DNA from: an uncultured Magnetococcales bacterium
Lineage (GTDB): Bacteria > Pseudomonadota > Alphaproteobacteria > UBA2136
DNA length: 64,000 nt
Assembly (NCBI GenBank): GCA_963974105.1
Contig: CAXBBG010000001.1
Coordinates: 445,256 to 509,255 of the forward strand
Direction: 5' to 3'
In this document: positions 1 through 64,000 of the stretch, in pieces
Position numbering within the stretch: the stretch's first letter is position 1
Layout: each line of letters starts with the position of its first letter
Translations under genes and position numbers: made by a program
The notes under the pieces: generated by a model
The model's database searches: none
What the model was told of the DNA's origin: nothing
The model's input: the letters and a program-made list of their open reading frames with translations, nothing else

Positions 1-171
1 AACATTATCCAGATACATAGAGTTTGTATTGTCTTTTGAGATTTCTTTAAAGACCGAAACCTCCTTTGCCCATAACAATACGTTTTTTTCGCTCAAAGCA
101 ATAGCTTGTGATAACGCCGTGCCCCAAGCACCCGCTCCAATTACACCAATTTTTTTTGACATCGCTTTAAT
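1..171 (-). CDS. gpsA: Glycerol-3-phosphate dehydrogenase [NAD(P)+], N-terminal part (gene continues beyond window start)
   Basis: Minus-strand translation from ATG at 171 reads MSKKIGVIGAGAWGTALSQAIA..., the classic GpsA Rossmann N-terminus (GxGxxG). It lies 15 nt downstream of the tsaD stop. The plus-strand ORF 29..244 is antisense to it. Confidence 0.75.
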   Translation of the reverse strand, partial: MKAMSKKIGVIGAGAWGTALSQAIALSEKNVLLWAKEVSVFKEISKDNTNSMYLDNV

Positions 172-186
172 ATATTCCCTGTATAT

Positions 187-1221
187 CTATAAACTTAATT
201 TATCTAAAGGCCAACGAGGAACAGCTTTAAAATTTTCAAGTTGAGTCGGTTTTGATCCACTTAATAAACGTAACCCTCCAGCATATGCTATCATAACAGC
301 ATTATCTGTGCATAAGTTTATGGGAGGTGCATGGAATGTCACGCCTTTTTCATTACAAAGGCTGTTTAAACGAGAGCGCAGTAACTTATTTGCCGCAACA
401 CCACCAGCGAGAACAAAGTCAGCACAACCGCATAATTCCATAGCTTTTTTGGTTTTATACTCAAGTGTCAAAGCAACGGTTTCTTGAAAAGAAGCACAAA
501 GATCAGAAATATCTTGTTCTGATAAAGGGTTCTCTTCTTCTATAAGCTGTATTTTTCTGCGTACTGCTGATTTTAGACCTGAAAAAGAGAAGTTAACAGA
601 ACCATCTCTTAATGAAATAGGTAAATCATAAGCTTTAGGATTACCATGAACAGAAAGGCGTTCAATATTGGGGCCTCCTGGGTAAGAAAGACCAAGCATC
701 TTTGCGACTTTATCAAAGCACTCACCAATAGAATCATCAATTGTAGCGCCGAGGGTGTTATAGTCAGCTAGGTCTTTTACATGAATAAACTGACAATGCC
801 CACCACTTACGAGTAGCAACAAATAAGGAAAGTTCAACTCTTCGGTTAAATGAGCTGTCAAGGCATGGCCTTCAAGATGGTTGACACCGATAAGGGGTAC
901 TCCAGAAATAAGGTGTAAAGATTTTGCAAAACTAGTCCCCACTAAAAGACCTCCGAGTAGGCCAGGTCCTTGGGTGACCGAAATGGCGTCGAGATCCTTT
1001 AAGGACATGTTGGCATCCTTAAGTGCTATTTTTACAATTTCGTCTATGCGCTCCATGTGAGCACGCGAAGCAATTTCAGGCACGACTCCACCGTACTCAA
1101 TATGCTCTTCTGTTTGTGAGTAAACAACGTTAGAAATGATGCAACTTTGTTGCTTCAAAGACACGTTTAAAATTGCAGCAGCTGTTTCGTCACAAGAGGA
1201 CTCTATACCTAAAATTTTCAT
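187..1221 (-). CDS. tsaD: tRNA N6-adenosine threonylcarbamoyltransferase TsaD (Kae1/Gcp/YgjD family)
   Basis: 344 aa starting MKILGIESSCDETAAAIL..., with HMERID...GVNHLEGHAL metal-binding motifs and full-length similarity to the TsaD/Kae1 family. Confidence 0.9.
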   Translation of the reverse strand: MKILGIESSCDETAAAILNVSLKQQSCIISNVVYSQTEEHIEYGGVVPEIASRAHMERIDEIVKIALKDANMSLKDLDAISVTQGPGLLGGLLVGTSFAKSLHLISGVPLIGVNHLEGHALTAHLTEELNFPYLLLLVSGGHCQFIHVKDLADYNTLGATIDDSIGECFDKVAKMLGLSYPGGPNIERLSVHGNPKAYDLPISLRDGSVNFSFSGLKSAVRRKIQLIEEENPLSEQDISDLCASFQETVALTLEYKTKKAMELCGCADFVLAGGVAANKLLRSRLNSLCNEKGVTFHAPPINLCTDNAVMIAYAGGLRLLSGSKPTQLENFKAVPRWPLDKLSL

Positions 1222-1619
1222 ATGATCATTATACAGAGATTGATGGAAATGTGGAGCTTTTTTTGTGTAAATTCTACACCGTAAAGAAGGAGGTAATTGT
1301 GAGTGTTTTTAGTTTATGTAAGTGGGTATATACCACTATTTAATGTAAGTATGTATATACATACCAAGTGTAACCTATTGTATTTAATGTTCAATGTGTA
1401 ATAGTGTAAAAATAACCTTAAGGTGTTAATGGCTTTATATATTTGTGTTGATCTATAAAATAAAGCACAGTGTATTTATAATAGGGAGTGTTGAGCCAGA
1501 GGGTATGTACTATAATGATATATAATTTTACCGCTATAATCTTCGGCTAAAATTACAACATTATGCGAAGCTTTGTAGGGGGTAAAGGGTGAGAAGAAAG
1601 GGTGGAGAGTGGATAAATG

Positions 1620-2447
1620 TCACACTGTTTGGGTCTGACAATTTGGGCAAAAAAAGGTGCTTCTTCCACCTTGTTTTTGACGTAAAATAGTACTACAACA
1701 GGTGTCGCAAATTTGCCCATTTTTGCCATAAATTTTGAAGTTGTGCTGAAAGTATCCAAGGGTACCATCGGCCTGTTTGTGGTCTTTAAGGGAAGAGCCT
1801 CCTGCTTCTATAGCGCTTTTAAGTGTGCTTATAATGGCATTATGAAGGCGAATGATGTCGGAATGAGTGAGGTATTTTGATGGTATAAATGGCGAAATAG
1901 CAGCGGAAAACAAGGCCTCGCAAGCATAAATATTTCCAATGCCTACAATAAGGCGGTTGTCCATGATTACTGTTTTGATGGGGCGATTTGTGTTTGCGGT
2001 TATAGATGCTAGCTGTTCTAAAGTAAATTTGCTTTAAAGTGGCTCTATACCTAGGTTTTTTATGTATTTAAGGGTGTTTAATGTGGCAGTCGGTTGGATA
2101 TCATAAAAACCAAAACGCCTTGGGTCGTTAAAGTGAAGGCTAATATTGTTAAAATCTATAACCAGGTGATCATGTTTATTATGCGAAGTAATGGCAGGTT
2201 GCATGGTCAAACTCCCACTCATACCAAGGTGTATAATTAAAGTATTATGCGAACTTAAGTTGATGTATAGATATTTTGAACGCCTCTCAATAGATGTTAT
2301 AGTTTGACCTTCAAGCAATTTTTTACTATTTACAGGTGCATCTATTCGCATGTTTCTGCGGTTTATATGGGCAGTTTTAATTACCCTGCCGACTATATGT
2401 GGGCTGAGTCCATTTTTAACTGTTTCTACTTCTGGCAATTCTGGCAT
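1620..2447 (-). pseudogene. fpg: Formamidopyrimidine-DNA glycosylase (Fpg/MutM) interrupted by one in-frame TAA
   Basis: The N-terminal piece starts MPELPEVETV (catalytic Pro2/Glu3). The C-terminal piece carries MDNRLIVGIGNIYACEALF and the CxxC...CxxC zinc finger. Both ORFs are in the same frame, separated only by TAA at 2034..2036 (minus strand). Translating through gives ...GIEPL*SKFTLEQLASITANTNRPIKTVIMDNRL..., which is colinear with E. coli Fpg (...EPLSDDF...). Confidence 0.7.
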
Positions 2448-2495
2448 AATACTTATATAGTGTGCCTTATTGTAAACTTCAAGAGGTGGGTAATT

Positions 2496-3902
2496 ATGTC
2501 TTTTATTAAAGGTGATACTGTTGTTGCAATGGCTACTGCGCCATTGGCTGCTGGTGTGGCTGTTATACGGATTTCTGGTCCAAAGGCGAAGGGGATTGTA
2601 AATGAGCTGTGCCCCTCGTTTGCAAATGCTCAGCCTCGGTTTATGCACTATGGAAAATTAATTGATAGAAATTCTACCTTATTAGACGAGACGCTTATGG
2701 TTTACTTCAAAGCACCGCATAGCTTTACAGGTGAGGATGTTGTAGAAATAAACTGTCATGGCGGTGTTGCAGTTGTGGATGGTTTGTTGAATGCATTAAT
2801 GGCAAATGATGGCGTACGTCATGCTGAGGCTGGTGAATTCACAAGACGTGCTTTTATGAATGATAAAATGGATTTAACAGCCGCAGAAGGGGTTGCTGAC
2901 CTTGTTGCAGCGGAGACTGAAGAGCAGAAAAAGCAAGCATTAAGTCAAATGAAAGGTGAGCTGGGTGTTGGTTTTGAGCGTTGGAGGTCACGTATTATAC
3001 ATATGTTAGCGCATAGTGAGGCGGCGATAGATTTCCCAGATGAAGAGTTGGATGTATTGGCTGATGCGGGGGTGAAACTTAAGGTTGATGAGATTATCGC
3101 AGATTTAGAGGCTGCGATTGATACAGATGTTGGTTGTCGTTTACGTGATGGTTTTAAGGTTGTAATAATTGGCAAGCCAAATGCAGGTAAATCAAGTTTA
3201 ACCAATTTGTTAACTGGTAAGGATACAGCTATTGTTAGTGCGATTGAAGGTACAACAAGGGATGTAATTGACACGAGGCTTGATGTGAATGGTTACCCTA
3301 TCATCCTATCGGATACAGCAGGTATCCGTGAAACGCAAGATGAGATTGAAAGGGAAGGTGTTAGTCGCGCTAAACGTAAGGTAGACGAAGCTGATTTAGT
3401 AATATTGGTGACGGATGGCACGCAGTGGCCAGATGTAGATGCGGATCTTGTTGGTTTGTTAAAAGTGAAAAGATCTATGGTAATTTTTAGCAAATCTGAC
3501 AAATTAAACCAAAAGGTAAATTGTGAGGCTGGTTTTGTATTTAACAATAAGGTTGAATTAAAGGGCGAAGAATATCCTGCCTATAGCGTTAACCTGACAG
3601 CCGCTGATTGTTTGCCTGTAATTTTAAATGCTTTGGGTGAGCTTGTTTCAAGTTTGTTTGCCCAAAGTCAGCAAGGGGCAAGGCTTTCAAGGGAGAGGCA
3701 TAGAGAGGCAGTGCGATCGGCTCTTGTGCATTTGTATAGAGCACGTGATTTGTTTGAGGGTAATGATTTTGGTTTGTCTTTAAGTGAGTTGTTGGCTCAA
3801 GACTTGCGTGATGCTGCAGCGGCCATTGGCACCGTGACAGGAAAGACAGATACAGAAGATGTGCTTGATTTAGTATTTAGTACGTTTTGTATTGGTAAAT
3901 AG
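2496..3902 (+). CDS. mnmE: tRNA modification GTPase MnmE (TrmE)
   Basis: Starts MSFIKGDTVVAMATAPLAAGVAVIRISG. G-domain motifs GKPNAGKSSL and DTAG are present, and it ends with the C-terminal CIGK motif. The ORF track begins at a TTG at 2304, but the conserved N-terminus and a 48-bp divergent gap to fpg favour the ATG at 2496. Confidence 0.9.
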   Translation: MSFIKGDTVVAMATAPLAAGVAVIRISGPKAKGIVNELCPSFANAQPRFMHYGKLIDRNSTLLDETLMVYFKAPHSFTGEDVVEINCHGGVAVVDGLLNALMANDGVRHAEAGEFTRRAFMNDKMDLTAAEGVADLVAAETEEQKKQALSQMKGELGVGFERWRSRIIHMLAHSEAAIDFPDEELDVLADAGVKLKVDEIIADLEAAIDTDVGCRLRDGFKVVIIGKPNAGKSSLTNLLTGKDTAIVSAIEGTTRDVIDTRLDVNGYPIILSDTAGIRETQDEIEREGVSRAKRKVDEADLVILVTDGTQWPDVDADLVGLLKVKRSMVIFSKSDKLNQKVNCEAGFVFNNKVELKGEEYPAYSVNLTAADCLPVILNALGELVSSLFAQSQQGARLSRERHREAVRSALVHLYRARDLFEGNDFGLSLSELLAQDLRDAAAAIGTVTGKTDTEDVLDLVFSTFCIGK

Positions 3903-3918
3903 TAAACCTTTTGGTTTA

Positions 3919-4557
3919 TTATCCAATGTTACGCCATTCATTATGCCATTTTAGCCCATCTTCTCCAGAGAGTTGTTCTATAATGGATAGAGTTTTGTGC
4001 TCAGATTCAAGTGTTGTGCAGTCCGTATTTATAATGTGATCTGATCTTTCCAAATATTCAGACATAGGCATTTGCTTTTGAGATATGAAATTCCATTTTT
4101 CTTGGGTATTTTCTTGACGCTCCATAAATCGATGGTAACGCTTTTCCTCTACGCATGAACAAACGGCTATGCTGTCACAGAGCTCGTTAAATTTATTTTC
4201 AAACATAAGCGGTACAGCTAAAACTGCCATTTTACTTCTATTGCTATAGGCGTGTGTAAGTTGGTACTTCATAACCAGCCTTACTTGTGGGTGTACGATG
4301 CCTTCAATTTCTTTAAGTAATTCGGAGTCGTGTTTGATAATTTCAATAAGAGATTTGCGGTTTATATTTCCAGAAGTAGGGTCTATTATAGACGCGCCAA
4401 AGCGCTCTACAAGCTGTAGAAATACAGGTGTTCCCTTGGTGTAACAGTCATAAACGATTGTATCTGCATCGATAACAGGTATGCCTTCGCGTGCAAATAT
4501 TTGGGAGATCGTTGATTTCCCGCTTGCTATAGGGCCTGTGAGTCCAAGGATATACAT
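3919..4557 (-). CDS. coaE: Dephospho-CoA kinase
   Basis: MYILGLTGPIASGKSTISQIF is the CoaE P-loop N-terminus. The ~210 aa length is typical. Confidence 0.85.
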   Translation of the reverse strand: MYILGLTGPIASGKSTISQIFAREGIPVIDADTIVYDCYTKGTPVFLQLVERFGASIIDPTSGNINRKSLIEIIKHDSELLKEIEGIVHPQVRLVMKYQLTHAYSNRSKMAVLAVPLMFENKFNELCDSIAVCSCVEEKRYHRFMERQENTQEKWNFISQKQMPMSEYLERSDHIINTDCTTLESEHKTLSIIEQLSGEDGLKWHNEWRNIG

Positions 4558-4572
4558 CGTTTTACCTTTTGG

Positions 4573-5208
4573 TTAAATTAATATTTTTAGCTCGTATAGT
4601 TTGTTTATAAGTGCATTTATGGGTAAACCTATAATTGTATGATAGTTACCTGTTACGCTTTTGAGAATATGTGGGGCAAGTGGGCTTTCTATTTTGCAAG
4701 CGCCTGCGATACCTATAACGCCGCCAGTTTCACTGGCTTCTTCAAGGTCAACATACTTTTCAGCTTCACGCATGCTAAAGTTTCTAAATTGTATAGTTGG
4801 TTCCTCTTGGTGCTGCCATATAACTTCACCGTTTATGCAAAGGGTGGCAGAGGTGATGAGTTGGCATGTGATACCGGATTGGCTGGTGAGTTGACCTATG
4901 GCTTCTGCTCTGTTTTTAGGTTTTGAGGTAAGTTCGTTGTTTATAACGCAGGCTTGGTCGCCAGATAATACATAAACATCGGGGTATTTTTTAGAAATTT
5001 CTAAGCCTTTATGGTTTGATATAGCTGTGACTTGATCGGAGATGTTTAAATGATTAACCGTTTGTTTGAACGACTCCTCTTGTGCGTCCTTTACAAGGTT
5101 TTTTCCAATGTGATAGCTAATATTTGCAAAGTCTAATACTTGCTTTCTTCCATAAGAATTTGATGCGAGGACTAATTTTTCAACTTGTTTAAACATTTGG
5201 TTAATCAA
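4573..5208 (-). CDS. maf: Maf-like nucleoside triphosphate pyrophosphatase (septum formation protein Maf family)
   Basis: LVLASNSYGRKQVLD near the N-terminus matches the Maf signature (LILAS.SPRR). It lies immediately upstream of coaE, a conserved pairing. Confidence 0.8.
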   Translation of the reverse strand: MINQMFKQVEKLVLASNSYGRKQVLDFANISYHIGKNLVKDAQEESFKQTVNHLNISDQVTAISNHKGLEISKKYPDVYVLSGDQACVINNELTSKPKNRAEAIGQLTSQSGITCQLITSATLCINGEVIWQHQEEPTIQFRNFSMREAEKYVDLEEASETGGVIGIAGACKIESPLAPHILKSVTGNYHTIIGLPINALINKLYELKILI

Positions 5209-5653
5209 CTCCTAGTACAAGTCTATTTTTAACAACCCATCCACTTACGTTGCCGTAAACAACTTTGCATAAATAGGGTGTGCAATGGTCAATTGCTAAT
5301 ATGACATTTGGCGCAAATCTTAAAACAGGTTTGGTGGCATCAGGCTTTTTATACATCACAAGTGGCTTGCCTTCACTCACGAGGCTTGTGCGCCTTTTTG
5401 ACAGTAGGCCTTTGTATATCCAACCGCTCTCACCTTCTATGTCCCTAATTTTATACCATGACTGGTATGTGTTTAGTATTTCGACAGGGTAGCCAAAGCG
5501 TTTGTATACCCACAGGATAGGGAACTGTGTTCCAGGGCCACTACGTACATTTACCTCATTTTTTCGCATACTTCCAAACATGGTATCCATGTCTGTTTCC
5601 TGTGCTGTGACAGGAAGTGTGTAGAGGCATAGAATTATAAGTAAAAATCGCAT
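5201..5653 (-). CDS. Secreted SH3b-domain protein
   Basis: Has an N-terminal signal peptide (MRFLLIILCLYTLPVTAQE) and two SH3b-like segments (VNVRSGPGTQFPILWVYKRFGYPVEIL...WYKI; VVYGNVSGWVVKNRLV). Its 3' end overlaps the maf start by 8 nt. Confidence 0.65.
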   Translation of the reverse strand: MRFLLIILCLYTLPVTAQETDMDTMFGSMRKNEVNVRSGPGTQFPILWVYKRFGYPVEILNTYQSWYKIRDIEGESGWIYKGLLSKRRTSLVSEGKPLVMYKKPDATKPVLRFAPNVILAIDHCTPYLCKVVYGNVSGWVVKNRLVLGVD

Positions 5654-5828
5654 GGGTGGTTCCTGTTGTTAATATATTTTGATCATTATGACAGAAAGCA
5701 ACCAAAAAATCATTGGTTTTGTTCGTAGATTTTTATGTATTAAGTTGGTTTTCTTAAGGCTTTGTTGTGGCGCAGTTATGTTTTTTTGTGCGTCTTTATA
5801 GGTTGGCTGTGGAGCTATTATAGCTTTG

Positions 5829-7352
5829 CTAATATGCAGTATATGGTATGTATCTATAGGCGAGTGCTTCCATGATGTGCTGTTTATTCAGCGTTTCTTC
5901 ACCATCTAAATCCGCAATCGTACGTGCGACCCTAAGTATACGATGGTAGCCGCGTGCGCTCATTGCATAGCGTTCGGCGGCTTTTTGAATTAGTACTTGG
6001 CACTCATCTGTAAGAGGGCAAAATTGGTCAAGTAAAGGGCCATAAAGCTCTGCATTTGATGTTATGTTTGTACCGTTATAGCGCTGTTTTTGAATCTCAC
6101 ATGCTTTTTCGACACGTAGGCGAATTTGCGTACTATTTTCTTTCGCTGGCGGCAGGTGCATTTCTTTAATAGAAACAGGAGCCACGTCAACGTGTAGGTC
6201 TATACGGTCGAGGAGCGGGCCTGAAAGTTTTGACCTGTAGTTTTGAATTTGCTTTGGAGTGCTTGTACATGCAATTTTTGGATGCCCTAAATATCCACAA
6301 GGAGACGGGTTCATCGCTGCGATGAGTTGAAATTTGGCTGGATAGGTGACGTGATGATTTGCACGTGAGACTGTAATCGAACCTGTTTCTAGGGGTTGGC
6401 GCAGTGTTTCGAGAACTTGTCTTGGGAACTCAGGGAGTTCGTCTAAAAATAGTATACCTTTATGTGCCAGCGACATTTCACCAGGCTTTGCTTTAATGCC
6501 GCCGCCGCAAAGTGCAACGGCTGATGCTGTGTGGTGTGGTTCTCTAAAAGGCTTTTCGCTAATTATACCTTCAAGGGGCATAAGCCCAGCTATGGAATGT
6601 ACCATAGATATATCTAACATGTCGGCCGAAGTCGGGGGTGGCATAATGGTTGATAGACGCGCGGCAATCATACTTTTTCCACTGCCAGGTGCCCCGCACA
6701 TTAACATATTGTGGCCGCCAGCTGCGGCAATTTCAGCTGCACGCTTCGCACTTTCTTGGCCGCGTATGTCGCTAAAATCTATTTTATTTTTGTGCGTTTG
6801 TGCTTTAGCACGTAGTTTTTGTTTTGTTGGTGTGATGGGGTTTTGCCCTTTAATATGTCCAAAAAGGTCATGAAGGGAGCTTATAGCGTAGGCGTCAACA
6901 TCGTCTATCCAAGCTGCTTCTGTAGCGTTTTCTTTTGGTATAAATAACTTTTCGATGCCTTTTGCATGGGCATGTATGGCTGCGGGCAAAGTGCCTAATA
7001 CAGGTTTCAAGCTGGCATCAAGACCTAGTTCACCCATAAAAAAGCTATTTTCTACCGTGTCTTGAGGGAGGGCTTTTAAAGCAACAAGTAAGCCTGTGGC
7101 TATAGGCAGGTCAAAGTGGTTGCCCTCTTTAAAAATATCAGCAGGGGAAAGGCTGACTGTAATGCGTTTTGCAGGTAAGGCAATGCCCATCGCGTGAAAA
7201 GCGCCGCGAATGCGTTCGCGTGATTCTTTGACAGCGCCATCAGGTAAGCCAACAATTTGAAAGCTGGCCATGCCTGGTGCAATTTGCACCTGAATATCTA
7301 CCGTGACGGCATTGATCCCTGAAAGTGTAATTGTTTTAACATGTGCAACCAT
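5829..7352 (-). CDS. comM: YifB/ComM-family Mg-chelatase-like AAA+ ATPase
   Basis: 507 aa with Walker A GAPGSGKS, Walker B ILFLDELPEF and the C-terminal ComM/YifB region. The N-terminal Lon-like domain is present. Confidence 0.85.
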   Translation of the reverse strand: MVAHVKTITLSGINAVTVDIQVQIAPGMASFQIVGLPDGAVKESRERIRGAFHAMGIALPAKRITVSLSPADIFKEGNHFDLPIATGLLVALKALPQDTVENSFFMGELGLDASLKPVLGTLPAAIHAHAKGIEKLFIPKENATEAAWIDDVDAYAISSLHDLFGHIKGQNPITPTKQKLRAKAQTHKNKIDFSDIRGQESAKRAAEIAAAGGHNMLMCGAPGSGKSMIAARLSTIMPPPTSADMLDISMVHSIAGLMPLEGIISEKPFREPHHTASAVALCGGGIKAKPGEMSLAHKGILFLDELPEFPRQVLETLRQPLETGSITVSRANHHVTYPAKFQLIAAMNPSPCGYLGHPKIACTSTPKQIQNYRSKLSGPLLDRIDLHVDVAPVSIKEMHLPPAKENSTQIRLRVEKACEIQKQRYNGTNITSNAELYGPLLDQFCPLTDECQVLIQKAAERYAMSARGYHRILRVARTIADLDGEETLNKQHIMEALAYRYIPYTAY

Positions 7353-7455
7353 GTTTAGAATGTAGCTTAATGAGTTATATTTTACAAGGGTTTGTATGCG
7401 CCTTTATTTTGTTTGTGGGTGTACACATAAGATATAAGAAGGAGTGATATATTTT

Positions 7456-7626
7456 ATGGTGAGTGAGTTAATGGAGCGTATTGCTTTAATTGCGCTTGAA
7501 AAAGAGGTGTCGGACAAGGTATTGGAATGCTTAAAATCTAATTTGAAGGCGGGTGTTGCAGGTGGTGTAGATCGGCAAGCTGAATTGATAGATAAAAAAA
7601 CTTATAAACACGCCAAAGATACATAA
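7456..7626 (+). CDS. Small hypothetical protein (56 aa)
   Basis: A strong AAGGAG Shine-Dalgarno sits 11 nt upstream of ATG 7456 (MVSELMERIALIALEKEV...). I recognise no domain. The track ORF starts earlier at a GTG (7444). Confidence 0.35.
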   Translation: MVSELMERIALIALEKEVSDKVLECLKSNLKAGVAGGVDRQAELIDKKTYKHAKDT

Positions 7627-7841
7627 TAAACTATCTGGTATATTACCATACGGTATATTATTTATTTATATTTAACTAAACGGTAAAATATAAATGGTAT
7701 TTGCTTAATCTTAAAAAAAAGTTTAAACTTTTAAGTAGTTAAATAAATACTTTTTCTTTTTGAAGACCCTTTCAGGGTTTATTACTCTAAATAACCGCTT
7801 TTTGCGGCCCACTTATCAACCGCGTTTGCGGAGGTTCTCTT

Positions 7842-8723
7842 ATGTTTACCAAATATGATGGTGCGTTAGCGCCTGTTGTACGCTGGTTAAATGTTAAGAA
7901 GAAAATTTTGACATTTTTAGTGTATATGCTTTATCTAACATTGTTTTTATTACCTGGTTACTTTGCAGGTTGGCAATATGAATTTTCTATATTAACGGTT
8001 TTTATACTGTTTTATGTTGGTTATATGGCGTATGAATTACGTAAAGCTGTAAAATTAGCAATTTCCGATCATGGTATCGATGTTTTAAATGCTTCTACAA
8101 GGTATGACTGTGTTACTTATATTGACCTTGTGGCGAAGGTTAATGCGCTTTGTAAGGCACACAACATTCAAAAGCCTGTTTGTTTAAAACTAACACATAG
8201 TTTAGGCGTTTGTGGTGCGGGTGTTACGGCTCTTCCTGAGGAATATAATATATATCTCTCTCCTGAGGTTCTCCATTTACCTGAACATGAAATTGACTTT
8301 ATTATAGGGCATGAATTTGGGCATGTTGTGAACAATGATATGCAATTAAATGTCAGAGGCCGTATAGTGAATATTCTGTTTTTATTACATGTTGGCTTTG
8401 TTTCTTTGGCGGACCTTAATTCGATATATCTACTGTTTTTTTCTGCTATTACCGTGGTGTTACTTTTTTTTATGAACGGTTTTAATGAGAGATGTCGTGA
8501 GTATTTGGCCGATATTTTTTCTGTTCAACTTAATGAAACAACATTGGGGGCTGAGTGTCATTTTAAGAGGATTTTCTCTTCTTATTTTAATAGTGATAAC
8601 TGCAGACGTCGTTACATTGTTCAGAGCTTTTTGTTGCAATCTCACCCATTGCCAGAACGGCGTTTGGCTTTTATTGAAAAGCTACGTTTGTTGATAGATA
8701 GAAACGTTAAACTATTAGGTTGA
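7842..8723 (+). CDS. M48-family (HtpX/Ste24-like) membrane zinc metallopeptidase, divergent
   Basis: Two N-terminal TM helices, then HEFGH (IIGHEFGHVVNND) and a downstream E..AD motif (NERCREYLADIF) as in M48 peptidases, then further TM segments. A GGAGG RBS precedes the ATG. Confidence 0.55.
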   Translation: MFTKYDGALAPVVRWLNVKKKILTFLVYMLYLTLFLLPGYFAGWQYEFSILTVFILFYVGYMAYELRKAVKLAISDHGIDVLNASTRYDCVTYIDLVAKVNALCKAHNIQKPVCLKLTHSLGVCGAGVTALPEEYNIYLSPEVLHLPEHEIDFIIGHEFGHVVNNDMQLNVRGRIVNILFLLHVGFVSLADLNSIYLLFFSAITVVLLFFMNGFNERCREYLADIFSVQLNETTLGAECHFKRIFSSYFNSDNCRRRYIVQSFLLQSHPLPERRLAFIEKLRLLIDRNVKLLG

Positions 8724-8810
8724 GTATTAAAGTGCTTGTACCGATCTTTGTTTTTTGATACATTTTAAATTCAATGATATATCTTTATCTTTTTAACACA
8801 CGTTCTTTCT

Positions 8811-9011
8811 TTGGAGGTGTTCTCTATGAAAGGTGCAAGAGCTATATGTACGCACTGCGGTTGCGATGATCTGTTTAAAATATCCCTTGTGGACAAGAAG
8901 GCGACATGTCCTGAATGTGGCACAGTTTACACGATTTTAAATCAAGAAGAGCATGAAAAAGCGCAGGCAGAAGGCAAGCGTCGTCGGCTTAAAAATCGCC
9001 CTTTGCCGTAA
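8811..9011 (+). CDS. Small zinc-ribbon protein (FmdB-like C4 ribbon) with basic C-terminal tail
   Basis: CTHCGCDD...CPECG forms two CxxC knuckles, and the protein ends KRRRLKNRPLP. The likely start is the MKGARAI Met at 8826. Confidence 0.4.
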   Translation: MEVFSMKGARAICTHCGCDDLFKISLVDKKATCPECGTVYTILNQEEHEKAQAEGKRRRLKNRPLP

Positions 9012-9013
9012 AT

Positions 9014-9056
9014 CGAAAAAAAAGAGGGCTATTAAGCCCTCTTTTTATTTTTTAAC
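9014..9056. terminator. Bidirectional rho-independent terminator between the zinc-ribbon gene and gyrB
   Basis: A-run, stem AGAGGGC, loop TATTAA, stem GCCCTCT, then a long T-run. It works on either strand. Confidence 0.75.
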
Positions 9057-9063
9057 CGTAAGG

Positions 9064-11565
<2,502 letters not shown>

Positions 11566-11637
11566 TTAAAACTGCCGTATTGTATCATTTTTTGTTGTTT
11601 GAATCTAAGAAAAACAATGATTTTTACCCTTAAAAGC

Positions 11638-11670
11638 AAAAAAAACCCACACTCAAAGAATGTGGGTTGC
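11638..11670 (-). terminator. Rho-independent terminator after the PMM-like gene (minus strand)
   Basis: Minus strand reads CCCACATTCTTTGAGTGTGGG followed by TTTTTTTT. Confidence 0.65.
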
Positions 11671-11690
11671 TCGAGGGGGTGTTTTGAGGC

Positions 11691-12452
11691 TTAAATGGCA
11701 CATAAACCTTTCAAAATAGCCATTGTTTCATCGGGGTTTTTAACAGGTATGGTTTGGTTTTGAGTGCTTTCAGCTTTTAGCGCTTGAGCAAGTTCAAAAT
11801 CATTACCATTTTCATGCATTTGATCGCCAAAAAAGACGACGCTTTTATCGGAAATTTCACGTAGTTGATTTAAAACACTAGCCTTTGATAATTTCTTGTT
11901 AGAAAAATCAATGGTAGTTTTACCAAAAACTTGAAAATCTAGATTGGGTGTGTAATTGCAACAATTTAAAACGTTGCAAGCACGCATTAAGAAATTAGAT
12001 TTCTTGTTCCACTCAATAAAAGCTTCACGTTGTTCTGGTGTTGCATTTTGCCCCAAAGGGGTAAAGGCGCCAGTTGATGTACGCTTGATGATATGACCGC
12101 CTGTTTTGATAGGAAATTCACAACTTTCAAGTAAAGACTGTAAAAGGTCTTTTAAACCTTCTGGCCACGTGAATAGATGTTCAGCAATCACAGTGTGGTT
12201 GTGCACAACTTCCATGCCAAAGCAGCAAAAGCTATAAGCTTCGCTTAATATACTTTGTGGTATACGCTTTTCAAGATTTGCGTAGTCACGTGCAGTAGCA
12301 AAAGCAATGGTATAACCTTTGATGTTTTGGAGGTAGTCAAGTGTGTTACACATTTCGGCGCTTAAAGGCTGGCCCGAAGGTGCGATTGTTTCATCCATAT
12401 CAAACATTAAAATGTGTGATAAAGCGTTCGCTTTTTGGATTGAGAAATCCAT
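11691..12452 (-). CDS. HAD-IIB hydrolase of the eukaryotic-type phosphomannomutase (PMM/Sec53) family, paralog 1
   Basis: Has the DMDET HAD motif I, and a C-terminal FFGDQMHENGNDFELAQAL...PDETM block matching the PMM signature FFGD..GGND.E. It is clearly paralogous to 25086..25826, sharing motifs FTWPEGL, TGGH/TGDH and FFGD..GND. Confidence 0.6.
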   Translation of the reverse strand: MDFSIQKANALSHILMFDMDETIAPSGQPLSAEMCNTLDYLQNIKGYTIAFATARDYANLEKRIPQSILSEAYSFCCFGMEVVHNHTVIAEHLFTWPEGLKDLLQSLLESCEFPIKTGGHIIKRTSTGAFTPLGQNATPEQREAFIEWNKKSNFLMRACNVLNCCNYTPNLDFQVFGKTTIDFSNKKLSKASVLNQLREISDKSVVFFGDQMHENGNDFELAQALKAESTQNQTIPVKNPDETMAILKGLCAI

Positions 12453-12554
12453 AGAGGGTCCTTAGGAGGCTAAAAGCCGCCAAAATGGGGAAAAAGATAA
12501 AGTGTTTTTACTATTGTTATATATATAAGGGGGTGGGTTTAAAATTTCAAGTTT

Positions 12555-13619
12555 TTAGTCGATATCTTTTTTGAAACTTCCGTCACATGCACAGAAGAAT
12601 TGTACATTTTGAAGTGATGTGAACATTTCCTTTTCTGTACCTGTGAGCCATATTTGACTGCCAAGCTGAATAAGAGCGCTAAAAAACCTTTCCTTTGTTT
12701 GGCTGTCAAGGTGCGCAGCCATCTCGTCTAAAAGTATAATAGGTGCTTCGCCTGTTTGTTGATGGGTTAGGCGGCTATTGGCTAAAAGTATTTCCAGTAT
12801 TGCGCGCTTGTGTTGCCCTGTCGATGTTTGGGATAGGTTGATATTTTCAGGTTGAAGAATACCTTCAACGTCGCTGCGGTGCGGGCCGAAATGGCTACTG
12901 CCAAAACGTCCGTCTCTTGTGCGGTTTTCGTATAATTTTTCTTGAATACTTTTTTTATCAACCTTCTCCATACGTTCAAATGACCCTGTGAGTTTAAGGT
13001 CAATTGCATCAAGATGGGTTTTAAGCATTTTTAAGTAATGGTTGCGAGACTGGCTGATAAGAAAAGCAAAATGAGAGGCTTGCTCTTCCTCTATATCAAT
13101 CCATGTTGTGGCGGCATTTTCTTTCAGTAATTTAAGGCGCGCTTTTAAATGATGTTTATAGCGGTTTAAATGTTGTGCATGTTGAGGAAAATGACCAAAA
13201 GCAAGGCGGTCTAAAAATTCGCGTCTTTGGCTGGCGCTATCCATAAATAACCTGTCCATTTTTGGCGTGAACCATAAAATATTACCAAGGTTTGAAAGCT
13301 CGGCCTGGGCTTTGGCTGCTTCGCCATTTATTTTAAGCTGGCGCTTCCCTTTTTGGTAAAGCATACCAACTGTATTTTCTTCATCTTTATTGTTGATGTT
13401 GCTATGCAGTGCCCATGTTTTTTCATGATGCTTTATATGGTCATCTAACTTGTGGCGGTGCATGCCGCTGCCAGGAGAAAGTAGAGATATAGCTTCAAGA
13501 ATACTTGTTTTACCAGCGCCATTTTCACCGTAAAGTGCCACAATAGGCGCGTTATCTAATTGCAGATGAGCGCTTTCTATATTGCGGAAGTTGGTAAGCT
13601 TTAAACTGGTGATTTTCAT
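12555..13619 (-). CDS. recF: DNA replication and repair protein RecF
   Basis: MKITSLKLTNFRNIESAHL...GENGAGKTSILEAI (Walker A) and an ABC-signature-like LLDE region, in the dnaN-recF-gyrB context. Confidence 0.9.
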   Translation of the reverse strand: MKITSLKLTNFRNIESAHLQLDNAPIVALYGENGAGKTSILEAISLLSPGSGMHRHKLDDHIKHHEKTWALHSNINNKDEENTVGMLYQKGKRQLKINGEAAKAQAELSNLGNILWFTPKMDRLFMDSASQRREFLDRLAFGHFPQHAQHLNRYKHHLKARLKLLKENAATTWIDIEEEQASHFAFLISQSRNHYLKMLKTHLDAIDLKLTGSFERMEKVDKKSIQEKLYENRTRDGRFGSSHFGPHRSDVEGILQPENINLSQTSTGQHKRAILEILLANSRLTHQQTGEAPIILLDEMAAHLDSQTKERFFSALIQLGSQIWLTGTEKEMFTSLQNVQFFCACDGSFKKDID

Positions 13620-13810
13620 AAAAGCATTTTACATAGAAGTGTGCCGTTTATCAAAAGCTTTGTAAGCACTATTTGACATTTATGTGGGGATGGTGGTATA
13701 CAATTTGCGCTTGCTTATACTTCTTGCCTTTTTTGGAGGGTATTTGCGTTTCATGCATAGTTATAAAAGAACCCGTCGGTAAAATATATTATCGCTGGGT
13801 TTAATTTTGG

Positions 13811-13842
13811 TTAAAAAAAGCGCTGTATAAAAATACAACGCT
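13811..13842 (-). terminator. Rho-independent terminator between dnaN and recF (minus strand)
   Basis: Minus strand reads GCGTTGTAT-TTTTT-ATACAGCGC (9-bp stem with one G-U pair) followed by TTTTTTT. Confidence 0.55.
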
Positions 13843-13863
13843 TCCTGTAAAAGTTGCTAGCGA

Positions 13864-14979
13864 CTAGATCCGCATAGGCATCACAACGAAGAGGCTTGAT
13901 GCATCGTCTGGGTCTTTTACAATGACAGGTGACGTGTTGTCTTTAAAGTAAAACAGCATATCTTCACCTTCAATGTGTCCGCCAATTTCGCTTAAGTATT
14001 TAGCGTTAAAGCCGACGTCTAAGTCGTCAAAGTCGTATTCAACTTTTACTTCTTCGAGCGCATTTTCTTGGTCAGGGTTATTGGCGCTAATCATAAGGTT
14101 GTCCTTGTGGATACCAAATTTTATAGAGCGTGATTTTTCATGAGAAAGAATAGATACACGGTCAACGGCTTGCATTAAAGCTTGGCGTGACACATCCATT
14201 TCTTTTTTGTTATCAACAGGGATAACGCGTTCGTAGTCAGGGAATGTACCGTCGATAAGTTTGGATGTGAATGTAACGTCACCCGCTTCGGCTTGAAGTT
14301 TTTTCTCATTGATTGTGAGTTTAAGCTTGTCGCATGTTTCAGCAAGTTTACGTAGCTCAACTACAGTACGGCGTGGAATAATAACACCTGTTAGTTCAGC
14401 GGCGCCTTCTGGTAGTGCAAATTCTAAACGTGCAAGGCGGTGTCCATCTGTTGAAACGAAGCGTAGGTGTGGTTGGTCACCATCTGTTGAAACGTGCATG
14501 TATACACCGTTTAGGTACTGGCGTGTTTCTTCTGTAGAAACGGCAAATAGTGCTTTTGAAAGAATGCGACGTAAGTCAGTTGTATCCATTTCAAAAGTAA
14601 CACCATCGTCAAGGCGTGTCATGTCAGGAAAAGCATCTGCGTTTAGGCAAGCAAGTGAAAATTTGGCTTTGCCAGCACTTACAGCAAGGCGGTCACCTTC
14701 ATTTGAAAGTTCCATGCCAACCATAACCCCTTCAGGGATTTTGTTGATAATCTCATAAAGTTTGTGAGCGCTGACAGTTGTTACACCTTCTTGCTCGGTA
14801 AAAGCTTCAGTTGAGCCTTGAACGGTGATGTCGTTGTTTGTCGCTGTGATTTCAAGCAGGTTGCTTGTTGCTTTAAGTCTAACGTTAGAAAGGATGGCAA
14901 TACTTGTGCGTTTTTCAACGATAGATTGCGTGTGCTTTAACTGCTTGAGCAAAGTTTCTCTAGAGATGGATAATTTCAT
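13864..14979 (-). CDS. dnaN: DNA polymerase III beta sliding clamp
   Basis: 371 aa starting MKLSISRETLLKQLKHTQSIVEKRTSIAILSNVRL..., a three-domain clamp of typical length, located between dnaA and recF. Confidence 0.93.
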   Translation of the reverse strand: MKLSISRETLLKQLKHTQSIVEKRTSIAILSNVRLKATSNLLEITATNNDITVQGSTEAFTEQEGVTTVSAHKLYEIINKIPEGVMVGMELSNEGDRLAVSAGKAKFSLACLNADAFPDMTRLDDGVTFEMDTTDLRRILSKALFAVSTEETRQYLNGVYMHVSTDGDQPHLRFVSTDGHRLARLEFALPEGAAELTGVIIPRRTVVELRKLAETCDKLKLTINEKKLQAEAGDVTFTSKLIDGTFPDYERVIPVDNKKEMDVSRQALMQAVDRVSILSHEKSRSIKFGIHKDNLMISANNPDQENALEEVKVEYDFDDLDVGFNAKYLSEIGGHIEGEDMLFYFKDNTSPVIVKDPDDASSLFVVMPMRI

Positions 14980-15166
14980 AATCTGACCCTTGGTTTACGT
15001 TTCGTTTGTCTTTATATTTATACACTTAAAAACAGGAGAAAGGATACCACATGGAGCCATGAAGTAAAAGGCTTTTTGCGTATAAAAAAGCCATTGAGGG
15101 TGTAAATTGAGACAGGTGAATATTTAAAGTTGTTTTACGCTTAATTTTAAACTGTAAAAGCGTGAT

Positions 15167-16633
15167 TTAGAGGGTTTTGAGGATGTTTTCAAGTAGGTTA
15201 ATATCCTCAGCCATGCTTGTATCTGTATTTTGCAGCTTTTCCACTGTTTTAGCGGCGTGCATGACAGTTGTATGATCGCGCCCACCAAAAGCTTTGCCAA
15301 TTTCTGGGAATGACTTTGTGGTGAGGTGTTTAGCAATGTACATCGCAATTTGCCTTGGGCGTGCCACGGCGCGTGTGCGGCGGCTTGAACTCATATCACT
15401 CACTTTGATATTATAGTATTCCGCTACTTTTTTCTGAATTTCAGCAATCGGCACTTCACGGTCAACGTGTCTAAATAGATCTCTTAACAGGTCTTGCGCG
15501 GTATCGATGGTGATTTCTTGCTGAATAAGAGTGGAATGCGCTGCAATACGGTTAAGCGCGCCTTCAAGCTCACGGATGTTGCTATCAATTTTACTGGCCA
15601 GCATCATCGCTACAGGGCGGGTAAGCTCTATACCTAAGGAGGCTGCTTTTTGGTCTAAAATAGCTAGCCTTGTTTCAAGGTCTGGCTTGTGTACTTCTGT
15701 TGCAAGGCCCCAACCTAAGCGTGAACGCAAGCGGTCTTCAATACCCTGCATTTCGTGTGGTGACTTGTCGGATGTTAGAATAATTTGTTTACGTTCACTC
15801 ACCAAAGATTCAAAGGTGTGGAAAAACTCTTCTTGGGTTGCTTCTTTACCTGCAATAAACTGCACATCATCAATCATTAAAACATCTACATTACGGAAAG
15901 TGCTTTTAAATCCGTGTGTGTTTTTGTTTTTAAGAGCGCTGATAAAGTTGTGTAGGAATTTTTCGGCGCTGATGTACATCACGCGTCGACCTTGTTGGTG
16001 CTGGTTAATGTGCCAGGCAATGGCATGCATAAGGTGTGTTTTACCTAAACCGACGCCACCGTGTAAAATAAATGGATTGTATGCAATGTCAGAACTTTCA
16101 GCAATACGCTTCGCCGCAGCGTAAGCAAATTCGTTGGATTTACCTATCACGAAATTGTCAAAAGTAAAGCGTGGGTCAAGCGGGTTACCTTGGTAAGGCG
16201 CTGGTTTTTGTCCGTGTGATGACATATTTGGTTGTTGCATGTACGGCATGTGCTGCATGTGCGGCTGAACCATAATTGGAGCGGCTTGCATGGGTGCCTG
16301 TTGTGCAGGTGTAGGTGTAGGGGTTTGTGCCTGTGTTTGAACTTGCGCAGGGGCTGGTGGCGGTGTTGGTTCTGTCATGACCGCTTTAACTTTAAGCTCA
16401 AGGGTTACAGAACAGTCTAGCGCTTGCGATAAGCCTTTTTTTATAAGGTGGCTGTAATGGCGTAATACCCAGTCGTGCATAAAACGGGTGGGTACAATAA
16501 CAGTGACGTTTGCGCCTTGCGATGTTGTATAGTCAACTTCTAAAGGGGCAAGCCAGCTCATAAAGCTGTCTTCACCGACTTCATTCTTAAGCCAGTCCCT
16601 TACTTGGGCCCATGATGTTGAGTTGACTGTCAT
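15167..16633 (-). CDS. dnaA: Chromosomal replication initiator DnaA
   Basis: AAA+ region GGVGLGKTHLMHAIAW, a Pro/Gln-rich linker, and the C-terminal DNA-binding helix-turn-helix (RPRQIAMYIAKHLT...GKAFGGRDHTTVMHA). Confidence 0.97.
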   Translation of the reverse strand: MTVNSTSWAQVRDWLKNEVGEDSFMSWLAPLEVDYTTSQGANVTVIVPTRFMHDWVLRHYSHLIKKGLSQALDCSVTLELKVKAVMTEPTPPPAPAQVQTQAQTPTPTPAQQAPMQAAPIMVQPHMQHMPYMQQPNMSSHGQKPAPYQGNPLDPRFTFDNFVIGKSNEFAYAAAKRIAESSDIAYNPFILHGGVGLGKTHLMHAIAWHINQHQQGRRVMYISAEKFLHNFISALKNKNTHGFKSTFRNVDVLMIDDVQFIAGKEATQEEFFHTFESLVSERKQIILTSDKSPHEMQGIEDRLRSRLGWGLATEVHKPDLETRLAILDQKAASLGIELTRPVAMMLASKIDSNIRELEGALNRIAAHSTLIQQEITIDTAQDLLRDLFRHVDREVPIAEIQKKVAEYYNIKVSDMSSSRRTRAVARPRQIAMYIAKHLTTKSFPEIGKAFGGRDHTTVMHAAKTVEKLQNTDTSMAEDINLLENILKTL

Positions 16634-16669
16634 CTTTTATTCGTTACCCTTATATATTAAATAGTCCAT

Positions 16670-16697
16670 AAAAAAAGGCTACCCGAAGATAGCCCTC
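16670..16697 (-). terminator. Rho-independent terminator after rpsT, 35 bp upstream of the dnaA start
   Basis: Minus strand reads GGCTATC-TTCG-GGTAGCC followed by TTTTTTT. Confidence 0.7.
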
Positions 16698-16733
16698 TCA
16701 TTCGCTAAAAAGCGATAAAGTAGAAAAGCTACC

Positions 16734-17000
16734 TTATGCTGTAAGGCCTTTTACGCGTGTGCTTAGGCGAGAAACTTTGCGGTTAGCAGTTTCTTTTTTC
16801 AAAATGCCTTTAGATGCACATTTGTGTAGCTGTGACATTGCTACAGTAAATGTTTTACCGATAGCGTCTTTGTCGCCAGCTTCAATAGCATTTTCAAGTG
16901 CTTTTACAGCTGTACGCATACGTGTACGAACAGCTTTGTTGCGCTCTGTTACAGCTTCTGTTTGACGAATTCTTTTTAGTGCTTGCTTATGATTAGCCAT
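16734..17000 (-). CDS. rpsT: 30S ribosomal protein S20
   Basis: 88 aa, MANHKQALKRIRQTE...NRKVSRLSTRVKGL; basic and of typical S20 length. Confidence 0.9.
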   Translation of the reverse strand: MANHKQALKRIRQTEAVTERNKAVRTRMRTAVKALENAIEAGDKDAIGKTFTVAMSQLHKCASKGILKKETANRKVSRLSTRVKGLTA

Positions 17001-17101
17001 AAGTTAACCTTTCTTTCTTGAAAGTTATACCCTAACTTTGATTGTACCATTACAATCAGTGAGCTATTCAACCGAAGTTGTTGGGCTTCATTTGTTTGGG
17101 G

Positions 17102-17174
17102 AATTTACCCTGTGGATAAGTATATGTCAACCAGTAAATGTAAGGGTTGCCGAATTTTATCCACAGGGTAAATT
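17102..17174. promoter_or_regulatory. Perfect 18-bp inverted repeat carrying two consensus DnaA boxes
   Basis: AATTTACCCTGTGGATAA (17102-17119), a 37-nt spacer, then TTATCCACAGGGTAAATT (17157-17174). TGTGGATAA and TTATCCACA are exact DnaA-box consensus. A separate palindrome TGATTGTA-ccat-TACAATCA lies at 17039-17058. Confidence 0.6.
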
Positions 17175-17213
17175 TAACGGTTTGGTTAAATATGGCTCTT
17201 TATGAGGTTTTTG

Positions 17214-18806
17214 CTATGCTATGTACCCCATATCACCAAAAGTGATATCTTCTTCCAACTCTTCACTTACACCAATAATGCTTGCAGGGTCAACAAAGTC
17301 ACCTTTTTCAAAAATAGACAGTGCGTCTTGTACGTAAGCTTCACGGCGCATACCACAAAGCACGGATGTCACACCAGGGACGCTGGCGATACTATTCATG
17401 GCAATTTGCTGTAAAGGTGCATCTTTCCATGATTCCGGAAGTCTATCACGGATCTCTATTTCTAGGATTTTTAGATTTTCAGCATCTTTTTCACGCATGT
17501 CTTTGCGTAAAGCATCTAGTAGTGTTTTTGCTTGCTTGCTAAAGTTCTCTCGTACAAGAGAAAGTGAATCGGCAATTTCTGGCTGAGAAATGACAATTTC
17601 TTCAATCACGTGATTCATCATAGCAATGTGCGGTGTGAAAAACATGGTGGACATATGGTCAAGTTGAACGCTGTTACTGACTTCTTCTAAGATTTCGTCA
17701 CCGTGAGCTGTAAAGCTGAACAAAGGTTGCTCGTCAATAGACGGCCACCCATTTAAAACCTTGTTTAAAACATCTTCAGTTTGTTTAATGGCGCCCAATG
17801 CCTCTTCAACAGTCGGCACATTTTTTTCGTCGGCGCTGTAGTTGCTTGATAATCGGTAAACACCGCCAGACATTGGAAAGGCGTTTAAAGGACGGTTTGC
17901 AAGCACGTTGATGTGCATGCGGCTTGCTAGTTCTAAGGTTGAAACACGCTCTTCGCCGTCAATAATTTGTGCGGTCGTGTTTTCTGTTTTAAGTGCGCCG
18001 AGCTCTAATAAATTAAAGGGCATTTCAATGCATCGAAACGCTGAACGTTTTTTACGTCCCCACGCAGTTGCTGCTGCATTCGTTGCGGCTTTAAAAACAA
18101 GGGCAAGGTCAGTGTGGTCTCCTTGGTCGCTTTCAACACCAAAAGTGTTAGAAGAAACGCCATAACAGCCAATAACACCTTCCTTAACCTTAAGCTCTAA
18201 AAATTCAAAAGCTTTTTCAATGCGGCTATAATATAAGTTTTTAAGGTCGTCAGTTAAAACGCCTTCGGTTTGGCTAATAGCATGGCCAATAAAATATTCT
18301 GGATTATGAAGAAGGTAGCAGTCGATATGCTCAACATTTAAATTTTCTAAAGAGCTTTTAAGTTGGCGCTCAAGGTTTGTAGGGTGAATGCTGTGCCATA
18401 GTTGATCGTTGATTTTAACGATTTCTTCTATGTGTGCATTTTCAGCTTCAAGCAAGCTTGTGCCTTGTAAGTATCCGCCTTTTGTGACAATGACGATTTC
18501 TTCACGATTTAAAAAGTTTTTTGTGTGTAGTTCTGTCAGTGTTTCACCAATAAACCTTTCACTGTCACCGTCCATGTAGTTACTGGAAGTGTCGATAATA
18601 TTTACACCATTTAAAAGAGCTTTTTTTAAGGCAGCCCTTTGAATGCTATCGCCAATTGTTCTGTAGGCACCAAAACCAACTTTGGATATAGTGAATCCTT
18701 CAAATATACGCCAACTGTTTGGGCTAATTTTTGGGTTATGCTGCCACATACGGTCTGCATAATTTTTTGTTGCTGTTTCGGTTGCTTGTCCAGGTATTCT
18801 TTGCAT
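17214..18806 (-). CDS. Aldo-keto reductase family oxidoreductase (with ~100-aa internal insertion)
   Basis: N-terminal AKR (beta/alpha)8 signature (FGAYRTIGDS...GVNIIDTSSNYMDGDSERFIGE) and a C-terminal AKR end motif (SVPGVTSVLCGMRREAYVQD). At 530 aa it is longer than a typical AKR. Confidence 0.65.
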   Translation of the reverse strand: MQRIPGQATETATKNYADRMWQHNPKISPNSWRIFEGFTISKVGFGAYRTIGDSIQRAALKKALLNGVNIIDTSSNYMDGDSERFIGETLTELHTKNFLNREEIVIVTKGGYLQGTSLLEAENAHIEEIVKINDQLWHSIHPTNLERQLKSSLENLNVEHIDCYLLHNPEYFIGHAISQTEGVLTDDLKNLYYSRIEKAFEFLELKVKEGVIGCYGVSSNTFGVESDQGDHTDLALVFKAATNAAATAWGRKKRSAFRCIEMPFNLLELGALKTENTTAQIIDGEERVSTLELASRMHINVLANRPLNAFPMSGGVYRLSSNYSADEKNVPTVEEALGAIKQTEDVLNKVLNGWPSIDEQPLFSFTAHGDEILEEVSNSVQLDHMSTMFFTPHIAMMNHVIEEIVISQPEIADSLSLVRENFSKQAKTLLDALRKDMREKDAENLKILEIEIRDRLPESWKDAPLQQIAMNSIASVPGVTSVLCGMRREAYVQDALSIFEKGDFVDPASIIGVSEELEEDITFGDMGYIA

Positions 18807-18994
18807 GGAATTTTCCGCTCATTTTAATGAATGTTTGTGGCGTATATTGCCATTTTTTAATAGATCTGTCACTTTTATTTATATGGTATTTGCCATTTAT
18901 AGCAGTTCGATATAAACTTTAAAAACTGCATGTGTCTATACTTTGTGTTTAGGTCGGCATTTTGAAAACAAAAAATAAAAGGAAATACTACTAG

Positions 18995-19708
18995 ATGAAA
19001 AAATTAATTCTAGCAGGCGTTCTTCTCTTCACTACGATGGTTGGTCAGGTGCAAGCAGAAGAGTTATCTAAAAAAGATATTGAAAAAATCATAGGTGAAT
19101 ATATTGCTGTAAACGGTGGTGAAATTGCCGACTCTGTGGACAGATATTTAGAAGAGACACGTCGTGAAGCTGCTGCAAATCTTGTGTCAGAGCACACGCC
19201 TGTTTTTGGAAATAAAGACGCTAAAGTAACTTTAATTGAATTTAGTGATTTCCGCTGTGGTTACTGCCATAAAGTTCAGGAAACAATTTCTCAATTACGT
19301 GAAAAATACGAAGGTAAAGTGCGTTTTGCATTTAAAAACATGCCTATCCTCACAGAAGAATCTCGTCAGGCAGCGCTTGCAGGTTTAGCTGCTCATAAAC
19401 AAGGGAAGTTCTGGGAATTTAACGCAAAGCTTTGGGATAACCAGCCACGTTTAGGTGATGAACTTTTTGTTGAACTTGCAAAAGAAGTGGGCTTGGATGT
19501 AGATCAGTTTAACACAGACCGTGCATCTGAAGAGATTTTTGCACAGGTACAGATTGACTTTGAAGATGGTAAAGGCGCTGGCGTACAAGGCACACCACAC
19601 TTTATCATTAACGGTAAGGCGCTTTCTGGTGCTCAGCCAATCTCTGCATTTATAGATGCAATTGACGAAGCTTTAGAGTCAATAGCCTCTACGGAGCCGG
19701 CAAAATAA
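18995..19708 (+). CDS. Periplasmic DsbA-family thiol:disulfide oxidoreductase
   Basis: Signal peptide, a CxxC active site in FSDFRCGYCHKV, and the DsbA helical insertion. Confidence 0.7.
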   Translation: MKKLILAGVLLFTTMVGQVQAEELSKKDIEKIIGEYIAVNGGEIADSVDRYLEETRREAAANLVSEHTPVFGNKDAKVTLIEFSDFRCGYCHKVQETISQLREKYEGKVRFAFKNMPILTEESRQAALAGLAAHKQGKFWEFNAKLWDNQPRLGDELFVELAKEVGLDVDQFNTDRASEEIFAQVQIDFEDGKGAGVQGTPHFIINGKALSGAQPISAFIDAIDEALESIASTEPAK

Positions 19709-19770
19709 ATAAATCCATATCCTTTATTTTTTAGTAAAGGGTATGGCTATTTAAAATAAAGGACATTACC

Positions 19771-20610
19771 TTGGCTAAAACACATAAAAGCACTGTAAAT
19801 AAAGGATCTATGCCAATTTTAATATTAGCAGGGGCTGTCCTTTTTGTAGCGCTTATTCTAGAGCTTATACGTTTAGCGGCATATTCAGAAGTTGAATTTG
19901 ATACAGAAGATAAAACTGTGAATCAGCCTGTTAATGTACAAACTTCAGGTAATGTTTTCGATAATATACACAAGCAGTATCCTACGTATAAGGATGTAGC
20001 AAGTCAGTTGGTACAGCGTAAAATTACATTTGAACCACATAATTACGTGTTAGGGAATGCATCGAGTAAAGTTAAAGTTGTTATATTTAACGATAATGAC
20101 TGCGAGATTTGCCGTGCTGAGTCGCAACGTCTCACACGTGTTTTTAAGCCATTATTAAAAGACATTCTTGTTATTTACAAACATATGCCTGCCGATAAAA
20201 ATAAAGATTCTATGTCTGCTATTTTTGGTCAAATCGCCATTCGAAAAGGTGTTTATGATAAGTTCTTGAACGAGGTTTCTGCTTATAAAAGCGACTTGAA
20301 GACAACAGAAGATTATTTAGTTCTTTTGGAAAAAATAGGCGTTTCATTACAAGATCAGCGTCAAATTATGATAAATGATATGGCTAATATTTTAAAAAGT
20401 ATTCAAAATGACGTGGACCAAGCAACTGCAGCGGGTGCGTATGAGTCAAAGCATCAGCCTGTTATATATTTAAACGGTTATCAGTTGGGGCAACGCTATT
20501 TGCCTGAACATAAAATGATACATTATATTGAACGCTTATTAAAAGGCGAAGATATTGTACCAAAGGATGATGAGCAGGCGCTTCAAGACACGCAGAGTAC
20601 AGCGCCGTAA
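19771..20610 (+). CDS. Membrane-anchored thioredoxin-fold (DsbA-like) protein
   Basis: N-terminal TM anchor and a CxxC in VVIFNDNDCEICRAE. It sits in tandem with the DsbA-like gene upstream. Confidence 0.5.
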   Translation: MAKTHKSTVNKGSMPILILAGAVLFVALILELIRLAAYSEVEFDTEDKTVNQPVNVQTSGNVFDNIHKQYPTYKDVASQLVQRKITFEPHNYVLGNASSKVKVVIFNDNDCEICRAESQRLTRVFKPLLKDILVIYKHMPADKNKDSMSAIFGQIAIRKGVYDKFLNEVSAYKSDLKTTEDYLVLLEKIGVSLQDQRQIMINDMANILKSIQNDVDQATAAGAYESKHQPVIYLNGYQLGQRYLPEHKMIHYIERLLKGEDIVPKDDEQALQDTQSTAP

Positions 20611-20616
20611 TCTTAG

Positions 20617-20805
20617 TTAGCTTAAAGGCTTCTCTTCTTTTCTAAATGTATGTCCGCAGTAAGGGCATACAACCTCATTTTCTTTGCCGCCTTTAACTGT
20701 GAGGTAAACGCGTGGATGCTTGCTGAATTTAGGTCCGTCACAAGCAACTTTTTCTGTCGCTATATATGAAACTTTTTCGTCGTTTGATTTAATGTATTCA
20801 GACAT
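20617..20805 (-). CDS. zf-CHCC zinc-finger protein (NDUFS6-like)
   Basis: VACDGPKFSKHPRVYLTV...VVCPYCGHTF matches the C-H-C-C zinc-finger pattern. The likely start is the MSEYI Met at 20805; the track ORF extends to 20865. Confidence 0.55.
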   Translation of the reverse strand: MSEYIKSNDEKVSYIATEKVACDGPKFSKHPRVYLTVKGGKENEVVCPYCGHTFRKEEKPLS

Positions 20806-20893
20806 TTTATTTATCCATCTAAAATTGTTTTTATAAATGTGCCATATTTTAAAGATAGATGTCAAACAGCTTCATAATAAGCTTGATGTTTTA

Positions 20894-20970
20894 TGGTGCG
20901 CCCGAGAGGAGTTGAACCTCCGACCTTCGGTACCGGAAACCGATGCTCTATCCAACTGAGCTACGGACGC
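20894..20970 (-). tRNA. tRNA-Arg (anticodon CCG)
   Basis: Minus strand folds as a cloverleaf: acceptor stem GCGTCCG/CGGGCGC, D-arm TAGCTCAGTTGGATAGAGCA, anticodon stem TCGGT/ACCGA with loop TTCCGGT (anticodon CCG), T-arm GGAGG-TTCAACT-CCTCT, and an encoded ACCA 3' end. Confidence 0.85.
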
Positions 20971-21039
20971 TTGAAGGCTTATCATATCTTTTATGACTAA
21001 AAATGCAAAGAATATTACCTTTCCTCTTGATTAAAGGCT

Positions 21040-21357
21040 GTGTATACAGTAGTTGTGGGATGGTGGTTTTTAGTAGATTATTTCTTTCATTTTACCTATG
21101 ACGTGATTGATGTAGATAGTAACTTGCATATTTATATGTTAGAGCCATATGCCGCACAAATCATTTACTATCATCATGTTATTCAAAAGCCACTTATGTG
21201 GTTTACCATGGTTTCAGGTGGCGCGTTATTGTTTTGGAAGTGTTTGCTTGCAGGGGATGATGTGTATATAGAATTTACGAGGCGCACTTTTTTGGTGGTA
21301 CGTGGTATTGCTATTTTTCTTTTGGCTTTATTGCTTTATTTGGCTGGGGGTATCTGA
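21040..21357 (+). CDS. Hypothetical small membrane protein
   Basis: 105 aa with two predicted TM helices; no recognisable domain. Weak coding evidence. Confidence 0.25.
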   Translation: MYTVVVGWWFLVDYFFHFTYDVIDVDSNLHIYMLEPYAAQIIYYHHVIQKPLMWFTMVSGGALLFWKCLLAGDDVYIEFTRRTFLVVRGIAIFLLALLLYLAGGI

Positions 21358-21509
21358 CCTTTAAAAGTGCGAAAAAACTTTTTTGGGATCCGCGGCAAAT
21401 AAAAACGAGCAGTGCCGATAATATCCGTGCTGCAGAGTTTTATGAAAACCAAAAGGAAATTTGTAAGCAATACACACTATGTGCCGAGTCGTACTATACG
21501 CTTATTATT

Positions 21510-21710
21510 TTGATTGAATATATAAGGGAAGAACATGCTGAGGATATGGAAGACTTTACAGACTTAGATGCTTTAGTTGAAAAGTCTAAAAGTGAGGATG
21601 CATTCTTTAGCGACATTCAGTCACGGTTAAAGTTAGCTGAGCTTGATAAAGTTATGCCTTTTCGTTATGACTATCAGGTTAAAAAGCAAGAAACACAGCA
21701 AGACGTGTAA
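21510..21710 (+). CDS. Hypothetical small acidic protein
   Basis: 66 aa, followed by a rho-independent terminator. No recognisable domain. Confidence 0.25.
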   Translation: MIEYIREEHAEDMEDFTDLDALVEKSKSEDAFFSDIQSRLKLAELDKVMPFRYDYQVKKQETQQDV

Positions 21711-21728
21711 ATTGTTTATCGAAACAAA

Positions 21729-21757
21729 AGAAGTCACTTAGGTGGCTTCTTTTTTTG
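21729..21757 (+). terminator. Rho-independent terminator
   Basis: AGAAGTCAC-TTAG-GTGGCTTCT followed by TTTTTTT. Confidence 0.6.
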
Positions 21758-21803
21758 TGATACAGTTTGTGTGTTATTTTTTAAAAAACGTAAAGAGAAG
21801 ACG

Positions 21804-22823
21804 ATGACGATACATGTTTCCCCCCTTTTTGATGAGCTTGAACCGTTTAACACGGGTATGCTCAAAGTTTCTGATATGCATAGCTTGTATTATGAGGAAA
21901 GTGGAAATCCTCAAGGGGTGCCTGTATTGTTTTTGCATGGTGGCCCAGGGGCATGCTGCTCACCTAAAAATCGTCGTCGGTTCGACCCCGATGTTTTTCG
22001 TATTGTGATGTTTGACCAGCGCGGTTGTGGGCAAAGTACGCCGAATGCTTGCTTGGAAGAAAATACAACGCAGCACCTTGTTTTAGATATAAACGCCTTG
22101 CGTCTGCATTTAGGTATAGAAAAATGGATGGTGACGGGTGGTTCGTGGGGGAGTACATTGGCTTTGGTCTATGCTGTTGAATATCCTAGTCAGGTTACAG
22201 GGCTTGTTTTAAATGGTATATTTTTGGGGTATCAAGTTAATGTAGAATGGCTGCATGGCCCACACGGTGTCGCGCGTATTTTTCCAGAGGCTTACGATGA
22301 CTATTTAGCATTTTTACCAGAAGATGAAAGGGGAAGTCCTTTAGAGGCTTATAATAAAATTATAAACGGTAAAGATAAAGGGAAAGCTATTCAGGCAGCT
22401 GTTGCGATGATGACATATGAAGGCAAAGTGATGGCGATGGCTGAAAACACTTTAAAGGAAGAGTGTGAGCGTGCTGAGGCGATGCGCTTGATGACAGATG
22501 TGCAAAAAGCTGAAATGCAATTAGGTTTTGAAAGATTTGCTTTTACACATAGCCGATTAGAAGGATATTACAGTGAAAATACTTTCTTTTTGGAGGAAGA
22601 CTATATTTTAGATAATATCGATAAAATAAAGCATATCCCCACCGTGCTGGTGCATGGGCGTTATGATATGGTTTGTCCTGTTAAGAACGCTTACAAATTG
22701 CATCAATATTTGCCAAAAAGCAAGCTCACTATCGTACCAAATGCAGCGCATAGCACCAGCGAGATGATGGGTGAGGTGATGGGTGCTATTAAAGACATGG
22801 CAAAAATTGTATTAAATAGATAA
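21804..22823 (+). CDS. pip: Proline iminopeptidase (prolyl aminopeptidase, S33 alpha/beta hydrolase)
   Basis: LFLHGGPGACCSP...DQRGCGQSTP...GGSWGSTLAL (nucleophile elbow GxSxG), typical of the Pip family. The likely start is the ATG at 21804 (MTIHVSP). Confidence 0.85.
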   Translation: MTIHVSPLFDELEPFNTGMLKVSDMHSLYYEESGNPQGVPVLFLHGGPGACCSPKNRRRFDPDVFRIVMFDQRGCGQSTPNACLEENTTQHLVLDINALRLHLGIEKWMVTGGSWGSTLALVYAVEYPSQVTGLVLNGIFLGYQVNVEWLHGPHGVARIFPEAYDDYLAFLPEDERGSPLEAYNKIINGKDKGKAIQAAVAMMTYEGKVMAMAENTLKEECERAEAMRLMTDVQKAEMQLGFERFAFTHSRLEGYYSENTFFLEEDYILDNIDKIKHIPTVLVHGRYDMVCPVKNAYKLHQYLPKSKLTIVPNAAHSTSEMMGEVMGAIKDMAKIVLNR

Positions 22824-23408
22824 ACCGTCTACTTCAGGGTGAAGAATATCTTCACTTTTGCAAATGTTATATTCGTAAAGTAGGCGCTCTGCCATAATTG
22901 TGAATAGGTCACGCTTGACACGTTCAGCTGCTATTTTTCGCTCATAACCCATATAAAGCTGCAGCAGCTCTTCTTGAGATATGCCTTCTGGTGGAGATTT
23001 TTTAATTCTTTTGTATTCAATAATAAAGTCTTGATATGTCATTTCAGACCTATCGGCCAATCTAGATAATTTCCCTTCTTCAGCACTTAGATAAGTGCCA
23101 AAGGAGTCGCTTTTTAAAATACAGGTGTGCGCTGCCCTGGCGGCAAGGCGTACATCTTCAAATGCATCATTGGCAGATGAGATATCTGATAAAATATCAA
23201 GCTCTTCTTGGATACCTTGTTGCTGAAGAGAAAGTTCTTCTAAGCGTATACAAGCTTGATCACTTTGTGTGATGTTATGACAATTTTGACCTTGCCTCTC
23301 AAAGCTTTGCTTAATGTGTTCTTGTTGGTGCTGCACTGTTATCAGGCTTTCTTCAAGCTCTGCTTGCTTCTCTTCTATGGCTGTGTAGAGTATTTCCATG
23401 CAATTCAC
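22812..23408 (-). CDS. Hypothetical coiled-coil protein
   Basis: 198 aa, Gln/Glu-rich predicted coiled coil with no recognisable domain. Its 3' end overlaps the convergent pip stop by 12 nt. Confidence 0.3.
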   Translation of the reverse strand: MNCMEILYTAIEEKQAELEESLITVQHQQEHIKQSFERQGQNCHNITQSDQACIRLEELSLQQQGIQEELDILSDISSANDAFEDVRLAARAAHTCILKSDSFGTYLSAEEGKLSRLADRSEMTYQDFIIEYKRIKKSPPEGISQEELLQLYMGYERKIAAERVKRDLFTIMAERLLYEYNICKSEDILHPEVDGLSI

Positions 23409-23569
23409 CCTTTATTGTATGTTTATATATATTTGGGGAGATAAGGCTTTAAATTCAAGTTAATACATATAAATTTTTGAGATTTATATTAAAAATTTGC
23501 ACAAAGCGTAAAAATTTCATATATTTTGGGGGAATTTTTATTGTTCATAATACTGTAAGGGAAAAGAAA

Positions 23570-24016
23570 ATGACAGAAGCTGCTGTAAAGGCGATGGAAG
23601 TACAAGCGAAAATGTACCCAGAAGGCTACGTTCCAAGCGAAGAAGAAGAATACATGAACCCTGTTCAAGTAGCCTTCTTTAAAGATATGCTCTTAGACTG
23701 GCGTCTACAGTTAGAAGAGGAAAGCACCTCAACTGTAAAAGAGCTTAAAGAAAACTCTTCGATTGAACCTGACTTAAATGATCAAGCTTCTTTAGAGTAC
23801 GGCCAAACAGTTGAACTACGCACGAGAGATCGTGAGCGTAAATTGATTTCTAAAATTGATGAAGCTTTAGGGCGTATTGAAGACGGCGATTTTGGTTACT
23901 GTGAAGAAACAGGTGATCCTATTGGTGTAAAACGTTTACTTGCTAGGCCAATTGCAACGTTGTGTATCGAAGCAAAGCGTCGCCAAGAGAAGCAAGAAAC
24001 AGGATATGCAGGTTAA
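23570..24016 (+). CDS. dksA: RNA polymerase-binding transcription factor DksA
   Basis: DksA/TraR coiled coil, then a C-terminal CEETGDPIG...LCIEAKRRQE zinc-finger-like region. The start is the ATG at 23570 (MTEAAVKAMEV). Confidence 0.8.
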   Translation: MTEAAVKAMEVQAKMYPEGYVPSEEEEYMNPVQVAFFKDMLLDWRLQLEEESTSTVKELKENSSIEPDLNDQASLEYGQTVELRTRDRERKLISKIDEALGRIEDGDFGYCEETGDPIGVKRLLARPIATLCIEAKRRQEKQETGYAG

Positions 24017-24019
24017 TCA

Positions 24020-24202
24020 ATGTATTCACAAGAAGTAGACCCAAAGCTATTGGAGATACTTGTATGCCCAATTACTAAAAAGCCGCTTGTCTATGATAAA
24101 AAGGCAGGTGAATTGATTAGTAAATCTGCAAAACTCGCGTTCCCTATTAAAGATGGTATACCTGTTATGATAGTTGAAGAAGCGCGTGTTCTAGATAAAT
24201 AA
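24020..24202 (+). CDS. Trm112/YcaR-like small protein (UPF0434)
   Basis: [16 protein letters not shown]...[13 protein letters not shown] is the Trm112 signature. Confidence 0.7.
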
Positions 24203-24216
24203 GAACAGAAATGTGA

Positions 24217-24261
24217 ACAGATCCGCCTTATATGTTATAATGAGGCGGATCTGTTTTTTAA
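24217..24261 (+). terminator. Rho-independent terminator
   Basis: 11-bp stem ACAGATCCGCC/GGCGGATCTGT with a 16-nt loop, followed by TTTTTT. Confidence 0.65.
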
Positions 24262-24274
24262 GGATTGAAATAAA

Positions 24275-24628
24275 ATGTCACAGCCGATGGAAATACGCCT
24301 TCGAAGCGATAAAAAAAATCTAAGTATTGCTTTTAGTGCGGGTGAAATTTATGAATTTAGTGCAGAGTTTTTGAGGGTAGAATCACCTTCCGCAGAAGTA
24401 AAAGGACACGGCGCTGATCCTAAGCGCATTATTGCTGGTAAGCAAGATGTTGCTATTAAAAACATTGAACCTGTGGGGCATTATGCCGTGAAGTTCGTCT
24501 TTAGTGATGGGCATGCTTCTGGGCTGTATACGTGGAGTTATTTAAAAGAGCTTGGGGCTGACAAAGAAGAAATTTGGCAGACTTATTTAGAGAATTTAAA
24601 AAAACTAAACTTAAAGAGAGAAAATTAA
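24275..24628 (+). CDS. DUF971 protein (gamma-butyrobetaine hydroxylase-like N-terminal domain)
   Basis: LSIAFSAGEIYEFSAEFLRVESPSAE...GHYAVKFVFSDGHASGLYTWSYL matches the DUF971 pattern. Confidence 0.55.
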   Translation: MSQPMEIRLRSDKKNLSIAFSAGEIYEFSAEFLRVESPSAEVKGHGADPKRIIAGKQDVAIKNIEPVGHYAVKFVFSDGHASGLYTWSYLKELGADKEEIWQTYLENLKKLNLKREN

Positions 24629-25084
24629 ATGTATAAAAAAATACTTATAGCTGTTTTGTTGCTTGCAACACCTGTACAAGCTTACGCAGAAGAAACTGGT
24701 GTGATACTGAAAAAAATGTGGGCACGTGCCACGGTTGCAGGCGCAAGTACGGGTGTGATTTACGGCATTATTGAAAATAAGTCAGGTAAAGATGATGCGC
24801 TTATCTCTGTTAGTACGCCTGTTTCTCGTATGGCAATGATTCATCGTACAACGATGAATGATGAAGGTATTATGAATATGAGTCATATGGAAAAAGTGGT
24901 TTTAAAAAATGATACTTTTGTTGTGATGGAGCCTGGTGACATTCACATTATGTTGATGGGATTAGAACAAAAATTAACAGATGGTTACGATATTCCTGTT
25001 AAGTTTGAATTTGAAAATTCGCCAGCGCAAAATATCCGTGTGAAGGTTTATCCTATTTCAACGACTTGGAAAAACGTAGAATAA
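24629..25084 (+). CDS. Periplasmic copper chaperone PCu(A)C (DUF461)
   Basis: Signal peptide plus Met/His-rich copper motifs (MWARAT..., HRTTMNDEGIMNMSHMEK, HIMLMGL). Confidence 0.6.
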   Translation: MYKKILIAVLLLATPVQAYAEETGVILKKMWARATVAGASTGVIYGIIENKSGKDDALISVSTPVSRMAMIHRTTMNDEGIMNMSHMEKVVLKNDTFVVMEPGDIHIMLMGLEQKLTDGYDIPVKFEFENSPAQNIRVKVYPISTTWKNVE

Positions 25085-25085
25085 G

Positions 25086-25826
25086 GTGGCTAGAATTATG
25101 TTTTATATTTATGATGTTGATATGACTTTAGCTGAGTCGGATTGCTGTATGACAGATGAAATGGCCGATGTTTTTCGCCAAGCTATGGCAGGGAAATCAT
25201 ATTTTTTCTGCTCTGGTAGTGCTTTGGATAAAATGAAACAGCAAATACCTGAAGATATCACAGAAAATGCGGCGGGACTTTTGCCAGTTATGGGTGGCGA
25301 GCTTTGGAAAAATGGTGAGTTGGTTTACAGACGTGAATTTACATGGCCAGAAGGTCTGCGTGAAGATTTAGAAGCCACGCTTGAGCAGAGTCAATATCCT
25401 GAGCGTACAGGTGACCATTTGCAAGACCGTAAAACAATGGTTTGCTTTTCCACAGTAGGTAAAGCTGCTGATATGCCGGCTCGTAAACGCTATGAAGCAT
25501 GGGAAGAGCAAAATCGCGAACGTGAAATTTTTGCGAAAGAATTGGCTGCAAAATATCCATCACTTCATTTTTCTATTGGCGGTAAAACATCGGTAGATAT
25601 TAGCGAGCATGGCAATGATAAATCTCAAGCACTTAAAGCTATGCGTGAATATTATGGTGATGAGCCTGTTATGTTTTTTGGGGATCGTATGTATGAAGGT
25701 GGGAATGACTATCCATTAAGCGAAGCTTTACGTTTAGAAAGCGCACAAAACGTAACTGTCCCGGTCCAAAACCCAGAAGATACGATGCGTAAACTACAAG
25801 AGTTACTTTTACAGAAAGTATCTTGA
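25086..25826 (+). CDS. HAD-IIB hydrolase of the eukaryotic-type phosphomannomutase (PMM/Sec53) family, paralog 2
   Basis: Has the DVDMT HAD motif I. The C-terminus (SLHFSIGGKTSVDISEHGNDKSQAL...FFGDRMYEGGNDYPLSEAL...PEDTM) aligns closely with eukaryotic PMM ([21 protein letters not shown]...YFFGDKTMPGGNDHEIF...PEDT). Confidence 0.65.
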   Translation: MARIMFYIYDVDMTLAESDCCMTDEMADVFRQAMAGKSYFFCSGSALDKMKQQIPEDITENAAGLLPVMGGELWKNGELVYRREFTWPEGLREDLEATLEQSQYPERTGDHLQDRKTMVCFSTVGKAADMPARKRYEAWEEQNREREIFAKELAAKYPSLHFSIGGKTSVDISEHGNDKSQALKAMREYYGDEPVMFFGDRMYEGGNDYPLSEALRLESAQNVTVPVQNPEDTMRKLQELLLQKVS

Positions 25827-25844
25827 ATATAAAGGAACTTTACA

Positions 25845-26735
25845 ATGCCTGTGATTGAAGCGATTAACGTTAAAAAGAATTTTGGTGATTTTCAGGCTGT
25901 AAAAGGCGTGTCGTTTAATGTTCCAAAAGGCACGTGTGTTGGTTTGCTTGGCCCAAACGGTGCGGGTAAAACCACCACGATGCGTATGATTATGGGCTTA
26001 AGTTCTTTAAGCGAAGGTTCTTTGAATGTCTTTGGCGTTCCTGTTGACAAGGTGTCGCGCGCAGAAAAAATGCGTATCGGTCTTGTGCCACAGGAAGATA
26101 ACTTAGACCCAGATTTGTCAGTTAGGCAAAATTTGGAAGTATATGGTAGTTACTTTGGTTTAAATAAGTCTTACGTTCAAGAAAGATCGGCTGAACTTTT
26201 AGAGTTTATGCAGTTGACGGAAAAATCAGACAACCGTGTAAACCACTTAAGTGGTGGTATGAAGCGCCGTCTTATTATTGCGCGCTCTCTTATTGCTAAC
26301 CCTGACTTTGTTATTTTAGATGAACCAACAACAGGGCTTGACCCTCAAGCGCGTGTGCTTATATGGAAAAGCTTGCTTAAGCTAAAAGAAGAGGGGAAGA
26401 CACTTCTTTTGACAACGCATTATATGGATGAAGCGCAGCGTCTATGCGACAACATTGTGATTGTTGATGGAGGTAAAGTATTAGATGAAGGTTCTCCAAA
26501 AGTGCTTATTTCAAAACATGTGAAGGACCATGTTTTTGAAGTGATGAAACCTGTGCCAGCAGATTTAAATTCAAGCAATATTGACCGTGAAGATATCGGT
26601 GACGCTGTTTTATTTTACGTTAACGATATGACTAAAATAAAAGACATGTTGTCAGAAGGTGTGACGTATACACACCGAGAGTCGAACCTAGAAGATGTAT
26701 TTTTACGTTTAACTGGGCATAAGTTGCGAGATTAA
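25845..26735 (+). CDS. ABC transporter ATP-binding protein (ABC-2/NodI-like exporter ATPase)
   Basis: Walker A GPNGAGKTT, signature LSGGMKRR and Walker B ILDEPTTGLD. Confidence 0.85.
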   Translation: MPVIEAINVKKNFGDFQAVKGVSFNVPKGTCVGLLGPNGAGKTTTMRMIMGLSSLSEGSLNVFGVPVDKVSRAEKMRIGLVPQEDNLDPDLSVRQNLEVYGSYFGLNKSYVQERSAELLEFMQLTEKSDNRVNHLSGGMKRRLIIARSLIANPDFVILDEPTTGLDPQARVLIWKSLLKLKEEGKTLLLTTHYMDEAQRLCDNIVIVDGGKVLDEGSPKVLISKHVKDHVFEVMKPVPADLNSSNIDREDIGDAVLFYVNDMTKIKDMLSEGVTYTHRESNLEDVFLRLTGHKLRD

Positions 26736-27518
26736 ATGTTGGGATCTTTTTTTTCATACACAAATATTCATGCGCTTATGGTGCGCTATTTTATGGAATA
26801 TCGCCAATTGGCAAAAGTGCTTTTGCTTGGTGACGTTTTAGAGCGCGTTATATTTTTTATTGCCTTTGGTTTTGGTCTTGGGCGTGCGGTGAATCAAATT
26901 GCAGGTGTTGATTATATGACCTTTTTAGCACCTGGTATTGCAGCGGGATCTGGCTTGTTTGTTATGTTGGCTGCAACAACTTATGGTGCACATAATCGCT
27001 ATTCTTCAGCACGTATTTGGCAAAGTTGGCTTGCGACACCTATTAAACTGCAAGACTTATTGTTTGCAGAGATATTATTTCCAAGTATAAGGGCGCTGCC
27101 TTCACTCCTTATTTTGTATATGGTGGCTTACGGTTTTGGAGCGATACCTTCTGTTTCTGGTGCGTTGTTAAGTATCCCTATTTTACTTTTAGCAAACCTT
27201 GTTTACGGGGTTATTACACTGGCCATGGCCGGGCTATTGGGTCGCTTGCTTTATTTTAAATATATTCAAAGTTTGTGGATTATGCCGATGTATCTTTTTA
27301 GTGGTGTTTTCTTTAATTTAGATGATGCGCCTGTTTGGTTAAGTGCTTTTGCACAAATATTTCCGCTCACGCATGTGCTTGAAATTGTAAGGCCAATGGT
27401 ACTTGGTCAAAACGTTGAATTGTTTGATGTTTTATCACGTTTATGTGTTTTATTTATTATATTTGTGATTGGTTTTTATTTTGCGTTTAAATTTTTTAAA
27501 CGTCGCTTGTTTGATTAA
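26736..27518 (+). CDS. ABC-2 type transporter permease
   Basis: 260 aa with six predicted TM helices and ABC-2 permease topology, directly downstream of the ATPase. Confidence 0.7.
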   Translation: MLGSFFSYTNIHALMVRYFMEYRQLAKVLLLGDVLERVIFFIAFGFGLGRAVNQIAGVDYMTFLAPGIAAGSGLFVMLAATTYGAHNRYSSARIWQSWLATPIKLQDLLFAEILFPSIRALPSLLILYMVAYGFGAIPSVSGALLSIPILLLANLVYGVITLAMAGLLGRLLYFKYIQSLWIMPMYLFSGVFFNLDDAPVWLSAFAQIFPLTHVLEIVRPMVLGQNVELFDVLSRLCVLFIIFVIGFYFAFKFFKRRLFD

Positions 27519-27530
27519 GGAGCTTGTTAT

Positions 27531-28316
27531 ATGACGCATTTTATTAAAACAGTTTTTGCTTTATGGAAAAGGCATTACTTTGTTTGGAAGAGTATGTTTT
27601 GGCCTTCTTTAACGTCAAATGTCTTTAACCCTTTATTGTTTTTATTTTCATTTGGTTTTGGTATGGGTTCTATTATTGAAACGATGGAAGTTGGCGGGCA
27701 ACAGGTTTCTTATATGTCTTATATTATTCCAGGTATGATGGCTTACAGTGGTATGTTTGCGGCTAGCTTTGAAACGAGTATTTCAGCCTTTGCGCGTAGT
27801 CATATGCAAAGTTACTGGGATCAGGTTTTGTCTACACCTGCAAGGCTTTATCATCTGTTATGGGCAGAGATTTTCTGGGCAACATCTAAATCTTTGTTCG
27901 CTGTGGTTTGTGTGATGGCTGTTGGTTACGGTTTCGGAAGTATTGATGCGGGTCTTAGTATTTTACTGGTATTACCTGTGATGGCATTGGGATGCTTGTG
28001 TTTTTCAGCTTGCGGTATGGTGGCCACTTCCTTGGCAAGAAGTTTTGATATGTTTAGTTACTTCTTTACCTTTTGGGTAACACCTATGTTTATTTTTAGC
28101 GGTGTTTTCTTTCCTGTCACGCGTTTTCCTGAAGCGGTGCAAAATTTTGCCTTTTGTCTGCCTATGACGCACCTTGTTGATATTGTACGTGTGATTAGTG
28201 CCGACTTGCCTTTTGATGGCTTAGCTATTTTTTATAAAATGGCATATCTTGTTATTTTAACGGCAGTCGCTTATAGTGTTGCTTACCATAAAATGAAGAA
28301 AAGAATTTTTGACTAA
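27531..28316 (+). CDS. ABC-2 type transporter permease (second, paralogous)
   Basis: 261 aa with the same TM pattern as the previous ORF (shared FSGVFF and THxxxIVR motifs). Confidence 0.7.
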   Translation: MTHFIKTVFALWKRHYFVWKSMFWPSLTSNVFNPLLFLFSFGFGMGSIIETMEVGGQQVSYMSYIIPGMMAYSGMFAASFETSISAFARSHMQSYWDQVLSTPARLYHLLWAEIFWATSKSLFAVVCVMAVGYGFGSIDAGLSILLVLPVMALGCLCFSACGMVATSLARSFDMFSYFFTFWVTPMFIFSGVFFPVTRFPEAVQNFAFCLPMTHLVDIVRVISADLPFDGLAIFYKMAYLVILTAVAYSVAYHKMKKRIFD

Positions 28317-29035
28317 TGTCTAAATTGATTGAAATTGTATTCGATACAGAAACAACAGGTTTTGACCCTAAAACTGGGGATAAAATTGTTGAAATCGGGG
28401 CGTTGCGTATTTACGATAAAATGCGTACGGACGACCCTGCCGATACATTTCATTTATTGGTAAACCCTGAGCGTGACATTCCTGAAGAGGTTGTAAAAGT
28501 TCACGGTATTACAAATGAAAAGGTTAAAGATTCCCCAGTTTTTTCTGAAATTGCAGATGACTTTTTAGCTTTTATTGGCGACGCGCCTCTTGTTGCGCAT
28601 AACGCGTCTTTTGATATGCGTTTTATCAATGCGGAATTAGAAGCGATTGGGCGAGAACCTTTAAATAACCCTGTGGTGGATACCCTTGCCATCGCGCGCC
28701 GTAAGTTCCCTGGTTCGCGCGCAACTTTGGACGCACTTTGTTCAAGGTTTGAAGTGGACTTATCTGTGCGCGTATTTCACGGAGCTTTGCTCGATTCACA
28801 ACTTTTGGCTGACGTATATTTACATTTATGTGGCGGTTTGCAACACGGTTTTTCATTGGCAAGTGAAACATATTCATCGGACGATGATATACAGTTAGAT
28901 GTATTATCATTGGTAGGCGATGTGCGTGAAGAGCGCCTTTTTCCTGTACCTGAAGATGAAGCAAAAGCACATGAAGCTTTTGTAGAAAAAGTGGGCGCTA
29001 GCCTATGGTTTGATGGTGAAAAATCTTCTGACTAA
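28316..29035 (+). CDS. dnaQ: DNA polymerase III epsilon subunit (3'-5' exonuclease)
   Basis: Exo I FDTETTG, Exo II HNASFD and Exo III HGALLDSQLLADVY motifs. Confidence 0.85.
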   Translation: MSKLIEIVFDTETTGFDPKTGDKIVEIGALRIYDKMRTDDPADTFHLLVNPERDIPEEVVKVHGITNEKVKDSPVFSEIADDFLAFIGDAPLVAHNASFDMRFINAELEAIGREPLNNPVVDTLAIARRKFPGSRATLDALCSRFEVDLSVRVFHGALLDSQLLADVYLHLCGGLQHGFSLASETYSSDDDIQLDVLSLVGDVREERLFPVPEDEAKAHEAFVEKVGASLWFDGEKSSD

Positions 29036-29056
29036 CTTCTTGAATAAAAACTTTTT

Positions 29057-29116
29057 TAGCACTCGCTGCATGTAAGTGCTAAAAAAGTTCTGGCACTTTG
29101 TTGAAAAGAGTGCTAA
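29057..29116 (+). promoter_or_regulatory. Two tandem CIRCE-like HrcA operators upstream of hrcA
   Basis: TTAGCACTC-N9-AAGTGCTAA (29057-29083; one mismatch to the TTAGCACTC-N9-GAGTGCTAA consensus) and CTGGCACTT-N9-GAGTGCTAA (29090-29116; perfect right arm, degenerate left arm). Confidence 0.75.
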
Positions 29117-29162
29117 AGTCCCCTATATTAAAATTATAAACATAACTTAGAGGAGGGGTTTT

Positions 29163-30242
29163 ATGGTTGTTGAGCTTTCAGATCGTTCGCGTGTCGTCTT
29201 AAGCGATATCGTTGATATTTACACTGAAACAGGCCAACCTGTGGGTTCTAAGGCGCTTTGTGAAAGATCTAAACTTGACCTTTCAGCGGCTTCCTTGCGT
29301 AATGTTATGTCTGACTTAGAAAAAAATGGCTATTTGGAAAGTTTGCACACTTCAGGTGGGCGTGCGCCTACAGAAGCAGGTTTTCGTTATTACACACAAA
29401 GTATGGTTGAAGTGCAAGAAGACTTGATTGGAGATGATTTAAAGGCGCAAATTTTAGCGCGTATTTCTGATGAGAAATCTTTGAAAGAAACAATTGATGA
29501 CCTTTCTATGTTTTTAGGGGAAATGACAGCCTGTACAGGTGTTGTAACTGCGCCTAAGTTTGATATGGAAACTTTAGATCAATTAGAGTTTTTACGTTTA
29601 AGTGGTGACCGTGTGCTGGCAATTATGGTGACAAAGAGCGGTGAAATTGAAAACCGCATTATTCACGTACCTGCCGATATTTCTATTGAAAAATTAAATG
29701 AGAGTTCAAAGCATTTACGCGAAGTTGTGGGTGGTAAAACCCTTTCAGACGCACGTGTTCTTATGATGCAGGAATTGATGGAACATAAAAATCATGTGGA
29801 TAACATGATGGATGAAATGATGCAGGTTGCAGACGAGTGGGCAGAGCCTAAAGCTACGGATACAGCATTGGTTGTTTCAGGCACACAAAACTTGTTCCAA
29901 TATCCAGAACTTGTGCGCGACCAACTTAAAAGCTTGTTCAAAGCTTTTGAAGAAAAACGCATGTTAATGGCCTTAATGAATGAAGTTTCTAAAGGTGAAG
30001 GCGTGCAGATTTTTGTAGGCACTGATTGCGGTATGCAAGATGTAAGTAGTTGCTCAATGGTGAGCACTTCTTACGGCAGTGCCGATAAAACAATTGTAGG
30101 GACGCTTGGGGTTGTTGGTCCGATGCGTATGAATTATAAAAGAGCGGTTCAGCTTGTTGACTATACAGGGAAAGTTCTCAGTAAAGTTATTGAAAAGCGT
30201 GGATTAGAGATAAGTCATCCGATGACTGAAATAAAAGGATAG
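29163..30242 (+). CDS. hrcA: Heat-inducible transcription repressor HrcA
   Basis: N-terminal winged helix (VLSDIVDIYTETGQPVGSKAL) and HrcA C-terminal domain at typical length, located upstream of grpE. Confidence 0.9.
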   Translation: MVVELSDRSRVVLSDIVDIYTETGQPVGSKALCERSKLDLSAASLRNVMSDLEKNGYLESLHTSGGRAPTEAGFRYYTQSMVEVQEDLIGDDLKAQILARISDEKSLKETIDDLSMFLGEMTACTGVVTAPKFDMETLDQLEFLRLSGDRVLAIMVTKSGEIENRIIHVPADISIEKLNESSKHLREVVGGKTLSDARVLMMQELMEHKNHVDNMMDEMMQVADEWAEPKATDTALVVSGTQNLFQYPELVRDQLKSLFKAFEEKRMLMALMNEVSKGEGVQIFVGTDCGMQDVSSCSMVSTSYGSADKTIVGTLGVVGPMRMNYKRAVQLVDYTGKVLSKVIEKRGLEISHPMTEIKG

Positions 30243-30246
30243 ATAA

Positions 30247-30813
30247 ATGAATACTGAAAACACAGTAGAAAATGAAGTAACTGAAGAAGTTGTTCAAGCA
30301 GAAGACAATGTTGTTGATATGCAAGAAACGAAAGAAGAAGTTTCTGAGTTTGATAAAGTGACAGCAGAGCGTGACGAGTGGAAAGATAAATCTTACCGCC
30401 TTGCAGCTGAAATGGAAAACCTAAAAAAACGTGGCGCTAAAGAAATTTCAGACGCACGTAAATATGGTGTATCAAACTTTGCGCGTGAATTATTAGATGT
30501 TCAAGATAATTTAGAGCGCGCCATTTCTGTCCTTGAAGGGGCAGATGTGGAAGAAGATAAATTGAAGCCACTTGTTGAGGGGGTTTCGATGGTAAAAGGT
30601 CAGCTTGAAAAAGCTTTTGACCGTATGAGTATTAAAAAGGTTGAATGTATGGGTGAAAAGTTAAACCCAGAGCTGCACCAAGCGGTGATGCAGGTTCCAA
30701 GTGAGGAAGCTGCGGGCACGGTGGTTCAAGAAATTCAACCTGGTTACACAATTTCAGACCGTTTACTACGCCCCGCAATGGTTGGCGTGGCAACAAAACT
30801 AGAAACAGCGTAA
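30247..30813 (+). CDS. grpE: Nucleotide exchange factor GrpE
   Basis: Acidic N-terminus, long helix (RLAAEMENLKKR) and C-terminal beta domain; located upstream of dnaK. Confidence 0.9.
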   Translation: MNTENTVENEVTEEVVQAEDNVVDMQETKEEVSEFDKVTAERDEWKDKSYRLAAEMENLKKRGAKEISDARKYGVSNFARELLDVQDNLERAISVLEGADVEEDKLKPLVEGVSMVKGQLEKAFDRMSIKKVECMGEKLNPELHQAVMQVPSEEAAGTVVQEIQPGYTISDRLLRPAMVGVATKLETA

Positions 30814-30843
30814 AACATAAAAGTATAAATAGGAGAAGTAAAA

Positions 30844-32778
30844 ATGGCTAAAGTAATTGGTATTGACCTTGGTACAACAAACTCATGTGTTGCGATCATG
30901 GATGGTAAAAACACGAAAGTAATTGAAAACGCAGAAGGCGCACGCACAACACCTTCTATTGTGGCTTATACAGAAGATGATGAGCGTCTTGTTGGTATGC
31001 CTGCTAAGCGTCAAGGTGTTACAAACCCAGAAAACACATTGTTCGCTATTAAGCGTTTAATTGGCCGTACAGCGAATGACCCAATGGTGGCAAAAGACAA
31101 AGAATTGATGCCTTACAAAATTGTAGAATCTGACAATGGTGATGCATGGGTTGAAGTGCACGGTAAAAAAATGTCTCCTTCAGAAGTTTCAGCGGCGATT
31201 CTTCAAAAAATGAAGAAAACAGCAGAAGATTATTTAGGTGAAACAGTAACAGATGCGGTTGTAACTGTACCTGCTTACTTTAATGATGCACAGCGCCAAG
31301 CAACAAAAGATGCTGGTAAAATTGCAGGTCTAAACGTTTTGCGTTTGGTAAACGAGCCAACAGCTGCAGCACTTGCTTATGGTCTTTCTGAGAGTGATGA
31401 TACAACAAAAACAGTTGTTGTTTATGACCTTGGTGGCGGTACATTTGACGTGTCTGTTTTAGAAATTGGTGACGGTGTTGTTGAAGTTAAAGCAACAAAT
31501 GGTGACACATTCTTAGGTGGTGAAGACTTTGACTCACTTATTATTGACTATCTAGCAAAAGAATTTGAAAAAGAAACAAGCATTAACTTACGTGGTGATA
31601 AGCTTGCGCTTCAACGTCTAAAAGACGAAGCTGAAAAAGCGAAGAAAGAACTTTCTTCTGCAACAACAACAGAAGTTAACCTTCCGTTTATTACAGCAGA
31701 TGCAACAGGTCCAAAACACCTTAATGTTAAGTTGACACGTGCGAAGTTAGAAGAACTTGTTGGTGACCTTGTACGTAAATCTATCGAACCATGTAAAACA
31801 GCGATGAAAGATGCAGGCGTAACAAACGCAGACATCAGCGAAGTTATCTTGGTTGGTGGTCAAACACGTATGCCTATGGTTCAAGCTGAAGTTGAGAAAT
31901 TCTTCGGCAAAGCGCCACATAAAGGTGTAAACCCTGATGAAGTTGTTGCTTGTGGTGCTGCTATTCAAGCAGGTATTCTTCAAGGTGATGTTAAAGACGT
32001 TCTTCTTTTAGATGTAACACCTCTATCACTTGGTATTGAAACTTTGGGTGGTGTGTTTACACGTTTAATCGACCGTAACACAACAATTCCAACGAAAAAA
32101 TCACAAGTATTTTCAACGGCAGAAGACAGTCAAAACGCTGTGACAATTCGTGTGTTCCAAGGTGAGCGCCCGATGGCTGCTGATAACAAGATTCTTGGAC
32201 AGTTTGACCTTGTTGGTCTACCTGCTGCCCCGCGCGGTGTGCCTCAGATTGAAGTAACTTTTGATATTGATGCAAACGGTCTTGTGCATGTAACAGCTAA
32301 AGATAAAGGTACAGGTAAAGAACAGCAAATCCGCATCCAAGCGTCTGGTGGTCTAAATGATGACGATATCGAGCGTATGGTGAAAGAAGCTGAAGAAAAT
32401 GCTGATGCCGATAAAGTGCTTAAAGAAAAAGTAGATGCGCGCAACCAAGGTGAAGCAATGGTTCACTCTGTGCGTAAAACTTTGGAAGAAAACAAAGCGC
32501 TTGCTTCAGACGAAGATGCAAAAGCAATTGAAGATGCAGCAAAAGACTTGGAAACGCTTCTTGAAGATGAAAATGCTTCAGTTGAAGACATAAAAGCGAA
32601 GACTGAAACGCTTACTCAAGCATCTATGAAGCTTGGTGAAGCAATCTACGCAAAACAACAAGCAGATGCAGGTGATGCGGCTCAAGGTGCTGGTGCAGAA
32701 TCTAAAGCGGATGACAATGTTGTTGATGCTGAGTTTGAAGAAGTAAAAGACGAAAAAGATGGTGAGAAATCAGCGTAA
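30844..32778 (+). CDS. dnaK: Chaperone DnaK (Hsp70)
   Basis: Hsp70 signatures [12 protein letters not shown] and [14 protein letters not shown], plus a full substrate-binding domain and lid. Confidence 0.98.
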
Positions 32779-32925
32779 TTTGTCTTAATTTGCAAAGTTG
32801 GGCTTGTTATTTAGATTAAGGTATACTATTTTGTAAATACAGTATACAGGTTATCTTATGATAAATGACAAGTTCAATTAAGTAATGGTTTAATTTTAAA
32901 CTATTGGTGAGTAAAGGTTTTAGTT

Positions 32926-33273
32926 ATGCGTTTGTTAGGTGTTTTTGTTTTAGTTGTGATGATTTTTTTAGCTCCTGCGGCATTTGCACGCAATGGCTCT
33001 AACTATCAAATGTACAGTTATGGCAGCCACGGTAACTCAAATTACAATGCTTATAGCTATAGCGGTAATGGCTCTTCTAATTACAAGGGTTATAATGCCA
33101 GATCTTATGGGCGTCATGGCTCTGCAGGTCGTAACTATTGGCGTGGTAATTATTCTACAAATCGCTATAACGATCCAACAGCCTATCGTATTGTTTATGT
33201 TAACAAGCCAAACCCGCCAATGCCATCCGGTAACTATGGACGTGCTGCAAATCGCGTACGTGTGAGTTACTAA
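32926..33273 (+). CDS. Small secreted low-complexity Asn/Tyr/Gly/Ser/Arg-rich protein inserted between dnaK and dnaJ
   Basis: Signal peptide [21 protein letters not shown], then [40 protein letters not shown]... (no Cys). It has its own upstream inverted repeat GTATACT-N13-AGTATAC at 32821-32847. Confidence 0.45.
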
Positions 33274-33293
33274 ACTTAAAGGAAAATATTTTC

Positions 33294-34433
33294 ATGTCTA
33301 AACGTGATTATTATGAAGTACTCGGTGTTCCAAAAGGTTCAGACGATGCCGCTTTAAAAAAAGCGTATCGCACCCAAGCAATGAAATACCACCCAGACAG
33401 AAACCCTGACGACAAAGAAGCTGAGGCTAAATTTAAAGAAGTAGGTGAGGCCTATGAAGCTTTAAAAGACCCACAAAAACGTAGTGCTTATGACCAGTTT
33501 GGTCATGCGGCATTTGAAAATGGCGGCGGCGGTGCTGGCGGCGGTTTTGGCGGTTTCGGCGGCGGTTCTGGCGGTTTTGGTGGGCATGACTTTAGCGACA
33601 TGTTTGAGGAGATGTTTAACGGCGGTGGGCGTGGTCGTACACGTGCAACCCGTGGTGATGACTTACGTTATAACCTTTCTGTTACACTTGAAGAGGCTTA
33701 TAGCGGTAAAGCTGTGCAGGTTAAAATACCAACAACAGTAGCTTGTGAAACGTGTGTGGGCAGTGGCGCCAAAAAAGGTAGCCAGCCTAAAACATGTGGT
33801 ACATGTGGTGGGCGTGGTGAAGTACGTGTTCAGCAAGGTTTCTTTGCAATGACACGCACCTGTGCATCTTGTCATGGACGTGGTCAAATTATTACAGATC
33901 CATGTAACACGTGTCATGGTAATGGTACTGTGAAGAAAGAAAAAACACTTTCTGTTAACATTCCAAAAGGTGTGGACGAAGGTACGCGTATCCGTGTGAG
34001 CGGTGAAGGTGCTGCAGGTGAAAATGGTGCGCCAAGTGGCGATCTGTATATTTTCATTCAACAAAAACCACATCAACTCTTTACCCGTGAAGGGCCGCAT
34101 ATTCTATTAGATATGCCAATTGACTTCGTGGAAGCAACTTTGGGTGGGTCTTTAGAGGTTCCAACGGTAGATGGTAAGAAAGCTTTGCTTAAAATACCAG
34201 AAGGTACGCAAAGTGGCACGCAGTTCCGTTTACGTGGCAAGGGTATGCCTGTGACAAATGGTAGTCAATATGGTGATATGTTTGTGAACTTAACGGTAGA
34301 AGTTCCAAGTAAGCTTTCTAAAAAGCAGAAGGAAATTTTGCGTCAGTTTAAGAATGAATATACAGGACGTAATCACCCTGAGCAGGACGGTTTCTTTAAA
34401 AAGGCGTCAAAGTTTTGGGGGCTTGCTTCTTAA
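33294..34433 (+). CDS. dnaJ: Chaperone DnaJ
   Basis: J domain with HPD ([10 protein letters not shown]), a Gly/Phe-rich linker, four CxxCxGxG zinc repeats and the C-terminal domain. Confidence 0.95.
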
Positions 34434-34472
34434 ACTCTTTTTCAATGAGGTTTTAAATATTTTAGTTTCGTC

Positions 34473-34505
34473 AACGCCTAGGTCAACCTAGGCGTTGGTT
34501 TTGCT
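34473..34505 (+). terminator. Rho-independent terminator after dnaJ
   Basis: CAACGCCTAGG-TCAA-CCTAGGCGTTG (11-bp stem) followed by GTTTTG. Confidence 0.65.
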
Positions 34506-34850
34506 ATAACATTTATACCTCTCATTAGATTTGAGTTGGTGGGTTGGCCTTTTTTTACGGGTTATATTTGTAAAAAAAGCCCCCATAAATGGAGGCTTTA
34601 AAAGCAGAGCTTATCTTATTAACCACACCCAATAAGGTAATAAGTAAACTGTTGAGTAAAGAAATTTATAATGTACCTAGCTCGTGGGATATATTCAATG
34701 CAGAAGTTGTTTTTGGTTCTTACATAAAATTATCACTAAAGTACGAAATATTGTTCTTGTTTTTACTGCTACAATATCAATGCTAACAAACTCATGGTTG
34801 TACTGTCAAATTAAAATTGCCTATTTTTTAATCATATGATGTTTTAACAG

Positions 34851-35501
34851 TTAGTTTTTAGAGGTAGGGTTTATTTTTTCTTTAAATTGACATAAGTTGT
34901 ATACAGGGCAGTTGGCGCAGTCGGGCTTGCGGGCTTTGCAAATATAACGACCGTGTAGAATAAGCCAGTGATGGGCGTCTTTAAGGAAAACTGGTGGTAT
35001 TTTTTTTGGTAATTTGTCCATCATTTGGTCGGGGGTTTTTGCTTTGCAAATACCCATACGGTTTGCCACACGGAGTATGTGGGTATCCACCGCAAGTGTT
35101 GGTTCGCCAAATGCAATGTTACGTACAACGTTTGCCGTTTTACGCCCCACGCCTGGTAAGGCCTCAAGGGCGGTTTGGTCGTTTGGTACAATTCCACCAT
35201 GATTTTCCACAAGCATTTTAGCAGCGGCGATTACATTTTTAGCTTTGGTTTTATAAAGACCGATAGACTTCACATATTCAATAAGCCCTTCTTCGCCAAG
35301 GTCTAACATTTGTTGTGGTGTCGTTACCTTTTTAAAAAGAGGTCCTGTTGCTTTGTTCACGCCAATATCAGTCGCTTGCGCACTCAACGCAACCGCTACT
35401 AAAAATGTATAATCATTCACAGAATTAAGCTCACCTTTTGGCTCAGGGTTTAGGTGGTGAAAGGTGATAAAAAGTTCTTCTACTTGTTTTTTTGTTAGCA
35501 A
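34851..35501 (-). CDS. nth: Endonuclease III
   Basis: HhH-GPD fold with LPGVGRKTANVV and the C-terminal [4Fe-4S] ligands CKARKPDCANCPVYNLC. Confidence 0.9.
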   Translation of the reverse strand: MLTKKQVEELFITFHHLNPEPKGELNSVNDYTFLVAVALSAQATDIGVNKATGPLFKKVTTPQQMLDLGEEGLIEYVKSIGLYKTKAKNVIAAAKMLVENHGGIVPNDQTALEALPGVGRKTANVVRNIAFGEPTLAVDTHILRVANRMGICKAKTPDQMMDKLPKKIPPVFLKDAHHWLILHGRYICKARKPDCANCPVYNLCQFKEKINPTSKN

Positions 35502-35503
35502 CG

Positions 35504-35905
35504 TTATTTTCCTAAATATATACTGACAAAGGGCGTAAGATCTCGCCCTAAAATGTCAGATTTATTTTTCCATACAGTTTTAGATGATTCTTGGTATGCA
35601 ATTTTTGCATGATATAAAATACCAATATGGCGTAAAACATGCTCTATGCTACCCTCTTGGTATTCATAGAGACTGCTCATTGTTTTATACTGTTTACAGC
35701 CATCAATATCCTGATTTGTTTCTGTGCGTACCACACGTACTAAGGCTTGTTCGAGTATTTCTTGTTCTGTAATTGTGCCACCAGGAAAGTCATAAAGACC
35801 TTTGTAAGGGCCTGATGTGCGTTCTTTTAAGAGGATTTTCTCATCGCAAGAGCTTTCAATAATAGCATAAACACCTAAAAGCGTTTTATATACAGGTGTG
35901 CGCAT
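35504..35905 (-). CDS. Nudix-family hydrolase with degenerate Nudix box
   Basis: Nudix-like N-terminal beta strands (VYAIIE...EKILLKER), then PGGTITEQEILEQALVRVVRTETN, which matches Gx5Ex7 but has RVVRTE in place of REUxEE. The track ORF extends to 36073 and overlaps the upstream gene; the Met at 35905 is the more plausible start. Confidence 0.45.
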   Translation of the reverse strand: MRTPVYKTLLGVYAIIESSCDEKILLKERTSGPYKGLYDFPGGTITEQEILEQALVRVVRTETNQDIDGCKQYKTMSSLYEYQEGSIEHVLRHIGILYHAKIAYQESSKTVWKNKSDILGRDLTPFVSIYLGK

Positions 35906-35963
35906 GCTCAAGCCCTTTTGTTTGTTATTTAACTCTACGTAAGGTGCGTTGTGGCCGACGAGC

Positions 35964-36947
35964 CTAGTTTTTATGCCATGTTTTATACCATGAAGCAAAG
36001 GCGCGTAAGCCATCTTCAAGGTCAGTATTTGGTTTATATCCAACGGCTGCTTCAAGTTTTTTAGTCGACGCATAGGTTTGATAAACTTCTGTTGGCGGCC
36101 AAGGCTGCAGGTCTAAAATAGCCTCTTTACCCAAAACTTTTTCCATGGTTTTAATGTATTCTAACAACTGCACAGGCTTACTGTTACCGATATTATAAAT
36201 TTCAGCAGGGATATCGAGCGTTGGTATGTGCCATAAAAGCCTAGTTACACCTTCTACAATATCGCCAACATATGTAAAATCACGCCATAAGTCGCCGTGG
36301 TTATAGACTTTAATTGGGTTGCCATTTAATATATTTTTAGCAAAAAGCATGGGGCTCATGTCAGGGCGGCCCCACTCACCATAAACTGTAAAGAAGCGTA
36401 AGCCACTACAGTTTAATTTAAACAAGTTGGCATATGTATGCGCCATCAGCTCGTTAGAACGCTTTGAGGCGGCGTATAAACTACGTGGATCGCATACTTC
36501 ATCCGTTTCTTCAAACGGTGTTTTTTCGTTACCGCCATAAACAGAGGATGAAGATGCATAAACAAGATGCTCAAACCCAAATTCACCTTCTTTAAGGTAA
36601 CGACAACATTCAAGCACATTCACAAAGCCAACCATATTGCTTTGCGCATAACTACCTGGATTTTCTAGGCTGTAACGTACACCGGCTTGTGCGGCTAAGT
36701 TTATGACATGGCTTGGTTTGTATTGCTCAAAGACAGCCTTTAATGCGTCCATGTTTGCAATATCAACCTTGTGAAAGTGAAAGTTATTATGTTCTAAGCG
36801 CTCCAGGCGTGCTTTTTTAAGAGATACGTCGTAATAGTCGTTGAGACAATCAACGCCGATGACAGTATGTCCTTCGCTTAAGAGTTTAAGAGATGTTGCG
36901 CATCCAATAAACCCAGCCGCACCTGTAATAAGAACCACCTTAGACAT
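35964..36947 (-). CDS. UDP-glucuronate 4-epimerase (NAD-dependent SDR; Gla/Cap1J/WbnF-like)
   Basis: MSKVVLITGAAGFIGCATSLKLL...NDYYDVSLKKARLERL...NLAAQAGVRYSLENP closely matches known UDP-GlcA 4-epimerases. The start ATG overlaps the ugd stop. Confidence 0.8.
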   Translation of the reverse strand: MSKVVLITGAAGFIGCATSLKLLSEGHTVIGVDCLNDYYDVSLKKARLERLEHNNFHFHKVDIANMDALKAVFEQYKPSHVINLAAQAGVRYSLENPGSYAQSNMVGFVNVLECCRYLKEGEFGFEHLVYASSSSVYGGNEKTPFEETDEVCDPRSLYAASKRSNELMAHTYANLFKLNCSGLRFFTVYGEWGRPDMSPMLFAKNILNGNPIKVYNHGDLWRDFTYVGDIVEGVTRLLWHIPTLDIPAEIYNIGNSKPVQLLEYIKTMEKVLGKEAILDLQPWPPTEVYQTYASTKKLEAAVGYKPNTDLEDGLRAFASWYKTWHKN

Positions 36948-38290
36948 TAAGCTACCTTTTCAGAGTTGTTTTGATTTAAAACACGTGGGCGGCCAATGCA
37001 AACGTAGTTAATACCTTTTTTCGCCATTTCTTCAGGGTCAAACAAGTTGCGTAAGTCTACAATTGTATTGGTTGTTGTAGAGGCTGCAACCGCACCTGTA
37101 TCCATTTCTTTAAACTCTGCCCATTCTGTTAAAATAAGCGCTATGTCTGCACCTTCTAAGGCTTCGTCTTTACTGTCTACAACGTTTAAGCTTGGTAAAC
37201 GCCATGTTGCTTGTTCTTTCGCTTCTGGGTCATAAGCTTTAAGAATAGCACCCTCTTTTTCAAGTTCAGATAAAATAGTAAGGGACGGCGCATCACGCAT
37301 GTCATCTGTATCTGCTTTAAAAGCTAAGCCTAAAACGGCAACTTTTTTACCTTTAACAGAGCCGCCCAGCGCACTAACTACTTTTGCAGCAAGGCGTTTT
37401 TTAATTTCTTCATTGGCTTTTATGGTTTGTTCAACAACCGTTTGCTTGATGCCTGATTCTACACCTTGGAAGGCAAGCGCGTTTGTATCCTTAGGAAAAC
37501 ATGAACCACCGTAACCAGGGCCAGGTTGTAAGAATTTTGAACCAATACGACTATCAAGGCCAATACCCTTACTTACATTCATCACGTCGGCGCCTACTTT
37601 TTCACATAGAGCAGCGATTTCGTTTATAAAGGTAATTTTTGTAGCAAGGAAGGCATTGGCAGCGTATTTAATAAGCTCAGAAGATTCACGGTTTGTAATG
37701 AGAAGTGTGTAACCTTCATCTGTTTGTGGCTTGTAAATAGCGCGCATAATATTAGCTGATTTTTCATTCGGGCAACCAACAACAATACGGTCAGGTTTCA
37801 TAAAGTCATCAAGGGCAGCACCTTCACGCAAAAATTCGGGGTTTGAACAAACGTCAAATTCAGCATCAGTTACTTCTTTCATACGTGCTTCAACGCGTAC
37901 ACCTGTACCCACAGGAACAGTTGATTTATTTACAATAACAGTATAGCCCGTTAAGTATTTTGCAATATCTGCAGAGGCCTGTAAAACATACTGCATGTCT
38001 GCACTACCATCTTCGTCTTGTGGTGTGCCAACGGCAATAAAAACAGCGTCTGAATCTGGAATACATGTTGAGAGGTCTGTTGTAAAGTGCAGACGACCTG
38101 CCTTTTGGTTACGTGCAACCATTTCGTCAAGGCCTGGTTCATAAATTGGGATAATGTTTTCTTCTTTGAGTTTGCGGATTTTTTCTGCGTCAATGTCAAC
38201 GCAGGTTACATCCATACCCATTTCAGAGAAGCACGTGCCGCTGACTAGACCTACATAGCCTGTTCCAATTACTGTAATGCGTGGTGTCAT
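36947..38290 (-). CDS. ugd: UDP-glucose 6-dehydrogenase (nucleotide-sugar dehydrogenase family)
   Basis: ITVIGTGYVGLVSGTCFSEMG...IPIYEPGL, the catalytic Cys region GGSCFPKD, and the C-terminal UDP-binding domain. Confidence 0.85.
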   Translation of the reverse strand: MTPRITVIGTGYVGLVSGTCFSEMGMDVTCVDIDAEKIRKLKEENIIPIYEPGLDEMVARNQKAGRLHFTTDLSTCIPDSDAVFIAVGTPQDEDGSADMQYVLQASADIAKYLTGYTVIVNKSTVPVGTGVRVEARMKEVTDAEFDVCSNPEFLREGAALDDFMKPDRIVVGCPNEKSANIMRAIYKPQTDEGYTLLITNRESSELIKYAANAFLATKITFINEIAALCEKVGADVMNVSKGIGLDSRIGSKFLQPGPGYGGSCFPKDTNALAFQGVESGIKQTVVEQTIKANEEIKKRLAAKVVSALGGSVKGKKVAVLGLAFKADTDDMRDAPSLTILSELEKEGAILKAYDPEAKEQATWRLPSLNVVDSKDEALEGADIALILTEWAEFKEMDTGAVAASTTTNTIVDLRNLFDPEEMAKKGINYVCIGRPRVLNQNNSEKVA

Positions 38291-38323
38291 GTGTTTATTC
38301 CTTATTTCGTAATGTTCTAAAAG

Positions 38324-39205
38324 TTATAGACCAAGTTTTTTGATGTAATCTTTAAGCAGTGGTCCAATATATTTATCTTTAAGGGCGAAGTATATGTTAG
38401 CTTGTTGAAAGCCAACTTTATCACCACAGTCAAAGCGTTGACCGTTTAAAATATAACCGTAAAATGCTTCTTTTTGAAGCAATGAGTCCATGGCATCTGT
38501 CAGTTGAATTTCGCCACCATGACCAGGTTTTGTTGTTTCTAGTTCTTTAAAGATACTGGCATTAAAAACGTAACGCCCCGTTACCGCAAGTGTTGATGGT
38601 GCGTTTTCTGGTGCAGGTTTTTCAACAAAGCCATGCGCACGTACTTTACGACCATCAAGCTTTTCGTTTTTAATGTCTAAAATACCGTAATTTTTTGTAC
38701 GATCTTTTTCAACATTCATGGTTAGCACAACGTTACCGTTTGTGCGGTCGTGAATTTCTATCATTTTTTGTAGTGCATTTTCTTCGTCAGAGTAAATAAT
38801 ATCATCAGGAAGAAGGACAGCAAACGGTGCGTCGCCGATAATAGATTTAGCCTGTAAAACAGCATGGCCTAAACCTAAAGGTGCGCCTTGCCTTGTGTAA
38901 TAAGCACGGCAATGTGGCGGTAAGATACTTGTAACAGATTCGAGCTCTTTGAGTTTCCCTTTTTTTTCAAGCATGTCGACGAGTTCGTAAGGTTTATCGA
39001 AATGATTTTCAATAGCAGATTTACCACGGCCTGTTACAAAGACAAACTCTTCAATACCAGCTTCTAATGCCTCTTCAACAACGTACTGAATAATTGGTTT
39101 ATCAACCACAGTTAGCATTTCTTTTGGCATGGCTTTGGTTGCAGGTAGGAAGCGTGTTCCAAGCCCAGCTACTGGTAAAACGGCTATACGTACTTTTTGA
39201 CTCAT
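38324..39205 (-). CDS. galU: UTP--glucose-1-phosphate uridylyltransferase
   Basis: VAGLGTRFLPATKAMPKEML...DKPIIQY is the GalU signature. 293 aa. Confidence 0.85.
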   Translation of the reverse strand: MSQKVRIAVLPVAGLGTRFLPATKAMPKEMLTVVDKPIIQYVVEEALEAGIEEFVFVTGRGKSAIENHFDKPYELVDMLEKKGKLKELESVTSILPPHCRAYYTRQGAPLGLGHAVLQAKSIIGDAPFAVLLPDDIIYSDEENALQKMIEIHDRTNGNVVLTMNVEKDRTKNYGILDIKNEKLDGRKVRAHGFVEKPAPENAPSTLAVTGRYVFNASIFKELETTKPGHGGEIQLTDAMDSLLQKEAFYGYILNGQRFDCGDKVGFQQANIYFALKDKYIGPLLKDYIKKLGL

Positions 39206-39223
39206 TTCTAAATCCTTTTAATT

Positions 39224-41116
39224 TTAGTCATTTTCACTATCATTTAAAGCCTGATACGGACTGTTATGTGATGGTTGATACTCTTTTACAAGTTCTTTTA
39301 ATGTTTGAACAGCAAGAAATTCATTTTGTTGCTGGCAAGCAGCTTCAATTGCAGCTACTTTTTCTTGAGTTTCCTTTTTGGAGAGGCTGTTAGGATTTAC
39401 AAGAAATGTTTTTTCCATGTCTGTTTTTTCCATGCCTTCTTCATTGTACCACAGCTCTTCAAAAAGCTTTTCGCCAGGGCGAAGACCTGTAATCTCAATA
39501 TCAATATCTTCATAAGGCGTTAAACCGCTCAGGCGGATCATCTGCTCAGCAAGGTGCACAATTTTAACACTTTCACCCATATCAAGCATAAACAAATTAC
39601 CACCATGCCCTTTTGCCGCAGCCTGTAGAATAAGCTGTGATGCTTCGGGTATGGTCATAAAGTAACGTGTGGCATCTTTATGGGTTACAGTTAAAGGACC
39701 TCCTTCAATAATTTGTTTTGTAAAAAGAGGGATAACCGAACCGTTAGATCCTAAAACATTACCAAACCTCACAGCTATAATGTCTGTAGATGTATCTTTT
39801 GAAGCGCCTAAGCTATACATTTCTGCGGCACGTTTTGTAGCACCCATCACATTGGTTGGGTTAACAGCTTTGTCGGTTGAAACTATCACCATTTTAGGTA
39901 CGCCAGCTTCAATGGCAGCATTTGTTAAAGTCATTGTACCTAGTAAATTATTTTCAATGCCAGAAATAGGGTTTGCTTCTATCATTGGCACATGTTTATA
40001 AGCGGCGGCGTGAAATATAATGCTAGGCTTGTGTTCTTTTAAAACATTGTTTATGTCGTCTTTATTTTTGATGTCTACTAAAATGCTAGTGCGTTTTATT
40101 TTAGGGTATTTTTTATAAAATTCCATATCAACATGATAAAGAGCGTCTTCGCTGTGATCAAGCAAGAGCATATGTTCTGGGTTATGTTTGACAATTTGTC
40201 TGCAAAGCTCGCGTCCGATAGAGCCACCTGCTCCTGTCACAAGAATTGTTTTATTATTTAATAAATCTGCAATAGAAGAATTGTCTAACTCAACAGTATC
40301 GCGCCCTAAAAGGTCTTCAATTAACACCGGTTTAAGGTCTGTTAATTTATTGCCGTCTTTTAGGTTCGATATTGTAGGTATGCGTTTAACAATTATATTT
40401 TGAGCTGCCGCAATGTCTATGATTTTTTTAAGTACCTCGCCCTTAGCTTCGGCAATGATAAACATTTTCACAGGGAAGCCTTTTTTATCGAGTGAGAGAA
40501 GTGTTTTGGCAAGGTTGTCTAAGGCGCTTAAAACAGGGATACCATGGAAAAGGCGCCCTTTTTGATTATTATCTTCGTCAATTGCGCCAACAATATTAAA
40601 ACGCATTGGTTTTTGACGACGGTTTTCACGCACAAATAAATCGGCTGCATCGTTTACACCGATCAATAAAACATTTTCTTGTGACTTGTGTGAGTTCAGT
40701 GCCGTTTGAAAAACTTTATCATGCCAGAGTCTTAAGAATATACGCGGGCTTGCAGAGACGGCAATTTGCAATAAAGGTAGAATAATAAAGACACTGCGTG
40801 GGAAGTTTTCAAAACCAAGCGTTGTTGATAATATAAAGCCACCAGCAGCTATGGCAAAGACGGTGGCATAGCAAAAGCGCATAAGGTCGCGTGCTGTGGT
40901 ATAGCGCCATATGTTTTTATGCAGGTTAAAGTATACGTAGAAAGCTGCGCATATTACCATGTATACAAGACTGTATATCGTAAATAAAGATATGTTCTGG
41001 CTTGGTATATTGAAGTCATATCTCAGTAAAATGGCACACATCAAAGAAATACCCGCCACAAAGGTGTCAAAAGCTATTGAAATTGCAGGTTTGATAAAGT
41101 GTTTTACGTGAATCAC
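39224..41116 (-). CDS. Membrane-bound UDP-N-acetylhexosamine 4,6-dehydratase (WbpM/PglF/CapD family)
   Basis: Four N-terminal TM helices, a central Rossmann-like domain, and a C-terminal SDR dehydratase domain (VTGAGGSIGRELCRQI...YKHVP). Confidence 0.8.
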   Translation of the reverse strand: MIHVKHFIKPAISIAFDTFVAGISLMCAILLRYDFNIPSQNISLFTIYSLVYMVICAAFYVYFNLHKNIWRYTTARDLMRFCYATVFAIAAGGFILSTTLGFENFPRSVFIILPLLQIAVSASPRIFLRLWHDKVFQTALNSHKSQENVLLIGVNDAADLFVRENRRQKPMRFNIVGAIDEDNNQKGRLFHGIPVLSALDNLAKTLLSLDKKGFPVKMFIIAEAKGEVLKKIIDIAAAQNIIVKRIPTISNLKDGNKLTDLKPVLIEDLLGRDTVELDNSSIADLLNNKTILVTGAGGSIGRELCRQIVKHNPEHMLLLDHSEDALYHVDMEFYKKYPKIKRTSILVDIKNKDDINNVLKEHKPSIIFHAAAYKHVPMIEANPISGIENNLLGTMTLTNAAIEAGVPKMVIVSTDKAVNPTNVMGATKRAAEMYSLGASKDTSTDIIAVRFGNVLGSNGSVIPLFTKQIIEGGPLTVTHKDATRYFMTIPEASQLILQAAAKGHGGNLFMLDMGESVKIVHLAEQMIRLSGLTPYEDIDIEITGLRPGEKLFEELWYNEEGMEKTDMEKTFLVNPNSLSKKETQEKVAAIEAACQQQNEFLAVQTLKELVKEYQPSHNSPYQALNDSEND

Positions 41117-41119
41117 TGG

Positions 41120-42121
41120 TTATTTTCCTTCTAGGTAGCGTATGCGGACGGCTACACTTGCCAGTATAACAAGTGTTATAATAAATAGCGGCATGCCAAG
41201 GTGGGTGAGATGCGCTAAAAGGGCAAAAATCATAAAGAGAAGGTTTAGCACAATGACACGCTTTACAACATCCTCATGGCTCATGCCTACTAAAACAGCG
41301 CGTTGATAAAAATGTTCCTTATGAGCTTGCCATGGTTTTTTGCCATTAAAGGCGCGCTTGATAAGGGTAAATGTGGCATCCACAACAAACACGCTGGTGA
41401 TAATGAGCCCCACCCAAATTTCACCCACAAAGTTAAATTGTAAGTTATAAATAAATAAACCACCTAAAACGAAGCCAAGGTATGTACTGCCAACGTCGCC
41501 CATAAAGATACGGGCAGGGTGCCAATTGAAACGTAAAAAACCAACCATGCAACCAATTATAACAAGCATGATAGGCTTTATTTCAGGCAACAAAATACTC
41601 AACATAAATGCTAGTATAGCTGCCTGAGTTGCCGCAATCCCATCAATGCCATCCATAAAATTGTAAAGGTTTAAAAACCAAACCCAAGCTAAAACAATCA
41701 AAACTTTTTCAATCCAAAAAGGTATAAGACCACCTGACAAGACAGGCAACATAAAGGTGCATATACTTACCATAGCTATATGACAGCTCAAACGCAAAAG
41801 AGGGTTAATATTATGATTGTCATCAAGCCAACCAAGATATGAAATGAAAATGCCACCTAAGAAGAGGGTGTTTAAAAAGCTTAAGTGTGCGCTTGGCTCA
41901 CCTATGTTTAACCAAATTAAAGCGAATATAGAAATAACATTTACAAAACTGTAGCCACCGCCACGAGGTGTTGGCTGTTTATGTGAGCTACGTTTTGTGA
42001 CTTGATCATAAAGTCCTTTGTTAATGCAATGGCGCATGGCTTTACCCGCATAAATAGTGCTAAATGCAAATGCTATAACGACGTATAGGCAGTCCATGGC
42101 ATTGTTAAGAAAATATTCCAA
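41120..42121 (-). CDS. Undecaprenyl-phosphate HexNAc-1-phosphate transferase (WecA/WbpL, MraY-like GT4)
   Basis: Multi-pass membrane protein with MraY/WecA motifs (NLYNFMDGIDGIAA, FMGDVGS). Confidence 0.75.
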   Translation of the reverse strand: MEYFLNNAMDCLYVVIAFAFSTIYAGKAMRHCINKGLYDQVTKRSSHKQPTPRGGGYSFVNVISIFALIWLNIGEPSAHLSFLNTLFLGGIFISYLGWLDDNHNINPLLRLSCHIAMVSICTFMLPVLSGGLIPFWIEKVLIVLAWVWFLNLYNFMDGIDGIAATQAAILAFMLSILLPEIKPIMLVIIGCMVGFLRFNWHPARIFMGDVGSTYLGFVLGGLFIYNLQFNFVGEIWVGLIITSVFVVDATFTLIKRAFNGKKPWQAHKEHFYQRAVLVGMSHEDVVKRVIVLNLLFMIFALLAHLTHLGMPLFIITLVILASVAVRIRYLEGK

Positions 42122-42133
42122 ATTTTTATACCT

Positions 42134-43069
42134 TTAAGTATTTAAGCTTTTTATGAGTTGCTGTATACCTGTTTTAAAGCTTTTTGGTTTAAAATCAAAG
42201 TCTTTTTGTGCTTCTGCATGACTAAAGTCTTTATTCTCGTTCAAACGCAGTAATTGTTCGCCCTTAATTCTTGGTTTATTCGCCAACCATTCGTATGGTT
42301 TGAGCAACCACAAACAAGGCGTTAACGGGATAGATATTATTCTTGTTTTATGCCCAGATTCTTCACAGATTGTACGTACTATATCTTTGAAAGTTAATGG
42401 TTTTTCGCCGCTAATATTATATATTTTATTTTTAGAATGTGGGCTGAAATAAGCGCCAATGAGCGCACTTGCTACATCATCAACGTGGTTAGGCTGTTGT
42501 AATGAATTAGCCGAGCCTGGTACAAATAAAAATGGCCATTTTTGTATATATTTCAACAACCTTTCCATGTTTCTATCGCCCTTTAGGCCATAGATCATGG
42601 TTGGGCGTACAATGGTCCAATTTAAAAGTTTAGAATTTGATATGGTTTTTTCAGCCGCCAAACGCACTTTTTTTGAACTGGCATTAAGCTTTGTAAGAAG
42701 GGCTGTGGTGCTGGTAAAAACACATTTTTTAATCCCCATTTCTTCACAGGCAGTTACAATGTTTCCTGCGTGCCCAAACCCTAAAGATGCAACGTAAATC
42801 ATACCATCTTTACCGCTTAATGCGGCTTTAATGCTTTCAATATCATTTAGATCACCACGTACAATTGTACAATGCCCCGTGTTAATTTCAGGCGCTGTGC
42901 TGTGAGGTCTAAGCATACAAGTTATTTGCACGTCGTCACGTACGTTAAGTTGGTTTAAAACACGACCCCCAGTAAAACCTGTTGACCCAATGAGTAATAT
43001 ATTTTGTTTTGACTCTTTTTTCATGGCGGTAGTATAGCGAATCCCGCTTAAGAGTGCAAAGGTTGACAC
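42134..43069 (-). CDS. NAD-dependent nucleoside-diphosphate-sugar epimerase/reductase (SDR)
   Basis: N-terminal GSTGFTGGRVL Rossmann motif and SDR architecture (WbpV/WbpK-like). Confidence 0.55.
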   Translation of the reverse strand: MSTFALLSGIRYTTAMKKESKQNILLIGSTGFTGGRVLNQLNVRDDVQITCMLRPHSTAPEINTGHCTIVRGDLNDIESIKAALSGKDGMIYVASLGFGHAGNIVTACEEMGIKKCVFTSTTALLTKLNASSKKVRLAAEKTISNSKLLNWTIVRPTMIYGLKGDRNMERLLKYIQKWPFLFVPGSANSLQQPNHVDDVASALIGAYFSPHSKNKIYNISGEKPLTFKDIVRTICEESGHKTRIISIPLTPCLWLLKPYEWLANKPRIKGEQLLRLNENKDFSHAEAQKDFDFKPKSFKTGIQQLIKSLNT

Positions 43070-43093
43070 ATAATAAAAATGACGTATTTTAAA

Positions 43094-44359
43094 TTAAAGT
43101 TTTTCTTTGTGTATTTGGATGGATTTATTGAATATGGACACATACTTTTGAGCAAGCAGGCTATGGCAATAATGCTCGCGTACAAATTTACGCCCTGCAA
43201 TACCCATAGACTCTGCTTTAGCAGGGTTTTCTATAAGTTTTTTGAGTTCTTTTGCTAATATTTCAGGTTGTTCTGGCGGGCAAATAATAGCGCTTTGGCT
43301 GGCACGCAGTATATCTGCAGCTTCTCCATCAAGCATAGCCACAGTGGGTTTTTCGCTGGCCATAATTTCAAACATTTTGGATGGAATGAATGTTTTAAAA
43401 CCAGGGGTGTCTTTAAGAGGGATAAAACAGGCATATGAAAGGTTGTAAAATGTCCATACACGTTCTTTGTCTTGTGCAGGTAAAAACTGAACGTTTGGCA
43501 TGCCCTTAGAGAGGTTTTCTAATCTTTCTTTGTCAGCGCCACCGCCTACAAATAAAAATAAAACGTCGCTTTGGTTTATCATGATACGTGCAGCATCAAT
43601 AATTTGGCCAAGAGCTTGAGATGAACCATGCGTACCAATGTAAAGAAGTACTTTTGTTTGACCTGTAAGCTGTAACTCGCCTTGCAAGCTACTCACCATA
43701 CCGTTTTCTTTTGGTTGGGTCGCTACTTCTAGTTCTTGGTCGTCTACACCATTGGTGATTACGTATAGTTTTGTTGGGTCTATGCCGCGCGAGGCAATAT
43801 CCTTTGCAAAACCTTTAGTGACTGTAACAACAGAAGCTGCGCGCCTGTATAAAAATAGCTCAAGCATTTCAATTGTTTTGAGTAACGTTTCATTTTTAAT
43901 AGTACCAAGCTCCTTAAAAATACCGGGCCAAAGATCGCGCACTTCAAAAACAAAGGGAACGTTCATTTTTTTAGCGAGTAACCATGCGCTGATCACAGCA
44001 AAAAATGAAGGTGAGCTCACCATAATAACATCAGGCTTTTCCAAGACTGTTTTTGCGTGATGCCTTTTTAAGACGTTCCATGCAAATGAAAGATGTGACA
44101 ATGTTTTTTTAATAAACCCATCATTTTTAGTCACATAAAACTTGTGCCTTGCGACAGTGAAGTTATCCATATTTTCAGTACTAAATTTAGGATAATTTTC
44201 ATACCCTTTCATGAACTCGCCAACAGGGTGGTTAGGAACGCTGGTTAAAATAGTGACGTTTTGACCTTGTTTAACCCACGCTTTTGCAAGGCCGTGTAGC
44301 CGCGCAGATGGCGCACCTGGTTCAGGTTTGAAATATTGACAGATAACCCATATGTTCAT
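43094..44359 (-). CDS. Glycosyltransferase family 1 (GT4; WbuB-like)
   Basis: GT-B architecture with the C-terminal GT1 EX7E region (ENLSKGMPNVQFLP...E.M); similar to WbuB-type L-FucNAc/HexNAc transferases. Confidence 0.65.
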   Translation of the reverse strand: MNIWVICQYFKPEPGAPSARLHGLAKAWVKQGQNVTILTSVPNHPVGEFMKGYENYPKFSTENMDNFTVARHKFYVTKNDGFIKKTLSHLSFAWNVLKRHHAKTVLEKPDVIMVSSPSFFAVISAWLLAKKMNVPFVFEVRDLWPGIFKELGTIKNETLLKTIEMLELFLYRRAASVVTVTKGFAKDIASRGIDPTKLYVITNGVDDQELEVATQPKENGMVSSLQGELQLTGQTKVLLYIGTHGSSQALGQIIDAARIMINQSDVLFLFVGGGADKERLENLSKGMPNVQFLPAQDKERVWTFYNLSYACFIPLKDTPGFKTFIPSKMFEIMASEKPTVAMLDGEAADILRASQSAIICPPEQPEILAKELKKLIENPAKAESMGIAGRKFVREHYCHSLLAQKYVSIFNKSIQIHKEKL

Positions 44360-44370
44360 GTGTTTATTTT

Positions 44371-45447
44371 CTATTTTTGTGTATTTATAAGCTCTAACTT
44401 TTCACCAGAGGTAAAGGTAATGGCCTTAATATAGTGGTTGATAACAAGGTCTGTATTGTTTGCTTTAAAGATAATGTCATCATTCGCGCTGAGAGGGTTC
44501 ATAGCCATTGGCCATGACTTTTCCACAATATCACCGACACTCATTATGTCTGTATCTTTAATTGTTACTGTACGTAAGGCTTTCCCATCCTTATCCATAA
44601 AGCTTACCTCTGCGTGGAAATCTTGAATATCTTCTTCACCAGTATTTTCAAATTCTATACGTAATAAAACGCGCTTTCCGCCAAATTCATTTGGTGCAAC
44701 GCCTGAAGATTTTTCAATACTGCGCACGCTTAAAGCGTTTTCCATTCTTGCTAAAATTTCTTTATTTTTAGCGTTTATTATTTTGATACGCAAAGTGTCG
44801 AGTTGTTTAAGTGTGTGACCAAGGTCTTCTACCCCTACAACCTTCCAACCCGATTCTTTTTTAATAAGATTGATTTTTATAGAAGAGCTGAAGTCTAGGT
44901 CTTTACGATAAAAGTTAAAGCTGGTGTGCGCTTTTTCACCGTTCTCTACTGTATCGGTTAAGCCTTTAAAAACAAATTCTTCACCTGCAAGGTCATACCA
45001 TATTTTTTGTAACATAGGTGTGCGGCCATACAAATTTGTAATGTCATATTTTTCAGAAAATGCGCCTTTTTTAACATATTCCAAAATTTGGTTGTTCAGG
45101 CTGTTTGCAAGCTCTGGTTTGATATAGCCTGTGAGTCGGTTACTTAAAGAGTCTCCCAATGTTTTAACCGCACCCCAAAAACCAGTTTCTTCAGTTTGTG
45201 CTGTATCATCTTCTTCAAATACTTCAGTTAAAATGTTTTCTGCAAACAGTTTTGTGTCGACATATTTTTGAAATTTTTCTAGGTCTTGGTTTTGTAAGGC
45301 TTGTAGAGCTAATTCAACAGCGTAAGATGCAGAGTTTAATTTTTGATTTTGATTGTAGGTGTAAAAACCAAAAAGGGCACCTAAGAGGGTTAAAATAAGT
45401 ATAATAACAATGAAGAGATTTTGACGCGAAAATTTAAACATGTTCAA
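44371..45447 (-). CDS. Hypothetical membrane-anchored protein inside the polysaccharide cluster
   Basis: N-terminal TM helix and a 330-aa extracytoplasmic part with no recognisable domain. Confidence 0.3.
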   Translation of the reverse strand: MNMFKFSRQNLFIVIILILTLLGALFGFYTYNQNQKLNSASYAVELALQALQNQDLEKFQKYVDTKLFAENILTEVFEEDDTAQTEETGFWGAVKTLGDSLSNRLTGYIKPELANSLNNQILEYVKKGAFSEKYDITNLYGRTPMLQKIWYDLAGEEFVFKGLTDTVENGEKAHTSFNFYRKDLDFSSSIKINLIKKESGWKVVGVEDLGHTLKQLDTLRIKIINAKNKEILARMENALSVRSIEKSSGVAPNEFGGKRVLLRIEFENTGEEDIQDFHAEVSFMDKDGKALRTVTIKDTDIMSVGDIVEKSWPMAMNPLSANDDIIFKANNTDLVINHYIKAITFTSGEKLELINTQK

Positions 45448-45452
45448 ACCTT

Positions 45453-47195
45453 TTATATAAATTTAATAGCCCACTTGAGGGTGCATGTATTCTGCCTGTA
45501 ATTTCCTTTAATTACAAGCTGTTTTCCGATTAAAAGCTCGCCAAACTGAGGTGCATATTCACTGTGAGCATCGTATAAACGCCCGCCTTTTGCGATAAAT
45601 GATAATTTAACACCTTTTGCTGTGGTGATCTCTGCTTCTTCGTGGTTTAAAATTTTACATTTTACGTCTGGGTGTAGATGGAAATGCGCCAGCACTTTTT
45701 GGTGTTTTTTATTGATGATAATATCTTCACCGCGTATATCAGCACCGTCCTCAGATAAAAATATTTTACGATTATGAGTCGCTTTGATATGCCTGTATCC
45801 GTCATGAGAAGCATCAACACCAATGCCAACATTTTTCTCAGATTTTAAAGTGTATTCGACATTTTCAGGTCTTCTTCCAATGCGAAAGGCTGCCCAAACT
45901 TCAGCGCTATTTTGCGAATCTATACTTACAGTGTTGTGCGAAGAAGTGCCTCTAAAAATATTGCGCTTTTTGTGTTGGTAGGCATAAGTACCACCGTTCA
46001 CGAATATACGTTCAACACCGTGACACATTTCAAAAGATAAGGTGTCGGCATGCCCATGTGCTGGTAAGCTATCGGGACAACATTTGCCAACATCCACCAT
46101 GATCATTGTTTTTTTACGCTCGAGTTTCACGTAGCCAGTTTCTGGCAATTCTTCAGGTGTTGTTTCGCCTGTGCTACAGCGTTTTAAAATGGCGTTTATT
46201 TCTTTTTTATCACCGATACATCCGTCGTTGAATAGAGCAAGTTTTTTGTCTTTATAGCAGAAAAATTCAAGAGCAACTGCCATACGGTCAATAACTTCAG
46301 TTAGTCTTGTGGGTGGTGTTTGACCTGCTTTTAAGATTAAAGCTTGAATATCTAAAAGGTCTTTTAATACATCCACGTGATAGTGTGGGCTTTTTTCGTA
46401 ATGCCCGCCGTCAGGGTTAACTTGAAGGTTTATTTGCTCCAACAAAAGTGTTGTAGCGTCCAAATAAGCTGTTTGCTGGTTGGGTAAGCAAAGGCCGCAA
46501 TATATCATAGCCTTTAGATTTTTAATTAGGTGATTTCCCTCAACATCCCACTCAAGGTTGTGGCCCAAGTGTTCTGACTGTCTTGCAAGGCTTTGGTTAA
46601 AAGTATCTTTAACATCTTTGTGCATACCTTCCGTTAGCCAGTGGTAATGCGTAAGCCAGTTCACAAGGCGTAGAGATAAAGGATAAGGGTGCCATGTCTG
46701 CATATCAAAATGATTGCAGTTCATTAACCAACTCTCTATCAATTCACGTGCCTTTGTTTGCCCTTCATCGCCACATTCTTTAAGATCGGCGAGCCAGTGG
46801 AAATAATGTAGGTTGTATAGCCATAAACTTGAAGTACCTTTTGGATGCCAGCGCATGTCTAAACCTATAGCAACGGCTTGATTGATGAATTCAAAAGTAT
46901 TGTTTTTTAAAATATTTTGACCGTGCTTCTTATTTGCGGTCCATATGTAAGGAGGTGTGACTGATAAATTTTTTGGGGAGACCAACGGATCTTCTAGAAA
47001 AGGATACAAAGGGCTTTTGTAATATAGACAGCGCGTTTTATATTCAAGACGTGCTAAAATTTGAGATACCTTTAAGTATCTGACGGTTCGCAATAAGGCG
47101 CCTATTTGTTCTTTTTTTCCCATAACCTTATTGTATAAACTTTTTATAAAAAATCTCAAGTATTGATGTGTTTCTAGTATGGGTGTCCGTGCCAT
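45453..47195 (-). CDS. Heparinase II/III-like protein (polysaccharide-modifying, alginate-lyase/heparinase superfamily)
   Basis: The N-terminal alpha/alpha-toroid region (WHPYPLSLRLVNW) and C-terminal beta-sandwich (NGGTYAYQ) resemble Hepar_II_III N- and C-terminal domains. It sits next to the WbuB-like GT, as is common in O-antigen clusters. Confidence 0.45.
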   Translation of the reverse strand: MARTPILETHQYLRFFIKSLYNKVMGKKEQIGALLRTVRYLKVSQILARLEYKTRCLYYKSPLYPFLEDPLVSPKNLSVTPPYIWTANKKHGQNILKNNTFEFINQAVAIGLDMRWHPKGTSSLWLYNLHYFHWLADLKECGDEGQTKARELIESWLMNCNHFDMQTWHPYPLSLRLVNWLTHYHWLTEGMHKDVKDTFNQSLARQSEHLGHNLEWDVEGNHLIKNLKAMIYCGLCLPNQQTAYLDATTLLLEQINLQVNPDGGHYEKSPHYHVDVLKDLLDIQALILKAGQTPPTRLTEVIDRMAVALEFFCYKDKKLALFNDGCIGDKKEINAILKRCSTGETTPEELPETGYVKLERKKTMIMVDVGKCCPDSLPAHGHADTLSFEMCHGVERIFVNGGTYAYQHKKRNIFRGTSSHNTVSIDSQNSAEVWAAFRIGRRPENVEYTLKSEKNVGIGVDASHDGYRHIKATHNRKIFLSEDGADIRGEDIIINKKHQKVLAHFHLHPDVKCKILNHEEAEITTAKGVKLSFIAKGGRLYDAHSEYAPQFGELLIGKQLVIKGNYRQNTCTLKWAIKFI

Positions 47196-47254
47196 TTCTG
47201 CACAAAAAAGCCCTCTTGTAAAGGAGGGCTTTTAATAAAGGCTAAATCCTATAT

Positions 47255-48613
47255 TTACCTGTTAGGGTTTAGGTCATTAGCTTCGCTCTCTGGGCTGATT
47301 TCTTTATCGTTACGTAAGATTAGCCAAAGTGCTATTAAACCAACAGTTGCGGCAACAAAAGATCCAAGGAGGATCCCGATTTTAGCTTCACGAAGGAATT
47401 CAACCATATGCACTTGTTGACCCTTATAGCCAAGTGTTGCAATAAATATACTCATTGTAAAACCAATACCCGCAAGCAAGCTAACAGCTGCAACATGCTT
47501 CATATGCATGCCTTTTGGAAGTTTTGCGATTTTAAGTTTTGTAAATACCCAGGTAAATAGAGTAATACCGACAGGTTTACCAATAACAAGCCCTGCAATA
47601 ACACCCAGTGCAACAGGCTCTGCTAGATGTTGTAATGTAATACCGTCAAGGTTTACACCTGCGTTTGCAAAGGCGAATATAGGTAGAACAATAAATGCGA
47701 TAAACGGGTTAAGGTCATGTTCTAGCTGACGTAAAAGTGAACGACGTTCGCCTGGGATTTGTAGTGGTATTGCAAAAGCGGCAATAACACCAGCAAGTGT
47801 TGCATGTATACCAGATTTTAGGACACAGACCCACAAAGCCAAGCCAAGGAGTAGGTACATAGAACCTTTTGATACTTTTGATCGGTTTAAGGCAAATAGA
47901 CCTGCCACAAATACGCCACCCATCAGTAGGTTGCTTATGTCTAGGTTTGATGTGTAGAACATGGCGATAATAACAATAGCACCTAAGTCATCAATAATAG
48001 CAAGTGCGAGTAGGAATACTTTCAGCGCAATTGGTACGCGTTTACCAAGTACTGATAAAATACCAATTGCAAAGGCAATATCAGTTGCTGTTGGTATAGC
48101 CCAGCCATTCATACTTTCTTTAATGCCTGAACCATCATTGATTAAGAAGAATATAAGGCCTGGGAACACCATACCACCAATCGCGGCAATAATAGGTAAT
48201 ATGAGTTGTTCTTTAGTGGAGAGCATACCCTCCATAACCTCTCGTTTTATCTCTAGCCCTACATGGAAGAAGAAAATGGCCATTAATCCGTCATTGATCC
48301 AGTGGATAATGTCTTTTTCAAGTTCAAATGTACCAATGCCTATAACGGCAGTTGTTTCATGTAAGAAGGTCTGGTACGTATGGAATAGTGGTGAGTTTGC
48401 AACAATAAGCGCAAGCCCTGCACAGAATATCAGGATAGCACCACCAGCAGCTTCAAGTTTTAAAAATTCTTGTAGCATTAAAATAGGATTGTAGTAGGGG
48501 TTTGCGTTGTCCGAGTTAGAGGAGTTGGCTTTTTTTGTTGTTTTTGCTACAGATTTTTTTGCTTTAGATGGTTTTTTCGCAGCCGGAATTGTTTTTTTTG
48601 TTTTATTGACCAT
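47255..48613 (-). CDS. nhaA: Na+/H+ antiporter NhaA (possibly with Lys-rich N-terminal extension)
   Basis: NhaA TM core (EAAGGAILIF..., DDLGAIVIIA) is present. The track ORF begins with a 45-aa KTKK/AKK-rich segment, and an alternative start at M46 (48478) would give a canonical NhaA N-terminus. Confidence 0.85.
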   Translation of the reverse strand: MVNKTKKTIPAAKKPSKAKKSVAKTTKKANSSNSDNANPYYNPILMLQEFLKLEAAGGAILIFCAGLALIVANSPLFHTYQTFLHETTAVIGIGTFELEKDIIHWINDGLMAIFFFHVGLEIKREVMEGMLSTKEQLILPIIAAIGGMVFPGLIFFLINDGSGIKESMNGWAIPTATDIAFAIGILSVLGKRVPIALKVFLLALAIIDDLGAIVIIAMFYTSNLDISNLLMGGVFVAGLFALNRSKVSKGSMYLLLGLALWVCVLKSGIHATLAGVIAAFAIPLQIPGERRSLLRQLEHDLNPFIAFIVLPIFAFANAGVNLDGITLQHLAEPVALGVIAGLVIGKPVGITLFTWVFTKLKIAKLPKGMHMKHVAAVSLLAGIGFTMSIFIATLGYKGQQVHMVEFLREAKIGILLGSFVAATVGLIALWLILRNDKEISPESEANDLNPNR

Positions 48614-48778
48614 TCGTTCATACCTATAAAAGTTGAGTTCAATTTTATATATTATTATATATTTAGCTAATATAGCTTACGTGTACTTTATGGGTTGATG
48701 CAAAAGAAGATGTGTTTTTATTCCTGAATTGGCGCATCTACCTTTGTGTGCCATGGTAGATGTGCAACATAAAATGTC

Positions 48779-49969
48779 TTACAATATAAACTGTTTTGGA
48801 ATAAGGGCCGTGTTTCCTTTTGATGTGAAGATGTTTTCTTGAGGGTTTTCGCCTGCGAGGATATTTAAGATGCGCTTGCTTGCGTGGCCGTCTCCATAAG
48901 GGTTTGCTGCATGCGCCATTTCTTTATAAGCCTCAGGGGAGTCCATAAGTTTAGAAATAGCCGAAAATATTTTATGCTCATCTGTGCCCACAAGTTTGAC
49001 GGTGCCCGATTCCACAGCTTCAGGACGTTCTGTTGTGTCACGCATCACAAGTACAGGCTTACCGAGTGCAGGTGCTTCCTCTTGTATGCCACCACTGTCA
49101 GTCAAAATAATATGTGAGCGGCTCATAGCTGCCACAAAGTTAGGGTAGTCTAAAGGTTCTGTAAGGTGTATATTTTTAATATGACTTAACATATTCATGA
49201 CAGGGACCTTCACTTGTGGGTTTAGGTGTAGCGGGTAAATAATGTGGGTGTCGGTATATTTTTCAGCAACGAGTTTAAGGGCGCGACACACGCCTTCAAA
49301 GCCTTCGCCATAATTTTCTCGTCTGTGACCTGTCACAAGTATAATGCGCTCATCGCTTGGAATTTCTGGGAAAGGGTTAATGTCTAAAGTTTGAGCCTTT
49401 TCCTTTGTGTAATCAAGTGCATCGATTACTGTGTTCCCTGTAATAAAGATATTCTCAGTAATACCTTCTTTGTTTAGATGGTGGGCAGATGTTAATGTTG
49501 GTGCAAAATGGTAATCTGCTAAAGGTGCTATAAGGCGTCTGTTACCTTCTTCTGGATAAGGTGAAAGTAAATTATCAGTGCGTAAGCCAGCTTCCACGTG
49601 ACCAATTTTAATTTTATGCTGATTTTGTACATCAAAATTATAAAAGGCAGCAAGGGCTGAAAGGAAGGCTGTTGTTGTATCGCCGTGGACTAGAATAATA
49701 TCAGGTCTATGCTCAGAAATAACATCTTGCATGCCACTTAAAATACGACCAGAAAGTTTAGCTAAAGGTTGTCCTGGACGCATAACGTCAAGGTCAAAGT
49801 CGGCTTTGATATGAAACCAGTCAAAAACTTGCAAAAGCATTTCACGGTGTTGTCCTGTAGAACAAACTTGGCAAGTAAAGCGGTTGTCATGGCGTAAGGC
49901 ATGAATAAGAGGCGCCATTTTAATAGCTTCTGGTCTAGTACCGATGGCGATAAGAACTTTTTTACGCAT
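48779..49969 (-). CDS. wecB: UDP-N-acetylglucosamine 2-epimerase (non-hydrolysing, WecB/FnlC-like)
   Basis: MRKKVLIAIGTRPEAIKMAPLI..., HVEAGLRT and the GT-B epimerase fold. Confidence 0.85.
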   Translation of the reverse strand: MRKKVLIAIGTRPEAIKMAPLIHALRHDNRFTCQVCSTGQHREMLLQVFDWFHIKADFDLDVMRPGQPLAKLSGRILSGMQDVISEHRPDIILVHGDTTTAFLSALAAFYNFDVQNQHKIKIGHVEAGLRTDNLLSPYPEEGNRRLIAPLADYHFAPTLTSAHHLNKEGITENIFITGNTVIDALDYTKEKAQTLDINPFPEIPSDERIILVTGHRRENYGEGFEGVCRALKLVAEKYTDTHIIYPLHLNPQVKVPVMNMLSHIKNIHLTEPLDYPNFVAAMSRSHIILTDSGGIQEEAPALGKPVLVMRDTTERPEAVESGTVKLVGTDEHKIFSAISKLMDSPEAYKEMAHAANPYGDGHASKRILNILAGENPQENIFTSKGNTALIPKQFIL

Positions 49970-50029
49970 AAAACCTGCTTTTATTTTTGTTAACTATATT
50001 TTTATTTTTAGCTGATTGGTGGAAAATAA

Positions 50030-50704
50030 TCAATCTTTAGGTTTTGATGGCTGAGAAAAAGACCTGAGCTCTGTGATGTTTTTTTTGTATTGAGACGCCC
50101 CTCCAGTAAAGATAGCGCTTCCAGCTACAAAGGCATCTGCCCCTGCATCGATGCATTTTTGGATGGTATTTTTGTTGATACCGCCATCTACTTGTAATGT
50201 TATTTTTTTATCTAAAGCCTTAATAAGGTTTTTAATCTCTGAAATTTTAGCAATTTGATCTTCCATAAACTTCTGCCCCCCAAATCCTGGTTCAACAGTC
50301 ATGATAAGAATGTTATCTACAGCATTTAAAAATGGTTTTATGCTTTCAACGTCTGTACTTGGTTTGAGCGTTATACCAACTTTAACACCTTGAGCCGCAA
50401 TGGTGCGTAGGTCTTCTGCTGGGTTTTTAAGAGTTTCAATGTGTACGGTAATTTGGTTAACACCTGCTTGAATGTAGTCTTGGAGAAGATTTAAAGGATT
50501 TTGCACCATAAGGTGCGCATCAAAGAATAAATTTGAATGTGGGCGTAACGCCTTAATGATAGGTGCGCCAAAGGTGATATTTGGTACAAATTGCCCATCC
50601 ATAATATCAAGGTGAACCCAATCAGCGCCTGCAGATTCAATAGATATAAGCTCTTCCTTTAATTTTGAAAAGTCGGCACTTAAAATAGAAGGTGCAATAA
50701 TCAT
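50030..50704 (-). CDS. rpe: Ribulose-phosphate 3-epimerase
   Basis: MIIAPSILSADFSKL...VHLDIMDGQFVPNITFG. The probable start is the ATG at 50704, preceded by an AAGGA RBS; the track ORF extends to 50764. Confidence 0.9.
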   Translation of the reverse strand: MIIAPSILSADFSKLKEELISIESAGADWVHLDIMDGQFVPNITFGAPIIKALRPHSNLFFDAHLMVQNPLNLLQDYIQAGVNQITVHIETLKNPAEDLRTIAAQGVKVGITLKPSTDVESIKPFLNAVDNILIMTVEPGFGGQKFMEDQIAKISEIKNLIKALDKKITLQVDGGINKNTIQKCIDAGADAFVAGSAIFTGGASQYKKNITELRSFSQPSKPKD

Positions 50705-50790
50705 TATACTTTTTCCTTGTTTATTGATGCGTTGAATTGTACGCAATAAAGAACGTAAAGGCACATAAATTATTTTAATGCTTTTTTTTA

Positions 50791-52089
50791 TTAAGCTATT
50801 TTGCGCAAACGTGCAGCAAAGAACCCGTCCATATTTTCAGCTGGCGTGGTGCGTATTTCGCCTTGCTCATTTATGATATGTTCGTTTGCACCTACTTCAT
50901 CCATGGCTATTTTTAAGCGTTCGAAGTTCGTGTTTTGTGCAAGGAATTTAGCAATTTGTTTTTCACCTTCATCGTGGAAGAGCGAGCAAGTTGCATAAAC
51001 AAGAATGCCTTGAGGCTTAAGTAGTCGTGCTGACTCTTTAAGTATATTTGCTTGTATACCTAATAGGTTTGTCACATGTTCAGGTTTTCTAGAAATGAGA
51101 ACGTCAGGGTGTCTTCTTGATGTACCTGTTGCTGAGCAAGGGGCATCAATTAATATGCCTGCAAAACTATTGTCTGGCAATTTTGTGTCGCTTGCATCGC
51201 CGCAAATAATAGTGCCTGAAACTTGGCAACGCTTGAAGTTTTCATGAATACGTTCAATACGTTTTTGACTTAAATCTAAAGCTGTTACTTGGCGTGTTGG
51301 GTGTGCATCTATAAGTTGAATTGTTTTCCCGCCAGGGGCAGAGCACATATCAAGCAGGTCGCCGTCTGCCTTAAGTGGAGCAAATAGACGTGCCGGAATT
51401 TGAGCTGCTGCATCTTGTACGTAAATTTTACCACTATCCCAGCCAGGGATTTCAGTAACAGAGATATGTTTTTGCTTTAAACGGAAAGTTTCAGCGTGAA
51501 TGGGGATGTTGTAGATCATCTCCTGAATTTCTTCTGAGTCGATAATACTTGTGTCGCGTATGCGCAGGTCAATTTTAGAAACTTTAAGCATGTATTCAAA
51601 AATAGCTTCGCTACGCACAGGGCCGTAATCTTGTGTAATTTTATCTTTTATCCATGTTGGGATATTAAGCCTTTCATGAGCTACTTGGTCAAGAATGGAC
51701 ATACCCTCACGTTGTGCACGGCGTAAAATAGCGTTGATAATAGCGGTTGCGCGCACTTTACCACGCACTTTGGCAAGTTCAACGGCGCCGTGTATTGCTG
51801 CGTGAGCAGGAATGCTGTCCATGAATAAAAGTTGAGCAATACCAATACGCATGATGTTTTTTTCTAGACTGTCATTGTCGAAGGGGTGCTTCATGAATTT
51901 GTCAATAAGGTAAGATATTTCACCTATATGGCGTAGTGTAGTGGCAGTAATTGCACGCGCAAGTTTGCGTTCACGCTCATCTAGAGAAGGGAGTATCTTA
52001 GCCTCTGCAATTTCAATCGGTTGCTCGCGAATGATAACTTCACGAATAATATTAACACTTGCATTTCTGCTACTTAAAGCTTCATCCAT
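50791..52089 (-). CDS. rsmB: 16S rRNA (cytosine967-C5)-methyltransferase RsmB (Sun family)
   Basis: N-terminal NusB-like domain and a C-terminal SAM-dependent m5C methyltransferase domain (DMCSAPGGKT, DAPCSATGT, catalytic Cys in TCS). Confidence 0.8.
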   Translation of the reverse strand: MDEALSSRNASVNIIREVIIREQPIEIAEAKILPSLDERERKLARAITATTLRHIGEISYLIDKFMKHPFDNDSLEKNIMRIGIAQLLFMDSIPAHAAIHGAVELAKVRGKVRATAIINAILRRAQREGMSILDQVAHERLNIPTWIKDKITQDYGPVRSEAIFEYMLKVSKIDLRIRDTSIIDSEEIQEMIYNIPIHAETFRLKQKHISVTEIPGWDSGKIYVQDAAAQIPARLFAPLKADGDLLDMCSAPGGKTIQLIDAHPTRQVTALDLSQKRIERIHENFKRCQVSGTIICGDASDTKLPDNSFAGILIDAPCSATGTSRRHPDVLISRKPEHVTNLLGIQANILKESARLLKPQGILVYATCSLFHDEGEKQIAKFLAQNTNFERLKIAMDEVGANEHIINEQGEIRTTPAENMDGFFAARLRKIA

Positions 52090-52090
52090 T

Positions 52091-52194
52091 ATATTTTGCC
52101 CATTTTTAAGCTGTTGTTGCTATTCTTATGCGGTGTATATTTTGCCCATTTAAAATAAATCACGCAAAGTATATTGCTATATATTTTGACCATT
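52091..52194. repeat. Three direct copies of ATATTTTG(C/A)CCATT spaced 46 and 44 bp apart, in the rsmB/52388 divergent region
   Basis: ATATTTTGCCCATTT at 52091-52105 and at 52137-52151, and ATATTTTGACCATT at 52181-52194. Copy 1 abuts the rsmB start codon. Confidence 0.7.
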
Positions 52195-52387
52195 ATAGGT
52201 GTAAATAATATTTTGTATATCATTAGTCGCTTTAATGCAATGAAAAATACGTACAATTATGAAAGATATGATGTTTTTTTGTGTTTTTATAGTTGATTTT
52301 TATATGTGTATCACTTATAGATATAGGTGATAAATCTATCGAAGCAATGTGCTTTATTCCTTTTCGTCACCTTTTAGAGGTAACATT

Positions 52388-53071
52388 ATGTATAAAAAAA
52401 TAATTATGGCTGTAGTTATTTCCTTTTTGTGCGCTAGCAGCACTTTTGTGCAGGCTAAAACTGTGCCTCAAGGAGATACAGATTTCAATAACTGTGTGGA
52501 CACAGTATCGGCTCAGATTTTACAGAGTTTATCTTTCACAGATATGCAGAGAAAAAACGTTCAAAAGGTAGAGGTTTTATTAAAACTTCATGAAGAAATA
52601 GGGCGTGCTGATCCTTGGCAGTCTGAATTTACGCAATATATCGTTGCTTTACGAGGTGCGCTTGACAATTATTTAACTGTCAAATGTTCGGCAGGGGCTG
52701 GCCATGTTGGCGATGCGGATGCAGCTTTTTTGTATCTGAAAAACGTGTATACCCAAACAGTTGAATATTTAGATAGCCTTTCAAGTATTGTTGATGCAGA
52801 AATTTCGGCAATTACCGCTTGTGCGGGAGGCGTTTTTCAAGACTTTAACGCTTACAGTATGCGCAATATGGAAAAGGTAAAAGCTTTTGAAAGGCATATT
52901 AGTGCTGAAGAGATTGCTGTTTACAAGTCTAAATATAATGCCTTATATGGTACTGCATTTTTATTCTGTGATGCGAGTTATCACGGTTCTGACGCTGGGC
53001 GCGCTCACGTTAAATCACTTTCTGACGACCTGATGGAATATGTGGATTATTTGATTGCAAAATATTCTTAA
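52388..53071 (+). CDS. Hypothetical secreted protein
   Basis: Signal peptide MYKKIIMAVVISFLCASSTFVQA, 4 Cys, no recognisable domain. A GAGGT RBS precedes ATG 52388. Confidence 0.3.
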   Translation: MYKKIIMAVVISFLCASSTFVQAKTVPQGDTDFNNCVDTVSAQILQSLSFTDMQRKNVQKVEVLLKLHEEIGRADPWQSEFTQYIVALRGALDNYLTVKCSAGAGHVGDADAAFLYLKNVYTQTVEYLDSLSSIVDAEISAITACAGGVFQDFNAYSMRNMEKVKAFERHISAEEIAVYKSKYNALYGTAFLFCDASYHGSDAGRAHVKSLSDDLMEYVDYLIAKYS

Positions 53072-53085
53072 TTTAAGGCCGAATT

Positions 53086-53140
53086 TATCGAAATAAAAAA
53101 CCTTCACATTGTGGAGGTTTTTTTTTATTTTTTTTGTTAT
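53086..53140. terminator. Bidirectional rho-independent terminator immediately upstream of fxsA
   Basis: A-run, AACCTTCA-CATTG-TGGAGGTT, then a T-run of more than 15. The fxsA ATG follows within 10 nt. Confidence 0.6.
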
Positions 53141-53149
53141 AGTGAGTTT

Positions 53150-53662
53150 ATGATTTTAATATTTATTGTTGTTTTATTTGCTTTGGAAATTGCCGCTTTT
53201 GTTGAAGTAGGCGGTGAAATTGGTGTGCTCAGCACGCTTTTGGTTATTCTGTTAAGTGCTATGTATGGCATAGGTCAACTAAAATATTACACAATGTATA
53301 TTTCACAAAGCCAAGGTGGTGGTAAAAAGGAAGTGGCAGATCGCATGTTTCATGGTGTTTGCGGTATTTTAGCATCCCTGTTATTGGTTGTTCCTGGTTT
53401 TGTTACAGACGGTTTAGGTCTTTTATTATTAATTCCTTTTGTGCGCATTTTCTTACGTACATTTATTTTAGACAGTATTGTCGGGGGTTACACCTTCGGT
53501 TTGGTGGATACGGGTGATCTGAATGATATGAAGGATTATTATAAAAAGAAAAAATCTTCACGTGCCAGCGCTAAAAGTAAGGTTGAAAAAATACATGTGG
53601 TTGAGGCTGAATTTGAAATAGTTGAAGCTGATGATAAAAAAAATGACACGGACTCAAAGTAA
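53150..53662 (+). CDS. fxsA: FxsA-family cytoplasmic membrane protein
   Basis: MILIFIVVLFALEIAAFVEVGGEIGVLSTLLVILLSAMYG matches the FxsA N-terminus; acidic/basic C-terminal tail. Confidence 0.55.
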   Translation: MILIFIVVLFALEIAAFVEVGGEIGVLSTLLVILLSAMYGIGQLKYYTMYISQSQGGGKKEVADRMFHGVCGILASLLLVVPGFVTDGLGLLLLIPFVRIFLRTFILDSIVGGYTFGLVDTGDLNDMKDYYKKKKSSRASAKSKVEKIHVVEAEFEIVEADDKKNDTDSK

Positions 53663-53759
53663 ATTCATTGTACGTATTGCAATTTAAGATCATTTTCCCT
53701 ATATAAAGGTTATCTAAAAATCTTTATCTTTTCATTTTTCATCTGTGGAGGTCTCTCCT

Positions 53760-54599
53760 ATGTTTGATAAAAATCTAAAACACTTAAGTTTACTTAGTGA
53801 ACTTATGCAGTCAACTAAACCTCTTAAAAAACTCAAAGCAGGGTTTAAGCTCATTACGCGCAGTTCTGTGGATGATGCTTATGACATGCTTTGGCTTTTA
53901 AATGAGTCTGTGAACGGCGATACCAAGCTATTCAGTGATAAAATTGAAAAACTTGTAGGGCAAGCAATTCGGGGAAAAGGCGTCCGTTTTGACGTTCAAA
54001 AACTTTGTACTGTTTGTCCAAGTGAAAAAATTGCTTTAGCATTTAAAGATGCTGCAGGTGGTCATTTAGGGCAAAACCGAAAAGGTTTGCTTGCAAGGCC
54101 ATATCTGCACCATATTTTAATGGTTTGGTTTTTGGTGATGATGTGTGGCGGCGATGAGGCGCAGCAAATTGTTGCGCTGCTTCATGACTATAGTGAAGAT
54201 GTGCCAGATAGGTCTATTTCCGTTGAAACGCTTTCGAAGCATATACGTTACAAATATGGCGCGCGTGTTGTAAAAGGTTGTGCGTATTTATGTAATAAAA
54301 AAGGTATTTCAGGGAGAACGCCAGCGCAAGCTGTAGAAAAACATATATGGCAATTGAGTCACTTAAAATCTATGCCAAAAGCTTGGCAGTTGGTTAAGTT
54401 GTGCGATAGGTCATGCAATATGTATGATAGCCGACGTGATGGGCCTGTGGGCAATACGCCTTGCTCTATTGCAAAGGAAATTGATCAATGTGAAGAGTTT
54501 TTTGCAGTTTGTTCGCAAACGCCCGCATTACTTAAGGAATTCTCAATGTATATTACACATCTTTTGGATGTAAAATATGATTTGAAGCATTTAAATTGA
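53760..54599 (+). CDS. HD-domain phosphohydrolase related to the RelA/SpoT (p)ppGpp-hydrolase domain, with ~110-aa N-terminal extension
   Basis: RPYLHHILMVWFLV...ALLHDYSEDV...YGARVVKGCAYL parallels SpoT GEPYITHPVAVA...ALLHDVIEDT...FGKSVAELVEGVSKL. A GGAGG RBS sits 7 nt upstream of the ATG. The start coordinate may be off by 1 nt. Confidence 0.45.
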   Translation: MFDKNLKHLSLLSELMQSTKPLKKLKAGFKLITRSSVDDAYDMLWLLNESVNGDTKLFSDKIEKLVGQAIRGKGVRFDVQKLCTVCPSEKIALAFKDAAGGHLGQNRKGLLARPYLHHILMVWFLVMMCGGDEAQQIVALLHDYSEDVPDRSISVETLSKHIRYKYGARVVKGCAYLCNKKGISGRTPAQAVEKHIWQLSHLKSMPKAWQLVKLCDRSCNMYDSRRDGPVGNTPCSIAKEIDQCEEFFAVCSQTPALLKEFSMYITHLLDVKYDLKHLN

Positions 54600-54626
54600 A
54601 GTATAAATATGTAATCGATGTTAAAA

Positions 54627-54657
54627 AACACCCTTGTATCTAAGGGTGTTTTTTTAT
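54627..54657 (+). terminator. Rho-independent terminator
   Basis: AACACCCTT-GTATCT-AAGGGTGTT followed by TTTTTTT. Confidence 0.7.
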
Positions 54658-54893
54658 GTAACTGACATGTTTATTCATTGATTTGTTTTAAATGTAACAC
54701 TTTAAGGGTTTTATATAGTGATATTTTTAGTCTATTTGGTGTTCTTTGCGTTTATTATGTAACAGTTGTATTTGTGAAAGGGGTTATAAATAGATAGGAC
54801 ATGTGTAGGGTGTGTTCCTTTGTGCGTTATAAAGTGTATAGTGGTATGGACCACTTTTCAGCATGTAAGCGAAATTAGGAGAATAAAAGTCAT

Positions 54894-57836
54894 TTGGTTG
54901 ATTTAATAACAACAATATCATATTGGGTACTGGCATCTTTTTGGCTGCTGGTCTTTGTTTTATATATTGCTAATTATAGTTATATTCGCAATGCCCGTGC
55001 AACCATTGGCGTTATGTTGACTGCGACCGCTTTTATTGGCGGTTCAGAAATTTTTTCAAGCGCGTTATTTGCAGAGTATTTAAACCTTTTTTCTCAAAGT
55101 AAATCGGAAGCCATGCAAATGGGGACCTTTCAAATTCAAGATTTGACGTCACAACATGTGCGCATTTTTTCTGCGATCGGTTTATTATGTGTCTTTGTTT
55201 TTTGGCTTATTCCTTTAGAGGTGAAGGACAAGGTTAAAATGAAGAGGCTCATTGAAGAAAGCGAAGAGCGTTTCCGTACGATTACTGAAAAGACAACAGA
55301 TATCACGATTATTTATGATAAAGACAAAGGGTTTCGGTATATTAGCCCATCTGTTTCAAAGATTATTGGTTTTACTGTTGAAGAGTTGAGAGGTAAATGT
55401 CCTGATGCAATTGTTCACCCAGATGATCTTGAAAACTTTTTAAACAGCGTTGAACGTGCGCTGAAGGTTGCCAATAAAACAATTACCATCTCAGATTTTC
55501 GTGTAAAAAATAACAAAAACCAATGGGTGTATTTTGAAGGGCGTGTTACGAACATACCTACTGTGCGTGGCGTTGAAGGACTTGTTATTAACTGCCGTGA
55601 CATACAAAAACGTAAAGAGGCATATGAGCTTTTAAATCGCCGTTTGGATATGGATGCTTTGGTGAGTAAAATCTCCACAGAATTTATTAACACAGAAGCG
55701 GTTGATGTTTATTCAAAAATTGAAAATACGCTTATGGCACTGGGCGATTTTTCAAAGGTCGACCATGCTTATCTCTTTAGCTTTGAGCCAGAATCCCAGC
55801 AGTTTGAAAATCAATTAGAATGGCACCGTGAAGGTAAATCTTCCGTTATTCAAGATTTGGAACCTATTACAGCCGACCTCTATCCATGGATGCTTGAAAA
55901 GCTTGAAATGTTAGAGTCTGTTTATGTGCCTGATGTGTTTAAGTTACCTAAATCTGCAGACCAAGAAAAAGCTATTTTTAAAGCGGCTGGTATACGTTCT
56001 TTATTGGCCGTACCTGTAAGCCGTGAGGGGCGTTTGAATGGTTTTCTATTGCTAGATAACTTAGAAAAAGTTCATAAATGGGAGAAGCATGACATATCAC
56101 TTTTAAACGTGATTGCAGAAATTGTTTCAAATGCAATGCAGCGCTATTCAACGGAAGAGAATTTAAAAACTTTATCGCAAGCAGTCGAGCAAAGTATGTC
56201 TTCAGTGATTATTATAAAGCCTAATGGTATGGTCGAATATGTAAACCAAAAATTCCAAGAGGTTACAGGTTATAGTGCAGAAGAGGTTCTAGGTAAGTCT
56301 ATTGGTGACTTTGCGAAGATTGATGGTGCGGAATCCCGCAATAAAGAAATTTTGGATACGGTTAATCGTGGTGAGGATTGGCGTGGCGAAGTTTTAAATA
56401 AAAAGAAAAATGGTGAAGAGTTGTGGGAATCTGTCACAACATCACCTATTAAAAATAATAAAGGTGAAATTAAGCATATTTTAAGCGTGCGTGAAGACGT
56501 CACATTGAAGAAGTCTTATGAAGATAAACTTATCTATCAAGCAAACTATGACGATTTGACAGGCATTCCAAATCGCGTGCTTGCACATGACCGCCTTTCA
56601 GAGGCGATGATGCGTGCACAGCTCAATAAAAATAGCGTTGCATCTATTATTGTTGGCCTTGACACCTTTAAAAAAGTAAATGAAACCCTCGGACATAGCG
56701 TGGGTGATCAGCTACTTGTTGAGGCGAGCTTGAGACTGAAGCATTATGTGCCAGAGATTGGTACATTGGCCCGCCTTGGCGGTGACGAGTTTTTAATTGT
56801 TCTACCAATTGACCATGATGACTATGCTGAAATAGTTGCGTCTCGTATTTTAGAGTCATTTGCAGAGCCCTTTATTTTAGGTGACAATGAAGTAACTGTG
56901 ACGGCAAGTATGGGCATTGCCATTGCGCCAAATGATGGAGATGATCCACATGTGATATTGCGTAATGCAGGCAGTGCGATGCACCGTGCAAAAGATGAAG
57001 GTCGTAATAATTTCCAATTCTTCGCAGAGGAAATGCATAGTGATGCTTTAAAACGCATTCAAATGGAAGGTTATTTACGCCGTGCCCAAGAGTTTGATGA
57101 GTTAGAGCTTTATTACCAACCTATTGTGCGCACTCATTCTTGTAAGGTTGCGGGTGCAGAAGCTTTACTGCGTTGGAATAACCCTCATTTAGGTCCTGTT
57201 TCACCGGTTGATTTCATTCCACTTGCAGAAGATATTGGGCTTATTGTACCCATGGGTGAATGGATTTTGCGCACGGCTTGTTTGCAAGCTAAGAAGTGGG
57301 CTAAGGATAAAAATGCGCCTAATTATGTCAGCGTAAACGTTTCTGTACGCCAATTTAAAGGTGAAGATTTTGTTGGCTTGGTACGACGTATTTTAGAAGA
57401 AACAAATTTAAACGCAAAACATTTGCGTGTAGAGGTGACAGAAAGTCTACTCGTAGACGAAGAGGTTGGCGGTACTGTGGATCTGGCTCTTAAAGGCCTT
57501 AAAGATATGGGCGTGATGATTTTACTCGACGATTTTGGGACGGGTTATTCATCTTTGAGCTATCTTAAAAAATATGACTTCCATACACTGAAAATTGACC
57601 GTTCCTTTGTGTGCGATATACCAGATGATGCGGAAGACAAAGCTTTGGTACAAGCGATTATGGCTATGGCGCATAGCTTAAGCCTAGAAGTTGTTGCAGA
57701 GGGTGTCGAAACCAAAGAACAATTAGATTATTTGTCGACGCTTGGATGTGACAGTATACAGGGGTATTTCTTCTCTAAACCACTGCCAGATAAACAATTT
57801 GATGATTTAATGATGAATTGGCAGTATACTTCTTAA
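54894..57836 (+). CDS. Membrane-anchored PAS-GAF-PAS-GGDEF-EAL signalling protein (diguanylate cyclase/phosphodiesterase)
   Basis: N-terminal TM helices and PAS/GAF sensor region, then RLGGDEF (GGDEF active site) and EAL-domain motifs (AEALLRW, EVTES, DDFGTGYSSL, KIDRSF, EGVET, QGYFFSKP). TTG start with an AGGAGA RBS. Confidence 0.9.
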   Translation: MVDLITTISYWVLASFWLLVFVLYIANYSYIRNARATIGVMLTATAFIGGSEIFSSALFAEYLNLFSQSKSEAMQMGTFQIQDLTSQHVRIFSAIGLLCVFVFWLIPLEVKDKVKMKRLIEESEERFRTITEKTTDITIIYDKDKGFRYISPSVSKIIGFTVEELRGKCPDAIVHPDDLENFLNSVERALKVANKTITISDFRVKNNKNQWVYFEGRVTNIPTVRGVEGLVINCRDIQKRKEAYELLNRRLDMDALVSKISTEFINTEAVDVYSKIENTLMALGDFSKVDHAYLFSFEPESQQFENQLEWHREGKSSVIQDLEPITADLYPWMLEKLEMLESVYVPDVFKLPKSADQEKAIFKAAGIRSLLAVPVSREGRLNGFLLLDNLEKVHKWEKHDISLLNVIAEIVSNAMQRYSTEENLKTLSQAVEQSMSSVIIIKPNGMVEYVNQKFQEVTGYSAEEVLGKSIGDFAKIDGAESRNKEILDTVNRGEDWRGEVLNKKKNGEELWESVTTSPIKNNKGEIKHILSVREDVTLKKSYEDKLIYQANYDDLTGIPNRVLAHDRLSEAMMRAQLNKNSVASIIVGLDTFKKVNETLGHSVGDQLLVEASLRLKHYVPEIGTLARLGGDEFLIVLPIDHDDYAEIVASRILESFAEPFILGDNEVTVTASMGIAIAPNDGDDPHVILRNAGSAMHRAKDEGRNNFQFFAEEMHSDALKRIQMEGYLRRAQEFDELELYYQPIVRTHSCKVAGAEALLRWNNPHLGPVSPVDFIPLAEDIGLIVPMGEWILRTACLQAKKWAKDKNAPNYVSVNVSVRQFKGEDFVGLVRRILEETNLNAKHLRVEVTESLLVDEEVGGTVDLALKGLKDMGVMILLDDFGTGYSSLSYLKKYDFHTLKIDRSFVCDIPDDAEDKALVQAIMAMAHSLSLEVVAEGVETKEQLDYLSTLGCDSIQGYFFSKPLPDKQFDDLMMNWQYTS

Positions 57837-57860
57837 TAATTTTATATAGAGGGGGATATT

Positions 57861-58646
57861 ATGGCTAAAGGCGGTAAATATGTATCTAAAGAAGCAGATG
57901 AACAAGGCTTCTTTCATTACACCGAGTCTGAAAATGCTGTTTGGCGCGACCTAGTAACACGGCAGAAATCTATTTTACCAGGGCTTGTGTGCGACGCTTA
58001 TTTGCATGGGTTAGATGTTTTAAAACTTTCAGAGGATCGTGTCCCACAACTTAAGGACGTGAGTGCAGTTTTGCAAAAAGAGACAGGCTTTGGAGTAACA
58101 GCTGTCCCCGCCCTTATTTCTCCGCATAGATTTTTCGAACTTTTATCTAAGAGACAATTTCCAGCAGCAACGTTTATTCGCACCTCAGAAGAATTTGATT
58201 ATCTACAAGAGCCAGATGTTTTTCATGAAGTTTGGGGGCATTGCCCAATGCTGACGGATAAAACGTATACCGATTTTATTCAAAAGTATGGTGAACTCGC
58301 CTTAACGCTCGATAAAAAATATATATGGATGATGCAGAGGCTTTTTTGGTTTACGGTGGAATTTGGCTTGATAGATGAAGGTAAAGGACCTCTTATTTAT
58401 GGTGCGGGCATTGTTTCTTCTTCTGGGGAAAGCCCTTACGCTTTGAAAAGTGATGAGCCAGAGCGCCTACCTTTTGATATTTTGGATGTTTTTAGAACGC
58501 CATACCGTATTGATATCTACCAGCGTAAATATTTTGTGATTAAATCATTTAAAGACCTTTACGATGTGGTGAGCCATGACCTGGTACCGTTGATGGATAA
58601 AGCGCTAGAGCTTGGTATGCATGAACCAACATATCCTGCTAAATAA
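57861..58646 (+). CDS. phhA: Phenylalanine-4-hydroxylase (biopterin-dependent aromatic amino acid hydroxylase)
   Basis: Iron-binding His/Glu motifs in PDVFHEVWGHCPMLTD and ...FTVEFGL are typical of bacterial PhhA. 261 aa. Confidence 0.85.
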   Translation: MAKGGKYVSKEADEQGFFHYTESENAVWRDLVTRQKSILPGLVCDAYLHGLDVLKLSEDRVPQLKDVSAVLQKETGFGVTAVPALISPHRFFELLSKRQFPAATFIRTSEEFDYLQEPDVFHEVWGHCPMLTDKTYTDFIQKYGELALTLDKKYIWMMQRLFWFTVEFGLIDEGKGPLIYGAGIVSSSGESPYALKSDEPERLPFDILDVFRTPYRIDIYQRKYFVIKSFKDLYDVVSHDLVPLMDKALELGMHEPTYPAK

Positions 58647-58772
58647 GTGCATATAAAGCACAGACTTAAGTTACATTGCCTTATTTTAAAGGATGTTATG
58701 AGTAATGAATGTACATACGCGTAAAAAATGGGTATATACTTGTAAATGTTTAAAAATATAAAGGTTAAGTAA

Positions 58773-59540
58773 ATGAAATTACGTATATTAGGGTGCGACG
58801 GCGGCCGAGGGCTTGGTTATAATAGTACGACACTCTTGTTTAATGACCATGTACTTTTAGACGCAGGAACAATTCAAAGTGAAATTACGCTTGAAGATGC
58901 TTTAAAAGTTACTGATATATTCTTAACACATGCACACTTAGACCATTTGCTGGACTTGCCCTTTTTATTAGACGCAACGTTTGAGCAGCGCCGTCAGCCA
59001 CTGCGCATACACGCTACTAAGGAAACATTAGATGTCATGATGACGCATATTTTTAATGATCAAATTTGGCCTAATTTTTCTAAGTTACCAACCGCAGACT
59101 CAGGTCAATTTACGCTACATGAAATTAAGTCTGGTGTATCATATAAAGCGGGCGAACTTACTTTTATGCCGATTGATGTAGACCATACTGTGCCAACAGT
59201 AGGCTATAAAATATCTGACGCAAATGGGTCTTTGGTCTTTTCAGGTGACACTTGCCCTGTGGACAGTATCTGGGAAGTTGCTAACAATGCAGAAAACTTA
59301 GAAGCGGTGATTGTTGATCTTTCATTCCCTATTAGCGAGCAGCATATTGCAACTCTTTCAAAGCATATGACAGCGGCAGATGTAGAAGATCAGCTTAAAA
59401 AACTAAAGGTTGATTGTGACGTTTATGTTTTCCATTACAAGGTTGGGCTTGCCTCAATTTTAGAGGGGCAAACTAAAAAAATAATGCACTTTGGTAAGCC
59501 TGTTAAAACGCTTAGAAAATATAAAGAGCTTATTATCTAA
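58773..59540 (+). CDS. Class II 3',5'-cyclic-nucleotide phosphodiesterase-like metallo-beta-lactamase-fold protein
   Basis: N-terminal LRILGCDGGRGLGYNSTTLLF...LLDAGT, then THAHLDHLLDLPFLL (HxHLDH), resembling PDE class II (yeast PDE1, Vibrio CpdP). No signal peptide. Confidence 0.55.
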   Translation: MKLRILGCDGGRGLGYNSTTLLFNDHVLLDAGTIQSEITLEDALKVTDIFLTHAHLDHLLDLPFLLDATFEQRRQPLRIHATKETLDVMMTHIFNDQIWPNFSKLPTADSGQFTLHEIKSGVSYKAGELTFMPIDVDHTVPTVGYKISDANGSLVFSGDTCPVDSIWEVANNAENLEAVIVDLSFPISEQHIATLSKHMTAADVEDQLKKLKVDCDVYVFHYKVGLASILEGQTKKIMHFGKPVKTLRKYKELII

Positions 59541-59558
59541 TATAGAAATGCTACATAC

Positions 59559-60209
59559 CTAGTTGTCTAGGGTAAATTCTTCTAGAACAGGTTTGAAGTT
59601 AAAAAGGGATGCATCTAGCGTGTGCCCTTGTTGCAGGTTGGCAAATAAAATACTCACACCTTGCCCAAAGTTATCACGACTGCTCATACTTAAAAGGCTT
59701 AAGGGTTTGTTGTTGAACTTTAAAACAAAGCTGTTTTCATCGTCTTGTTTGAGAGAAAGTTCTATAATTGTGACATCATCATAATTTTGGATATTGTGTA
59801 TGTTAAAGTCGCCGTTATTGAATGAAAATGAATCTTTGGTTAATAATCCAGCAAAGCCACTGTGAAGGGGTAGTTGAGTTGTTTGCTCTGTTTCAGGGTC
59901 GTGGAAAAATAGCCTACTGCCTGTCGAAACCAGTTTTTGCTCGTTCGGTATTTTGTATTGCCACAAAAATTGTTTGGGGCGGTTAAGGTAAAGTGTTCCT
60001 GTCATATAAGGTGTGCCTGGTGCCTGTTGTTGGAAGTCGGCTTCAAGTGTGGTTATACCATTGAGGTAAGACTCTATTTCTTCAACGGAAGCTGCTTGCG
60101 CTGTAAGCGGGAGTGTTAAAAGAAGGCTTAGAGTATATAGACGTGTCATAAAATATTTCATGAGCCGATTATGACGCTTTACAAGTGAATAGGCAATAGT
60201 TATAAACAA
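59559..60209 (-). CDS. lolA: Outer-membrane lipoprotein carrier protein LolA
   Basis: Signal peptide, then ...LEADFQQ...GTLYLNRPKQFLWQYK...GSRLFFHDPETEQTT, matching the LolA pattern. The likely start is the internal MKYFMTRL Met. Confidence 0.7.
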   Translation of the reverse strand: MFITIAYSLVKRHNRLMKYFMTRLYTLSLLLTLPLTAQAASVEEIESYLNGITTLEADFQQQAPGTPYMTGTLYLNRPKQFLWQYKIPNEQKLVSTGSRLFFHDPETEQTTQLPLHSGFAGLLTKDSFSFNNGDFNIHNIQNYDDVTIIELSLKQDDENSFVLKFNNKPLSLLSMSSRDNFGQGVSILFANLQQGHTLDASLFNFKPVLEEFTLDN

Positions 60210-60238
60210 AGTATCATTTATAAAAAGGAGTACGCGTT

Positions 60239-60880
60239 ATGTTAATGGGTCCAGAATATGTTCCTGAAGGGGCAACAAAGGCTGTTGTTTTATTACATGG
60301 TTTTGGGAGTGATGGCGATGATTTGTTTTCGCTTGCACCTTACATTGCACGTGAAGGTCTTGAAGAGGTTGCTTTTTTTGCGCCAAACGGCCCAAGCATG
60401 ACCGACACAGGTATGGGGTACCAATGGTTTAGCGACAAAGGTTGGACATTTATTGACCGCGAGGGCATCGAAGAGGCAAAAGACTTGCTAGAGTCATATA
60501 TTATCAAACATGTGTGCGGTAATAATGGTATAGATTTTGAAAATGTTGCCATTGTAAGTTTTTCACAAGGGACTATGACTTCTTTATTTGCAGTACCACG
60601 CTTTGAGAAGCCTTTAGCAGGCATTGTTGCTTTAAGTGGGCGTATGATGTGGCATGAAGAGCTCGAGGATTTAGATAGCTACCATAAAGTGCCTGTACAC
60701 TTTATGCACGGTGAAGAAGATGAGGTTGTGGAATGCAACGATAGCTATATTTCGTATAGCGAATTAGAAGGTTTAGATTTTGACCGTTTAAGTATTACTG
60801 TTTTGCCAGAATTAGGGCATGCAATTGATGAGCGCGTCATTAAAGAAACGGCGGCGCATTTAAAGAAAATGCTGAAATAA
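60239..60880 (+). CDS. Phospholipase/carboxylesterase-family alpha/beta hydrolase
   Basis: VVLLHGFGSDGDDL, nucleophile elbow VSFSQGT and C-terminal His (LGHAID), typical of the PF02230-like esterase family. Confidence 0.7.
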   Translation: MLMGPEYVPEGATKAVVLLHGFGSDGDDLFSLAPYIAREGLEEVAFFAPNGPSMTDTGMGYQWFSDKGWTFIDREGIEEAKDLLESYIIKHVCGNNGIDFENVAIVSFSQGTMTSLFAVPRFEKPLAGIVALSGRMMWHEELEDLDSYHKVPVHFMHGEEDEVVECNDSYISYSELEGLDFDRLSITVLPELGHAIDERVIKETAAHLKKMLK

Positions 60881-60911
60881 AAAAAACCTCCCATTCGGGA
60901 GGTTTTTTTTA
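60878..60911. terminator. Bidirectional rho-independent terminator between the esterase and desaturase genes
   Basis: A-run, AACCTCCC-ATTC-GGGAGGTT, then TTTTTTTT. Confidence 0.75.
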
Positions 60912-62270
60912 TTTCGATATAGCTGAAAGTTCAGCACGGTAAAGACGTAAATCTTGCTCAGCTTTTTCTTGGCGTGATTGCCAAAATTTCACAAGAGGAG
61001 AGCCTTCATCTACGAGTGCTTCAATTTTAAGTTTAAAGGAAGTAATCGCAGCTTCCAGCTGTTCAATGAGACAAAACAAAGCCTCTTTATGCTCACCTGT
61101 TAATGAAGTGATTTTATCTTTTGCCAGTCTTAACTCAGCATCAAACTGGCCCTTTAAACTTTCCTTTTGCGTATAAAATTGCTCGGAAAGTTCTAGTAGG
61201 GCGGCTTCAAGTGAAAATAAAACCTGTTTTTGATGCACAGCCATAGCCTCAGCACTTGTGGGCTTTAGTTTATATTTTAATAAACCTAAAATATCAAACA
61301 AATCAATAATACGTGCATGAATATCAAGTACGTACATCAATTTAGCGCGCCATTGTGACTTGTTGCCATCATGTATAATGCCGTGCTCGTAAGAGTAACC
61401 AAAAGCATGATGACCGCTATGGAAACCTTCGCCAAACACAAGTATAGCAACCCACCAATTGTCTTTGGCGGCGCCTGTTTTATGATTTTGATAAACAGCC
61501 TTGCCCCAAATATGGCAGGCGCTATTTACAAAAAATGTAGCGTGTTGGCATGCCATACGGGCACAGTTAATGGTTAAAAATGTAAGCCCTATACTCCAGT
61601 AAATTTCAGATACGTTGTATGCTTGACCTAAAATAAAAGACCAAAAATCAACAGAAATGATAAGTCCTAATAGAACAGGGAATACAGCAGCACAGATAAT
61701 ATACAATGCTAAATAGTTTTTGTTTTGCCAAACAAGCAGAGGGTCTTTTTCAAGTTCTGCGCGTTTTGAAGCGCTATGATTTTCATAGTCAAACTCACCA
61801 ATTTTAATATAACAAAGCCATCCAACATGTGACCAAATAAAACCTTTTAAAGTACTTTTGTACTCGTTGGGTGTATGGTGGTCTTTGCCAGGTATGTCTT
61901 CATTTAAATGGTGCAGCCAATGACGTAAAATCCATGAAATAGCATCGCCTTGTCCTGTGAATGCGCCAGCTAAAACACCATATAAACGTGTTAAAAAGCA
62001 AATAAATTTGGCTGTAGGTGTGTCGTTAAACTCAAACGACTTATGCGTCCAATAACGGTGGTATACACCGATAGAAAGGATACATAATCCATATGTAACC
62101 ACAAACATAGTGATATATTTTAACCAGCCGCCATGTATAAGAAGGGCTGTTAAAAGTGAAGGGACGAACAAAAAAGGACAAACCACTAAAAGTGTAAACA
62201 TAACCCAGTTAAAGGGCGGTAAATGTTTTTGGCTTTTGGGTTTCCCTATAATGGGGGTTAATTTAAACAT
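60909..62270 (-). CDS. Membrane acyl-lipid/acyl-CoA delta-9-type fatty acid desaturase with C-terminal coiled-coil extension
   Basis: His boxes HRYWTH, HWLHH and HSGHHAF in a four-TM context. The ~130 C-terminal residues form a predicted coiled coil not typical of desaturases. The start is the ATG at 62270, with an AGGAGG RBS 8 nt upstream. Confidence 0.7.
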   Translation of the reverse strand: MFKLTPIIGKPKSQKHLPPFNWVMFTLLVVCPFLFVPSLLTALLIHGGWLKYITMFVVTYGLCILSIGVYHRYWTHKSFEFNDTPTAKFICFLTRLYGVLAGAFTGQGDAISWILRHWLHHLNEDIPGKDHHTPNEYKSTLKGFIWSHVGWLCYIKIGEFDYENHSASKRAELEKDPLLVWQNKNYLALYIICAAVFPVLLGLIISVDFWSFILGQAYNVSEIYWSIGLTFLTINCARMACQHATFFVNSACHIWGKAVYQNHKTGAAKDNWWVAILVFGEGFHSGHHAFGYSYEHGIIHDGNKSQWRAKLMYVLDIHARIIDLFDILGLLKYKLKPTSAEAMAVHQKQVLFSLEAALLELSEQFYTQKESLKGQFDAELRLAKDKITSLTGEHKEALFCLIEQLEAAITSFKLKIEALVDEGSPLVKFWQSRQEKAEQDLRLYRAELSAISK

Positions 62271-62395
62271 GAGATTTACCTCCTTTGAGGTGAGGGTATG
62301 TAAAATATAAAGGTTGTTAAAGCCTTTGAAAAAATTAAAGTGTTTGCTTGAGAGTAAAGGTATGATGTTTTTAAAAAACAATCAAGGCTTAATGG

Positions 62396-64000
62396 TTAAT
62401 ATCCATCTTCAGGTGGTTGCTGAATAATTACTTCGCGTTTCCCAACGTGGTTGGCAGCACTTATCATGCCGTCCGCTTCCATCTGTTCAATAAGTGTTGC
62501 CGCACGGTTGTAGCCAATTTTTAAATGGCGTTGAATGAAGGACGTTGATGCTTTTTGTTCGCGTGCCACAACGTCAATAGCTTGACGGTAAAGGGGGTCG
62601 TTTTGATCTCCGCCCTCACTTGGTGCACCCGTACTACCTTCGTTTGGTGTCGGCAATTTGAAAATATCAATATAGTCTGGCTGACCTTGACTTTTGAGGT
62701 GGTTCACTACAGCATGGCATTCATCTTCATCAATAAAGGCACCGTGCAAGCGTGTAAGGCCGTTTGAACCATTTTCTAGATAAAGCATATCACCTTTACC
62801 TAAAAGCTGTTCAGCCCCCATGCTATCAAGTACGGTACGCGAGTCGATTTTAGATGTAACGCTAAATGAAATACGTGTCGGGATATTGGCTTTAATTAAA
62901 CCAGTAATAACGTCAACACTTGGTCTTTGTGTTGCGACAAGTAAGTGGATACCTGAAGCACGTGCCATTTGGGCTAAGCGTGCAATCGAAATTTCTACTT
63001 CTTTGCCTGCTACCATCATCAAATCGGCTAATTCATCAATCACAACCACGATGTAAGGAAGTTCCGCATCACATAACGGGTGAAGTTCATATGTTGGTTG
63101 ACCTGTGTTCGGGTCAAAACCGGTTTGTACTTGTTTTTGAGGGATTTGATCCTTCGCTTGCATCTCACCAAATTTAGCATTAAAACTTTGCATGTTTTTA
63201 ACACCAAACTCGCTCATCAATTTATAACGGCGCTCCATTTCGCATACAACCCATTTTAAAGCGCCAGCTGCTTTGTGTGGATCAATAATAACAGGTGAAA
63301 GCAAATGAGGGATATCATTGTAAATGGAAAGCTCTAACATTTTAGGGTCAATCATCACAAAGCGTAATTGTTCAGGTGTCATACGGCATAGTAAGCTAAC
63401 AATAAATCCATTCATAGCAACAGACTTACCAGAACCTGTGGTACCAGCAATAAGAGCATGAGGCATTTTGGCGATATCTGCAACAACTGGGTTACCTGCG
63501 GTGTCCACACCCATAGCAACGGTAAGTTTTCCAGCAGCGGTTTCAAATATCTCAGTTGATATAATATCTTTAAAAGTTACCATTTTGCGTTTTTGGTTCG
63601 GCATTTCAATACCAATAACGGTGCGTCCTGGCACAGGCGCAATACGGATAGCTGTCGCGCTCATAGCACGGGCAAGGTCATTGGAAAGTCCAATAACGGT
63701 AGCTGTTTTAACCCCAGCAGCAGGCTCTAATTCGTAAATAGTAATCACAGGGCCTGGGCAAATTTTAGTAACAGTACCTTTAACACCAAAGTTAGCAAGC
63801 TGTTGTTCTATCATGCGTGCATTTTGCTGCAAGGCATTTTCTGACTCACCAATATTAGCATCCTTGTTTTCACTAAAAAGGTGAAGAGGAGGCATTTGAT
63901 AACTGTTATCTTTAAGGTCAAGTGGCAGCATGGTTTGCTGTTCTTTAAGCCTTTCGTTGCTTATTTTAGCTTCAACTACAGTATGACGTTCAATTGTAGG
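62396..64000 (-). CDS. ftsK: DNA translocase FtsK (C-terminal motor and gamma domains; 5' part beyond window end)
   Basis: RecA-like motor (GTTGSGKS Walker A, VVIDELADLM Walker B) and C-terminal winged-helix gamma domain (LYRQAIDVV...STSFIQRHLKIGYNRAATLIEQME). The ORF is still open at the window edge. Confidence 0.9.
   Translation of the reverse strand, partial: PTIERHTVVEAKISNERLKEQQTMLPLDLKDNSYQMPPLHLFSENKDANIGESENALQQNARMIEQQLANFGVKGTVTKICPGPVITIYELEPAAGVKTATVIGLSNDLARAMSATAIRIAPVPGRTVIGIEMPNQKRKMVTFKDIISTEIFETAAGKLTVAMGVDTAGNPVVADIAKMPHALIAGTTGSGKSVAMNGFIVSLLCRMTPEQLRFVMIDPKMLELSIYNDIPHLLSPVIIDPHKAAGALKWVVCEMERRYKLMSEFGVKNMQSFNAKFGEMQAKDQIPQKQVQTGFDPNTGQPTYELHPLCDAELPYIVVVIDELADLMMVAGKEVEISIARLAQMARASGIHLLVATQRPSVDVITGLIKANIPTRISFSVTSKIDSRTVLDSMGAEQLLGKGDMLYLENGSNGLTRLHGAFIDEDECHAVVNHLKSQGQPDYIDIFKLPTPNEGSTGAPSEGGDQNDPLYRQAIDVVAREQKASTSFIQRHLKIGYNRAATLIEQMEADGMISAANHVGKREVIIQQPPEDGY

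Follow-up and report, generated by a model that had tools for sequence, protein, structure and literature searches.

Does this uncultured marine alphaproteobacterium really carry an fpg (mutM) gene broken by a single in-frame stop codon and, if so, has the gene lost its function, when did this happen, and has it left a mark on the genome? We addressed these questions within the window, i.e., the whole 64-kb stretch of DNA that was analysed, and by comparison with a second assembly and with related loci. We consider it highly probable that the window contains a genuine, recent nonsense mutation in the chromosomal fpg/mutM ortholog of this organism. The AT-rich composition of the genome turned out to have a different origin.

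The fpg reading frame and its single stop

The fpg/mutM frame lies on the minus strand at window positions 1620-2447, running from an ATG at 2445-2447 to a TGA at 1620-1622, and comprises 275 codons. Its sole internal stop is a TAA at 2034-2036, i.e., codon 138, in the context CCA CTT TAA AGC; no frameshift or second stop was found over the full frame. The parts of the gene are as follows:

1620-2447, minus strand: fpg/mutM frame, 275 codons plus TGA, interrupted once (PRK01103, Pfam and phmmer)
2037-2447, minus strand: codons 1-137, N-terminal catalytic domain (Pro2, Glu3, Lys58, HLGMSG, DPRRFG) as far as LGIEPL (PF01149)
2034-2036, minus strand: in-frame TAA, codon 138, CTT TAA AGC; Ser, Thr, Asp, Glu or Gly in relatives (alignment)
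1620-2033, minus strand: codons 139-275 plus TGA, H2TH and C4 zinc finger, in frame, predicted to be severed from translation (PF06831, PF06827)

With an X at the position of the stop, the fpg protein exceeded the cut-offs of both NCBIfam models for this family, scoring 326.4 bits against PRK01103 (cut-off 212), with a match covering positions 1-271 of the 274 in the profile, and 280.1 bits against TIGR00577 (cut-off 203.3; residues 1-271). The model for Nei (endonuclease VIII) gave only 85.2 bits against a cut-off of 252. The N-terminal half matched Pfam Fapy_DNA_glyco (PF01149, E=4.5e-35), and the C-terminal half matched H2TH (PF06831, E=5.5e-23) and zf-FPG_IleRS (PF06827, E=3.7e-5). The catalytic N-terminus MPELPEVET, with Pro2 and Glu3, is present, as are Lys58 within RRSKYL (RRxKYL) and the C4 zinc finger CDTC...CPNC.

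When the protein was compared with the PDB using phmmer, the stop fell opposite a Ser both in E. coli Fpg (1K82, LGPEPLSDDF; E=2.6e-55) and in N. meningitidis Fpg (6TC6, LGPEPLSEAF; E=1.2e-55). The window Fpg is homologous to these two enzymes from end to end, sharing with them the PELPEVE motif, the Lys of RRxKYL, the H2TH domain and the C-terminal CxxC...CxxC zinc finger. However, where they have the Ser of LGPEPL-S the window gene has TAA, limiting its chain to the first 137 residues. A tblastn search of the window with the Fpg of the closest relative gave one HSP without gaps that ran straight through the stop (residues 1-271, 65% identity). The original prediction had proposed that the two halves lie in the same frame, colinear with E. 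coli Fpg, and that they are separated by a single TAA at a position that aligns with Ser; the full-length profile, phmmer and tblastn matches bear out the first point, and the alignments with 1K82 and 6TC6 agree on the second.

The window thus has, because of the TAA at codon 138, no uninterrupted ORF carrying the catalytic and DNA-binding domains on one chain, and judging from its sequence we have filed the gene as a presumptive fpg pseudogene rather than a functional fpg. Codons 1-137 are the only part of it expected to be translated. Translation would stop at codon 138 and release a 137-residue N-terminal fragment; because this fragment would be devoid of the H2TH and zinc-finger DNA-binding modules, Fpg activity, i.e., removal of 8-oxoG and Fapy, would probably be lost or nearly lost. 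A perfect palindrome, CTTTAAAG (window 2026-2046), encloses the stop and holds a TTTAAA site; no function is suggested for it.

The TAA corresponds to positions 103128-103130 of the 871,083-bp source contig (NCBI, ENA, Tara), in which the coordinate is 105164 minus that in the window. A difference of one base in a metagenomic contig, in an fpg that is otherwise flawless, might come from a sequencing or assembly error, the organism itself having a sense codon (e.g., TCA) and an intact gene. However, an identical TsaD protein led us to contig NODE_13957 of ENA assembly ERZ3422065 (metaSPAdes; 4,060 bp, about 2.2-2.3x coverage), which is identical to window 1-2400 at 2398 of 2400 positions and, although built independently, has the same TAA, at which its gene caller also ended the N-terminal Fpg fragment. 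Moreover, the site lies outside homopolymers and repeats, and substitution errors are rare in a consensus good enough to yield an 871-kb contig. Given this agreement between two assemblies at a non-repetitive site, an assembly artefact is an unlikely source of the TAA, and an organism whose intact gene has merely been misread seems to us very improbable.

Among the look-ups with exact gene products, only those with TsaD and CoaE reached this second assembly; for the 137-aa N-terminal fragment, the 114-aa C-terminal ORF, MnmE and YifB no record was found. The contig reached via CoaE spans window 3604-5314 with 1 mismatch. Taken together, the ERZ3422065 contigs, at ~2.2x coverage, show 3 differences from the window in 4111 positions. 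Each of the three is a nonsynonymous transversion (L64F and T249S in fpg, H123Q in an SH3 protein), and these are probably errors in those contigs. We considered whether they might represent a second strain or relaxed selection, and rejected this because of the very low coverage and the probable errors.

A further possibility is that the TAA is a segregating allele, i.e., a deleterious or transient mutator variant that exists beside an intact allele and happened to be caught in the consensus. A very young allele of this kind would show no decay elsewhere in fpg, as is the case here, and only one population, that of the source contig and ERZ3422065, has been sampled; the two may share the samples from which they were assembled, and ERZ3422065 does not necessarily represent an independent population. 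There is no other close sequence among 5.8 billion proteins or in the JGI contigs: exact-pattern scans of JGI metagenome contigs, with the stop bracketed and replaced by NNN or with the C-terminal half, gave 0 matches, and the organism is absent from those contigs. However, both assemblies have TAA and none has a sense codon, and the proposal concerns allele frequency rather than a different mechanism. We regard it as unlikely.

Reading of the TAA codon

Could fpg still be functional, either because the TAA is read through or suppressed, or because the two halves are made separately and then assemble? The two halves share one frame and are conserved throughout, and the stop is located near a domain boundary, in the LGPEPL-S linker where H2TH begins. 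The perfect preservation of the rest of fpg is also what is expected of a recoded gene that still functions. However, TAA is neither reassigned nor rare as a terminator here, being the most-used one and ending 41 of 54 well-supported window genes (TAG ends 9 and TGA 4), while TAAA, as found at codon 138, is the most frequent stop tetranucleotide in the window (15 genes). TAA is neither a Sec nor a Pyl codon, and there was no suppressor tRNA in the 64-kb window, in which the only tRNA is a tRNA-Arg(CCG). A stimulatory RNA structure at the stop was not apparent either: the fold of 111 nt had an energy of -11.5 kcal/mol, which is not significant (z=-1.25), and 20 of 200 shuffled sequences folded as well.

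Separate synthesis of the C-terminal half would have to begin at the first in-frame start past the stop, an ATG at 1962-1964 (codon 162). This lies 24 codons downstream and has no Shine-Dalgarno sequence before it, and a start there would delete the first H2TH helix. Nor is the stop conserved in orthologs: a sense residue occupies the site in all 20 of the closest homologs aligned, including the three syntenic relatives described below (mostly Ser, but also Thr, Asp, Glu and Gly).

Since TAA is the usual terminator, the local structure is not significant, there is no usable restart, and the relatives are intact with a sense codon, recoding, reassignment or a two-piece enzyme is unsupported. 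The bypass of the stop that had been put forward among the original explanations therefore found no backing in the use of TAA and TAAA as standard terminators, in the local RNA structure or in conservation among orthologs, and we consider it extremely improbable that fpg still works by any of these routes. Equally far-fetched, with nothing to favour it, would be an fpg kept alive by low-level TAA readthrough, or a reversible "contingency" mutator state in a free-living marine population.

The hexamer ACTTTA reappears 16 nt downstream of its copy at the stop. Translational hopping across ACTTTA...ACTTTA was tried as an explanation and rejected: repeats 16 nt apart are out of frame, and TAG then comes at the landing codon.

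Syntenic relatives and the age of the lesion

Among 5.8 billion proteins, the closest Fpg, from an entry described as "MAG: Alphaproteobacteria bacterium", was 65% identical to that of the window, and all top matches were full length. A search of genome contigs with the Fpg protein was dominated by the universal MPELPEVE motif, the best among the matches listed having 48% identity. Three relatives provided syntenic loci, with the following sources, Fpg identities and codons at the site of the stop:

P0001 (loci L082, L083 and L088): JGI Ga0535664_0000076, NCBI MFT7145071.1; Fpg 65% identical; ACA (Thr)
P0005 (loci L086 and L089): ENA ERZ17149032; Fpg 59% identical; GAC (Asp)
P0006 (locus L090, a Tara scaffold): TARA_SAMEA6001874 scaffold_28; Fpg 57% identical

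In the window, fpg is flanked by:

187-1221, minus strand: tsaD, downstream neighbour of fpg and synteny anchor
2496-3902, plus strand: mnmE, divergently transcribed neighbour of fpg

The window GyrB shared 88% identity with a protein on the JGI contig of P0001 and 80% with one from the ENA contigs encoding the P0005 Fpg. L088 and L089 both have the order dsbA-AKR-rpsT-dnaA-dnaN-recF-PMM-gyrB-M48-yifB-SH3-maf-coaE-mnmE(-)-fpg-tsaD. The stored stretch of L090 begins at the PMM gene and follows the same order from there on, and coaE-mnmE(-)-fpg-tsaD-gpsA is common to all three relatives. These relatives, all of them uncultured marine Alphaproteobacteria, have the same locus as the window and a similar GC content (~39-40%) but, unlike the window, an uninterrupted fpg encoding 272-273 aa. 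Because intact fpg and gene order are shared in this way, the window fpg is the ancestral ortholog, still in its original place, and only in the window lineage is it broken. The presence of an intact fpg in close relatives, which had been named as a point to be checked, was thus found in three of three.

Other differences between these loci were noted in passing. In the closest relative the yifB/comM Mg-chelatase-like gene (L088 14498-15813) is split by a frame disruption into ORFs of 81 and 351 aa; the window yifB (5829-7352, 507 aa) is intact. From this split yifB and the broken fpg of the window, single-gene disruptions appear to be sporadic in both sister lineages, or in their assemblies. 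Both of the closer relatives also have an ORF of 107-129 aa between coaE and mnmE, with a Ser_hydrolase Pfam match in the closest, and the window spacer at this point (3902-3919) is just 16 bp, with no remnant of the small ORF within the 64 kb.

How long ago was fpg broken? Across the window Fpg and the 20 aligned homologs there were 59 invariant columns, which include Pro2, Glu3 and Lys58, known catalytic or DNA-binding residues; all four zinc-finger Cys are retained in the window Fpg, and for two of these the column is invariant. A relative-rate test, in which L086 served as the outgroup, gave 21 unique amino-acid changes for the window Fpg and 24 for that of the closest relative (p=0.77), and lineage-specific changes were balanced in the five neighbouring genes tested besides tsaD, fpg included. 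Since all family-invariant residues have been kept and there is no excess of amino-acid change relative to the closest relative, the break is recent, and fpg has been under normal constraint for essentially the whole of the branch. Of the three explanations originally offered, recent pseudogenisation therefore fits best, given the same TAA in a second assembly, the absence of any other lesion in fpg and the lack of rate acceleration. In tsaD itself (187-1221, minus strand), lineage-specific amino-acid changes numbered 31 on the window branch and 10 on the sister branch (p=0.001).

The codon from which the TAA arose is a separate matter. The original prediction took it to have been TCA (Ser), changed by C>A. 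This is plausible, but an origin by GAA>TAA, also a G:C>T:A change, is equally so, and AAA, CAA, TTA and TAY are other possible one-step precursors. Given the ACA (Thr) of P0001 and the GAC (Asp) of P0005, and with several precursors that fit, the TCA>TAA origin amounts to a guess. The further argument, that a C>A change is of the class expected when Fpg is missing, is circular: since the mutation arose while Fpg still worked, its class is silent on the effects of the loss.

Base composition, other repair genes and known mutM losses

The AT-rich composition of the window had been held to be consistent with loss of MutM. However, the GC content of the locus was 39.5% in the window and 39.1%, 38.8% and 39.8% in L082, L083 and L086, respectively. 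The concatenated GC3 of the window for 9 shared genes, 0.33, fell within the range set by the relatives that have an intact fpg (0.358, 0.375 and 0.30). Because those relatives are equally or more AT-rich, and because the break is too recent, the AT-richness is not due to it; AT-rich composition is a property of the clade that is older than the lesion.

The substitution spectrum was compared between window genes and those of L088, L089 and L090 over 9-15 shared genes. Three-taxon parsimony assigned 212 G:C>T:A changes to the window branch and 125 to the sister branch (p about 1e-6), and the same excess was seen in 9 further genes as well as at synonymous codons. However, in a four-taxon control, in which a second outgroup was added and only changes where the other three taxa agree were counted, the window had a G:C>T:A share of 9.7%, compared with 6.3%, 7.6% and 10.7% for the three relatives, whose fpg is intact (window versus rest, p=0.32). 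The mutational spectrum, of which a genome-wide survey had been suggested, thus showed in these shared genes no window-specific G:C>T:A excess of the kind that would mark a mutator lineage. The highest share belonged to L090, which has both an intact fpg and the lowest GC3. A mutator spectrum caused by fpg loss was therefore rejected, the share in L090 being equal or higher and the share following GC3. As an observation in its own right, the G:C>T:A share varies ~1.7-fold among these sister lineages (6.3-10.7%), following GC3 (0.30-0.375) independently of fpg status; it may be that these marine lineages truly differ in oxidative damage or in its repair.

We also surveyed the other repair genes of the window. 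As originally predicted, nth, dnaQ and recF are intact, each scoring above the cut-off of its model: nth with 245.9 bits (TIGR01083, cut-off 211.7), dnaQ with 250 bits (TIGR01406, cut-off 222.7) and recF with 253.6 bits (TIGR00611, cut-off 172). Neither mutY nor a second fpg was found within the 64-kb window. Two adjoining features are relevant here:

34851-35501, minus strand: nth (endonuclease III), intact, not mutY (TIGR01083 as above; mutY model 80.9 bits, cut-off 286.5)
35504-36073, minus strand: NUDIX hydrolase ORF adjoining nth, with weak MutT/NudG-like and Pfam NUDIX_4 matches below cut-off

The NUDIX ORF is the only candidate 8-oxo-dGTPase in the window. It lies immediately upstream of nth, and its longest form overlaps the preceding epimerase gene by 110 nt; its true start is probably further downstream. 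A split MutY, made up of the NUDIX ORF and the HhH-GPD gene, was considered and rejected: with NUDIX upstream the order is wrong, and the glycosylase scores as Nth.

In the GO system of E. coli, a mutM single mutant is reportedly a weak G:C>T:A mutator, a strong effect appearing only with loss of mutY as well (work attributed to Michaels et al. in 1992). Loss of Fpg in the window lineage would be expected to have at most a mild G:C>T:A mutator effect, with its size set by the presence or absence of mutY. So far, neither composition nor the substitution spectrum shows a detectable trace of this predicted effect.

Coding sequence makes up 89% of the window, which is situated in the replication origin region and contains dnaA (15167-16633), dnaN, recF and gyrB. 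Further genes in it are dnaQ, hrcA-grpE-dnaK-dnaJ, nth, genes for polysaccharide biosynthesis, for NhaA and for a PAS-GGDEF-EAL protein, and ftsK. This genome fragment does not look like that of a strongly reduced endosymbiont, and resembles that of a normal free-living or facultative bacterium.

Some smaller features of the window may be recorded here. The 515-bp gap between dnaK and dnaJ holds, as an unusual insertion between these two genes, an ORF of 115 aa (32926-33273, plus strand) with a signal-peptide-like N-terminus and a low-complexity body rich in N, Y, G and S, for which there was no Pfam match. An apparent gap at 16634-17213 is filled by rpsT (16737-17000, minus strand), adjoining dnaA; another, at 20611-21770, holds a zf-CHCC protein (~20629-20805, minus strand) and the tRNA-Arg(CCG) (20894-20970, minus strand), with no recognised feature in the stretch 21000-21770.

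Among non-essential repair genes, pseudogenes that arose by a single nonsense mutation are common, and mutM is a textbook case of such a loss. The fpg break is thus most likely an ordinary gene loss of a well-known type, unusual only in having been caught right after inactivation, and by itself it matters little. Its value, a modest one, is that of a time-zero case, in which a mutM-null allele is seen before any further decay has set in. The genome around it does not have a reduced appearance, and each of the three syntenic relatives has an intact ortholog. Should the allele prove to be fixed and mutY to be absent as well, the burden of G:C>T:A changes that comes with a natural defect of the GO system would be measurable in situ. 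A practical lesson is that the AT-richness of this genome should not be attributed to its fpg lesion.

Losses of this kind have been described elsewhere. Losses of mutM, mutY or both are well known from host-restricted bacteria, for example from Blochmannia, whose lineages differ in this respect, and from typhus-group Rickettsia; it has been discussed that the loss may contribute there to a G:C>T:A bias and to more rapid evolution (PMC4389277, PMC1779305). In those bacteria, as in the window, a gene for an 8-oxoG glycosylase has been lost in one lineage and kept in its relatives. Unlike those cases, however, the fpg break in the window has no detectable compositional effect. Moreover, whereas the losses in Blochmannia and Rickettsia are old and are found in strongly reduced intracellular genomes, the window fpg is freshly broken, in a genome that does not look reduced (89% coding, with a GGDEF/EAL sensor, polysaccharide genes and NhaA).

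Follow-up and report, generated by a model that had tools for sequence, protein, structure and literature searches.

Two open reading frames in a chromosomal stretch of 64 kb (referred to below as the window) from an uncultured Magnetococcales bacterium encode proteins resembling human phosphomannomutases (PMMs). They raise the question of whether a eukaryotic gene was taken up and duplicated or whether a bacterial branch of the family is represented, and of which reaction the two products catalyze. The preliminary description of this DNA had proposed both origins. The proteins, designated par1 and par2, are interpreted here, with somewhat better than even confidence, as an old duplicate pair of Mg2+-dependent HAD-IIB phosphotransferases with a PMM-type cap, placed in the prokaryotic and phage branch of the family and vertically inherited; par2 would be a hexose-phosphate mutase and par1 an altered version. 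The features considered are listed in Table 1.

Table 1. Features of the window considered in this study, with their positions and the evidence for them.
Feature	Position	Strand	Evidence and remarks
par1, PMM-family HAD-IIB protein, 253 aa	11691..12452	-	ORF, Pfam, PDB sequence match, AF2, Foldseek
recF	12555..13619	-	Co-directional upstream neighbour of par1; SMC_N / RecF-type product at orthologous loci
gyrB	9064..11535	-	Downstream neighbour of par1; translation; HATPase_c, DNA_gyraseB, and Toprim in orthologous loci
Terminator-like hairpin, 11-bp stem and T-run	11644..11668	-	Between the par1 stop codon and gyrB
par2, PMM-family HAD-IIB protein, 242 aa	25098..25826	+	ORF, Shine-Dalgarno, Pfam, PDB matches, AF2, Foldseek, orthologs
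DUF971 (GBBH-like_N) and PCuAC copper chaperone genes	24275..25084	+	Abut par2 upstream; begin the conserved block; Pfam
NodI/DrrA-like ABC ATPase, two ABC-2 (NodJ-like) permeases, RNase_T-family exonuclease	25845..29035	+	Tightly packed after par2; Pfam and NCBIfam (NCBIfam matches score below equivalog cut-offs)
NAD-dependent sugar epimerase/dehydratase-family protein, UDP-glucose 6-dehydrogenase (Ugd), GalU	35964..39205	-	Glc-1-P consumers; profile scores
GalU	38324..39205	-	TIGR01099 342.5 bits (cut-off 326.8); next to Ugd; 12.5 kb from par2

The par1 ORF was present as the preliminary description had it, at the replication locus by recF. The gene order dnaA-dnaN-recF-par1-gyrB is kept in four further contigs (L001, L009, L011, and L013), and the par1 ORF is intact in every contig of the lineage with this order. 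The hairpin after par1 was obtained by a consensus scan only and is weak evidence, one such site having been found against 1.3 expected by chance; this hairpin apart, the promoter and terminator scans stayed at chance level. The par2 ORF, placed earlier at 25086..25826, does lie directly upstream of ABC-2 exporter genes, but its true start is ATG 25098 and not GTG 25086. This ATG is both the database gene call and the start in all orthologs, and the GTG falls within a Shine-Dalgarno-like AGGTGG, 8 nt before it. The order DUF971-PCuAC-par2-ABC-ABC2-exonuclease is kept in six GTDB species (L002-L004 and L006-L008) and persists down to a par2 identity of 46%, where the flanks differ (L007); orthologs of par2 in seven GTDB species are 46-79% identical. 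The neighbours of par2 (copper chaperone, DUF971, ABC-2 transporter, and exonuclease) give no pointer to sugar metabolism, and its operon-like arrangement with them is treated as conserved gene order only, for which no functional rationale was found.

The searches place both proteins specifically in the PMM-type HAD-IIB family. They scored 50.8 (par1) and 79.1 bits (par2) against Pfam PF03332, whose gathering threshold is 22.4 bits, and their PDB sequence matches are PMMs (7myv, E 1.9e-17, as the best for par1; E 3e-19 for par2). The AlphaFold (AF2) models are confident, with pLDDT values of 95.0 for par1 and 95.2 for par2, and possess the PMM-type alpha/beta cap between motifs II and III and an overall fold closest to that of PMMs. 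In Foldseek, the best 24 chains for each paralog were all PMM1, PMM2, or APGM (the subfamily of Lactococcus lactis PgmH), with E values of 1e-22 to 1e-17; other HAD-IIB enzymes came next (E 1e-12 to 1e-11), and for par1 the matches right after PMM and APGM were ISN1 IMP nucleotidases (E 1e-12). The family assignment made from the sequence was thereby borne out. Assignment to the Cof-type phosphatases with no specific PMM affinity, named in the preliminary description as the outcome that would overturn it, was not obtained: TIGR00099 yielded 45.2 bits for par1 and 24.4 bits for par2 against a cut-off of 137. The Cof-type HAD-IIB phosphatases (TIGR00099 / PF08282 Hydrolase_3) have the superfamily and the cap class in common with the paralogs, and the N-terminal core of par1, including a T-x-R motif II, is similar to theirs, its Hydrolase_3 score of 46.7 bits being near its PF03332 score; however, structural matching of the paralogs favours PMMs over them by 10 orders of magnitude.

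HAD motif I reads D18-M-D20-E-T22 (DMDET) in par1 and D6-V-D8-M-T10 (DVDMT) in par2, and its Asp pair is invariant in all homologs. The motif III Lys (K189 of human PMM2, the numbering of which was checked against the exact PDB sequence) and the D, N, and D of motif IV, GDx4-5GGNDxE (PMM2 D209, N216, and D217), are invariant in both paralog families. Residues D18, D20, T22, K190, D210, N217, and D218 do not vary in the par1 family alignment, and the catalytic residues are without change in 42 of 42 aligned homologs. At the motif II position of PMM2 S47, par2 has S41 within an invariant SGS; by alignment, par1 has Arg there, with a Thr preceding it at a distance of two residues (F-A-T-A-R, resembling the T-x-R of Cof enzymes). 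The motifs earlier said to be shared by the two proteins, DMDET/DVDMT, FTWPEGL, TGGH/TGDH, and FFGD..GND, were all found, except that the closing motif, PEDTM in par2, reads PDETM in par1.

Among the substrate contacts, R123, R141, S/T179, D181, and K189 (PMM2 numbering) are kept in both paralogs. The full PMM2 substrate-binding set (R21, R123, N128, R134, R141, S179, and D181) is present in neither: par2 has D/S at position 21, C at 128, and K at 134, and par1 has G, A, and Q/E, respectively, with Glu at 134 in half of the par1 family. Counted from ATG 25098, these residues of par2 are D17, C116, and K122. R134, which belongs to the distal phosphate site, is altered in both paralogs. The roles of K189, R134, R141, and R21 in PMM2 have been described (PMC4263888), and changes at the distal phosphate site can matter, since R141H alone nearly abolishes PMM2 activity (PMC4263888). 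As read from the alignment, the altered R21, N128, and R134 weaken a claim of phosphomannomutase activity and leave family membership untouched.

Aligned over 237 residues, par1 and par2 share 32% identity (E 7e-46), so their likeness is not due to chance, and the paralogy proposed earlier stands. A par1-family HMM ranked 25 par2-family proteins first (150-176 bits), the median score being 103 in the remaining homologs, 70 in eukaryotic sequences, and 57 in APGM, and the FxWPEGL motif is confined to par1, par2, and their nearest relatives. Neighbor-joining (NJ) trees built from Kimura and Scoredist distances did not recover a par1+par2 clade and joined par1 to APGM with 52-64% bootstrap; without APGM, the nearest clade of par1 was par2-like in 78 of 100 replicates, the point estimate joining par1 to P0083. 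The placement of par1 as an APGM-type enzyme was rejected, as the HMM ranking, with par2 first and APGM last, contradicts the NJ grouping, which is attributed to long-branch attraction. The profile scores and shared motifs point to a probable sister relationship of par1 and par2.

The identity between orthologs is 75-78% for par2, on par with its neighbours, and 48-51% for par1, compared with 58-67% for RecF and 86-88% for DnaN; par1 has evolved about twice as fast, and faster than every neighbour. Family-specific motifs, such as WNK+(S/T)N and AFG.T(S/T)ID, are nevertheless kept among par1 orthologs. Both genes are stably and vertically inherited in an uncultured marine lineage, the MAGs of which carry the labels Magnetococcales, Alphaproteobacteria, or UBA2136. 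Recent acquisition, whatever its source, is not supported, both genes lying in conserved housekeeping synteny across the MAGs of the lineage.

Compared with eukaryotic PMM2, PMM1, and Sec53 (PF03332; PDB 2AMY, 7O0C, and 2FUE), the paralogs have in common the HAD-IIB core and cap fold (Foldseek E 1e-22 to 1e-19, TM 0.75-0.85), a length of about 245 aa, motifs I, III, and IV, and the conserved R123, R141, S179, D181, and K189. They differ in the replaced R21, N128, and R134, in motif I (DVDGT in the eukaryotic enzymes), in an insertion of 5-6 residues (AL+xES..N) that precedes the last strand, in the clade-specific FxWPEGL, and in that GDP-mannose pathway genes are not near par1 or par2. As the preliminary description claimed, par2 can be aligned with human PMM2 in its C-terminal block; the overall identity is 27% (E 8e-25). 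The uptake of a PMM gene (Sec53/PMM2) by horizontal transfer from a eukaryote, such as a host, and its later duplication would fit the name of the Pfam model, 'Eukaryotic phosphomannomutase', and the top PDB matches, all of which are eukaryotic PMMs, but both mirror the proteins that were crystallised and the seeds of the model. Such a transfer is extremely improbable. With the PMMs of human, Candida, Trypanosoma, and Plasmodium, par1 and par2 share no more than 21-28% identity, against 49-57% among the eukaryotic enzymes, which form a clade with 100% bootstrap in the NJ trees that excludes both paralogs. A eukaryote-PMM profile ranks phage and bacterial homologs (up to 166 bits) above par2 (91-97 bits) and par1 (59-71 bits), PHROG 29277 outscores PF03332 for both proteins (88 against 51 bits for par1, 139 against 79 bits for par2), and the conserved housekeeping synteny of both genes is found in free-living marine MAGs. 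Uptake from a eukaryotic host is effectively refuted already, and the under-described bacterial branch was the right one of the two options that the preliminary description had put forward.

That branch is large and already known: par1 and par2 belong to the prokaryotic and phage part of the PMM / alpha-phosphoglucomutase family, whose genomic and metagenomic members form more than 5000 clusters when grouped at 50% identity. Its rarity, as earlier implied, was overstated, given also a characterised bacterial member, L. lactis PgmH/APGM (PDB 4BND), a PMM-fold protein of about 250 aa that supplies Glc-1-P instead of a classical PGM and gives a functional precedent for par2. This enzyme has Q at position 134 and A at 128, both as in par1, but it carries K at position 21, which is G in par1 and D/S in par2, and also K at 141, which is R in both. 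It represents another subfamily, for which neither paralog has specific affinity: par1 and par2 are 25-26% identical to it, compared with 33-35% for the APGM-type P0064 and P0065, and the APGM profile yields about 100 bits for par2 and about 65 bits for par1.

The nearest relatives with a readable placement are in other bacteria and marine phages. Outside the lineage, the sequences closest to the paralogs are those of PMM-like phage proteins (PHROG 29277, 'unknown function'), with 30-44% identity, but most phage copies retain R21, N128, R134, and R141 of PMM2 and adjoin a nucleotidyltransferase with or without a PMI-like cupin, whereas the genes of the window are chromosomal and without such partners. 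Of 80 phage loci, 46 have an RfaE-II/TagD-like nucleotidyltransferase abutting the gene and 15 have a ManC-PMI-like cupin abutting it. P0076, with 44% identity to par2, is among the phage loci with a PMI-like / mutase / nucleotidyltransferase module and lies by a terminase and an SU10-type portal; it has C128 and the insertion AL+AES and has lost R21. It is possible, though not probable, that an abundant auxiliary gene of marine phages entered the lineage and was domesticated, one copy landing between recF and gyrB; this reading is compatible with the function favoured here and differs only on origin. The nearest homologs outside the lineage with readable context are mostly phage-borne (P0076; P0054, P0047, P0040, and P0073 in T4-like or phage-like contigs; cyanophages S-SSM7 and P-TIM68), at least 571 IMG/VR contigs carry the PMM-like family, and par1 interrupts the recF-gyrB adjacency that is otherwise widespread in bacteria. 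On the other hand, the par2 family itself was not found in IMG/VR, where only relatives of 30% identity occur, P0071 (a 42% relative) sits in a cellular contig with RuBisCO, MnmA, and Rrf2, the NJ trees give no direction, phage to cell or cell to phage, and the GC content of about 0.39-0.40 at both genes is the same as in their surroundings.

By analogy with the family, a hexose 1,6-bisphosphate would phosphorylate the first Asp of DxDxT (D6 in par2, D18 in par1), and the Asp would then hand this phosphate on to a hexose monophosphate at its free hydroxyl. The resulting bisphosphate may re-orient under the closed cap, held by the motif III Lys and the cap equivalents of PMM2 R123, R134, and R141, and the remaining phosphate would go back to the Asp, giving a net interconversion of sugar-6-P and sugar-1-P. 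Most likely, par2 is the alpha-phosphoglucomutase/phosphomannomutase-type housekeeping enzyme of the cell, its mutase chemistry and substrate being predicted; it is as conserved as its housekeeping neighbours. The hexose-1-P formed by par2 could pass to nucleotidyltransferases such as GalU, a putative connection, and on through UDP-Glc and UDP-GlcA to surface polysaccharide. The sequence of par1 suggests that it is probably a fast-evolving duplicate with a changed substrate or a sugar (bis)phosphate phosphatase. Its catalytic core is kept, and two basic substrate contacts are lost (R21 to G; R134 to Q or E).

The GalU/Ugd cluster, in which the nucleotide-sugar dehydrogenase scored 442 bits with TIGR03026, indicates a demand for Glc-1-P and is a likely downstream user of a hexose-phosphate mutase, its link to par1 and par2 being presumptive. 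No alpha-D-phosphohexomutase was found among the annotated ORFs of the 64-kb window, nor were manC and PMI genes found in it, galU being present; no nucleotidyltransferase or isomerase gene adjoins par1 or par2 in the lineage. The ManB/AlgC/Pgm alpha-D-phosphohexomutases (PF02878-80, PF00408) presumably carry out the same net reaction, hexose-6-P to hexose-1-P and back via a bisphosphate intermediate, with an unrelated fold and a phosphoserine mechanism (PMC3465800). Trypanosoma brucei is without a PGM gene, and a HAD-type PMM and PAGM substitute for it (PMC3465800). The rest of the genome may well encode a classical PGM, ManB, or GlmM, which would make par1 and par2 non-essential side activities. 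It is distinctly doubtful that phage-related HAD-type mutases took over the hexose-1-P supply from the classical alpha-D-phosphohexomutases, as in Lactococcus, while par1, in the dnaA-dnaN-recF-gyrB cluster and with two phosphate-binding arginines lost, evolved a new activity on another sugar phosphate or in the control of the bisphosphate activator.

That both proteins are phosphatases and not mutases, i.e., PMM-fold HAD-IIB enzymes hydrolysing a sugar phosphate, a sugar bisphosphate, or a nucleotide, is unlikely. Models for such an activity are mammalian PMM1, which acts as a Glc-1,6-P2 phosphatase when stimulated by IMP, and the ISN1 enzymes, which are related IMP nucleotidases. The R21 'clasp' is gone in both paralogs, and R134 is altered in both, to an acidic residue in half of the par1 family. 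In addition, par1 combines the Cof-phosphatase-like motif II and close Hydrolase_3 and PF03332 scores with ISN1 enzymes as its next structural matches and a place within a DNA-replication gene cluster. However, L. lactis APGM, which has Q134, K21, and K141, is reportedly a genuine mutase, from the work of Neves et al. in 2006. The distal phosphate site is plausible in par2 because K134, R141, R123, S179, and D181 are kept, and P0076, a close phage relative with C128 and no R21, belongs to a module needing a mutase step. As for par1, its fast evolution and the loss of several substrate contacts would also suit a decaying or non-catalytic duplicate. This is very improbable, as none of the catalytic residues varies in eight orthologs sharing only some 50% identity, every contig carries an unbroken ORF, the structure is predicted with high confidence, and the family-specific motifs are conserved.

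The identification of par1 and par2 is a sound but fairly ordinary finding, the large bacterial and phage branch being already known, and it serves chiefly as a correction: the name that Pfam gives the family, 'Eukaryotic phosphomannomutase', readily suggests horizontal transfer from a host, to which the present data give no support. With its many bacterial members, the family is also very frequent in marine phages, where it takes part in an apparent three-gene NDP-hexose module and is still annotated as 'unknown function' in PHROGs. Both proteins are candidates for the step feeding GalU/Ugd and surface-polysaccharide synthesis. If complete genomes of the lineage were without a classical PGM/PMM, this would be the second independent non-orthologous replacement of a central sugar-phosphate mutase, after Lactococcus, and, if so, the altered cap positions 21, 128, and 134 would be useful for specificity mapping in a medically relevant family (PMM2-CDG).

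Two paralogous HAD-IIB proteins are encoded in the window: par1, whose gene is flanked by recF and gyrB, and par2, followed downstream by genes for an ABC ATPase and two ABC-2 permeases. They share 32% identity over 237 aligned residues (E 7e-46). The two ORFs, their paralogy, and the neighbours (recF and the ABC-2 exporter genes) reported in the preliminary description are confirmed. The motifs listed there were also recovered (DMDET/DVDMT, FTWPEGL, TGGH/TGDH, and FFGD..GND), except that 'P.DTM' is exact in par2 only and reads PDETM in par1. The GTG first taken as the par2 start lies inside a Shine-Dalgarno-like AGGTGG, with an ATG 8 nt further on; since the gene as called in the database, like every ortholog (MFYIYDVD...), begins at that ATG, the shorter ORF was adopted for par2. 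A hairpin directly 3' of the par1 stop codon suggests that recF-par1 transcription stops short of gyrB.

Positions and context of par1, par2, their homologs, and other features (window coordinates unless a locus is named)
Feature	Position	Strand	Remarks
par1	11691..12452	-	253 aa
Hairpin	11644-11668	-	11-bp stem, T-run
par2, preliminary ORF (GTG)	25086..25826	+	246 aa
par2, adopted ORF (ATG)	25098..25826	+	242 aa
Six-gene block, DUF971/GBBH-like_N to RNase_T-family exonuclease	24275-29035	+	almost without intergenic space
Same block in L007	5190-9113
Surface-polysaccharide gene cluster	35964-49969	-	includes NAD-dependent sugar epimerase/dehydratase-family protein, PglF/CapD-like 4,6-dehydratase, WecA-like phosphotransferase, second epimerase-like protein, GT4 glycosyltransferase, NhaA, WecB
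ORF in cluster	44371-45447		358 aa, no Pfam match
Heparinase II/III-like protein in cluster	45453-47195
GAF-PAS-GGDEF-EAL signalling protein	54894-57836	+	980 aa
Biopterin-dependent aromatic amino acid hydroxylase	57861-58646	+
Fatty-acid-desaturase-family protein	60909-62381	-	490 aa
Cupin/PMM-family HAD/nucleotidyltransferase module	L014:5669-7126, L023:5654-7123, L024-L103		IMG/VR loci
Homolog P0040	L018:6001-7035, L019:6001-7035		344 aa
Homolog P0071	L105:6001-6735
Homolog P0054			between Gp23, UvsY and UvsW
Homolog P0047			near T4 gp59 homolog and heme oxygenase
Homolog P0073			on a contig of 211 kb that also encodes topoisomerase and RNA ligase
Homolog P0076			44% identity to par2; between terminase and SU10-type portal

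Both proteins exceeded the gathering cut-off (22.4 bits) of the Pfam phosphomannomutase family PF03332 'PMM', with 50.8 bits for par1 and 79.1 bits for par2; par1 scored nearly as high on the generic Hydrolase_3 family (46.7 bits), and NCBIfam assigned both to HAD-IIB only. The Cof subfamily was rejected at 45 and 24 bits, respectively, against an NCBIfam cut-off of 137. All significant full-length matches in the PDB sequence search were PMM1, PMM2, protist or fungal PMMs, or APGM (PgmH), the Lactococcus lactis alpha-phosphoglucomutase (PDB 4BND). The AlphaFold2 models were confident (pLDDT 95.0 and 95.2), and for both of them the top 24 PDB chains found by Foldseek were PMM/APGM (E 1e-22 to 1e-17, TM ~0.8), followed after a gap by trehalose-6-P phosphatases, ISN1 nucleotidases, and Cof-type proteins (E 1e-12 to 1e-11). 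Because the Pfam, PDB sequence, and Foldseek matches favour PMM and Cof remains below its cut-off, the proposed PMM-family assignment stands over placement in another HAD-IIB subfamily with no specific PMM affinity. The phage family PHROG 29277 ('unknown function') outscored PF03332 for both proteins.

Acquisition from a eukaryotic host and an under-described bacterial branch had been proposed as alternative origins. The human, Candida, Trypanosoma, and Plasmodium PMMs are 49-57% identical to one another and 21-28% to par1 and par2. The NJ trees placed par1 and par2 outside a eukaryotic PMM clade supported at 100%, and a eukaryote-PMM profile gave an intermediate group up to 166 bits, more than par2 (91-97) or par1 (59-71); a eukaryotic donor is thus not borne out. 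When 1.84 billion cluster representatives were searched exhaustively with a profile, 5143 clusters passed E<=1e-3, of which 883 passed E<=1e-30; the best 150 matches contained no true eukaryotic PMM and were 30-40% identical to par2 and to eukaryotic PMMs alike. The two proteins are members of a bacterial and phage branch; the second alternative was right, but this branch is very large and already known in principle (4BND).

The intermediate group is largely phage-borne among homologs with readable context. The family gene is present in cyanophages S-SSM7, S-SSM6a, and P-TIM68, and at least 571 IMG/VR contigs carry a PMM-family HAD gene; the par2 family proper was not found in IMG/VR. Homolog P0040, from a phage-like contig with genes for ClpP, Cpn60, NUDIX, and a PMI-like cupin close by, carries a second domain of ~100 aa fused C-terminally to its PMM-family domain; this second domain matches Pfam PF26761 'Acb5' and PHROG 7499. 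Homolog P0071, a close relative (42% identity to par2) whose gene adjoins RuBisCO genes, MnmA, and an Rrf2 regulator on a cellular contig, resembles par1 at the N-terminus (DVDET, 'PSG') and par2 at the C-terminus, and may help date the par1/par2 duplication.

The window derives from an 871-kb Tara Oceans contig. Seven GTDB species representatives carry a par2 ortholog (46-79% identity); their labels are Alphaproteobacteria, Magnetococcales, Proteobacteria UBA2136, or Pseudomonadota. Six of the seven keep the gene order DUF971-PCuAC-par2-ABC ATPase-ABC-2 permease(s)-RNase_T exonuclease, including L007, a locus with different flanks. Orthologs of par1 (48-53%) lie within dnaA-dnaN-recF-par1-gyrB in all contigs read. 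For a par1 and a par2 ortholog, contigs of matching size (806,207 and 43,290 bp) are on record, so the two genes probably share a contig. Identities of par2 orthologs (75-78%) were on par with those of their neighbours (73-84%), whereas par1 orthologs reached 48-51% against 58-67% for RecF, 86-88% for DnaN, and 77-88% for GyrB; by this measure, par1 is evolving faster than the three. The par1-family HMM ranked 25 par2-family proteins at the top, and FxWPEGL is common to par1, par2, and their nearest relatives only. The NJ trees did not unite the par1 and par2 families, which we attribute to the long par1 branch. Most likely, and with moderate confidence, par1 is a copy that was duplicated from the par2 lineage and has since diverged.

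Residues were numbered after human PMM2 (the sequence used is identical to 7O0C residues 3-248). D12, D14, T16, R123, K189, D209, N216, and D217 are invariant in both paralog families and 42 aligned homologs, and R141, S/T179, and D181 are likewise retained in par1 and par2. In PMM2, K189 holds one phosphate of the bisphosphate and R134 with R141 the other, while R21 and R141 clasp the closed enzyme and R141H is nearly inactive (PMC4263888). Three pocket positions set par1 and par2 apart from bona fide PMMs: R21 is replaced by D/S in par2 and by G in par1, N128 by C and A, respectively, and R134 by K in par2 and by Q or E in par1. In its motif-II region, par1 has F-A-T-A-R, similar to the Cof-type T-G-R. 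Since APGM (K21, A128, Q134, and K141), a genuine alpha-phosphoglucomutase (PGM), also differs at 21, 128, and 134, these changes are compatible with mutase chemistry; they argue against a plain 'phosphomannomutase' label.

No nucleotidyltransferase or mannose-6-P isomerase (PMI)-like partner adjoins either gene in the window, and alpha-D-phosphohexomutase, manC, and PMI were not found among its annotated ORFs. The conserved neighbours of par2 comprise a copper chaperone, DUF971, a NodIJ/DrrAB-like ABC-2 transporter, and an exonuclease, a combination that suggested no functional rationale. The surface-polysaccharide cluster, with GalU (TIGR01099, 342.5 bits; cut-off 326.8) and UDP-glucose 6-dehydrogenase, implies a demand for Glc-1-P. 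HAD-type enzymes can act as a cell's PGM, as L. lactis PgmH does. Trypanosoma brucei has no PGM gene, and PMM and PAGM take its place (PMC3465800). The balance leans towards par2 having a housekeeping role as a hexose-phosphate mutase (alpha-PGM and/or PMM). For par1, a changed specificity is predicted, with mutase activity on another sugar phosphate and phosphatase activity on a sugar (bis)phosphate about equally likely.

In 46 of 80 phage loci, an RfaE-domain-II/TagD-like nucleotidyltransferase directly adjoins the PMM-like gene, and in at least 15 of the 80 a small cupin matching the PMI domain of ManC is also found nearby (E 5e-30 in L023). The carriers are marine phages, T4-like and SU10-like. 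Cupin, HAD protein, and nucleotidyltransferase together look like a phage-encoded NDP-hexose pathway; the phage PMM-like protein would be a sugar-phosphate mutase, because only then does an isomerase-mutase-nucleotidyltransferase arrangement make sense. This widespread phage module of PMI-like, PMM-like, and nucleotidyltransferase genes, outside the window, is the most interesting by-product of the analysis.

What the first reader, a model, noticed from the sequence alone, without database searches (positions are those of the whole stretch)
17039..17174. Perfect 18-bp inverted repeat with two consensus DnaA boxes, plus an 8-bp palindrome, upstream of rpsT-dnaA
AATTTACCCTGTGGATAA (17102-17119) and TTATCCACAGGGTAAATT (17157-17174) are exact reverse complements and are 37 nt apart. 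Each contains a perfect DnaA box (TGTGGATAA / TTATCCACA). DnaA boxes conserve only 9 bp independently, so an 18-bp perfect inverted repeat implies extra constraint. A second palindrome, TGATTGTA-ccat-TACAATCA (17039-17058), lies about 40 bp upstream of the rpsT start. I did not find further DnaA boxes in the other dnaA-proximal intergenic regions I scanned by eye, so this does not look like a complete oriC. Three readings fit the sequence. The first is an autoregulatory operator where DnaA controls the rpsT-dnaA transcript. The second is one module of a split origin, or a DnaA-titration site like datA. The third is an 18-bp-stem RNA hairpin at the 3' end of the convergent AKR mRNA. The repeat could also be the termini of a tiny 73-bp MITE-like insert.
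Basis: seen in the sequence. Interest (0 to 1): 0.6.

Follow-up and report, generated by a model that had tools for sequence, protein, structure and literature searches.

The report
DnaA-box operator in rpsT–dnaA promoter
The inverted repeat is real, but it is best read as two binding sites for the replication initiator DnaA built into the promoter of the ribosomal-protein S20 gene that sits just upstream of dnaA in an uncultured marine alphaproteobacterium. That is an ordinary self-regulation switch, not an origin, a mobile element or an RNA hairpin.

Summary
The 18-nt perfect inverted repeat (17102-17119 / 17157-17174, 37-nt gap) and the 8-bp palindrome (17039-17058) are both present and non-random. 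One detail is wrong: the AKR-like gene is co-directional with rpsT, not convergent.

On the gene (minus) strand the repeat overlaps a near-consensus sigma-70 promoter, TTGACA-17-TAAATT. The rpsT-proximal DnaA box fills the -35/-10 spacer, and the outer 6 nt of that arm are the -10 hexamer. The second box lies 46 bp upstream.

In five related metagenomic lineages (DnaA 73-80% identical), both boxes, the -35, the -10 and the 46-bp spacing are invariant. The outer part of the distal arm changes without compensation, so there is no sign of selection for pairing. More distant relatives keep the box in the spacer but move or lose the second box.

GC skew at four-fold sites has one sign across the window, and only two boxes occur here, so this is not oriC.

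Best reading: a DnaA operator on the rpsT promoter, probably with dnaA read-through, acting by autorepression. This is a new member of a known kind.

The small palindrome is a 5'-UTR hairpin with strong covariation, a candidate S20 leader. Binding, the transcription start and co-transcription are inferred, not shown.

The parts
17157..17174 (-). Distal (upstream) arm of the inverted repeat. On the gene strand it reads AATTTACCCTGTGGATAA. The DnaA box is at 17157-17165, about -70 to -62 from the inferred start.
   Evidence: In alignment A1 the box is invariant at 9/9 positions, the CC(T) flank is conserved, and the outer 9 nt are invariant at only 4/9.
17102..17119 (-). Proximal arm. On the gene strand it reads TTATCCACAGGGTAAATT. 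It consists of the DnaA box (17111-17119, about -24 to -16), GGG, and the -10 hexamer.
   Evidence: The box is invariant at 9/9 positions and the -10 at 6/6 in relatives.
17125..17130 (-). -35 hexamer TTGACA, inside the 37-nt gap of the repeat.
   Evidence: The promoter scan found TTGACA-17-TAAATT, 10 of 12 matches. It is the only promoter-like site in 16400-17500 on either strand. The same site is found in L087. It is invariant at 6/6 positions.
17102..17107 (-). -10 hexamer TAAATT, which is the outer 6 nt of the proximal arm. It is followed by a C-rich discriminator. The inferred start is near 17095.
   Evidence: The start position is inferred from the usual -10 to +1 spacing and is not measured.
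17039..17065 (-). 5'-UTR element: the AGCTCACT motif, of which GCTCAC is invariant in all nine sequences (17058-17065), followed by an 8-bp hairpin (17039-17058). Candidate rpsT (S20) leader.
   Evidence: 6 of 8 pairs change on both sides. 93.8% of cells are paired, against 67% in shuffles and 25-52% in slid controls. RNAalifold on 9 sequences reaching down to 55% DnaA identity gives 6 pairs, all with compensatory changes, and GCTCAC is invariant. No Rfam match.
16734..17000 (-). rpsT (ribosomal protein S20, 88 aa).
   Evidence: Pfam PF01649, E = 2e-27.
16670..16694 (-). Terminator-like hairpin GGCUAUC-UUCG-GGUAGCC followed by U7, between rpsT and dnaA. Probably an attenuator.
   Evidence: Fold. 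The hairpin and U-run are conserved in 5 lineages, with an A-U to G-C exchange. It is absent in L090, where the gap is 30 nt. The simple terminator scan did not flag it.
15167..16633 (-). dnaA (488 aa). The DNA-binding domain IV keeps the E. coli box-contacting residues.
   Evidence: Pfam. Alignment to 1J1V, E = 3e-29, with RRxR, P, and the RDHTT..H motif identical.
17174..17189 (-). Conserved palindrome TTAAC-N6-GTTAA abutting the distal arm. Unassigned; possibly the site of a second regulator.
   Evidence: GTTAA and TTnAA are invariant in A1. The same motif lies upstream of the L091 promoter. The binding factor is unknown.
17214..18806 (-). Upstream AKR-domain gene (530 aa), co-directional with rpsT.
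   Evidence: The synteny AKR-rpsT-dnaA-dnaN-recF is kept in L001 and L084-L089.

Best explanation
The repeat is the operator region of the sigma-70-type promoter that drives rpsT and, by read-through of a conserved attenuator-like terminator, most likely dnaA.

Two consensus, presumably high-affinity DnaA boxes face each other 46 bp apart. The proximal box occupies the 17-bp spacer between -35 (TTGACA) and -10 (TAAATT). Bound DnaA should therefore exclude RNA polymerase and repress the promoter, giving negative autoregulation. The distal box at about -66 probably strengthens occupancy through DnaA-DnaA contacts, or modulates the promoter in some other way.

The 18-nt perfection is a by-product of overlapping elements. 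Twelve nt (CCCTGTGGATAA) are the box plus a flank that is identical to E. coli oriC box R1. The outer 6 nt of the proximal arm are the -10 hexamer. The outer part of the distal arm overlaps another conserved motif and is probably the remnant of an ancestral inverted duplication.

Shown here: the sequences, the promoter match, the conservation pattern, the absence of covariation, the absence of origin signatures, and conserved DNA-contact residues in DnaA. Inferred: DnaA binding, the direction of the effect (repression), the transcription start, and co-transcription of dnaA.
For: - Promoter: TTGACA-17-TAAATT, 10/12 matches, is the only promoter-like site in 1.1 kb on either strand. The same site is found in L087.
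- Conservation footprint in 6 distinct orthologous sequences (DnaA 73-100% identical): both boxes 9/9 invariant, -35 6/6, -10 6/6. By contrast the 5 nt between the -35 and the box are 0/5 invariant, the rest of the spacer 12/26, and the rest of the intergenic region 51/147.
- The box-to-box distance is exactly 46 bp in all five close lineages.
- The register TTGAC(A/G)-N5-TTATCCACA-N3-(-10) is kept in L090 (65%) and L091 (63%), although the second box moves to -82 or to +33. L092 and L094 (55-56%) keep one box about 20-27 nt upstream of the -35.
- The box follows the rpsT promoter, not the AKR gene, when other genes intervene.
- DnaA domain IV is 1J1V-like, with the contact residues conserved.
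- CCCTGTGGATAA is identical to the box in the E. coli mnmG-mioC (oriC) region, present in 5425 of 5426 genomes.
- No other promoter-like site lies between the rpsT start and dnaA.
- The rpsT-dnaA gap is about 100 nt in this clade and 30 nt in L090, which favours co-transcription.
- DnaA autorepression through boxes in its own promoter is established in E. coli, B. subtilis and others (PMC8203912).
Against: - There is no binding, transcription-start or expression data.
- A conserved hairpin with a U7 run lies between rpsT and dnaA. The promoter may therefore mainly control S20, and dnaA could have an undetected promoter inside rpsT.
- In Caulobacter, dnaA has its own promoter in the rpsT-dnaA intergenic region, and DnaA's role there is unclear (PMC4489657, PMC8203912).
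- About 80 other alphaproteobacterial rpsT-dnaA loci lack consensus boxes at rpsT, so this is a clade-specific solution.
- DnaA can also activate promoters. The distal box could be an activator site.
Confidence: 0.72

Rival explanations
1. RNA (or DNA) hairpin: the 18-bp stem forms at the 3' end of the upstream AKR mRNA and acts as a terminator or stabiliser.
For: The predicted hairpin is strong: -32.8 kcal/mol, z = -6.15 against shuffles. It begins 39 nt after the AKR stop, on the transcribed strand.
Against: No U-tract follows the stem; the sequence continues CCCCAAAC. None of the 18 pairs shows a compensatory change: 12 never vary and 5 depart only by broken pairs, and the observed values equal the shuffles. 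The stem shrinks to 11-13 contiguous bp in L001, L084 and L085. The spacing and order of the boxes change in L090 and L091, and only one box remains in L092 and L094. The invariant positions spell protein-binding consensus sequences (DnaA box, -35, -10).
Confidence: 0.07
2. Replication-control DNA: one module of a bipartite oriC, or a datA- or DARS-like site that titrates or recycles DnaA.
For: Two perfect boxes will bind DnaA whatever else they do. The locus is next to dnaA, where many bacteria keep oriC. 22 unrelated metagenomic hits of the same inverted box pair lie beside dnaA genes.
Against: There are only two boxes, plus one site with 2 mismatches, in the 213-bp intergenic region, and no cluster elsewhere in the window's intergenic DNA. 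Bulk GC skew stays positive, and four-fold-site skew is positive on the plus strand in 53 of 55 genes on both sides of the locus. The window therefore lies on one replichore and the rpsT-dnaA-dnaN-recF genes (and the probable gyrB) are read head-on. No AT-rich unwinding element is evident (intergenic GC 0.36 against about 0.40 for the window). The boxes are locked to promoter hexamers.
Confidence: 0.06
3. Miniature mobile element (MITE-like, 73 bp) with 18-bp terminal inverted repeats.
For: Perfect terminal repeats of a typical size. A quite different dispersed palindromic family that carries DnaA-box arms does exist in other metagenomes.
Against: There is no other copy in 64 kb, even allowing 3 mismatches. 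There is no flanking direct duplication: GTTA on one side, CCCC on the other. The unit is present at the same site in all five close lineages, has diverged in step with its flanks, and holds the promoter's -35. None of 119 metagenomic loci matched by the core pattern belongs to this unit.
Confidence: 0.02
4. The promoter and the boxes are as in the main reading, but DnaA activates the promoter, or activates from the distal box and represses from the spacer box. This would couple S20 synthesis positively to initiator level.
For: DnaA acts as an activator at some promoters (PMC8203912). The distal box at about -66 is at a position typical of upstream activators. L092, L094 and L043 carry boxes only upstream of the -35.
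Against: A protein bound between -24 and -16, within the spacer, is expected to hinder RNA polymerase. This is inference from general promoter mechanics and was not tested.
Confidence: 0.12

Closest known systems
E. coli dnaA promoter region: a consensus DnaA box between dnaAp1 and dnaAp2, giving autorepression (PMC8203912)
   Same: A consensus TTATCCACA box sits inside the promoter region of the transcription unit that encodes DnaA. The expected outcome is negative feedback.
   Different: Here the first gene is rpsT. The box lies inside the -35/-10 spacer of a single promoter. A second, inverted box lies 46 bp upstream. There are no GATC or GANTC sites in the region, so methylation or SeqA-type control is unlikely. 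dnaA lies behind a terminator-like hairpin.
E. coli oriC DnaA box R1 (mnmG-mioC intergenic region)
   Same: The 12-nt core CCCTGTGGATAA is identical. The identification of that site as box R1 rests on my own knowledge.
   Different: R1 is part of a multi-box origin with an unwinding element. Here there are two boxes, locked to promoter hexamers, with no origin signature.
Caulobacter crescentus rpsT-dnaA locus
   Same: The gene order rpsT-dnaA is the same, and it is seen in 87 of the 89 loci then held: 78 of 80 from the genome collection plus the 9 close-relative loci.
   Different: In Caulobacter the dnaA promoter lies in the rpsT-dnaA intergenic region and gives a 155-nt leader (PMC4489657). 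Control involves methylation and an element upstream of the -35, and DnaA's own role is unclear (PMC6393856, PMC8203912). In the window's clade the gap is about 100 nt, is mostly terminator, and has no boxes; the boxes are at the rpsT promoter.
datA and DARS1/2 of E. coli (PMC4585315)
   Same: Non-origin chromosomal DnaA-box sites that act on DnaA.
   Different: Those are multi-box clusters with IHF or Fis sites that are not part of a promoter core. The defining box numbers are not met here.
E. coli rpsT: translational autoregulation by S20 (my own knowledge), and ribosomal-protein leader RNAs in general
   Same: A conserved, covarying hairpin in the 5' UTR of rpsT is where an S20-responsive leader would be expected.
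   Different: There is no Rfam family match. The motif GCUCAC plus hairpin is confined to this clade. Binding by S20 is untested.

Membership tests
DnaA-box operator at a dnaA-operon promoter (autoregulation) | One or more consensus 9-mer DnaA boxes (TTATCCACA or close to it) | tested here: met
   Two perfect boxes at 17111-17119 and 17157-17165.
DnaA-box operator at a dnaA-operon promoter (autoregulation) | The box overlaps or adjoins core promoter elements | tested here: met
   The box fills the spacer of TTGACA-17-TAAATT. The register is conserved in 7 lineages. The promoter itself is predicted, not mapped.
DnaA-box operator at a dnaA-operon promoter (autoregulation) | The promoter transcribes dnaA | tested here: inconclusive
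   No other promoter-like site lies before dnaA, and the intergenic gap is short (100 nt; 30 nt in L090). However, a conserved hairpin with a U7 run intervenes.
DnaA-box operator at a dnaA-operon promoter (autoregulation) | The cognate DnaA has a box-reading domain IV | tested here: met
   Alignment to 1J1V, E = 3e-29, with the contact residues identical. The residue list comes from my own knowledge of Fujikawa et al. 2003.
DnaA-box operator at a dnaA-operon promoter (autoregulation) | DnaA binds the site and changes transcription | not testable with these tools
   This needs EMSA or footprinting, ChIP, and reporter assays.
Chromosomal origin (oriC) or an origin module | A cluster of several DnaA boxes plus an AT-rich unwinding element | tested here: not met
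   Two boxes plus one site with 2 mismatches in 213 bp. Intergenic GC is 0.36, and I noted no AT-rich repeat (not separately searched).
Chromosomal origin (oriC) or an origin module | Strand-composition polarity switches at the site | tested here: not met
   Bulk skew stays positive. Four-fold-site skew is positive in 53 of 55 genes on both sides. Only 64 kb could be examined.
datA- or DARS-type DnaA control site | At least 3-5 boxes in a defined arrangement with IHF or Fis sites, outside any promoter core | tested here: not met
   Two boxes, embedded in a promoter.
Intrinsic terminator or structured RNA | A stem followed by a U-tract, with pairing maintained by compensatory change | tested here: not met
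   No U-tract. 0 of 18 pairs show a compensatory change, and 5 pairs are broken in relatives.
MITE or other small mobile element | Multiple copies, a target-site duplication, and presence/absence among relatives | tested here: not met
   Single copy in the window, no duplication, present in all relatives. The genome-wide copy number could not be tested.
Ribosomal-protein leader RNA (for the 17039-17065 element) | A conserved structure with covariation in the 5' UTR of a ribosomal-protein gene | tested here: met
   6 of 8 pairs and 6 of 6 pairs show compensatory changes.
Ribosomal-protein leader RNA (for the 17039-17065 element) | Bound by the encoded protein, with a feedback effect | not testable with these tools
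   No Rfam family matches. S20 binding is untested.

The most novel reading that the evidence does not exclude
In this uncultured marine alphaproteobacterial clade, dnaA has no promoter of its own. It is made only by read-through of a conserved rpsT terminator, from a promoter that DnaA itself shuts off. Initiator supply would then be hard-wired to ribosomal protein S20 expression through three stacked cis-elements: a DnaA operator in the promoter spacer, a covarying S20-leader hairpin, and an attenuator-terminator. That would be a direct growth-rate-to-replication coupling device, unlike the Caulobacter or E. coli arrangements.
Probability: 0.35. Interest if true: 0.4.

Novelty: new member of a known kind. 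Interest (0 to 1): 0.25.

Why it matters
DnaA autoregulation is textbook in E. coli and B. subtilis, but it is described as unclear in the alphaproteobacterial model Caulobacter (PMC8203912). This clade offers a clean, consensus-sequence example in which the operator sits inside the core promoter of the gene just upstream of dnaA. It gives a simple, testable construct: a 100-bp promoter with two boxes.

It also suggests that S20 synthesis and DnaA supply share one control point in some marine Alphaproteobacteria. For genome annotation, the practical lesson is that a perfect DnaA-box pair next to dnaA is not evidence for oriC. Here composition shows that the origin lies outside the window.

Tried and rejected
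- Exact look-up of the window's DnaA, and of its identical database entry P0001, found no contig. The rest of the genome, an 871-kb contig, could not be read, so the genome-wide copy number and skew were not obtained.
- The one genome-contig scan with DnaA returned only distant relatives of about 50% identity. It was useful as an outgroup. The rpsT-dnaA synteny is near-universal there, but consensus boxes at rpsT are absent, except in L043 and L049.
None came from the window's clade: no S20 gene lies nearby. 61 loci belong to an unrelated dispersed palindrome family. Most of the rest look like ordinary DnaA-box clusters, and 22 of them lie beside dnaA.
- Rfam gave nothing above threshold in 16000-18000 or in the whole window, apart from one tRNA. 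The sub-threshold miRNA hits on the repeat only reflect that it is a hairpin.
- A divergent promoter using the distal arm's mirrored TAAATT was considered and rejected. Its -35 is poor, and the hexamer is lost in L084 and L085 (by eye).
- A second promoter directly upstream of GCTCAC, where it lies in L092 and L094, was considered. No acceptable hexamers are present in the window's clade.
- A CtrA site reading of TTAAC-N6-GTTAA was rejected. The spacing is TTAA-N8-TTAA, not N7, and the half-sites are inverted, not direct.
- An IHF reading of the same motif is not conserved in relatives.
- The simple terminator scan missed the obvious rpsT hairpin with its U7 run. I relied on folding and alignment instead.
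- Literature searches for rpsT together with DnaA box found nothing. A search for the dispersed repeat sequence also found nothing.

Full report
**Observation.** The sequence is as described. Arms 17102-17119 and 17157-17174 are exact reverse complements with 37 nt between them, and each holds a perfect TTATCCACA box. The window contains only three perfect boxes, against 0.65 expected. The 18-mer, even with up to 3 mismatches, occurs nowhere else. The second palindrome at 17039-17058 is also there.

Pfam confirms the following genes, all on the minus strand: S20 (16734-17000), DnaA (15167-16633), DnaN, a RecF-like protein, and an AKR-domain protein (17214-18806). DnaA homologues place the window in an uncultured marine alphaproteobacterial lineage. 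The identical protein sits on an 871-kb contig with NCBI, Logan, ENA and Tara among its sources. The nearest named hits are 'Alphaproteobacteria bacterium' MAGs, and identity to Rhodospirillales is about 50%.

**Anatomy on the gene strand.** Read on the minus strand, the region is:
- AKR stop, then 23 nt;
- the palindrome TTAAC-N6-GTTAA;
- the distal arm AATTTACCC-TGTGGATAA;
- 26 nt, then TTGACA, then 5 nt;
- TTATCCACA-GGG-TAAATT;
- CCCC and so on, then AGCTCACT, the 8-bp hairpin, a Shine-Dalgarno sequence, and the rpsT ATG.

The promoter scan finds exactly one sigma-70-like site in 1.1 kb on both strands. It is TTGACA (17130-17125), a 17-nt spacer, and TAAATT (17107-17102), matching 10 of 12 positions. 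So the proximal DnaA box fills the spacer, the outer six bases of that arm are the -10 hexamer, and the -35 lies inside the 'loop' of the repeat. Taking +1 near 17095 (inferred), the boxes lie at about -24/-16 and -70/-62.

**Comparative evidence.** The locus AKR-rpsT-dnaA-dnaN-recF is syntenic in metagenomic relatives whose DnaA is 73-80% identical (L001, L084-L089). Six distinct orthologous intergenic sequences were aligned and invariant positions counted:

| Element | Invariant positions |
|---|---|
| Distal DnaA box | 9/9 |
| Proximal DnaA box | 9/9 |
| -35 hexamer | 6/6 |
| -10 hexamer | 6/6 |
| 5 nt between the -35 and the proximal box | 0/5 |
| Rest of the spacer | 12/26 |
| Outer flank of the distal arm | 4/9 |
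| Rest of the intergenic region | 51/147 |

The box-to-box distance is 46 bp in every one of these lineages.

When the 18 pairs are treated as a helix, none shows a change on both sides. 12 never vary, and 5 vary only by breaking the pair; the observed values equal the shuffles. The perfect 18-nt symmetry is thus particular to this genome. It is 16/18 in L087, and only 11-13 contiguous nt in L001, L084 and L085. What is conserved is a set of protein-binding consensus sequences.

Further out:
- L090 (65%) and L091 (63%) keep the register TTGACG-N5-TTATCCACA-N3-(-10), but carry the second, inverted box 82 bp upstream or 33 bp downstream.
- L092 and L094 (55-56%) keep a single box about 20-27 nt upstream of the -35.
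- In L091, L092 and L094 other genes separate AKR from rpsT. The box nevertheless stays with the rpsT promoter.

Among the 80 loci from other Alphaproteobacteria, 78 keep rpsT upstream of dnaA, but consensus boxes at rpsT are nearly absent (exceptions L043 and L049). The rpsT-dnaA gap there is usually 400-1400 bp. That fits dnaA having its own promoter in those species, as in Caulobacter (PMC4489657).

**Is DnaA able to read these boxes?** The window's DnaA aligns to the E. coli domain IV-DNA structure 1J1V at E = 3e-29. The RRxR, P and RDHTT..H residues that contact the box (residue list from my own knowledge) are identical. The 12-nt core CCCTGTGGATAA is identical to the box in the E. coli mnmG-mioC (oriC) region. 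This explains 12 of the 18 nt as a box plus its flank.

**Not an origin.** The intergenic region has only the two boxes plus one site with 2 mismatches, and the window has no intergenic box cluster. Bulk GC skew stays positive across the window and tracks gene orientation. At four-fold degenerate sites, plus-strand skew is positive in 53 of 55 genes, on both sides of the locus and whatever the gene's strand. By the usual rule the plus strand is the leading strand throughout. The origin then lies outside the window, and rpsT-dnaA-dnaN-recF, with the probable gyrB, are read head-on. Only 64 kb could be examined.

**Not a mobile element or RNA hairpin.** The unit is single-copy in the window, has no target duplication, is present at the orthologous site in all relatives, and holds a promoter element. 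As RNA it would fold strongly (-32.8 kcal/mol, z = -6.15). But no U-tract follows and no covariation supports it.

**Link to dnaA.** Between rpsT and dnaA lies GGCUAUC-UUCG-GGUAGCC followed by U7 (16694-16670). It is conserved in five lineages with an A-U to G-C exchange and is missing in L090, where the gap is only 30 nt. No promoter-like site lies between the rpsT start and dnaA. I therefore infer that dnaA is expressed by partial read-through, which would give high S20 and low DnaA from one regulated promoter. A weak internal promoter cannot be excluded. No GATC or GANTC sites occur in the region.

**Mechanism proposed.** DnaA binds the two consensus boxes. Occupancy of the spacer box blocks RNA polymerase and lowers rpsT(-dnaA) transcription, giving negative feedback on the initiator. 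The distal box probably stabilises binding. This parallels dnaA autorepression in E. coli and other bacteria (PMC8203912). It differs in the position of the box, in rpsT being the first gene, and in the intervening attenuator. Confidence is about 0.7 that this is a DnaA operator on this promoter. It is lower for the sign of the effect and for co-transcription.

**The small palindrome.** It is a genuine structured element. 6 of 8 pairs change on both sides, and 93.8% of cells are paired, against 67% in shuffles and 25-52% in slid controls. With more distant relatives, RNAalifold gives 6 pairs, all with compensatory changes, and the hairpin is preceded by an invariant GCTCAC. No Rfam family matches it, and it is confined to this clade. 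I read it as a candidate S20 autoregulatory or stability leader in the rpsT 5' UTR.

**Verdict.** This is a new member of a well-known kind of element, of modest interest.

Noticed in passing
L096-L214 (metagenome loci), e.g. L129 7860-7919 and 8700-8759; L099 2564 and 5634; L164 3654 and 6131; L204 2213 and 3053: 61 of the 119 loci hit by the core pattern carry one dispersed palindromic family: GGGGTCAGACCCCTGTGGATAA(G/C)T, then 30-40 variable nt, then A(C/G)TTATCCACAGGGGTCTGACCCC. The arms are about 24 nt and contain a perfect DnaA box, and the innermost stem positions covary (GTC/GAC, CTT/AAG, CTG/CAG). Some contigs hold two copies 0.84-3 kb apart. In L129 one copy sits 11 nt after an alcohol-dehydrogenase gene and the second lies about 0.7 kb beyond the 3' end of rpoC, so the family looks REP-like. 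It is unrelated to the window's lineage. No paper was found with the sequence.
   Followed up: partly
window 17174-17189 (minus strand); also L091 about 3255-3271: The palindrome TTAAC-N6-GTTAA abuts the distal arm. GTTAA and the partner half-site are invariant in the close clade, and the motif recurs upstream of the L091 promoter. It is possibly the site of a second regulator. Its spacing does not fit CtrA.
   Followed up: no
window 16670-16694 (minus strand): A conserved hairpin with a UUCG loop and a U7 run lies between rpsT and dnaA, with one compensatory exchange across relatives. The built-in terminator scan did not report it.
   Followed up: partly
window 1-64000: GC skew at four-fold degenerate sites is positive on the plus strand in 53 of 55 genes, whatever their orientation. 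The whole window is therefore one replichore, and the rpsT-dnaA-dnaN-recF genes, with the probable gyrB (9064-11535), are read head-on to replication.
   Followed up: partly
L004-L083 (other Alphaproteobacteria), 60-90 nt upstream of rpsT: By eye from the printed upstream sequences, rpsT is preceded almost everywhere by a very regular TTGAC(G/T)-N17-TATAA promoter. In many high-GC Rhodospirillales-type loci the -10 is followed by a conserved CGCGCCTTCC. rpsT lies upstream of dnaA in 78 of these 80 loci (87 of the 89 loci then held, including close relatives).
   Followed up: no
L043 2829-2888; L049 about 28 nt upstream of rpsT; L046 rpsT-dnaA gap: Consensus DnaA boxes appear at the rpsT-dnaA locus in scattered other lineages. 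L043 has an inverted pair upstream of a TTGACT-17-TAGTTT promoter. L049 has a box between the promoter and the ATG. L046 (Terasakiella) has a box in the rpsT-dnaA gap.
   Followed up: partly
window 60874-60916, 29049-29092, 24216-24256: Other perfect inverted repeats of 12-19 nt with short loops lie between gene ends, for example 19-nt arms between the convergent genes ending at 60880 and 60909. They look like ordinary terminators. The repeat studied here is the only one with a long (37-nt) gap.
   Followed up: no
window 29795-29803 (minus strand): The third perfect TTATCCACA in the window lies inside a coding region (29163-30242). It lacks the extended flank and is within chance expectation.
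   Followed up: no
window 17096-17101 and relatives: The -10 hexamer is followed by an invariant C and a C-rich stretch (CCCC, CACC or CCAA). This resembles the GC-rich discriminators of stringently controlled ribosomal-protein promoters. That is inference only.
   Followed up: no

Follow-up and report, generated by a model that had tools for sequence, protein, structure and literature searches.

Between dnaK and dnaJ of an uncultured alphaproteobacterium lies a short open reading frame (ORF) that, on comparative sequence evidence, is a genuine protein-coding gene, here called X (115 codons, 32926-33273, + strand; positions are those of the window, the whole stretch of 64,000 nucleotides that was analyzed). 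As judged by our database searches, the X family was previously undescribed and does not extend beyond a small clade of marine, uncultured alphaproteobacteria. The best reading overall, to which we assign a probability of roughly 0.45, is that X is a disordered protein exported to the envelope and expressed along with the Hsp70 system. Few gene clusters are as well studied or as strongly conserved as dnaK operons, and a conserved gene for an exported protein inside one of them suggests an undescribed link between cytoplasmic and envelope quality control. X would also offer a short, naturally secreted, low-complexity chain rich in Tyr, Gly, Ser and Arg, a type known chiefly from work on eukaryotic phase separation and marine adhesives.

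In the window, dnaK ends at 32778, X is a 115-aa ORF starting with ATG, and the dnaJ ATG follows the X stop codon after 20 nt, at 33294 (Table 1). The Shine-Dalgarno-like AAAGG of X is matched in relatives by AAGAGG or AAGG at the corresponding position. No terminator-like site was reported on the + strand of the dnaK-X-dnaJ interval (32779-33293), the sole terminator-like hairpin of the hrcA-grpE-dnaK-X-dnaJ cluster lying 3' of dnaJ. Because of the 20-nt gap and the lack of a terminator, these motifs suggest that X and dnaJ share one transcript in the window.

Table 1. Positions of genes, protein segments and regulatory-type elements in the window
Feature	Position	Strand	Remarks
CIRCE (HrcA operator), copy 1	29056-29082	+	1 mismatch; conserved in relatives
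CIRCE, copy 2	29090-29116	+	3 mismatches; conserved in relatives
Sigma-32-type promoter-like element of hrcA-grpE-dnaK, gTTGAA-N16-CCTATAT	29100-29128	+	matches the S. meliloti RpoH1 consensus (PMC4843759)
hrcA	29163-30242	+	translation; Pfam families of syntenic genes in relatives
grpE	30247-30813	+	translation; Pfam families of syntenic genes in relatives
dnaK	30844-32778	+	translation; Pfam families of syntenic genes in relatives
Promoter-like element in the dnaK-X spacer, CTTGTT-N16-ACTATTT	32803-32831	+	conserved among relatives
Inverted repeat GTATACT-N13-AGTATAC	32821-32847	.	79 nt before the X ATG
Palindrome TTATCTTATGATAA in the presumed 5' UTR of X	32851-32864	.	kept only in the nearest relatives, L001 and L014
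Shine-Dalgarno-like AAAGG of X	32913-32917	+	8 nt before the X ATG
X signal peptide, codons 1-21	32926-32988	+	predicted cleavage AFA|RN
S/G/Y/R/N-rich low-complexity region of X, codons 22-80	32989-33165	+	N-terminal motif Y-x-x-Y-x-Y-G conserved
Conserved X C-terminal module, codons 81-115 and stop	33166-33273	+	lowest pN (0.28)
dnaJ including its own Shine-Dalgarno (AAGGA, 33279-33283)	33279-34433	+	ATG 33294
Intrinsic-terminator-like hairpin, 13-bp stem and T run	34470-34499	+	closes the operon after dnaJ

Relatives of X were found in 12 other metagenomic lineages, making 13 with the window, and come from marine metagenomes. An initial search for relatives returned 3 and a later listing 11 clusters, while an exhaustive HMMER search of 1.84 billion representatives gave 6 matches, every one an X family member. 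A degenerate DNA pattern derived from a segment of the protein added one new lineage, the 13th (L026); a further hit of the pattern, L027 on a high-GC contig, was rejected as a chance match. Among genome contigs, a search with the single X protein had no match and an alignment-based search matched only the metagenome-assembled genome of P0002; an X alignment scan of metagenome contigs had none. One divergent member adjoins a DnaJ of 66% identity. Domain searches with Pfam and NCBIfam (window X) and with Pfam (12 members, E ≤ 10) returned only noise, namely Apidaecin (E = 0.16, one member) and an SCO2102 sporulation regulator (E = 0.064), and a profile search of PDB sequences gave nothing below E = 0.18. 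Thirteen database entries that were labeled "hypothetical" or left unannotated are thereby gathered into a single family whose architecture and genomic signature are defined.

The original prediction had proposed looking for a similar ORF in related genomes, and the 13 lineages supply it, with a constant dnaK side and a variable downstream gene. X lies directly 3' of dnaK in every lineage with flanking DNA, in a hrcA-grpE-dnaK-X-(...)-dnaJ neighborhood; the DnaK C terminus next to X was verified directly in 8 lineages, the dnaK side of the others being assigned from the Pfam HSP70 annotation or, for short contigs and the truncated L026, by synteny alone. The gene 3' of X is dnaJ, a DUF3977 ORF or a HAD hydrolase, depending on the lineage (the 64-kb window itself was searched for a DUF3977 homologue, and none was found). 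The gap to that gene ranges from 5 to 145 nt: the next start comes 5 to 20 nt after the X stop in the window, L012, L018 and L025, and an AT-rich stretch of 133 to 145 nt separates X from dnaJ in L001, L004 and L005. The outgroup L024 (DnaJ 69% identical) was uninformative, its contig beginning only 63 nt before dnaJ.

That this ORF is real coding sequence, as originally suggested, is borne out by its conservation in 13 lineages, far above chance. In 8 of 8 lineages tested, the window included, the annotated frame 0 of X is the only open one, and pN is below pS in every pair compared (0.168 against 0.594 for L004 versus L005). Protein identity among lineages is 33 to 56% and synonymous sites are saturated; X evolves fast, at about 45% identity where DnaJ holds about 80%. 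We conclude that X is under purifying selection, as these substitution patterns indicate. Fast evolution and clade restriction also fit an accessory surface or adhesion role. A doubt raised at the outset concerned an alternative frame: the TTG-initiated ORF at 32984-33265 (93 aa, +1) does exist and is the longest open stretch between stops there (97 codons), but the +1 frame carries 4 to 6 stops within the X span in the same 8 lineages, so the doubt about coding is dispelled. By its codon pattern, the +1 ORF is a by-product of the NNY-rich composition of X. The reading that X is not a gene at all, but an ORF that arose by accident in a noncoding spacer (a small RNA like tpke11, or an attenuator), could draw on the shortness and low complexity of the ORF and on the small RNA in the dnaK-dnaJ spacer of E. 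coli and Salmonella (PMC12077118). It is effectively refuted by an ORF kept open at this level of divergence with pN below pS, by the conserved signal peptide and C-terminal module, and by the independent calling of X by the gene callers of several sources. Rfam searches of the spacer (E ≤ 1; gathering threshold) gave neither tpke11 nor any other family, and over the whole window the one match was a tRNA-Arg outside the spacer.

The N terminus of X has the well-formed signal peptide that was originally noted. In the window it combines a positive n-region, a hydrophobic core and A-x-A at -3/-1; in all 12 aligned members, A or S stands at -3 and A at -1 before the predicted cut, K or R occurs within the first 4 residues, and the best 10-residue Kyte-Doolittle window scores between 2.05 and 3.64. 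A lipobox Cys and a twin-arginine (RR) motif are absent from these 12 members. By these rule-based criteria, all of which agree, X carries a Sec signal peptide of the signal peptidase I type. Genes for LolA, a DsbA-like protein and PCuAC are present in the genome, so the organism has a periplasm. X is thus very probably a real exported protein, and the mature chain could not meet DnaK or DnaJ, because the signal peptide is cleavable.

The mature part was correctly described from the start as Cys-free and rich in Tyr, Gly, Ser and Asn. Precursors in the family span 99 to 124 aa and mature parts 78 to 102 aa, no member containing Cys. The mature window protein consists of 17% N, 17% Y, 14% S, 13% G and 11% R; across 12 lineages S, G, Y, R and N make up 73% of residues. 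Relative to the window proteome, Y is enriched 4.9-fold and L, I and E stand at about 0.1-fold, and this bias is kept in all lineages despite sequence divergence. The 12 members have a pI of 9.1 to 10.5, and all of them fall on the disordered side of the charge-hydropathy rule. The only structure in an AlphaFold model was the helix of the signal peptide and a weak one at the C terminus, with a mean pLDDT of 52 and a pTM of 0.17, values that the 8-sequence alignment may partly explain. Mature X is accordingly predicted to be intrinsically disordered.

The original prediction had likened this composition to that of aggregation-prone or amyloid-like secreted proteins, and had noted an operator-like palindrome upstream. 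The chain does resemble prion-like low-complexity domains in its Tyr, Gly, Ser and Asn content, and one short β-prone stretch (RIVYV) is conserved. However, only 9 to 16% of mature residues are hydrophobic, the computed net charge at pH 7 is +3 to +11, disorder is predicted, and neither curlin-type imperfect repeats nor a Pfam match was seen in the 12 members. The direct repeats detected are 7 to 27 nt long, in 2 to 3 copies each, and not tandem. The amyloid-like assignment is thus unsupported, and we consider its combination with an operator (discussed below) very improbable. A host-interaction factor, the other possibility originally raised, is neither favored nor disfavored by these marine metagenome sequences.

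The C-terminal module follows the pattern YNDPTG..(I/V)x(V/I)..PP(L/M) and ends in (A/S)(Y/F), with P84, P100, G102, Y104 and R106 invariant. Its tail, RxRx(A/S)(Y/F), is missing from two divergent members, P0008 and L025, so it is not essential to the family. The C termini of outer membrane proteins (OMPs) activate DegS and DegP, and SurA prefers Ar-x-Ar motifs. X might by analogy be a heat-induced periplasmic mimic of an unfolded OMP, its Ar-x-Ar motifs and aromatic last residue being read by the PDZ domains of HtrA-, DegP- and DegS-type proteases, by SurA and by BAM, which would pre-activate the envelope response each time the cytoplasmic heat-shock response is triggered. The Rx(A/S)(Y/F)-COOH terminus of 11 of the 13 members, the nearly invariant Y27, Y30 and Y32 that form a Y-x-x-Y-x-Y (Ar-x-Ar) motif, and a Tyr, Gly, Ser, Asn and Arg composition reminiscent of β-barrel proteins speak for such mimicry. 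Yet the residue at -3 (V, L, Q, N, T, P or A) is not consistently aromatic or hydrophobic and so departs from the E. coli Y-x-F rule, the tail is missing altogether from two members, and no HtrA-type gene lies nearby. We consider OMP mimicry improbable. No outer membrane protein was recognized in the window for a comparison of C-terminal signals.

A different use of the conserved C terminus would make X a cis-acting leader, or monitoring substrate. Its last ~35 residues would stall the ribosome, the signal peptide would engage Sec, and export would relieve the stall and tune dnaJ translation, so that DnaJ supply would follow the status of export or chaperones; once made, the peptide would be dispensable. 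Published criteria for monitoring substrates include a small ORF of 80 to 200 aa, a function not assigned and an N-terminal export signal (PMC7897499), and the size and signal peptide of X, with its most-conserved C-terminal segment, agree with two of them. A segment of ~35 residues would also correspond to about the length of the exit tunnel, PP(L/M)P occurs in most members, and in the window and three other lineages the next gene begins close behind the X stop. Against this, neither sec nor yidC follows X, and the gene that does follow varies, as does its distance; no conserved structure overlapping the 3' end of X hides the downstream Shine-Dalgarno, which for dnaJ in the window is predicted to be unpaired; and RAPP/RxPP and GIRAGP-type motifs are absent. 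Furthermore, the composition bias of the middle region and the Y-x-x-Y-x-Y motif argue for selection on the mature polypeptide, and of the two flanks of X it is the dnaK one that stays constant. Such a leader function is decidedly improbable.

Upstream of hrcA, the main operon promoter bears the marks of heat-shock control. CIRCE (TTAGCACTC-N9-GAGTGCTAA) matches with at most 3 mismatches number 2 in the window, against 0.01 expected; both precede hrcA, and the right arm of the second copy falls in the spacer of the sigma-32-type element. In all relatives examined this promoter reads nTTGAAAAGAGTGCTAA-N3-CC(C)CTATAT-like, with a degenerate -10 in L001 (CGCCAATAT) and CCCCTATAA in L012. The S. 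meliloti RpoH1 consensus is CTTGAA-N15-16-CCTATAT (PMC4843759; also PMC4167512). Inspection of the 64-kb window revealed no rpoH gene. Sigma-32-like motifs elsewhere in the window precede mutM and a HAD/PMM-gyrB pair and weigh neither for nor against the motif.

The dnaK-X spacer holds a second promoter-like element, which shares with the hrcA promoter the -35 (CTTGAA), the spacing and the -10 core (CTAT). CTTGAA-N16-ACTA(T/A)nT stands at the matching place in L004, L005, L012 and L015, and L018, L020 and L022 have CTTGAA and N16 followed by the -10 variants ACTATTA or ATTATTG; CTTGAA with N16 is thus exact in 7 relatives, where the window has CTTGTT. The -35 and spacing recur in the dnaK-X spacer of 8 lineages, and CTTG and the -10 core do not vary across an alignment of 10 lineages. 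Agreement with the RpoH consensus is closer for the hrcA promoter of these genomes: the window dnaK-X element agrees at 4 of 6 positions of the -35 and 5 of 7 of the -10, and the C-run seen in the hrcA -10 is missing from it. The element can alternatively be read as sigma-70-like (TTGTTA-N17-TATTTT in the window, TTGAAA-N17-TATnnT in relatives). We rejected an E. coli-type sigma-32 promoter (CTTGAA-N13-14-CCCCATNT) and a sigma-70 promoter with TATACT as the -10, as their spacings of 10 to 13 nt do not fit; a fit was obtained only with alphaproteobacterial spacing or with the sigma-70 -10 shifted 5 nt downstream. Given these conserved motifs, X probably has a promoter of its own, and the odds that it is under heat-shock (sigma-32) control appear about even. 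Coexpression of X with the chaperone genes, as originally proposed, is plausible because the conserved element upstream is of the heat-shock type.

The operator-like palindrome fares less well. The inverted repeat is present and consists of two self-complementary GTATAC hexamers, 21 nt apart from start to start, and GTATAC-like boxes recur in several relatives: a second one, often imperfect and at a spacing of 15 to 17 nt, occurs in L004, L005, L012, L018, L020 and L022. But the repeat is of chance quality, since a perfect 7-nt inverted repeat with a spacer of 0 to 20 nt arose in 729 of 2,000 dinucleotide shuffles (36%) of the 147-nt dnaK-X spacer, and the window as a whole has about 0.43 such repeats per 147 nt. 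L001 and L014, the relatives nearest to the window, lack its first arm, and box spacing varies from 15 to 21 nt over the window and relatives. Neither is it CIRCE, for which no match with at most 3 mismatches exists in the spacer (32779-32925). The repeat forms only a weak RNA fold (-6.7 kcal/mol, z = -0.9), and a terminator or attenuator hairpin was rejected as too weak and without a T run. Box 1 lies in the spacer/-10 region of the promoter-like element and box 2 about the presumed transcription start; judging from this overlap, the first arm is better explained as the spacer/-10 part of a conserved promoter.

In the reading that we prefer, in which X is a disordered protein of the envelope, exported and coexpressed with Hsp70, the motifs suggest that X would be transcribed both by read-through from the hrcA promoter, which is of the sigma-32 type and under CIRCE control, and from the conserved internal promoter in the dnaK-X spacer. 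The product would be exported to the periplasm via its Sec signal peptide, where the disordered Tyr/Arg-rich chain may serve envelope proteins or membranes as a protective or holdase-type factor that needs no ATP. The Hsp70 regulon would thereby be extended to a compartment without ATP. Least certain, as a suggestion from context and composition, are this protective role, which X would play during heat or other proteotoxic stress, and a specific contact with a partner or the membrane that the conserved C-terminal module would make. Pfam, NCBIfam and the PDB profile search matched no known chaperone family to X. An envelope-protective function, which context and composition point to, is accordingly proposed as a tentative one.

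X could instead be a structural or adhesive protein of the envelope or surface, or a secreted one, with its own promoter and no role in proteostasis, merely lodged in the spacer; its basic Tyr/Arg/Gly-rich chain would be sticky, with a composition like that of mussel foot protein 3 or of the low-complexity part of alphaproteobacterial BA14K-like proteins. The conserved promoter-like element, the long AT-rich gap to dnaJ in L001, L004 and L005 (possibly a separate unit), a rate of evolution typical of surface proteins, and a Tyr/Arg/Gly/Asn composition like that of adhesive proteins are consistent with this. A passenger would hardly hold its position while DUF3977, HAD hydrolase, isochorismatase and acyltransferase genes come and go, however; the promoter has the -35 and spacing of the hrcA heat-shock promoter, no BA14K domain is detected, and X has no Cys. 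We regard a purely structural or adhesive role as unlikely; if X were only a clade-specific surface protein, the finding would amount to a tidy annotation of an orphan family. Quite unlikely, too, is a new kind of heat-shock effector, a disordered, prion-like chain rich in Tyr/Arg "stickers" and under common control with Hsp70, which might, in the ATP-free periplasm, form protective condensates or coatings on unfolding envelope proteins, or serve as a decoy unfolded OMP that switches on envelope proteases. If such an effector or decoy existed, the cytoplasmic heat-shock response would be hard-wired to envelope quality control, and this in bacteria without a classical sigma-E circuit.

Several known systems invite comparison with the preferred reading of X as an exported disordered envelope protein expressed with Hsp70. 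Long enterobacterial dnaK-dnaJ spacers such as that holding tpke11 likewise contain an extra functional element, which may allow differential expression of the two genes (PMC12077118), but X, by the evidence above, is translated, comes with a promoter-like site and has no Rfam match. The Sec/YidC monitoring substrates SecM, VemP, MifM, ApcA, ApdA and ApdP resemble X as small ORFs in protein-homeostasis operons with an export signal, a variable middle and a most-conserved C terminus; X differs in not preceding sec or yidC, in having no known arrest motif and no conserved Shine-Dalgarno-masking stem-loop, in its variable spacing and in a middle region under compositional selection. DafA of Thermus thermophilus is also a very small, lineage-restricted accessory protein encoded within a dnaK/dnaJ cluster, and is a cytosolic DnaK-DnaJ assembly factor that forms the DnaK3-DnaJ3-DafA3 complex (PMC3727329). 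X, in contrast, has a cleavable signal peptide, and no search showed sequence similarity between the two.

Basic low-complexity stretches rich in Tyr, Arg, Gly, Asn and His that follow a signal peptide, like that of X, occur in BA14K-like proteins of Rhizobiales and in mussel foot protein 3. The BA14K domain is bounded by Cys, unlike X, and PF07886 (BA14K) had no match in 12 X members at E ≤ 10; nor is there a sign of DOPA chemistry. Spy, HdeA/HdeB, CpxP/ZraP and Skp are stress-induced, ATP-independent periplasmic chaperones; X is likewise a small exported protein, apparently expressed with a stress regulon, and disorder could be its working state, HdeA/B and Skp being described as using disordered states (PMC9657021, PMC7577714). 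These chaperones have defined helical folds and belong to recognized families, whereas X has no predicted fold and no family match and is built largely of Y, G, S, R and N, unlike them. Were X a stress-protective, periplasmic disordered protein, it would stand beside them as a new class of ATP-independent chaperones.

Between dnaK and dnaJ, the 515-nt gap holds an ORF (here X) preceded 8 nt upstream of its start by the Shine-Dalgarno-like AAAGG and separated at its stop by only 20 nt from the dnaJ ATG; its product comprises a 21-residue segment before the predicted cut and 94 residues after it. The original prediction placed the ORF, an upstream inverted repeat and a TTG ORF in the +1 frame accurately, and took the last as a reason to doubt coding. 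That doubt is lifted by a codon-level analysis of eight lineages, in which the annotated frame alone lacks internal stops, the alternative frame containing 4 to 6 in every lineage, the window included. Moreover, pN is far under pS in every pair compared (0.168 against 0.594 in L004/L005, the most similar pair, with synonymous sites almost saturated in the others) and is lowest in the C-terminal module (0.28), followed by the low-complexity part (0.43) and the signal peptide (0.48). On these sequence grounds, X is a genuine, conserved and selected gene for a small protein with a Sec signal. It very probably encodes a real exported protein, and the chance that it is no gene is negligible.

Features of the X locus (window positions, unless the locus of a relative is named)
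Feature	Position	Strand	Basis
CIRCE-like copies upstream of hrcA	29056-29082 and 29090-29116		motif search
hrcA	29163-30242	+	ORF translation
grpE	30247-30813	+	ORF translation
dnaK	30844-32778	+	ORF translation
Inverted repeat GTATACT-N13-AGTATAC	32821-32847
X, ATG ORF, 115 codons	32926-33273	+	inside dnaK-dnaJ gap
TTG ORF in +1 frame relative to X	32984-33265	+	present in window
dnaJ	33294-34433	+	ORF translation
Strong terminator-like site after dnaJ	34470-34499	+	terminator scan
Hairpin before X, relatives	L004:2750-2775; L005:5955-5980; L012:4955-4985; L018; L020:600-630; L022:4005-4030

A search of 5.8 billion proteins returned an identical protein (NCBI/TARA, 871-kb contig) and three relatives of 40 to 56% identity. 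Six proteins in all, and nothing beyond, were retrieved by a HMMER profile from all 1.84 billion cluster representatives, and a second profile search enlarged the family to 11 clusters. Genomic context added a 111-aa ORF adjoining a DnaJ of only 66% identity (locus L025) and a truncated member on a 1.4-kb JGI contig (L026). The resulting 13 lineages, several of them marine (TARA, Red Sea), are all metagenomes or MAGs labelled Alphaproteobacteria or Pseudomonadota. The gene call of one member (P0010, 124 aa, L018:5001-5375) begins 13 codons too early; the family alignment and an AAGAGG Shine-Dalgarno place its true start at an internal MLLKVG.

Related genomes had been named as a place to look for a similar ORF by dnaK and dnaJ, and X indeed lies directly 3' of dnaK in all 13 lineages. 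The upstream gene is HSP70 by Pfam wherever enough flanking sequence is available, it ends with the DnaK C terminus (...KSA) in the eight lineages checked directly, and the dnaK-X gap is 92 to 154 nt. The downstream side is variable: dnaJ follows after 20 to 145 nt in most lineages, but a DUF3977 ORF whose stop overlaps the dnaJ start intervenes in L012 (5348-5611, 87 aa), L018 (5381-5644, 87 aa) and L025 (5761-6000, 79 aa). The last locus also has a HAD hydrolase between X and dnaJ, and two extra genes (isochorismatase and acyltransferase) between grpE and dnaK. No DUF3977 homologue was found in the window. That X keeps its place while its neighbors change speaks against its being a passive passenger, and the gene it is tied to is dnaK (on the 3' side), not dnaJ. 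This bears on the decidedly improbable proposal that X is a SecM/VemP-like monitoring substrate whose ribosome arrest tunes dnaJ translation. Small size, a signal peptide and a conserved C terminus of about tunnel length agree with it (criteria in PMC7897499), but the downstream gene differs among lineages, the gap to the next gene ranges from 5 to 145 nt, no structure reaching into the 3' end of X hides the Shine-Dalgarno of the next gene, X contains no known arrest motif, and its middle region is under compositional selection.

The DnaJs of X-bearing lineages are 75 to 83% identical to that of the window, the next-best being 69% and 66% identical and those of general alphaproteobacteria at most 63%. 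An X gene was linked to 9 of the 11 other in-clade DnaJ clusters, the remaining two (P0016 and P0018) being left out. With 33 to 56% identity across the same lineages, X evolves much faster than DnaJ.

When the dnaK-X spacers of ten lineages are aligned, seven have GGGCTTGAAA and, at constant spacing after it, TGTATACTAT; the window version is GGGCTTGTT...GGTATACTAT, and CTTG as well as the TA..TA core form invariant columns. Read as CTTGAA-N16-aCTATnT, this element matches an alphaproteobacterial promoter of the RpoH (sigma-32) type, as described for S. meliloti RpoH1 (CTTGAA-N15-16-CCTATAT; PMC4843759) and R. etli (cTTGaa-N16-CgATaT; PMC4167512). In the same genomes, a better copy of the motif, nTTGAAAAGAGTGCTAA-N3-CCCCTATAT, precedes hrcA with an arm of CIRCE (the HrcA operator) inside its spacer, suggesting that these organisms use such promoters for heat-shock genes. 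We infer that X has its own promoter of the heat-shock type. The element also admits a sigma-70 reading (TTGAAA-N17-TATnnT, which in the window is TTGTTA-N17-TATTTT), so that sigma-32 control, and with it heat induction from this site, is a possibility. A scan of the window found no terminator-like site on the + strand between dnaK, X and dnaJ, so that X would be transcribed with dnaJ; it is probably also reached by read-through from hrcA.

The inverted repeat had been proposed to be a palindromic operator of X. Of dinucleotide-shuffled versions of the 147-nt spacer, 36% contain a perfect inverted repeat of 7 nt with arms no more than 20 nt apart, and repeats of such quality number 0.43 per 147 nt across the window; as RNA, the repeat gives -6.7 kcal/mol (z = -0.9), with no T run after it. 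The spacer alignment puts box 1 (GTATAC, 32821-32826) within the spacer/-10 region of the conserved promoter-like element, and box 2 (32842-32847) lies about where transcription would start. A second GTATAC-like box, often imperfect, occurs in six relatives 15 to 17 nt from the first (21 in the window), and box 1 is missing in the two nearest relatives, L001 and L014. A chance-quality repeat that varies in this way does not support a dedicated operator. The repeat was also rejected as a CIRCE, the only CIRCE-like sites of the window both being upstream of hrcA. The sole other GTATAC-N(8-25)-GTATAC pair (two found in the window, 0.02 expected) lies at 40931-40966, inside a 605-aa ORF on the opposite strand. 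Just 3' of the repeat, a palindrome, TTATCTTATGATAA (32851-32864), is kept as TTATCTYATGATAA in the two nearest relatives only.

The region 29039-29128, upstream of hrcA, interleaves two copies of CIRCE with gTTGAA-N16-CCTATAT, a promoter of the sigma-32 type whose spacer takes in the right arm of the second copy. This CIRCE-in-spacer layout recurs in every relative examined, L001 having a degenerate -10, and suggests that RpoH and HrcA jointly control one promoter. A sigma-32-like motif, CTTGAAGTTTACAATAAGGCACACTATAT (2455-2483), also stands just upstream of an apparently split mutM/fpg (1620-2447, - strand; N-terminal glycosylase domain ORF 2037-2444, H2TH domain ORF 1623-1964); the split may come from a frameshift, from decay into a pseudogene or from faulty assembly. 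A very good one, CTTGAAATTTTAAACCCACCCCCTTATAT (12523-12551, - strand), precedes the HAD-gyrB pair of an origin-proximal cluster (9064-16633, - strand) that comprises a 488-aa ORF, probably dnaA, together with dnaN, recF, a HAD/phosphomannomutase-like gene and gyrB.

In seven relatives, a GC-rich hairpin with a 7-bp stem lies some 25 nt before X begins; the window, L001 and L014 do not have it. Its loop is a GNRA tetraloop (GTAA, GTGA, GAAA, GCAA) in five of the seven and TTTTT in L012; one compensatory G-C to A-U change is present, no T run follows, and the hairpin at L015:1655-1700 is longer and of different sequence. It could be a 5'-UTR stabilizer or processing site. Another, small hairpin, CTTCTAA(A)TTTTGGAGG, pairs the dnaJ Shine-Dalgarno with an upstream CUUCU in three relatives (L015:2040-2075, L020:1025-1050, L022:4420-4440) and resembles an RNA thermometer. 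The window, in which dnaJ begins 20 nt past X, has no such hairpin.

Each of the 12 aligned members has a basic n-region and a hydrophobic core, and its predicted cleavage site shows one of the small residues A and S at -3 and an A at -1, with Arg next in 10 of them; none has a lipobox cysteine or a twin-arginine motif. Genes for LolA, a DsbA-like protein and the periplasmic copper chaperone PCuAC in the genome mark the organism as a diderm with a periplasm. The Cys-free mature chain (78 to 102 residues, pI 9.1 to 10.5) is strongly biased: S, G, Y, R and N make up 73% of the residues between the signal peptide and the C-terminal module, where Tyr is 4.9-fold enriched relative to the window proteome and Leu, Ile and Glu are depleted about ten-fold. 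This bias is kept in every lineage despite sequence divergence. The charge-hydropathy rule classes all members as disordered, and AlphaFold2 (8-sequence alignment; mean pLDDT 52, pTM 0.17) predicts only the signal-peptide helix and a low-confidence helix at residues 103 to 114. At pH 7, the net charge of the chain is computed as +3 to +11. This charge and the predicted disorder speak against the amyloid-like character originally suggested, and an amyloid protein with its own operator is very improbable; what holds of the original prediction is the signal peptide and a Tyr/Gly-rich, secreted product whose gene is linked to those of Hsp70.

Conservation concentrates in an N-proximal Y-x-x-Y-x-Y(G) motif (Y27, Y30 and Y32 in at least 90% of members) and a C-terminal 35-residue module, YNDPTG-(K/R)(R/K)-(I/V)-x-(V/I)-...-PP(L/M)PSGNYGRA-x-NR-x-R-x-(A/S)-(Y/F), with P84, P100, G102, Y104 and R106 invariant; in P0008 and L025, two divergent members, the module stops a few residues short. 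The last residue is aromatic in 11 of the 13 members, which, together with an Ar-x-Ar motif, would suit a mimic of unfolded OMPs engaging HtrA/PDZ, SurA or BAM; such a mimic is quite unlikely given that the -3 position is not conserved and that two members have no such tail. The window also encodes, at 5204-5653 (- strand), an exported protein of 150 aa that has a bacterial SH3 (SH3_4) domain and may be set beside the conserved PP(L/M)P motif of X. No member has a significant match in Pfam, NCBIfam or PDB sequences; judged by these comparisons, X represents a new orphan family, and its location is unusual and strictly conserved.

Our preferred account, to which we assign as a whole a probability of roughly 0.45, is that X sits behind dnaK, has its own heat-shock-type promoter and shares a transcript with dnaJ, as its motifs indicate, and that the mature protein, by its context and composition, would work in the periplasm or envelope. 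Being exported, it could not meet DnaK or DnaJ; its Tyr/Arg-rich disordered chain may instead bind unfolding envelope proteins or membranes, the conserved C-terminal module supplying a specific contact. The most economical role, proposed tentatively, would be that of a stress-linked, ATP-independent protective or holdase factor, and through X the heat-shock regulon may plausibly be connected with the cell envelope. It is unlikely that X is a prion-like protein of the periplasm, protective or decoy, whose expression is hard-wired to that of Hsp70. A surface or adhesive protein with no tie to proteostasis, rather unlikely in our view, would fit the fast evolution, the predicted promoter, the long stretch that separates X from dnaJ in some lineages and a composition like that of adhesive or BA14K-like proteins, but not the strictly conserved position or the promoter architecture common to X and hrcA.

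A limited literature search found no paper describing a secreted-protein gene between dnaK and dnaJ. The enterobacterial dnaK-dnaJ spacer hosts extra elements, such as the sRNA tpke11 (PMC12077118); no RNA family match was found in the spacer of the X locus. Monitoring substrates recall X in architecture, but defining features of that class, when tested, were absent from X. In genomic logic, X resembles DafA, a lineage-specific small protein of the Thermus dnaK operon, which is, however, cytosolic (PMC3727329). In function, the nearest concepts are the small stress-induced periplasmic chaperones Spy, HdeA/B and Skp, which share neither sequence nor fold with X.
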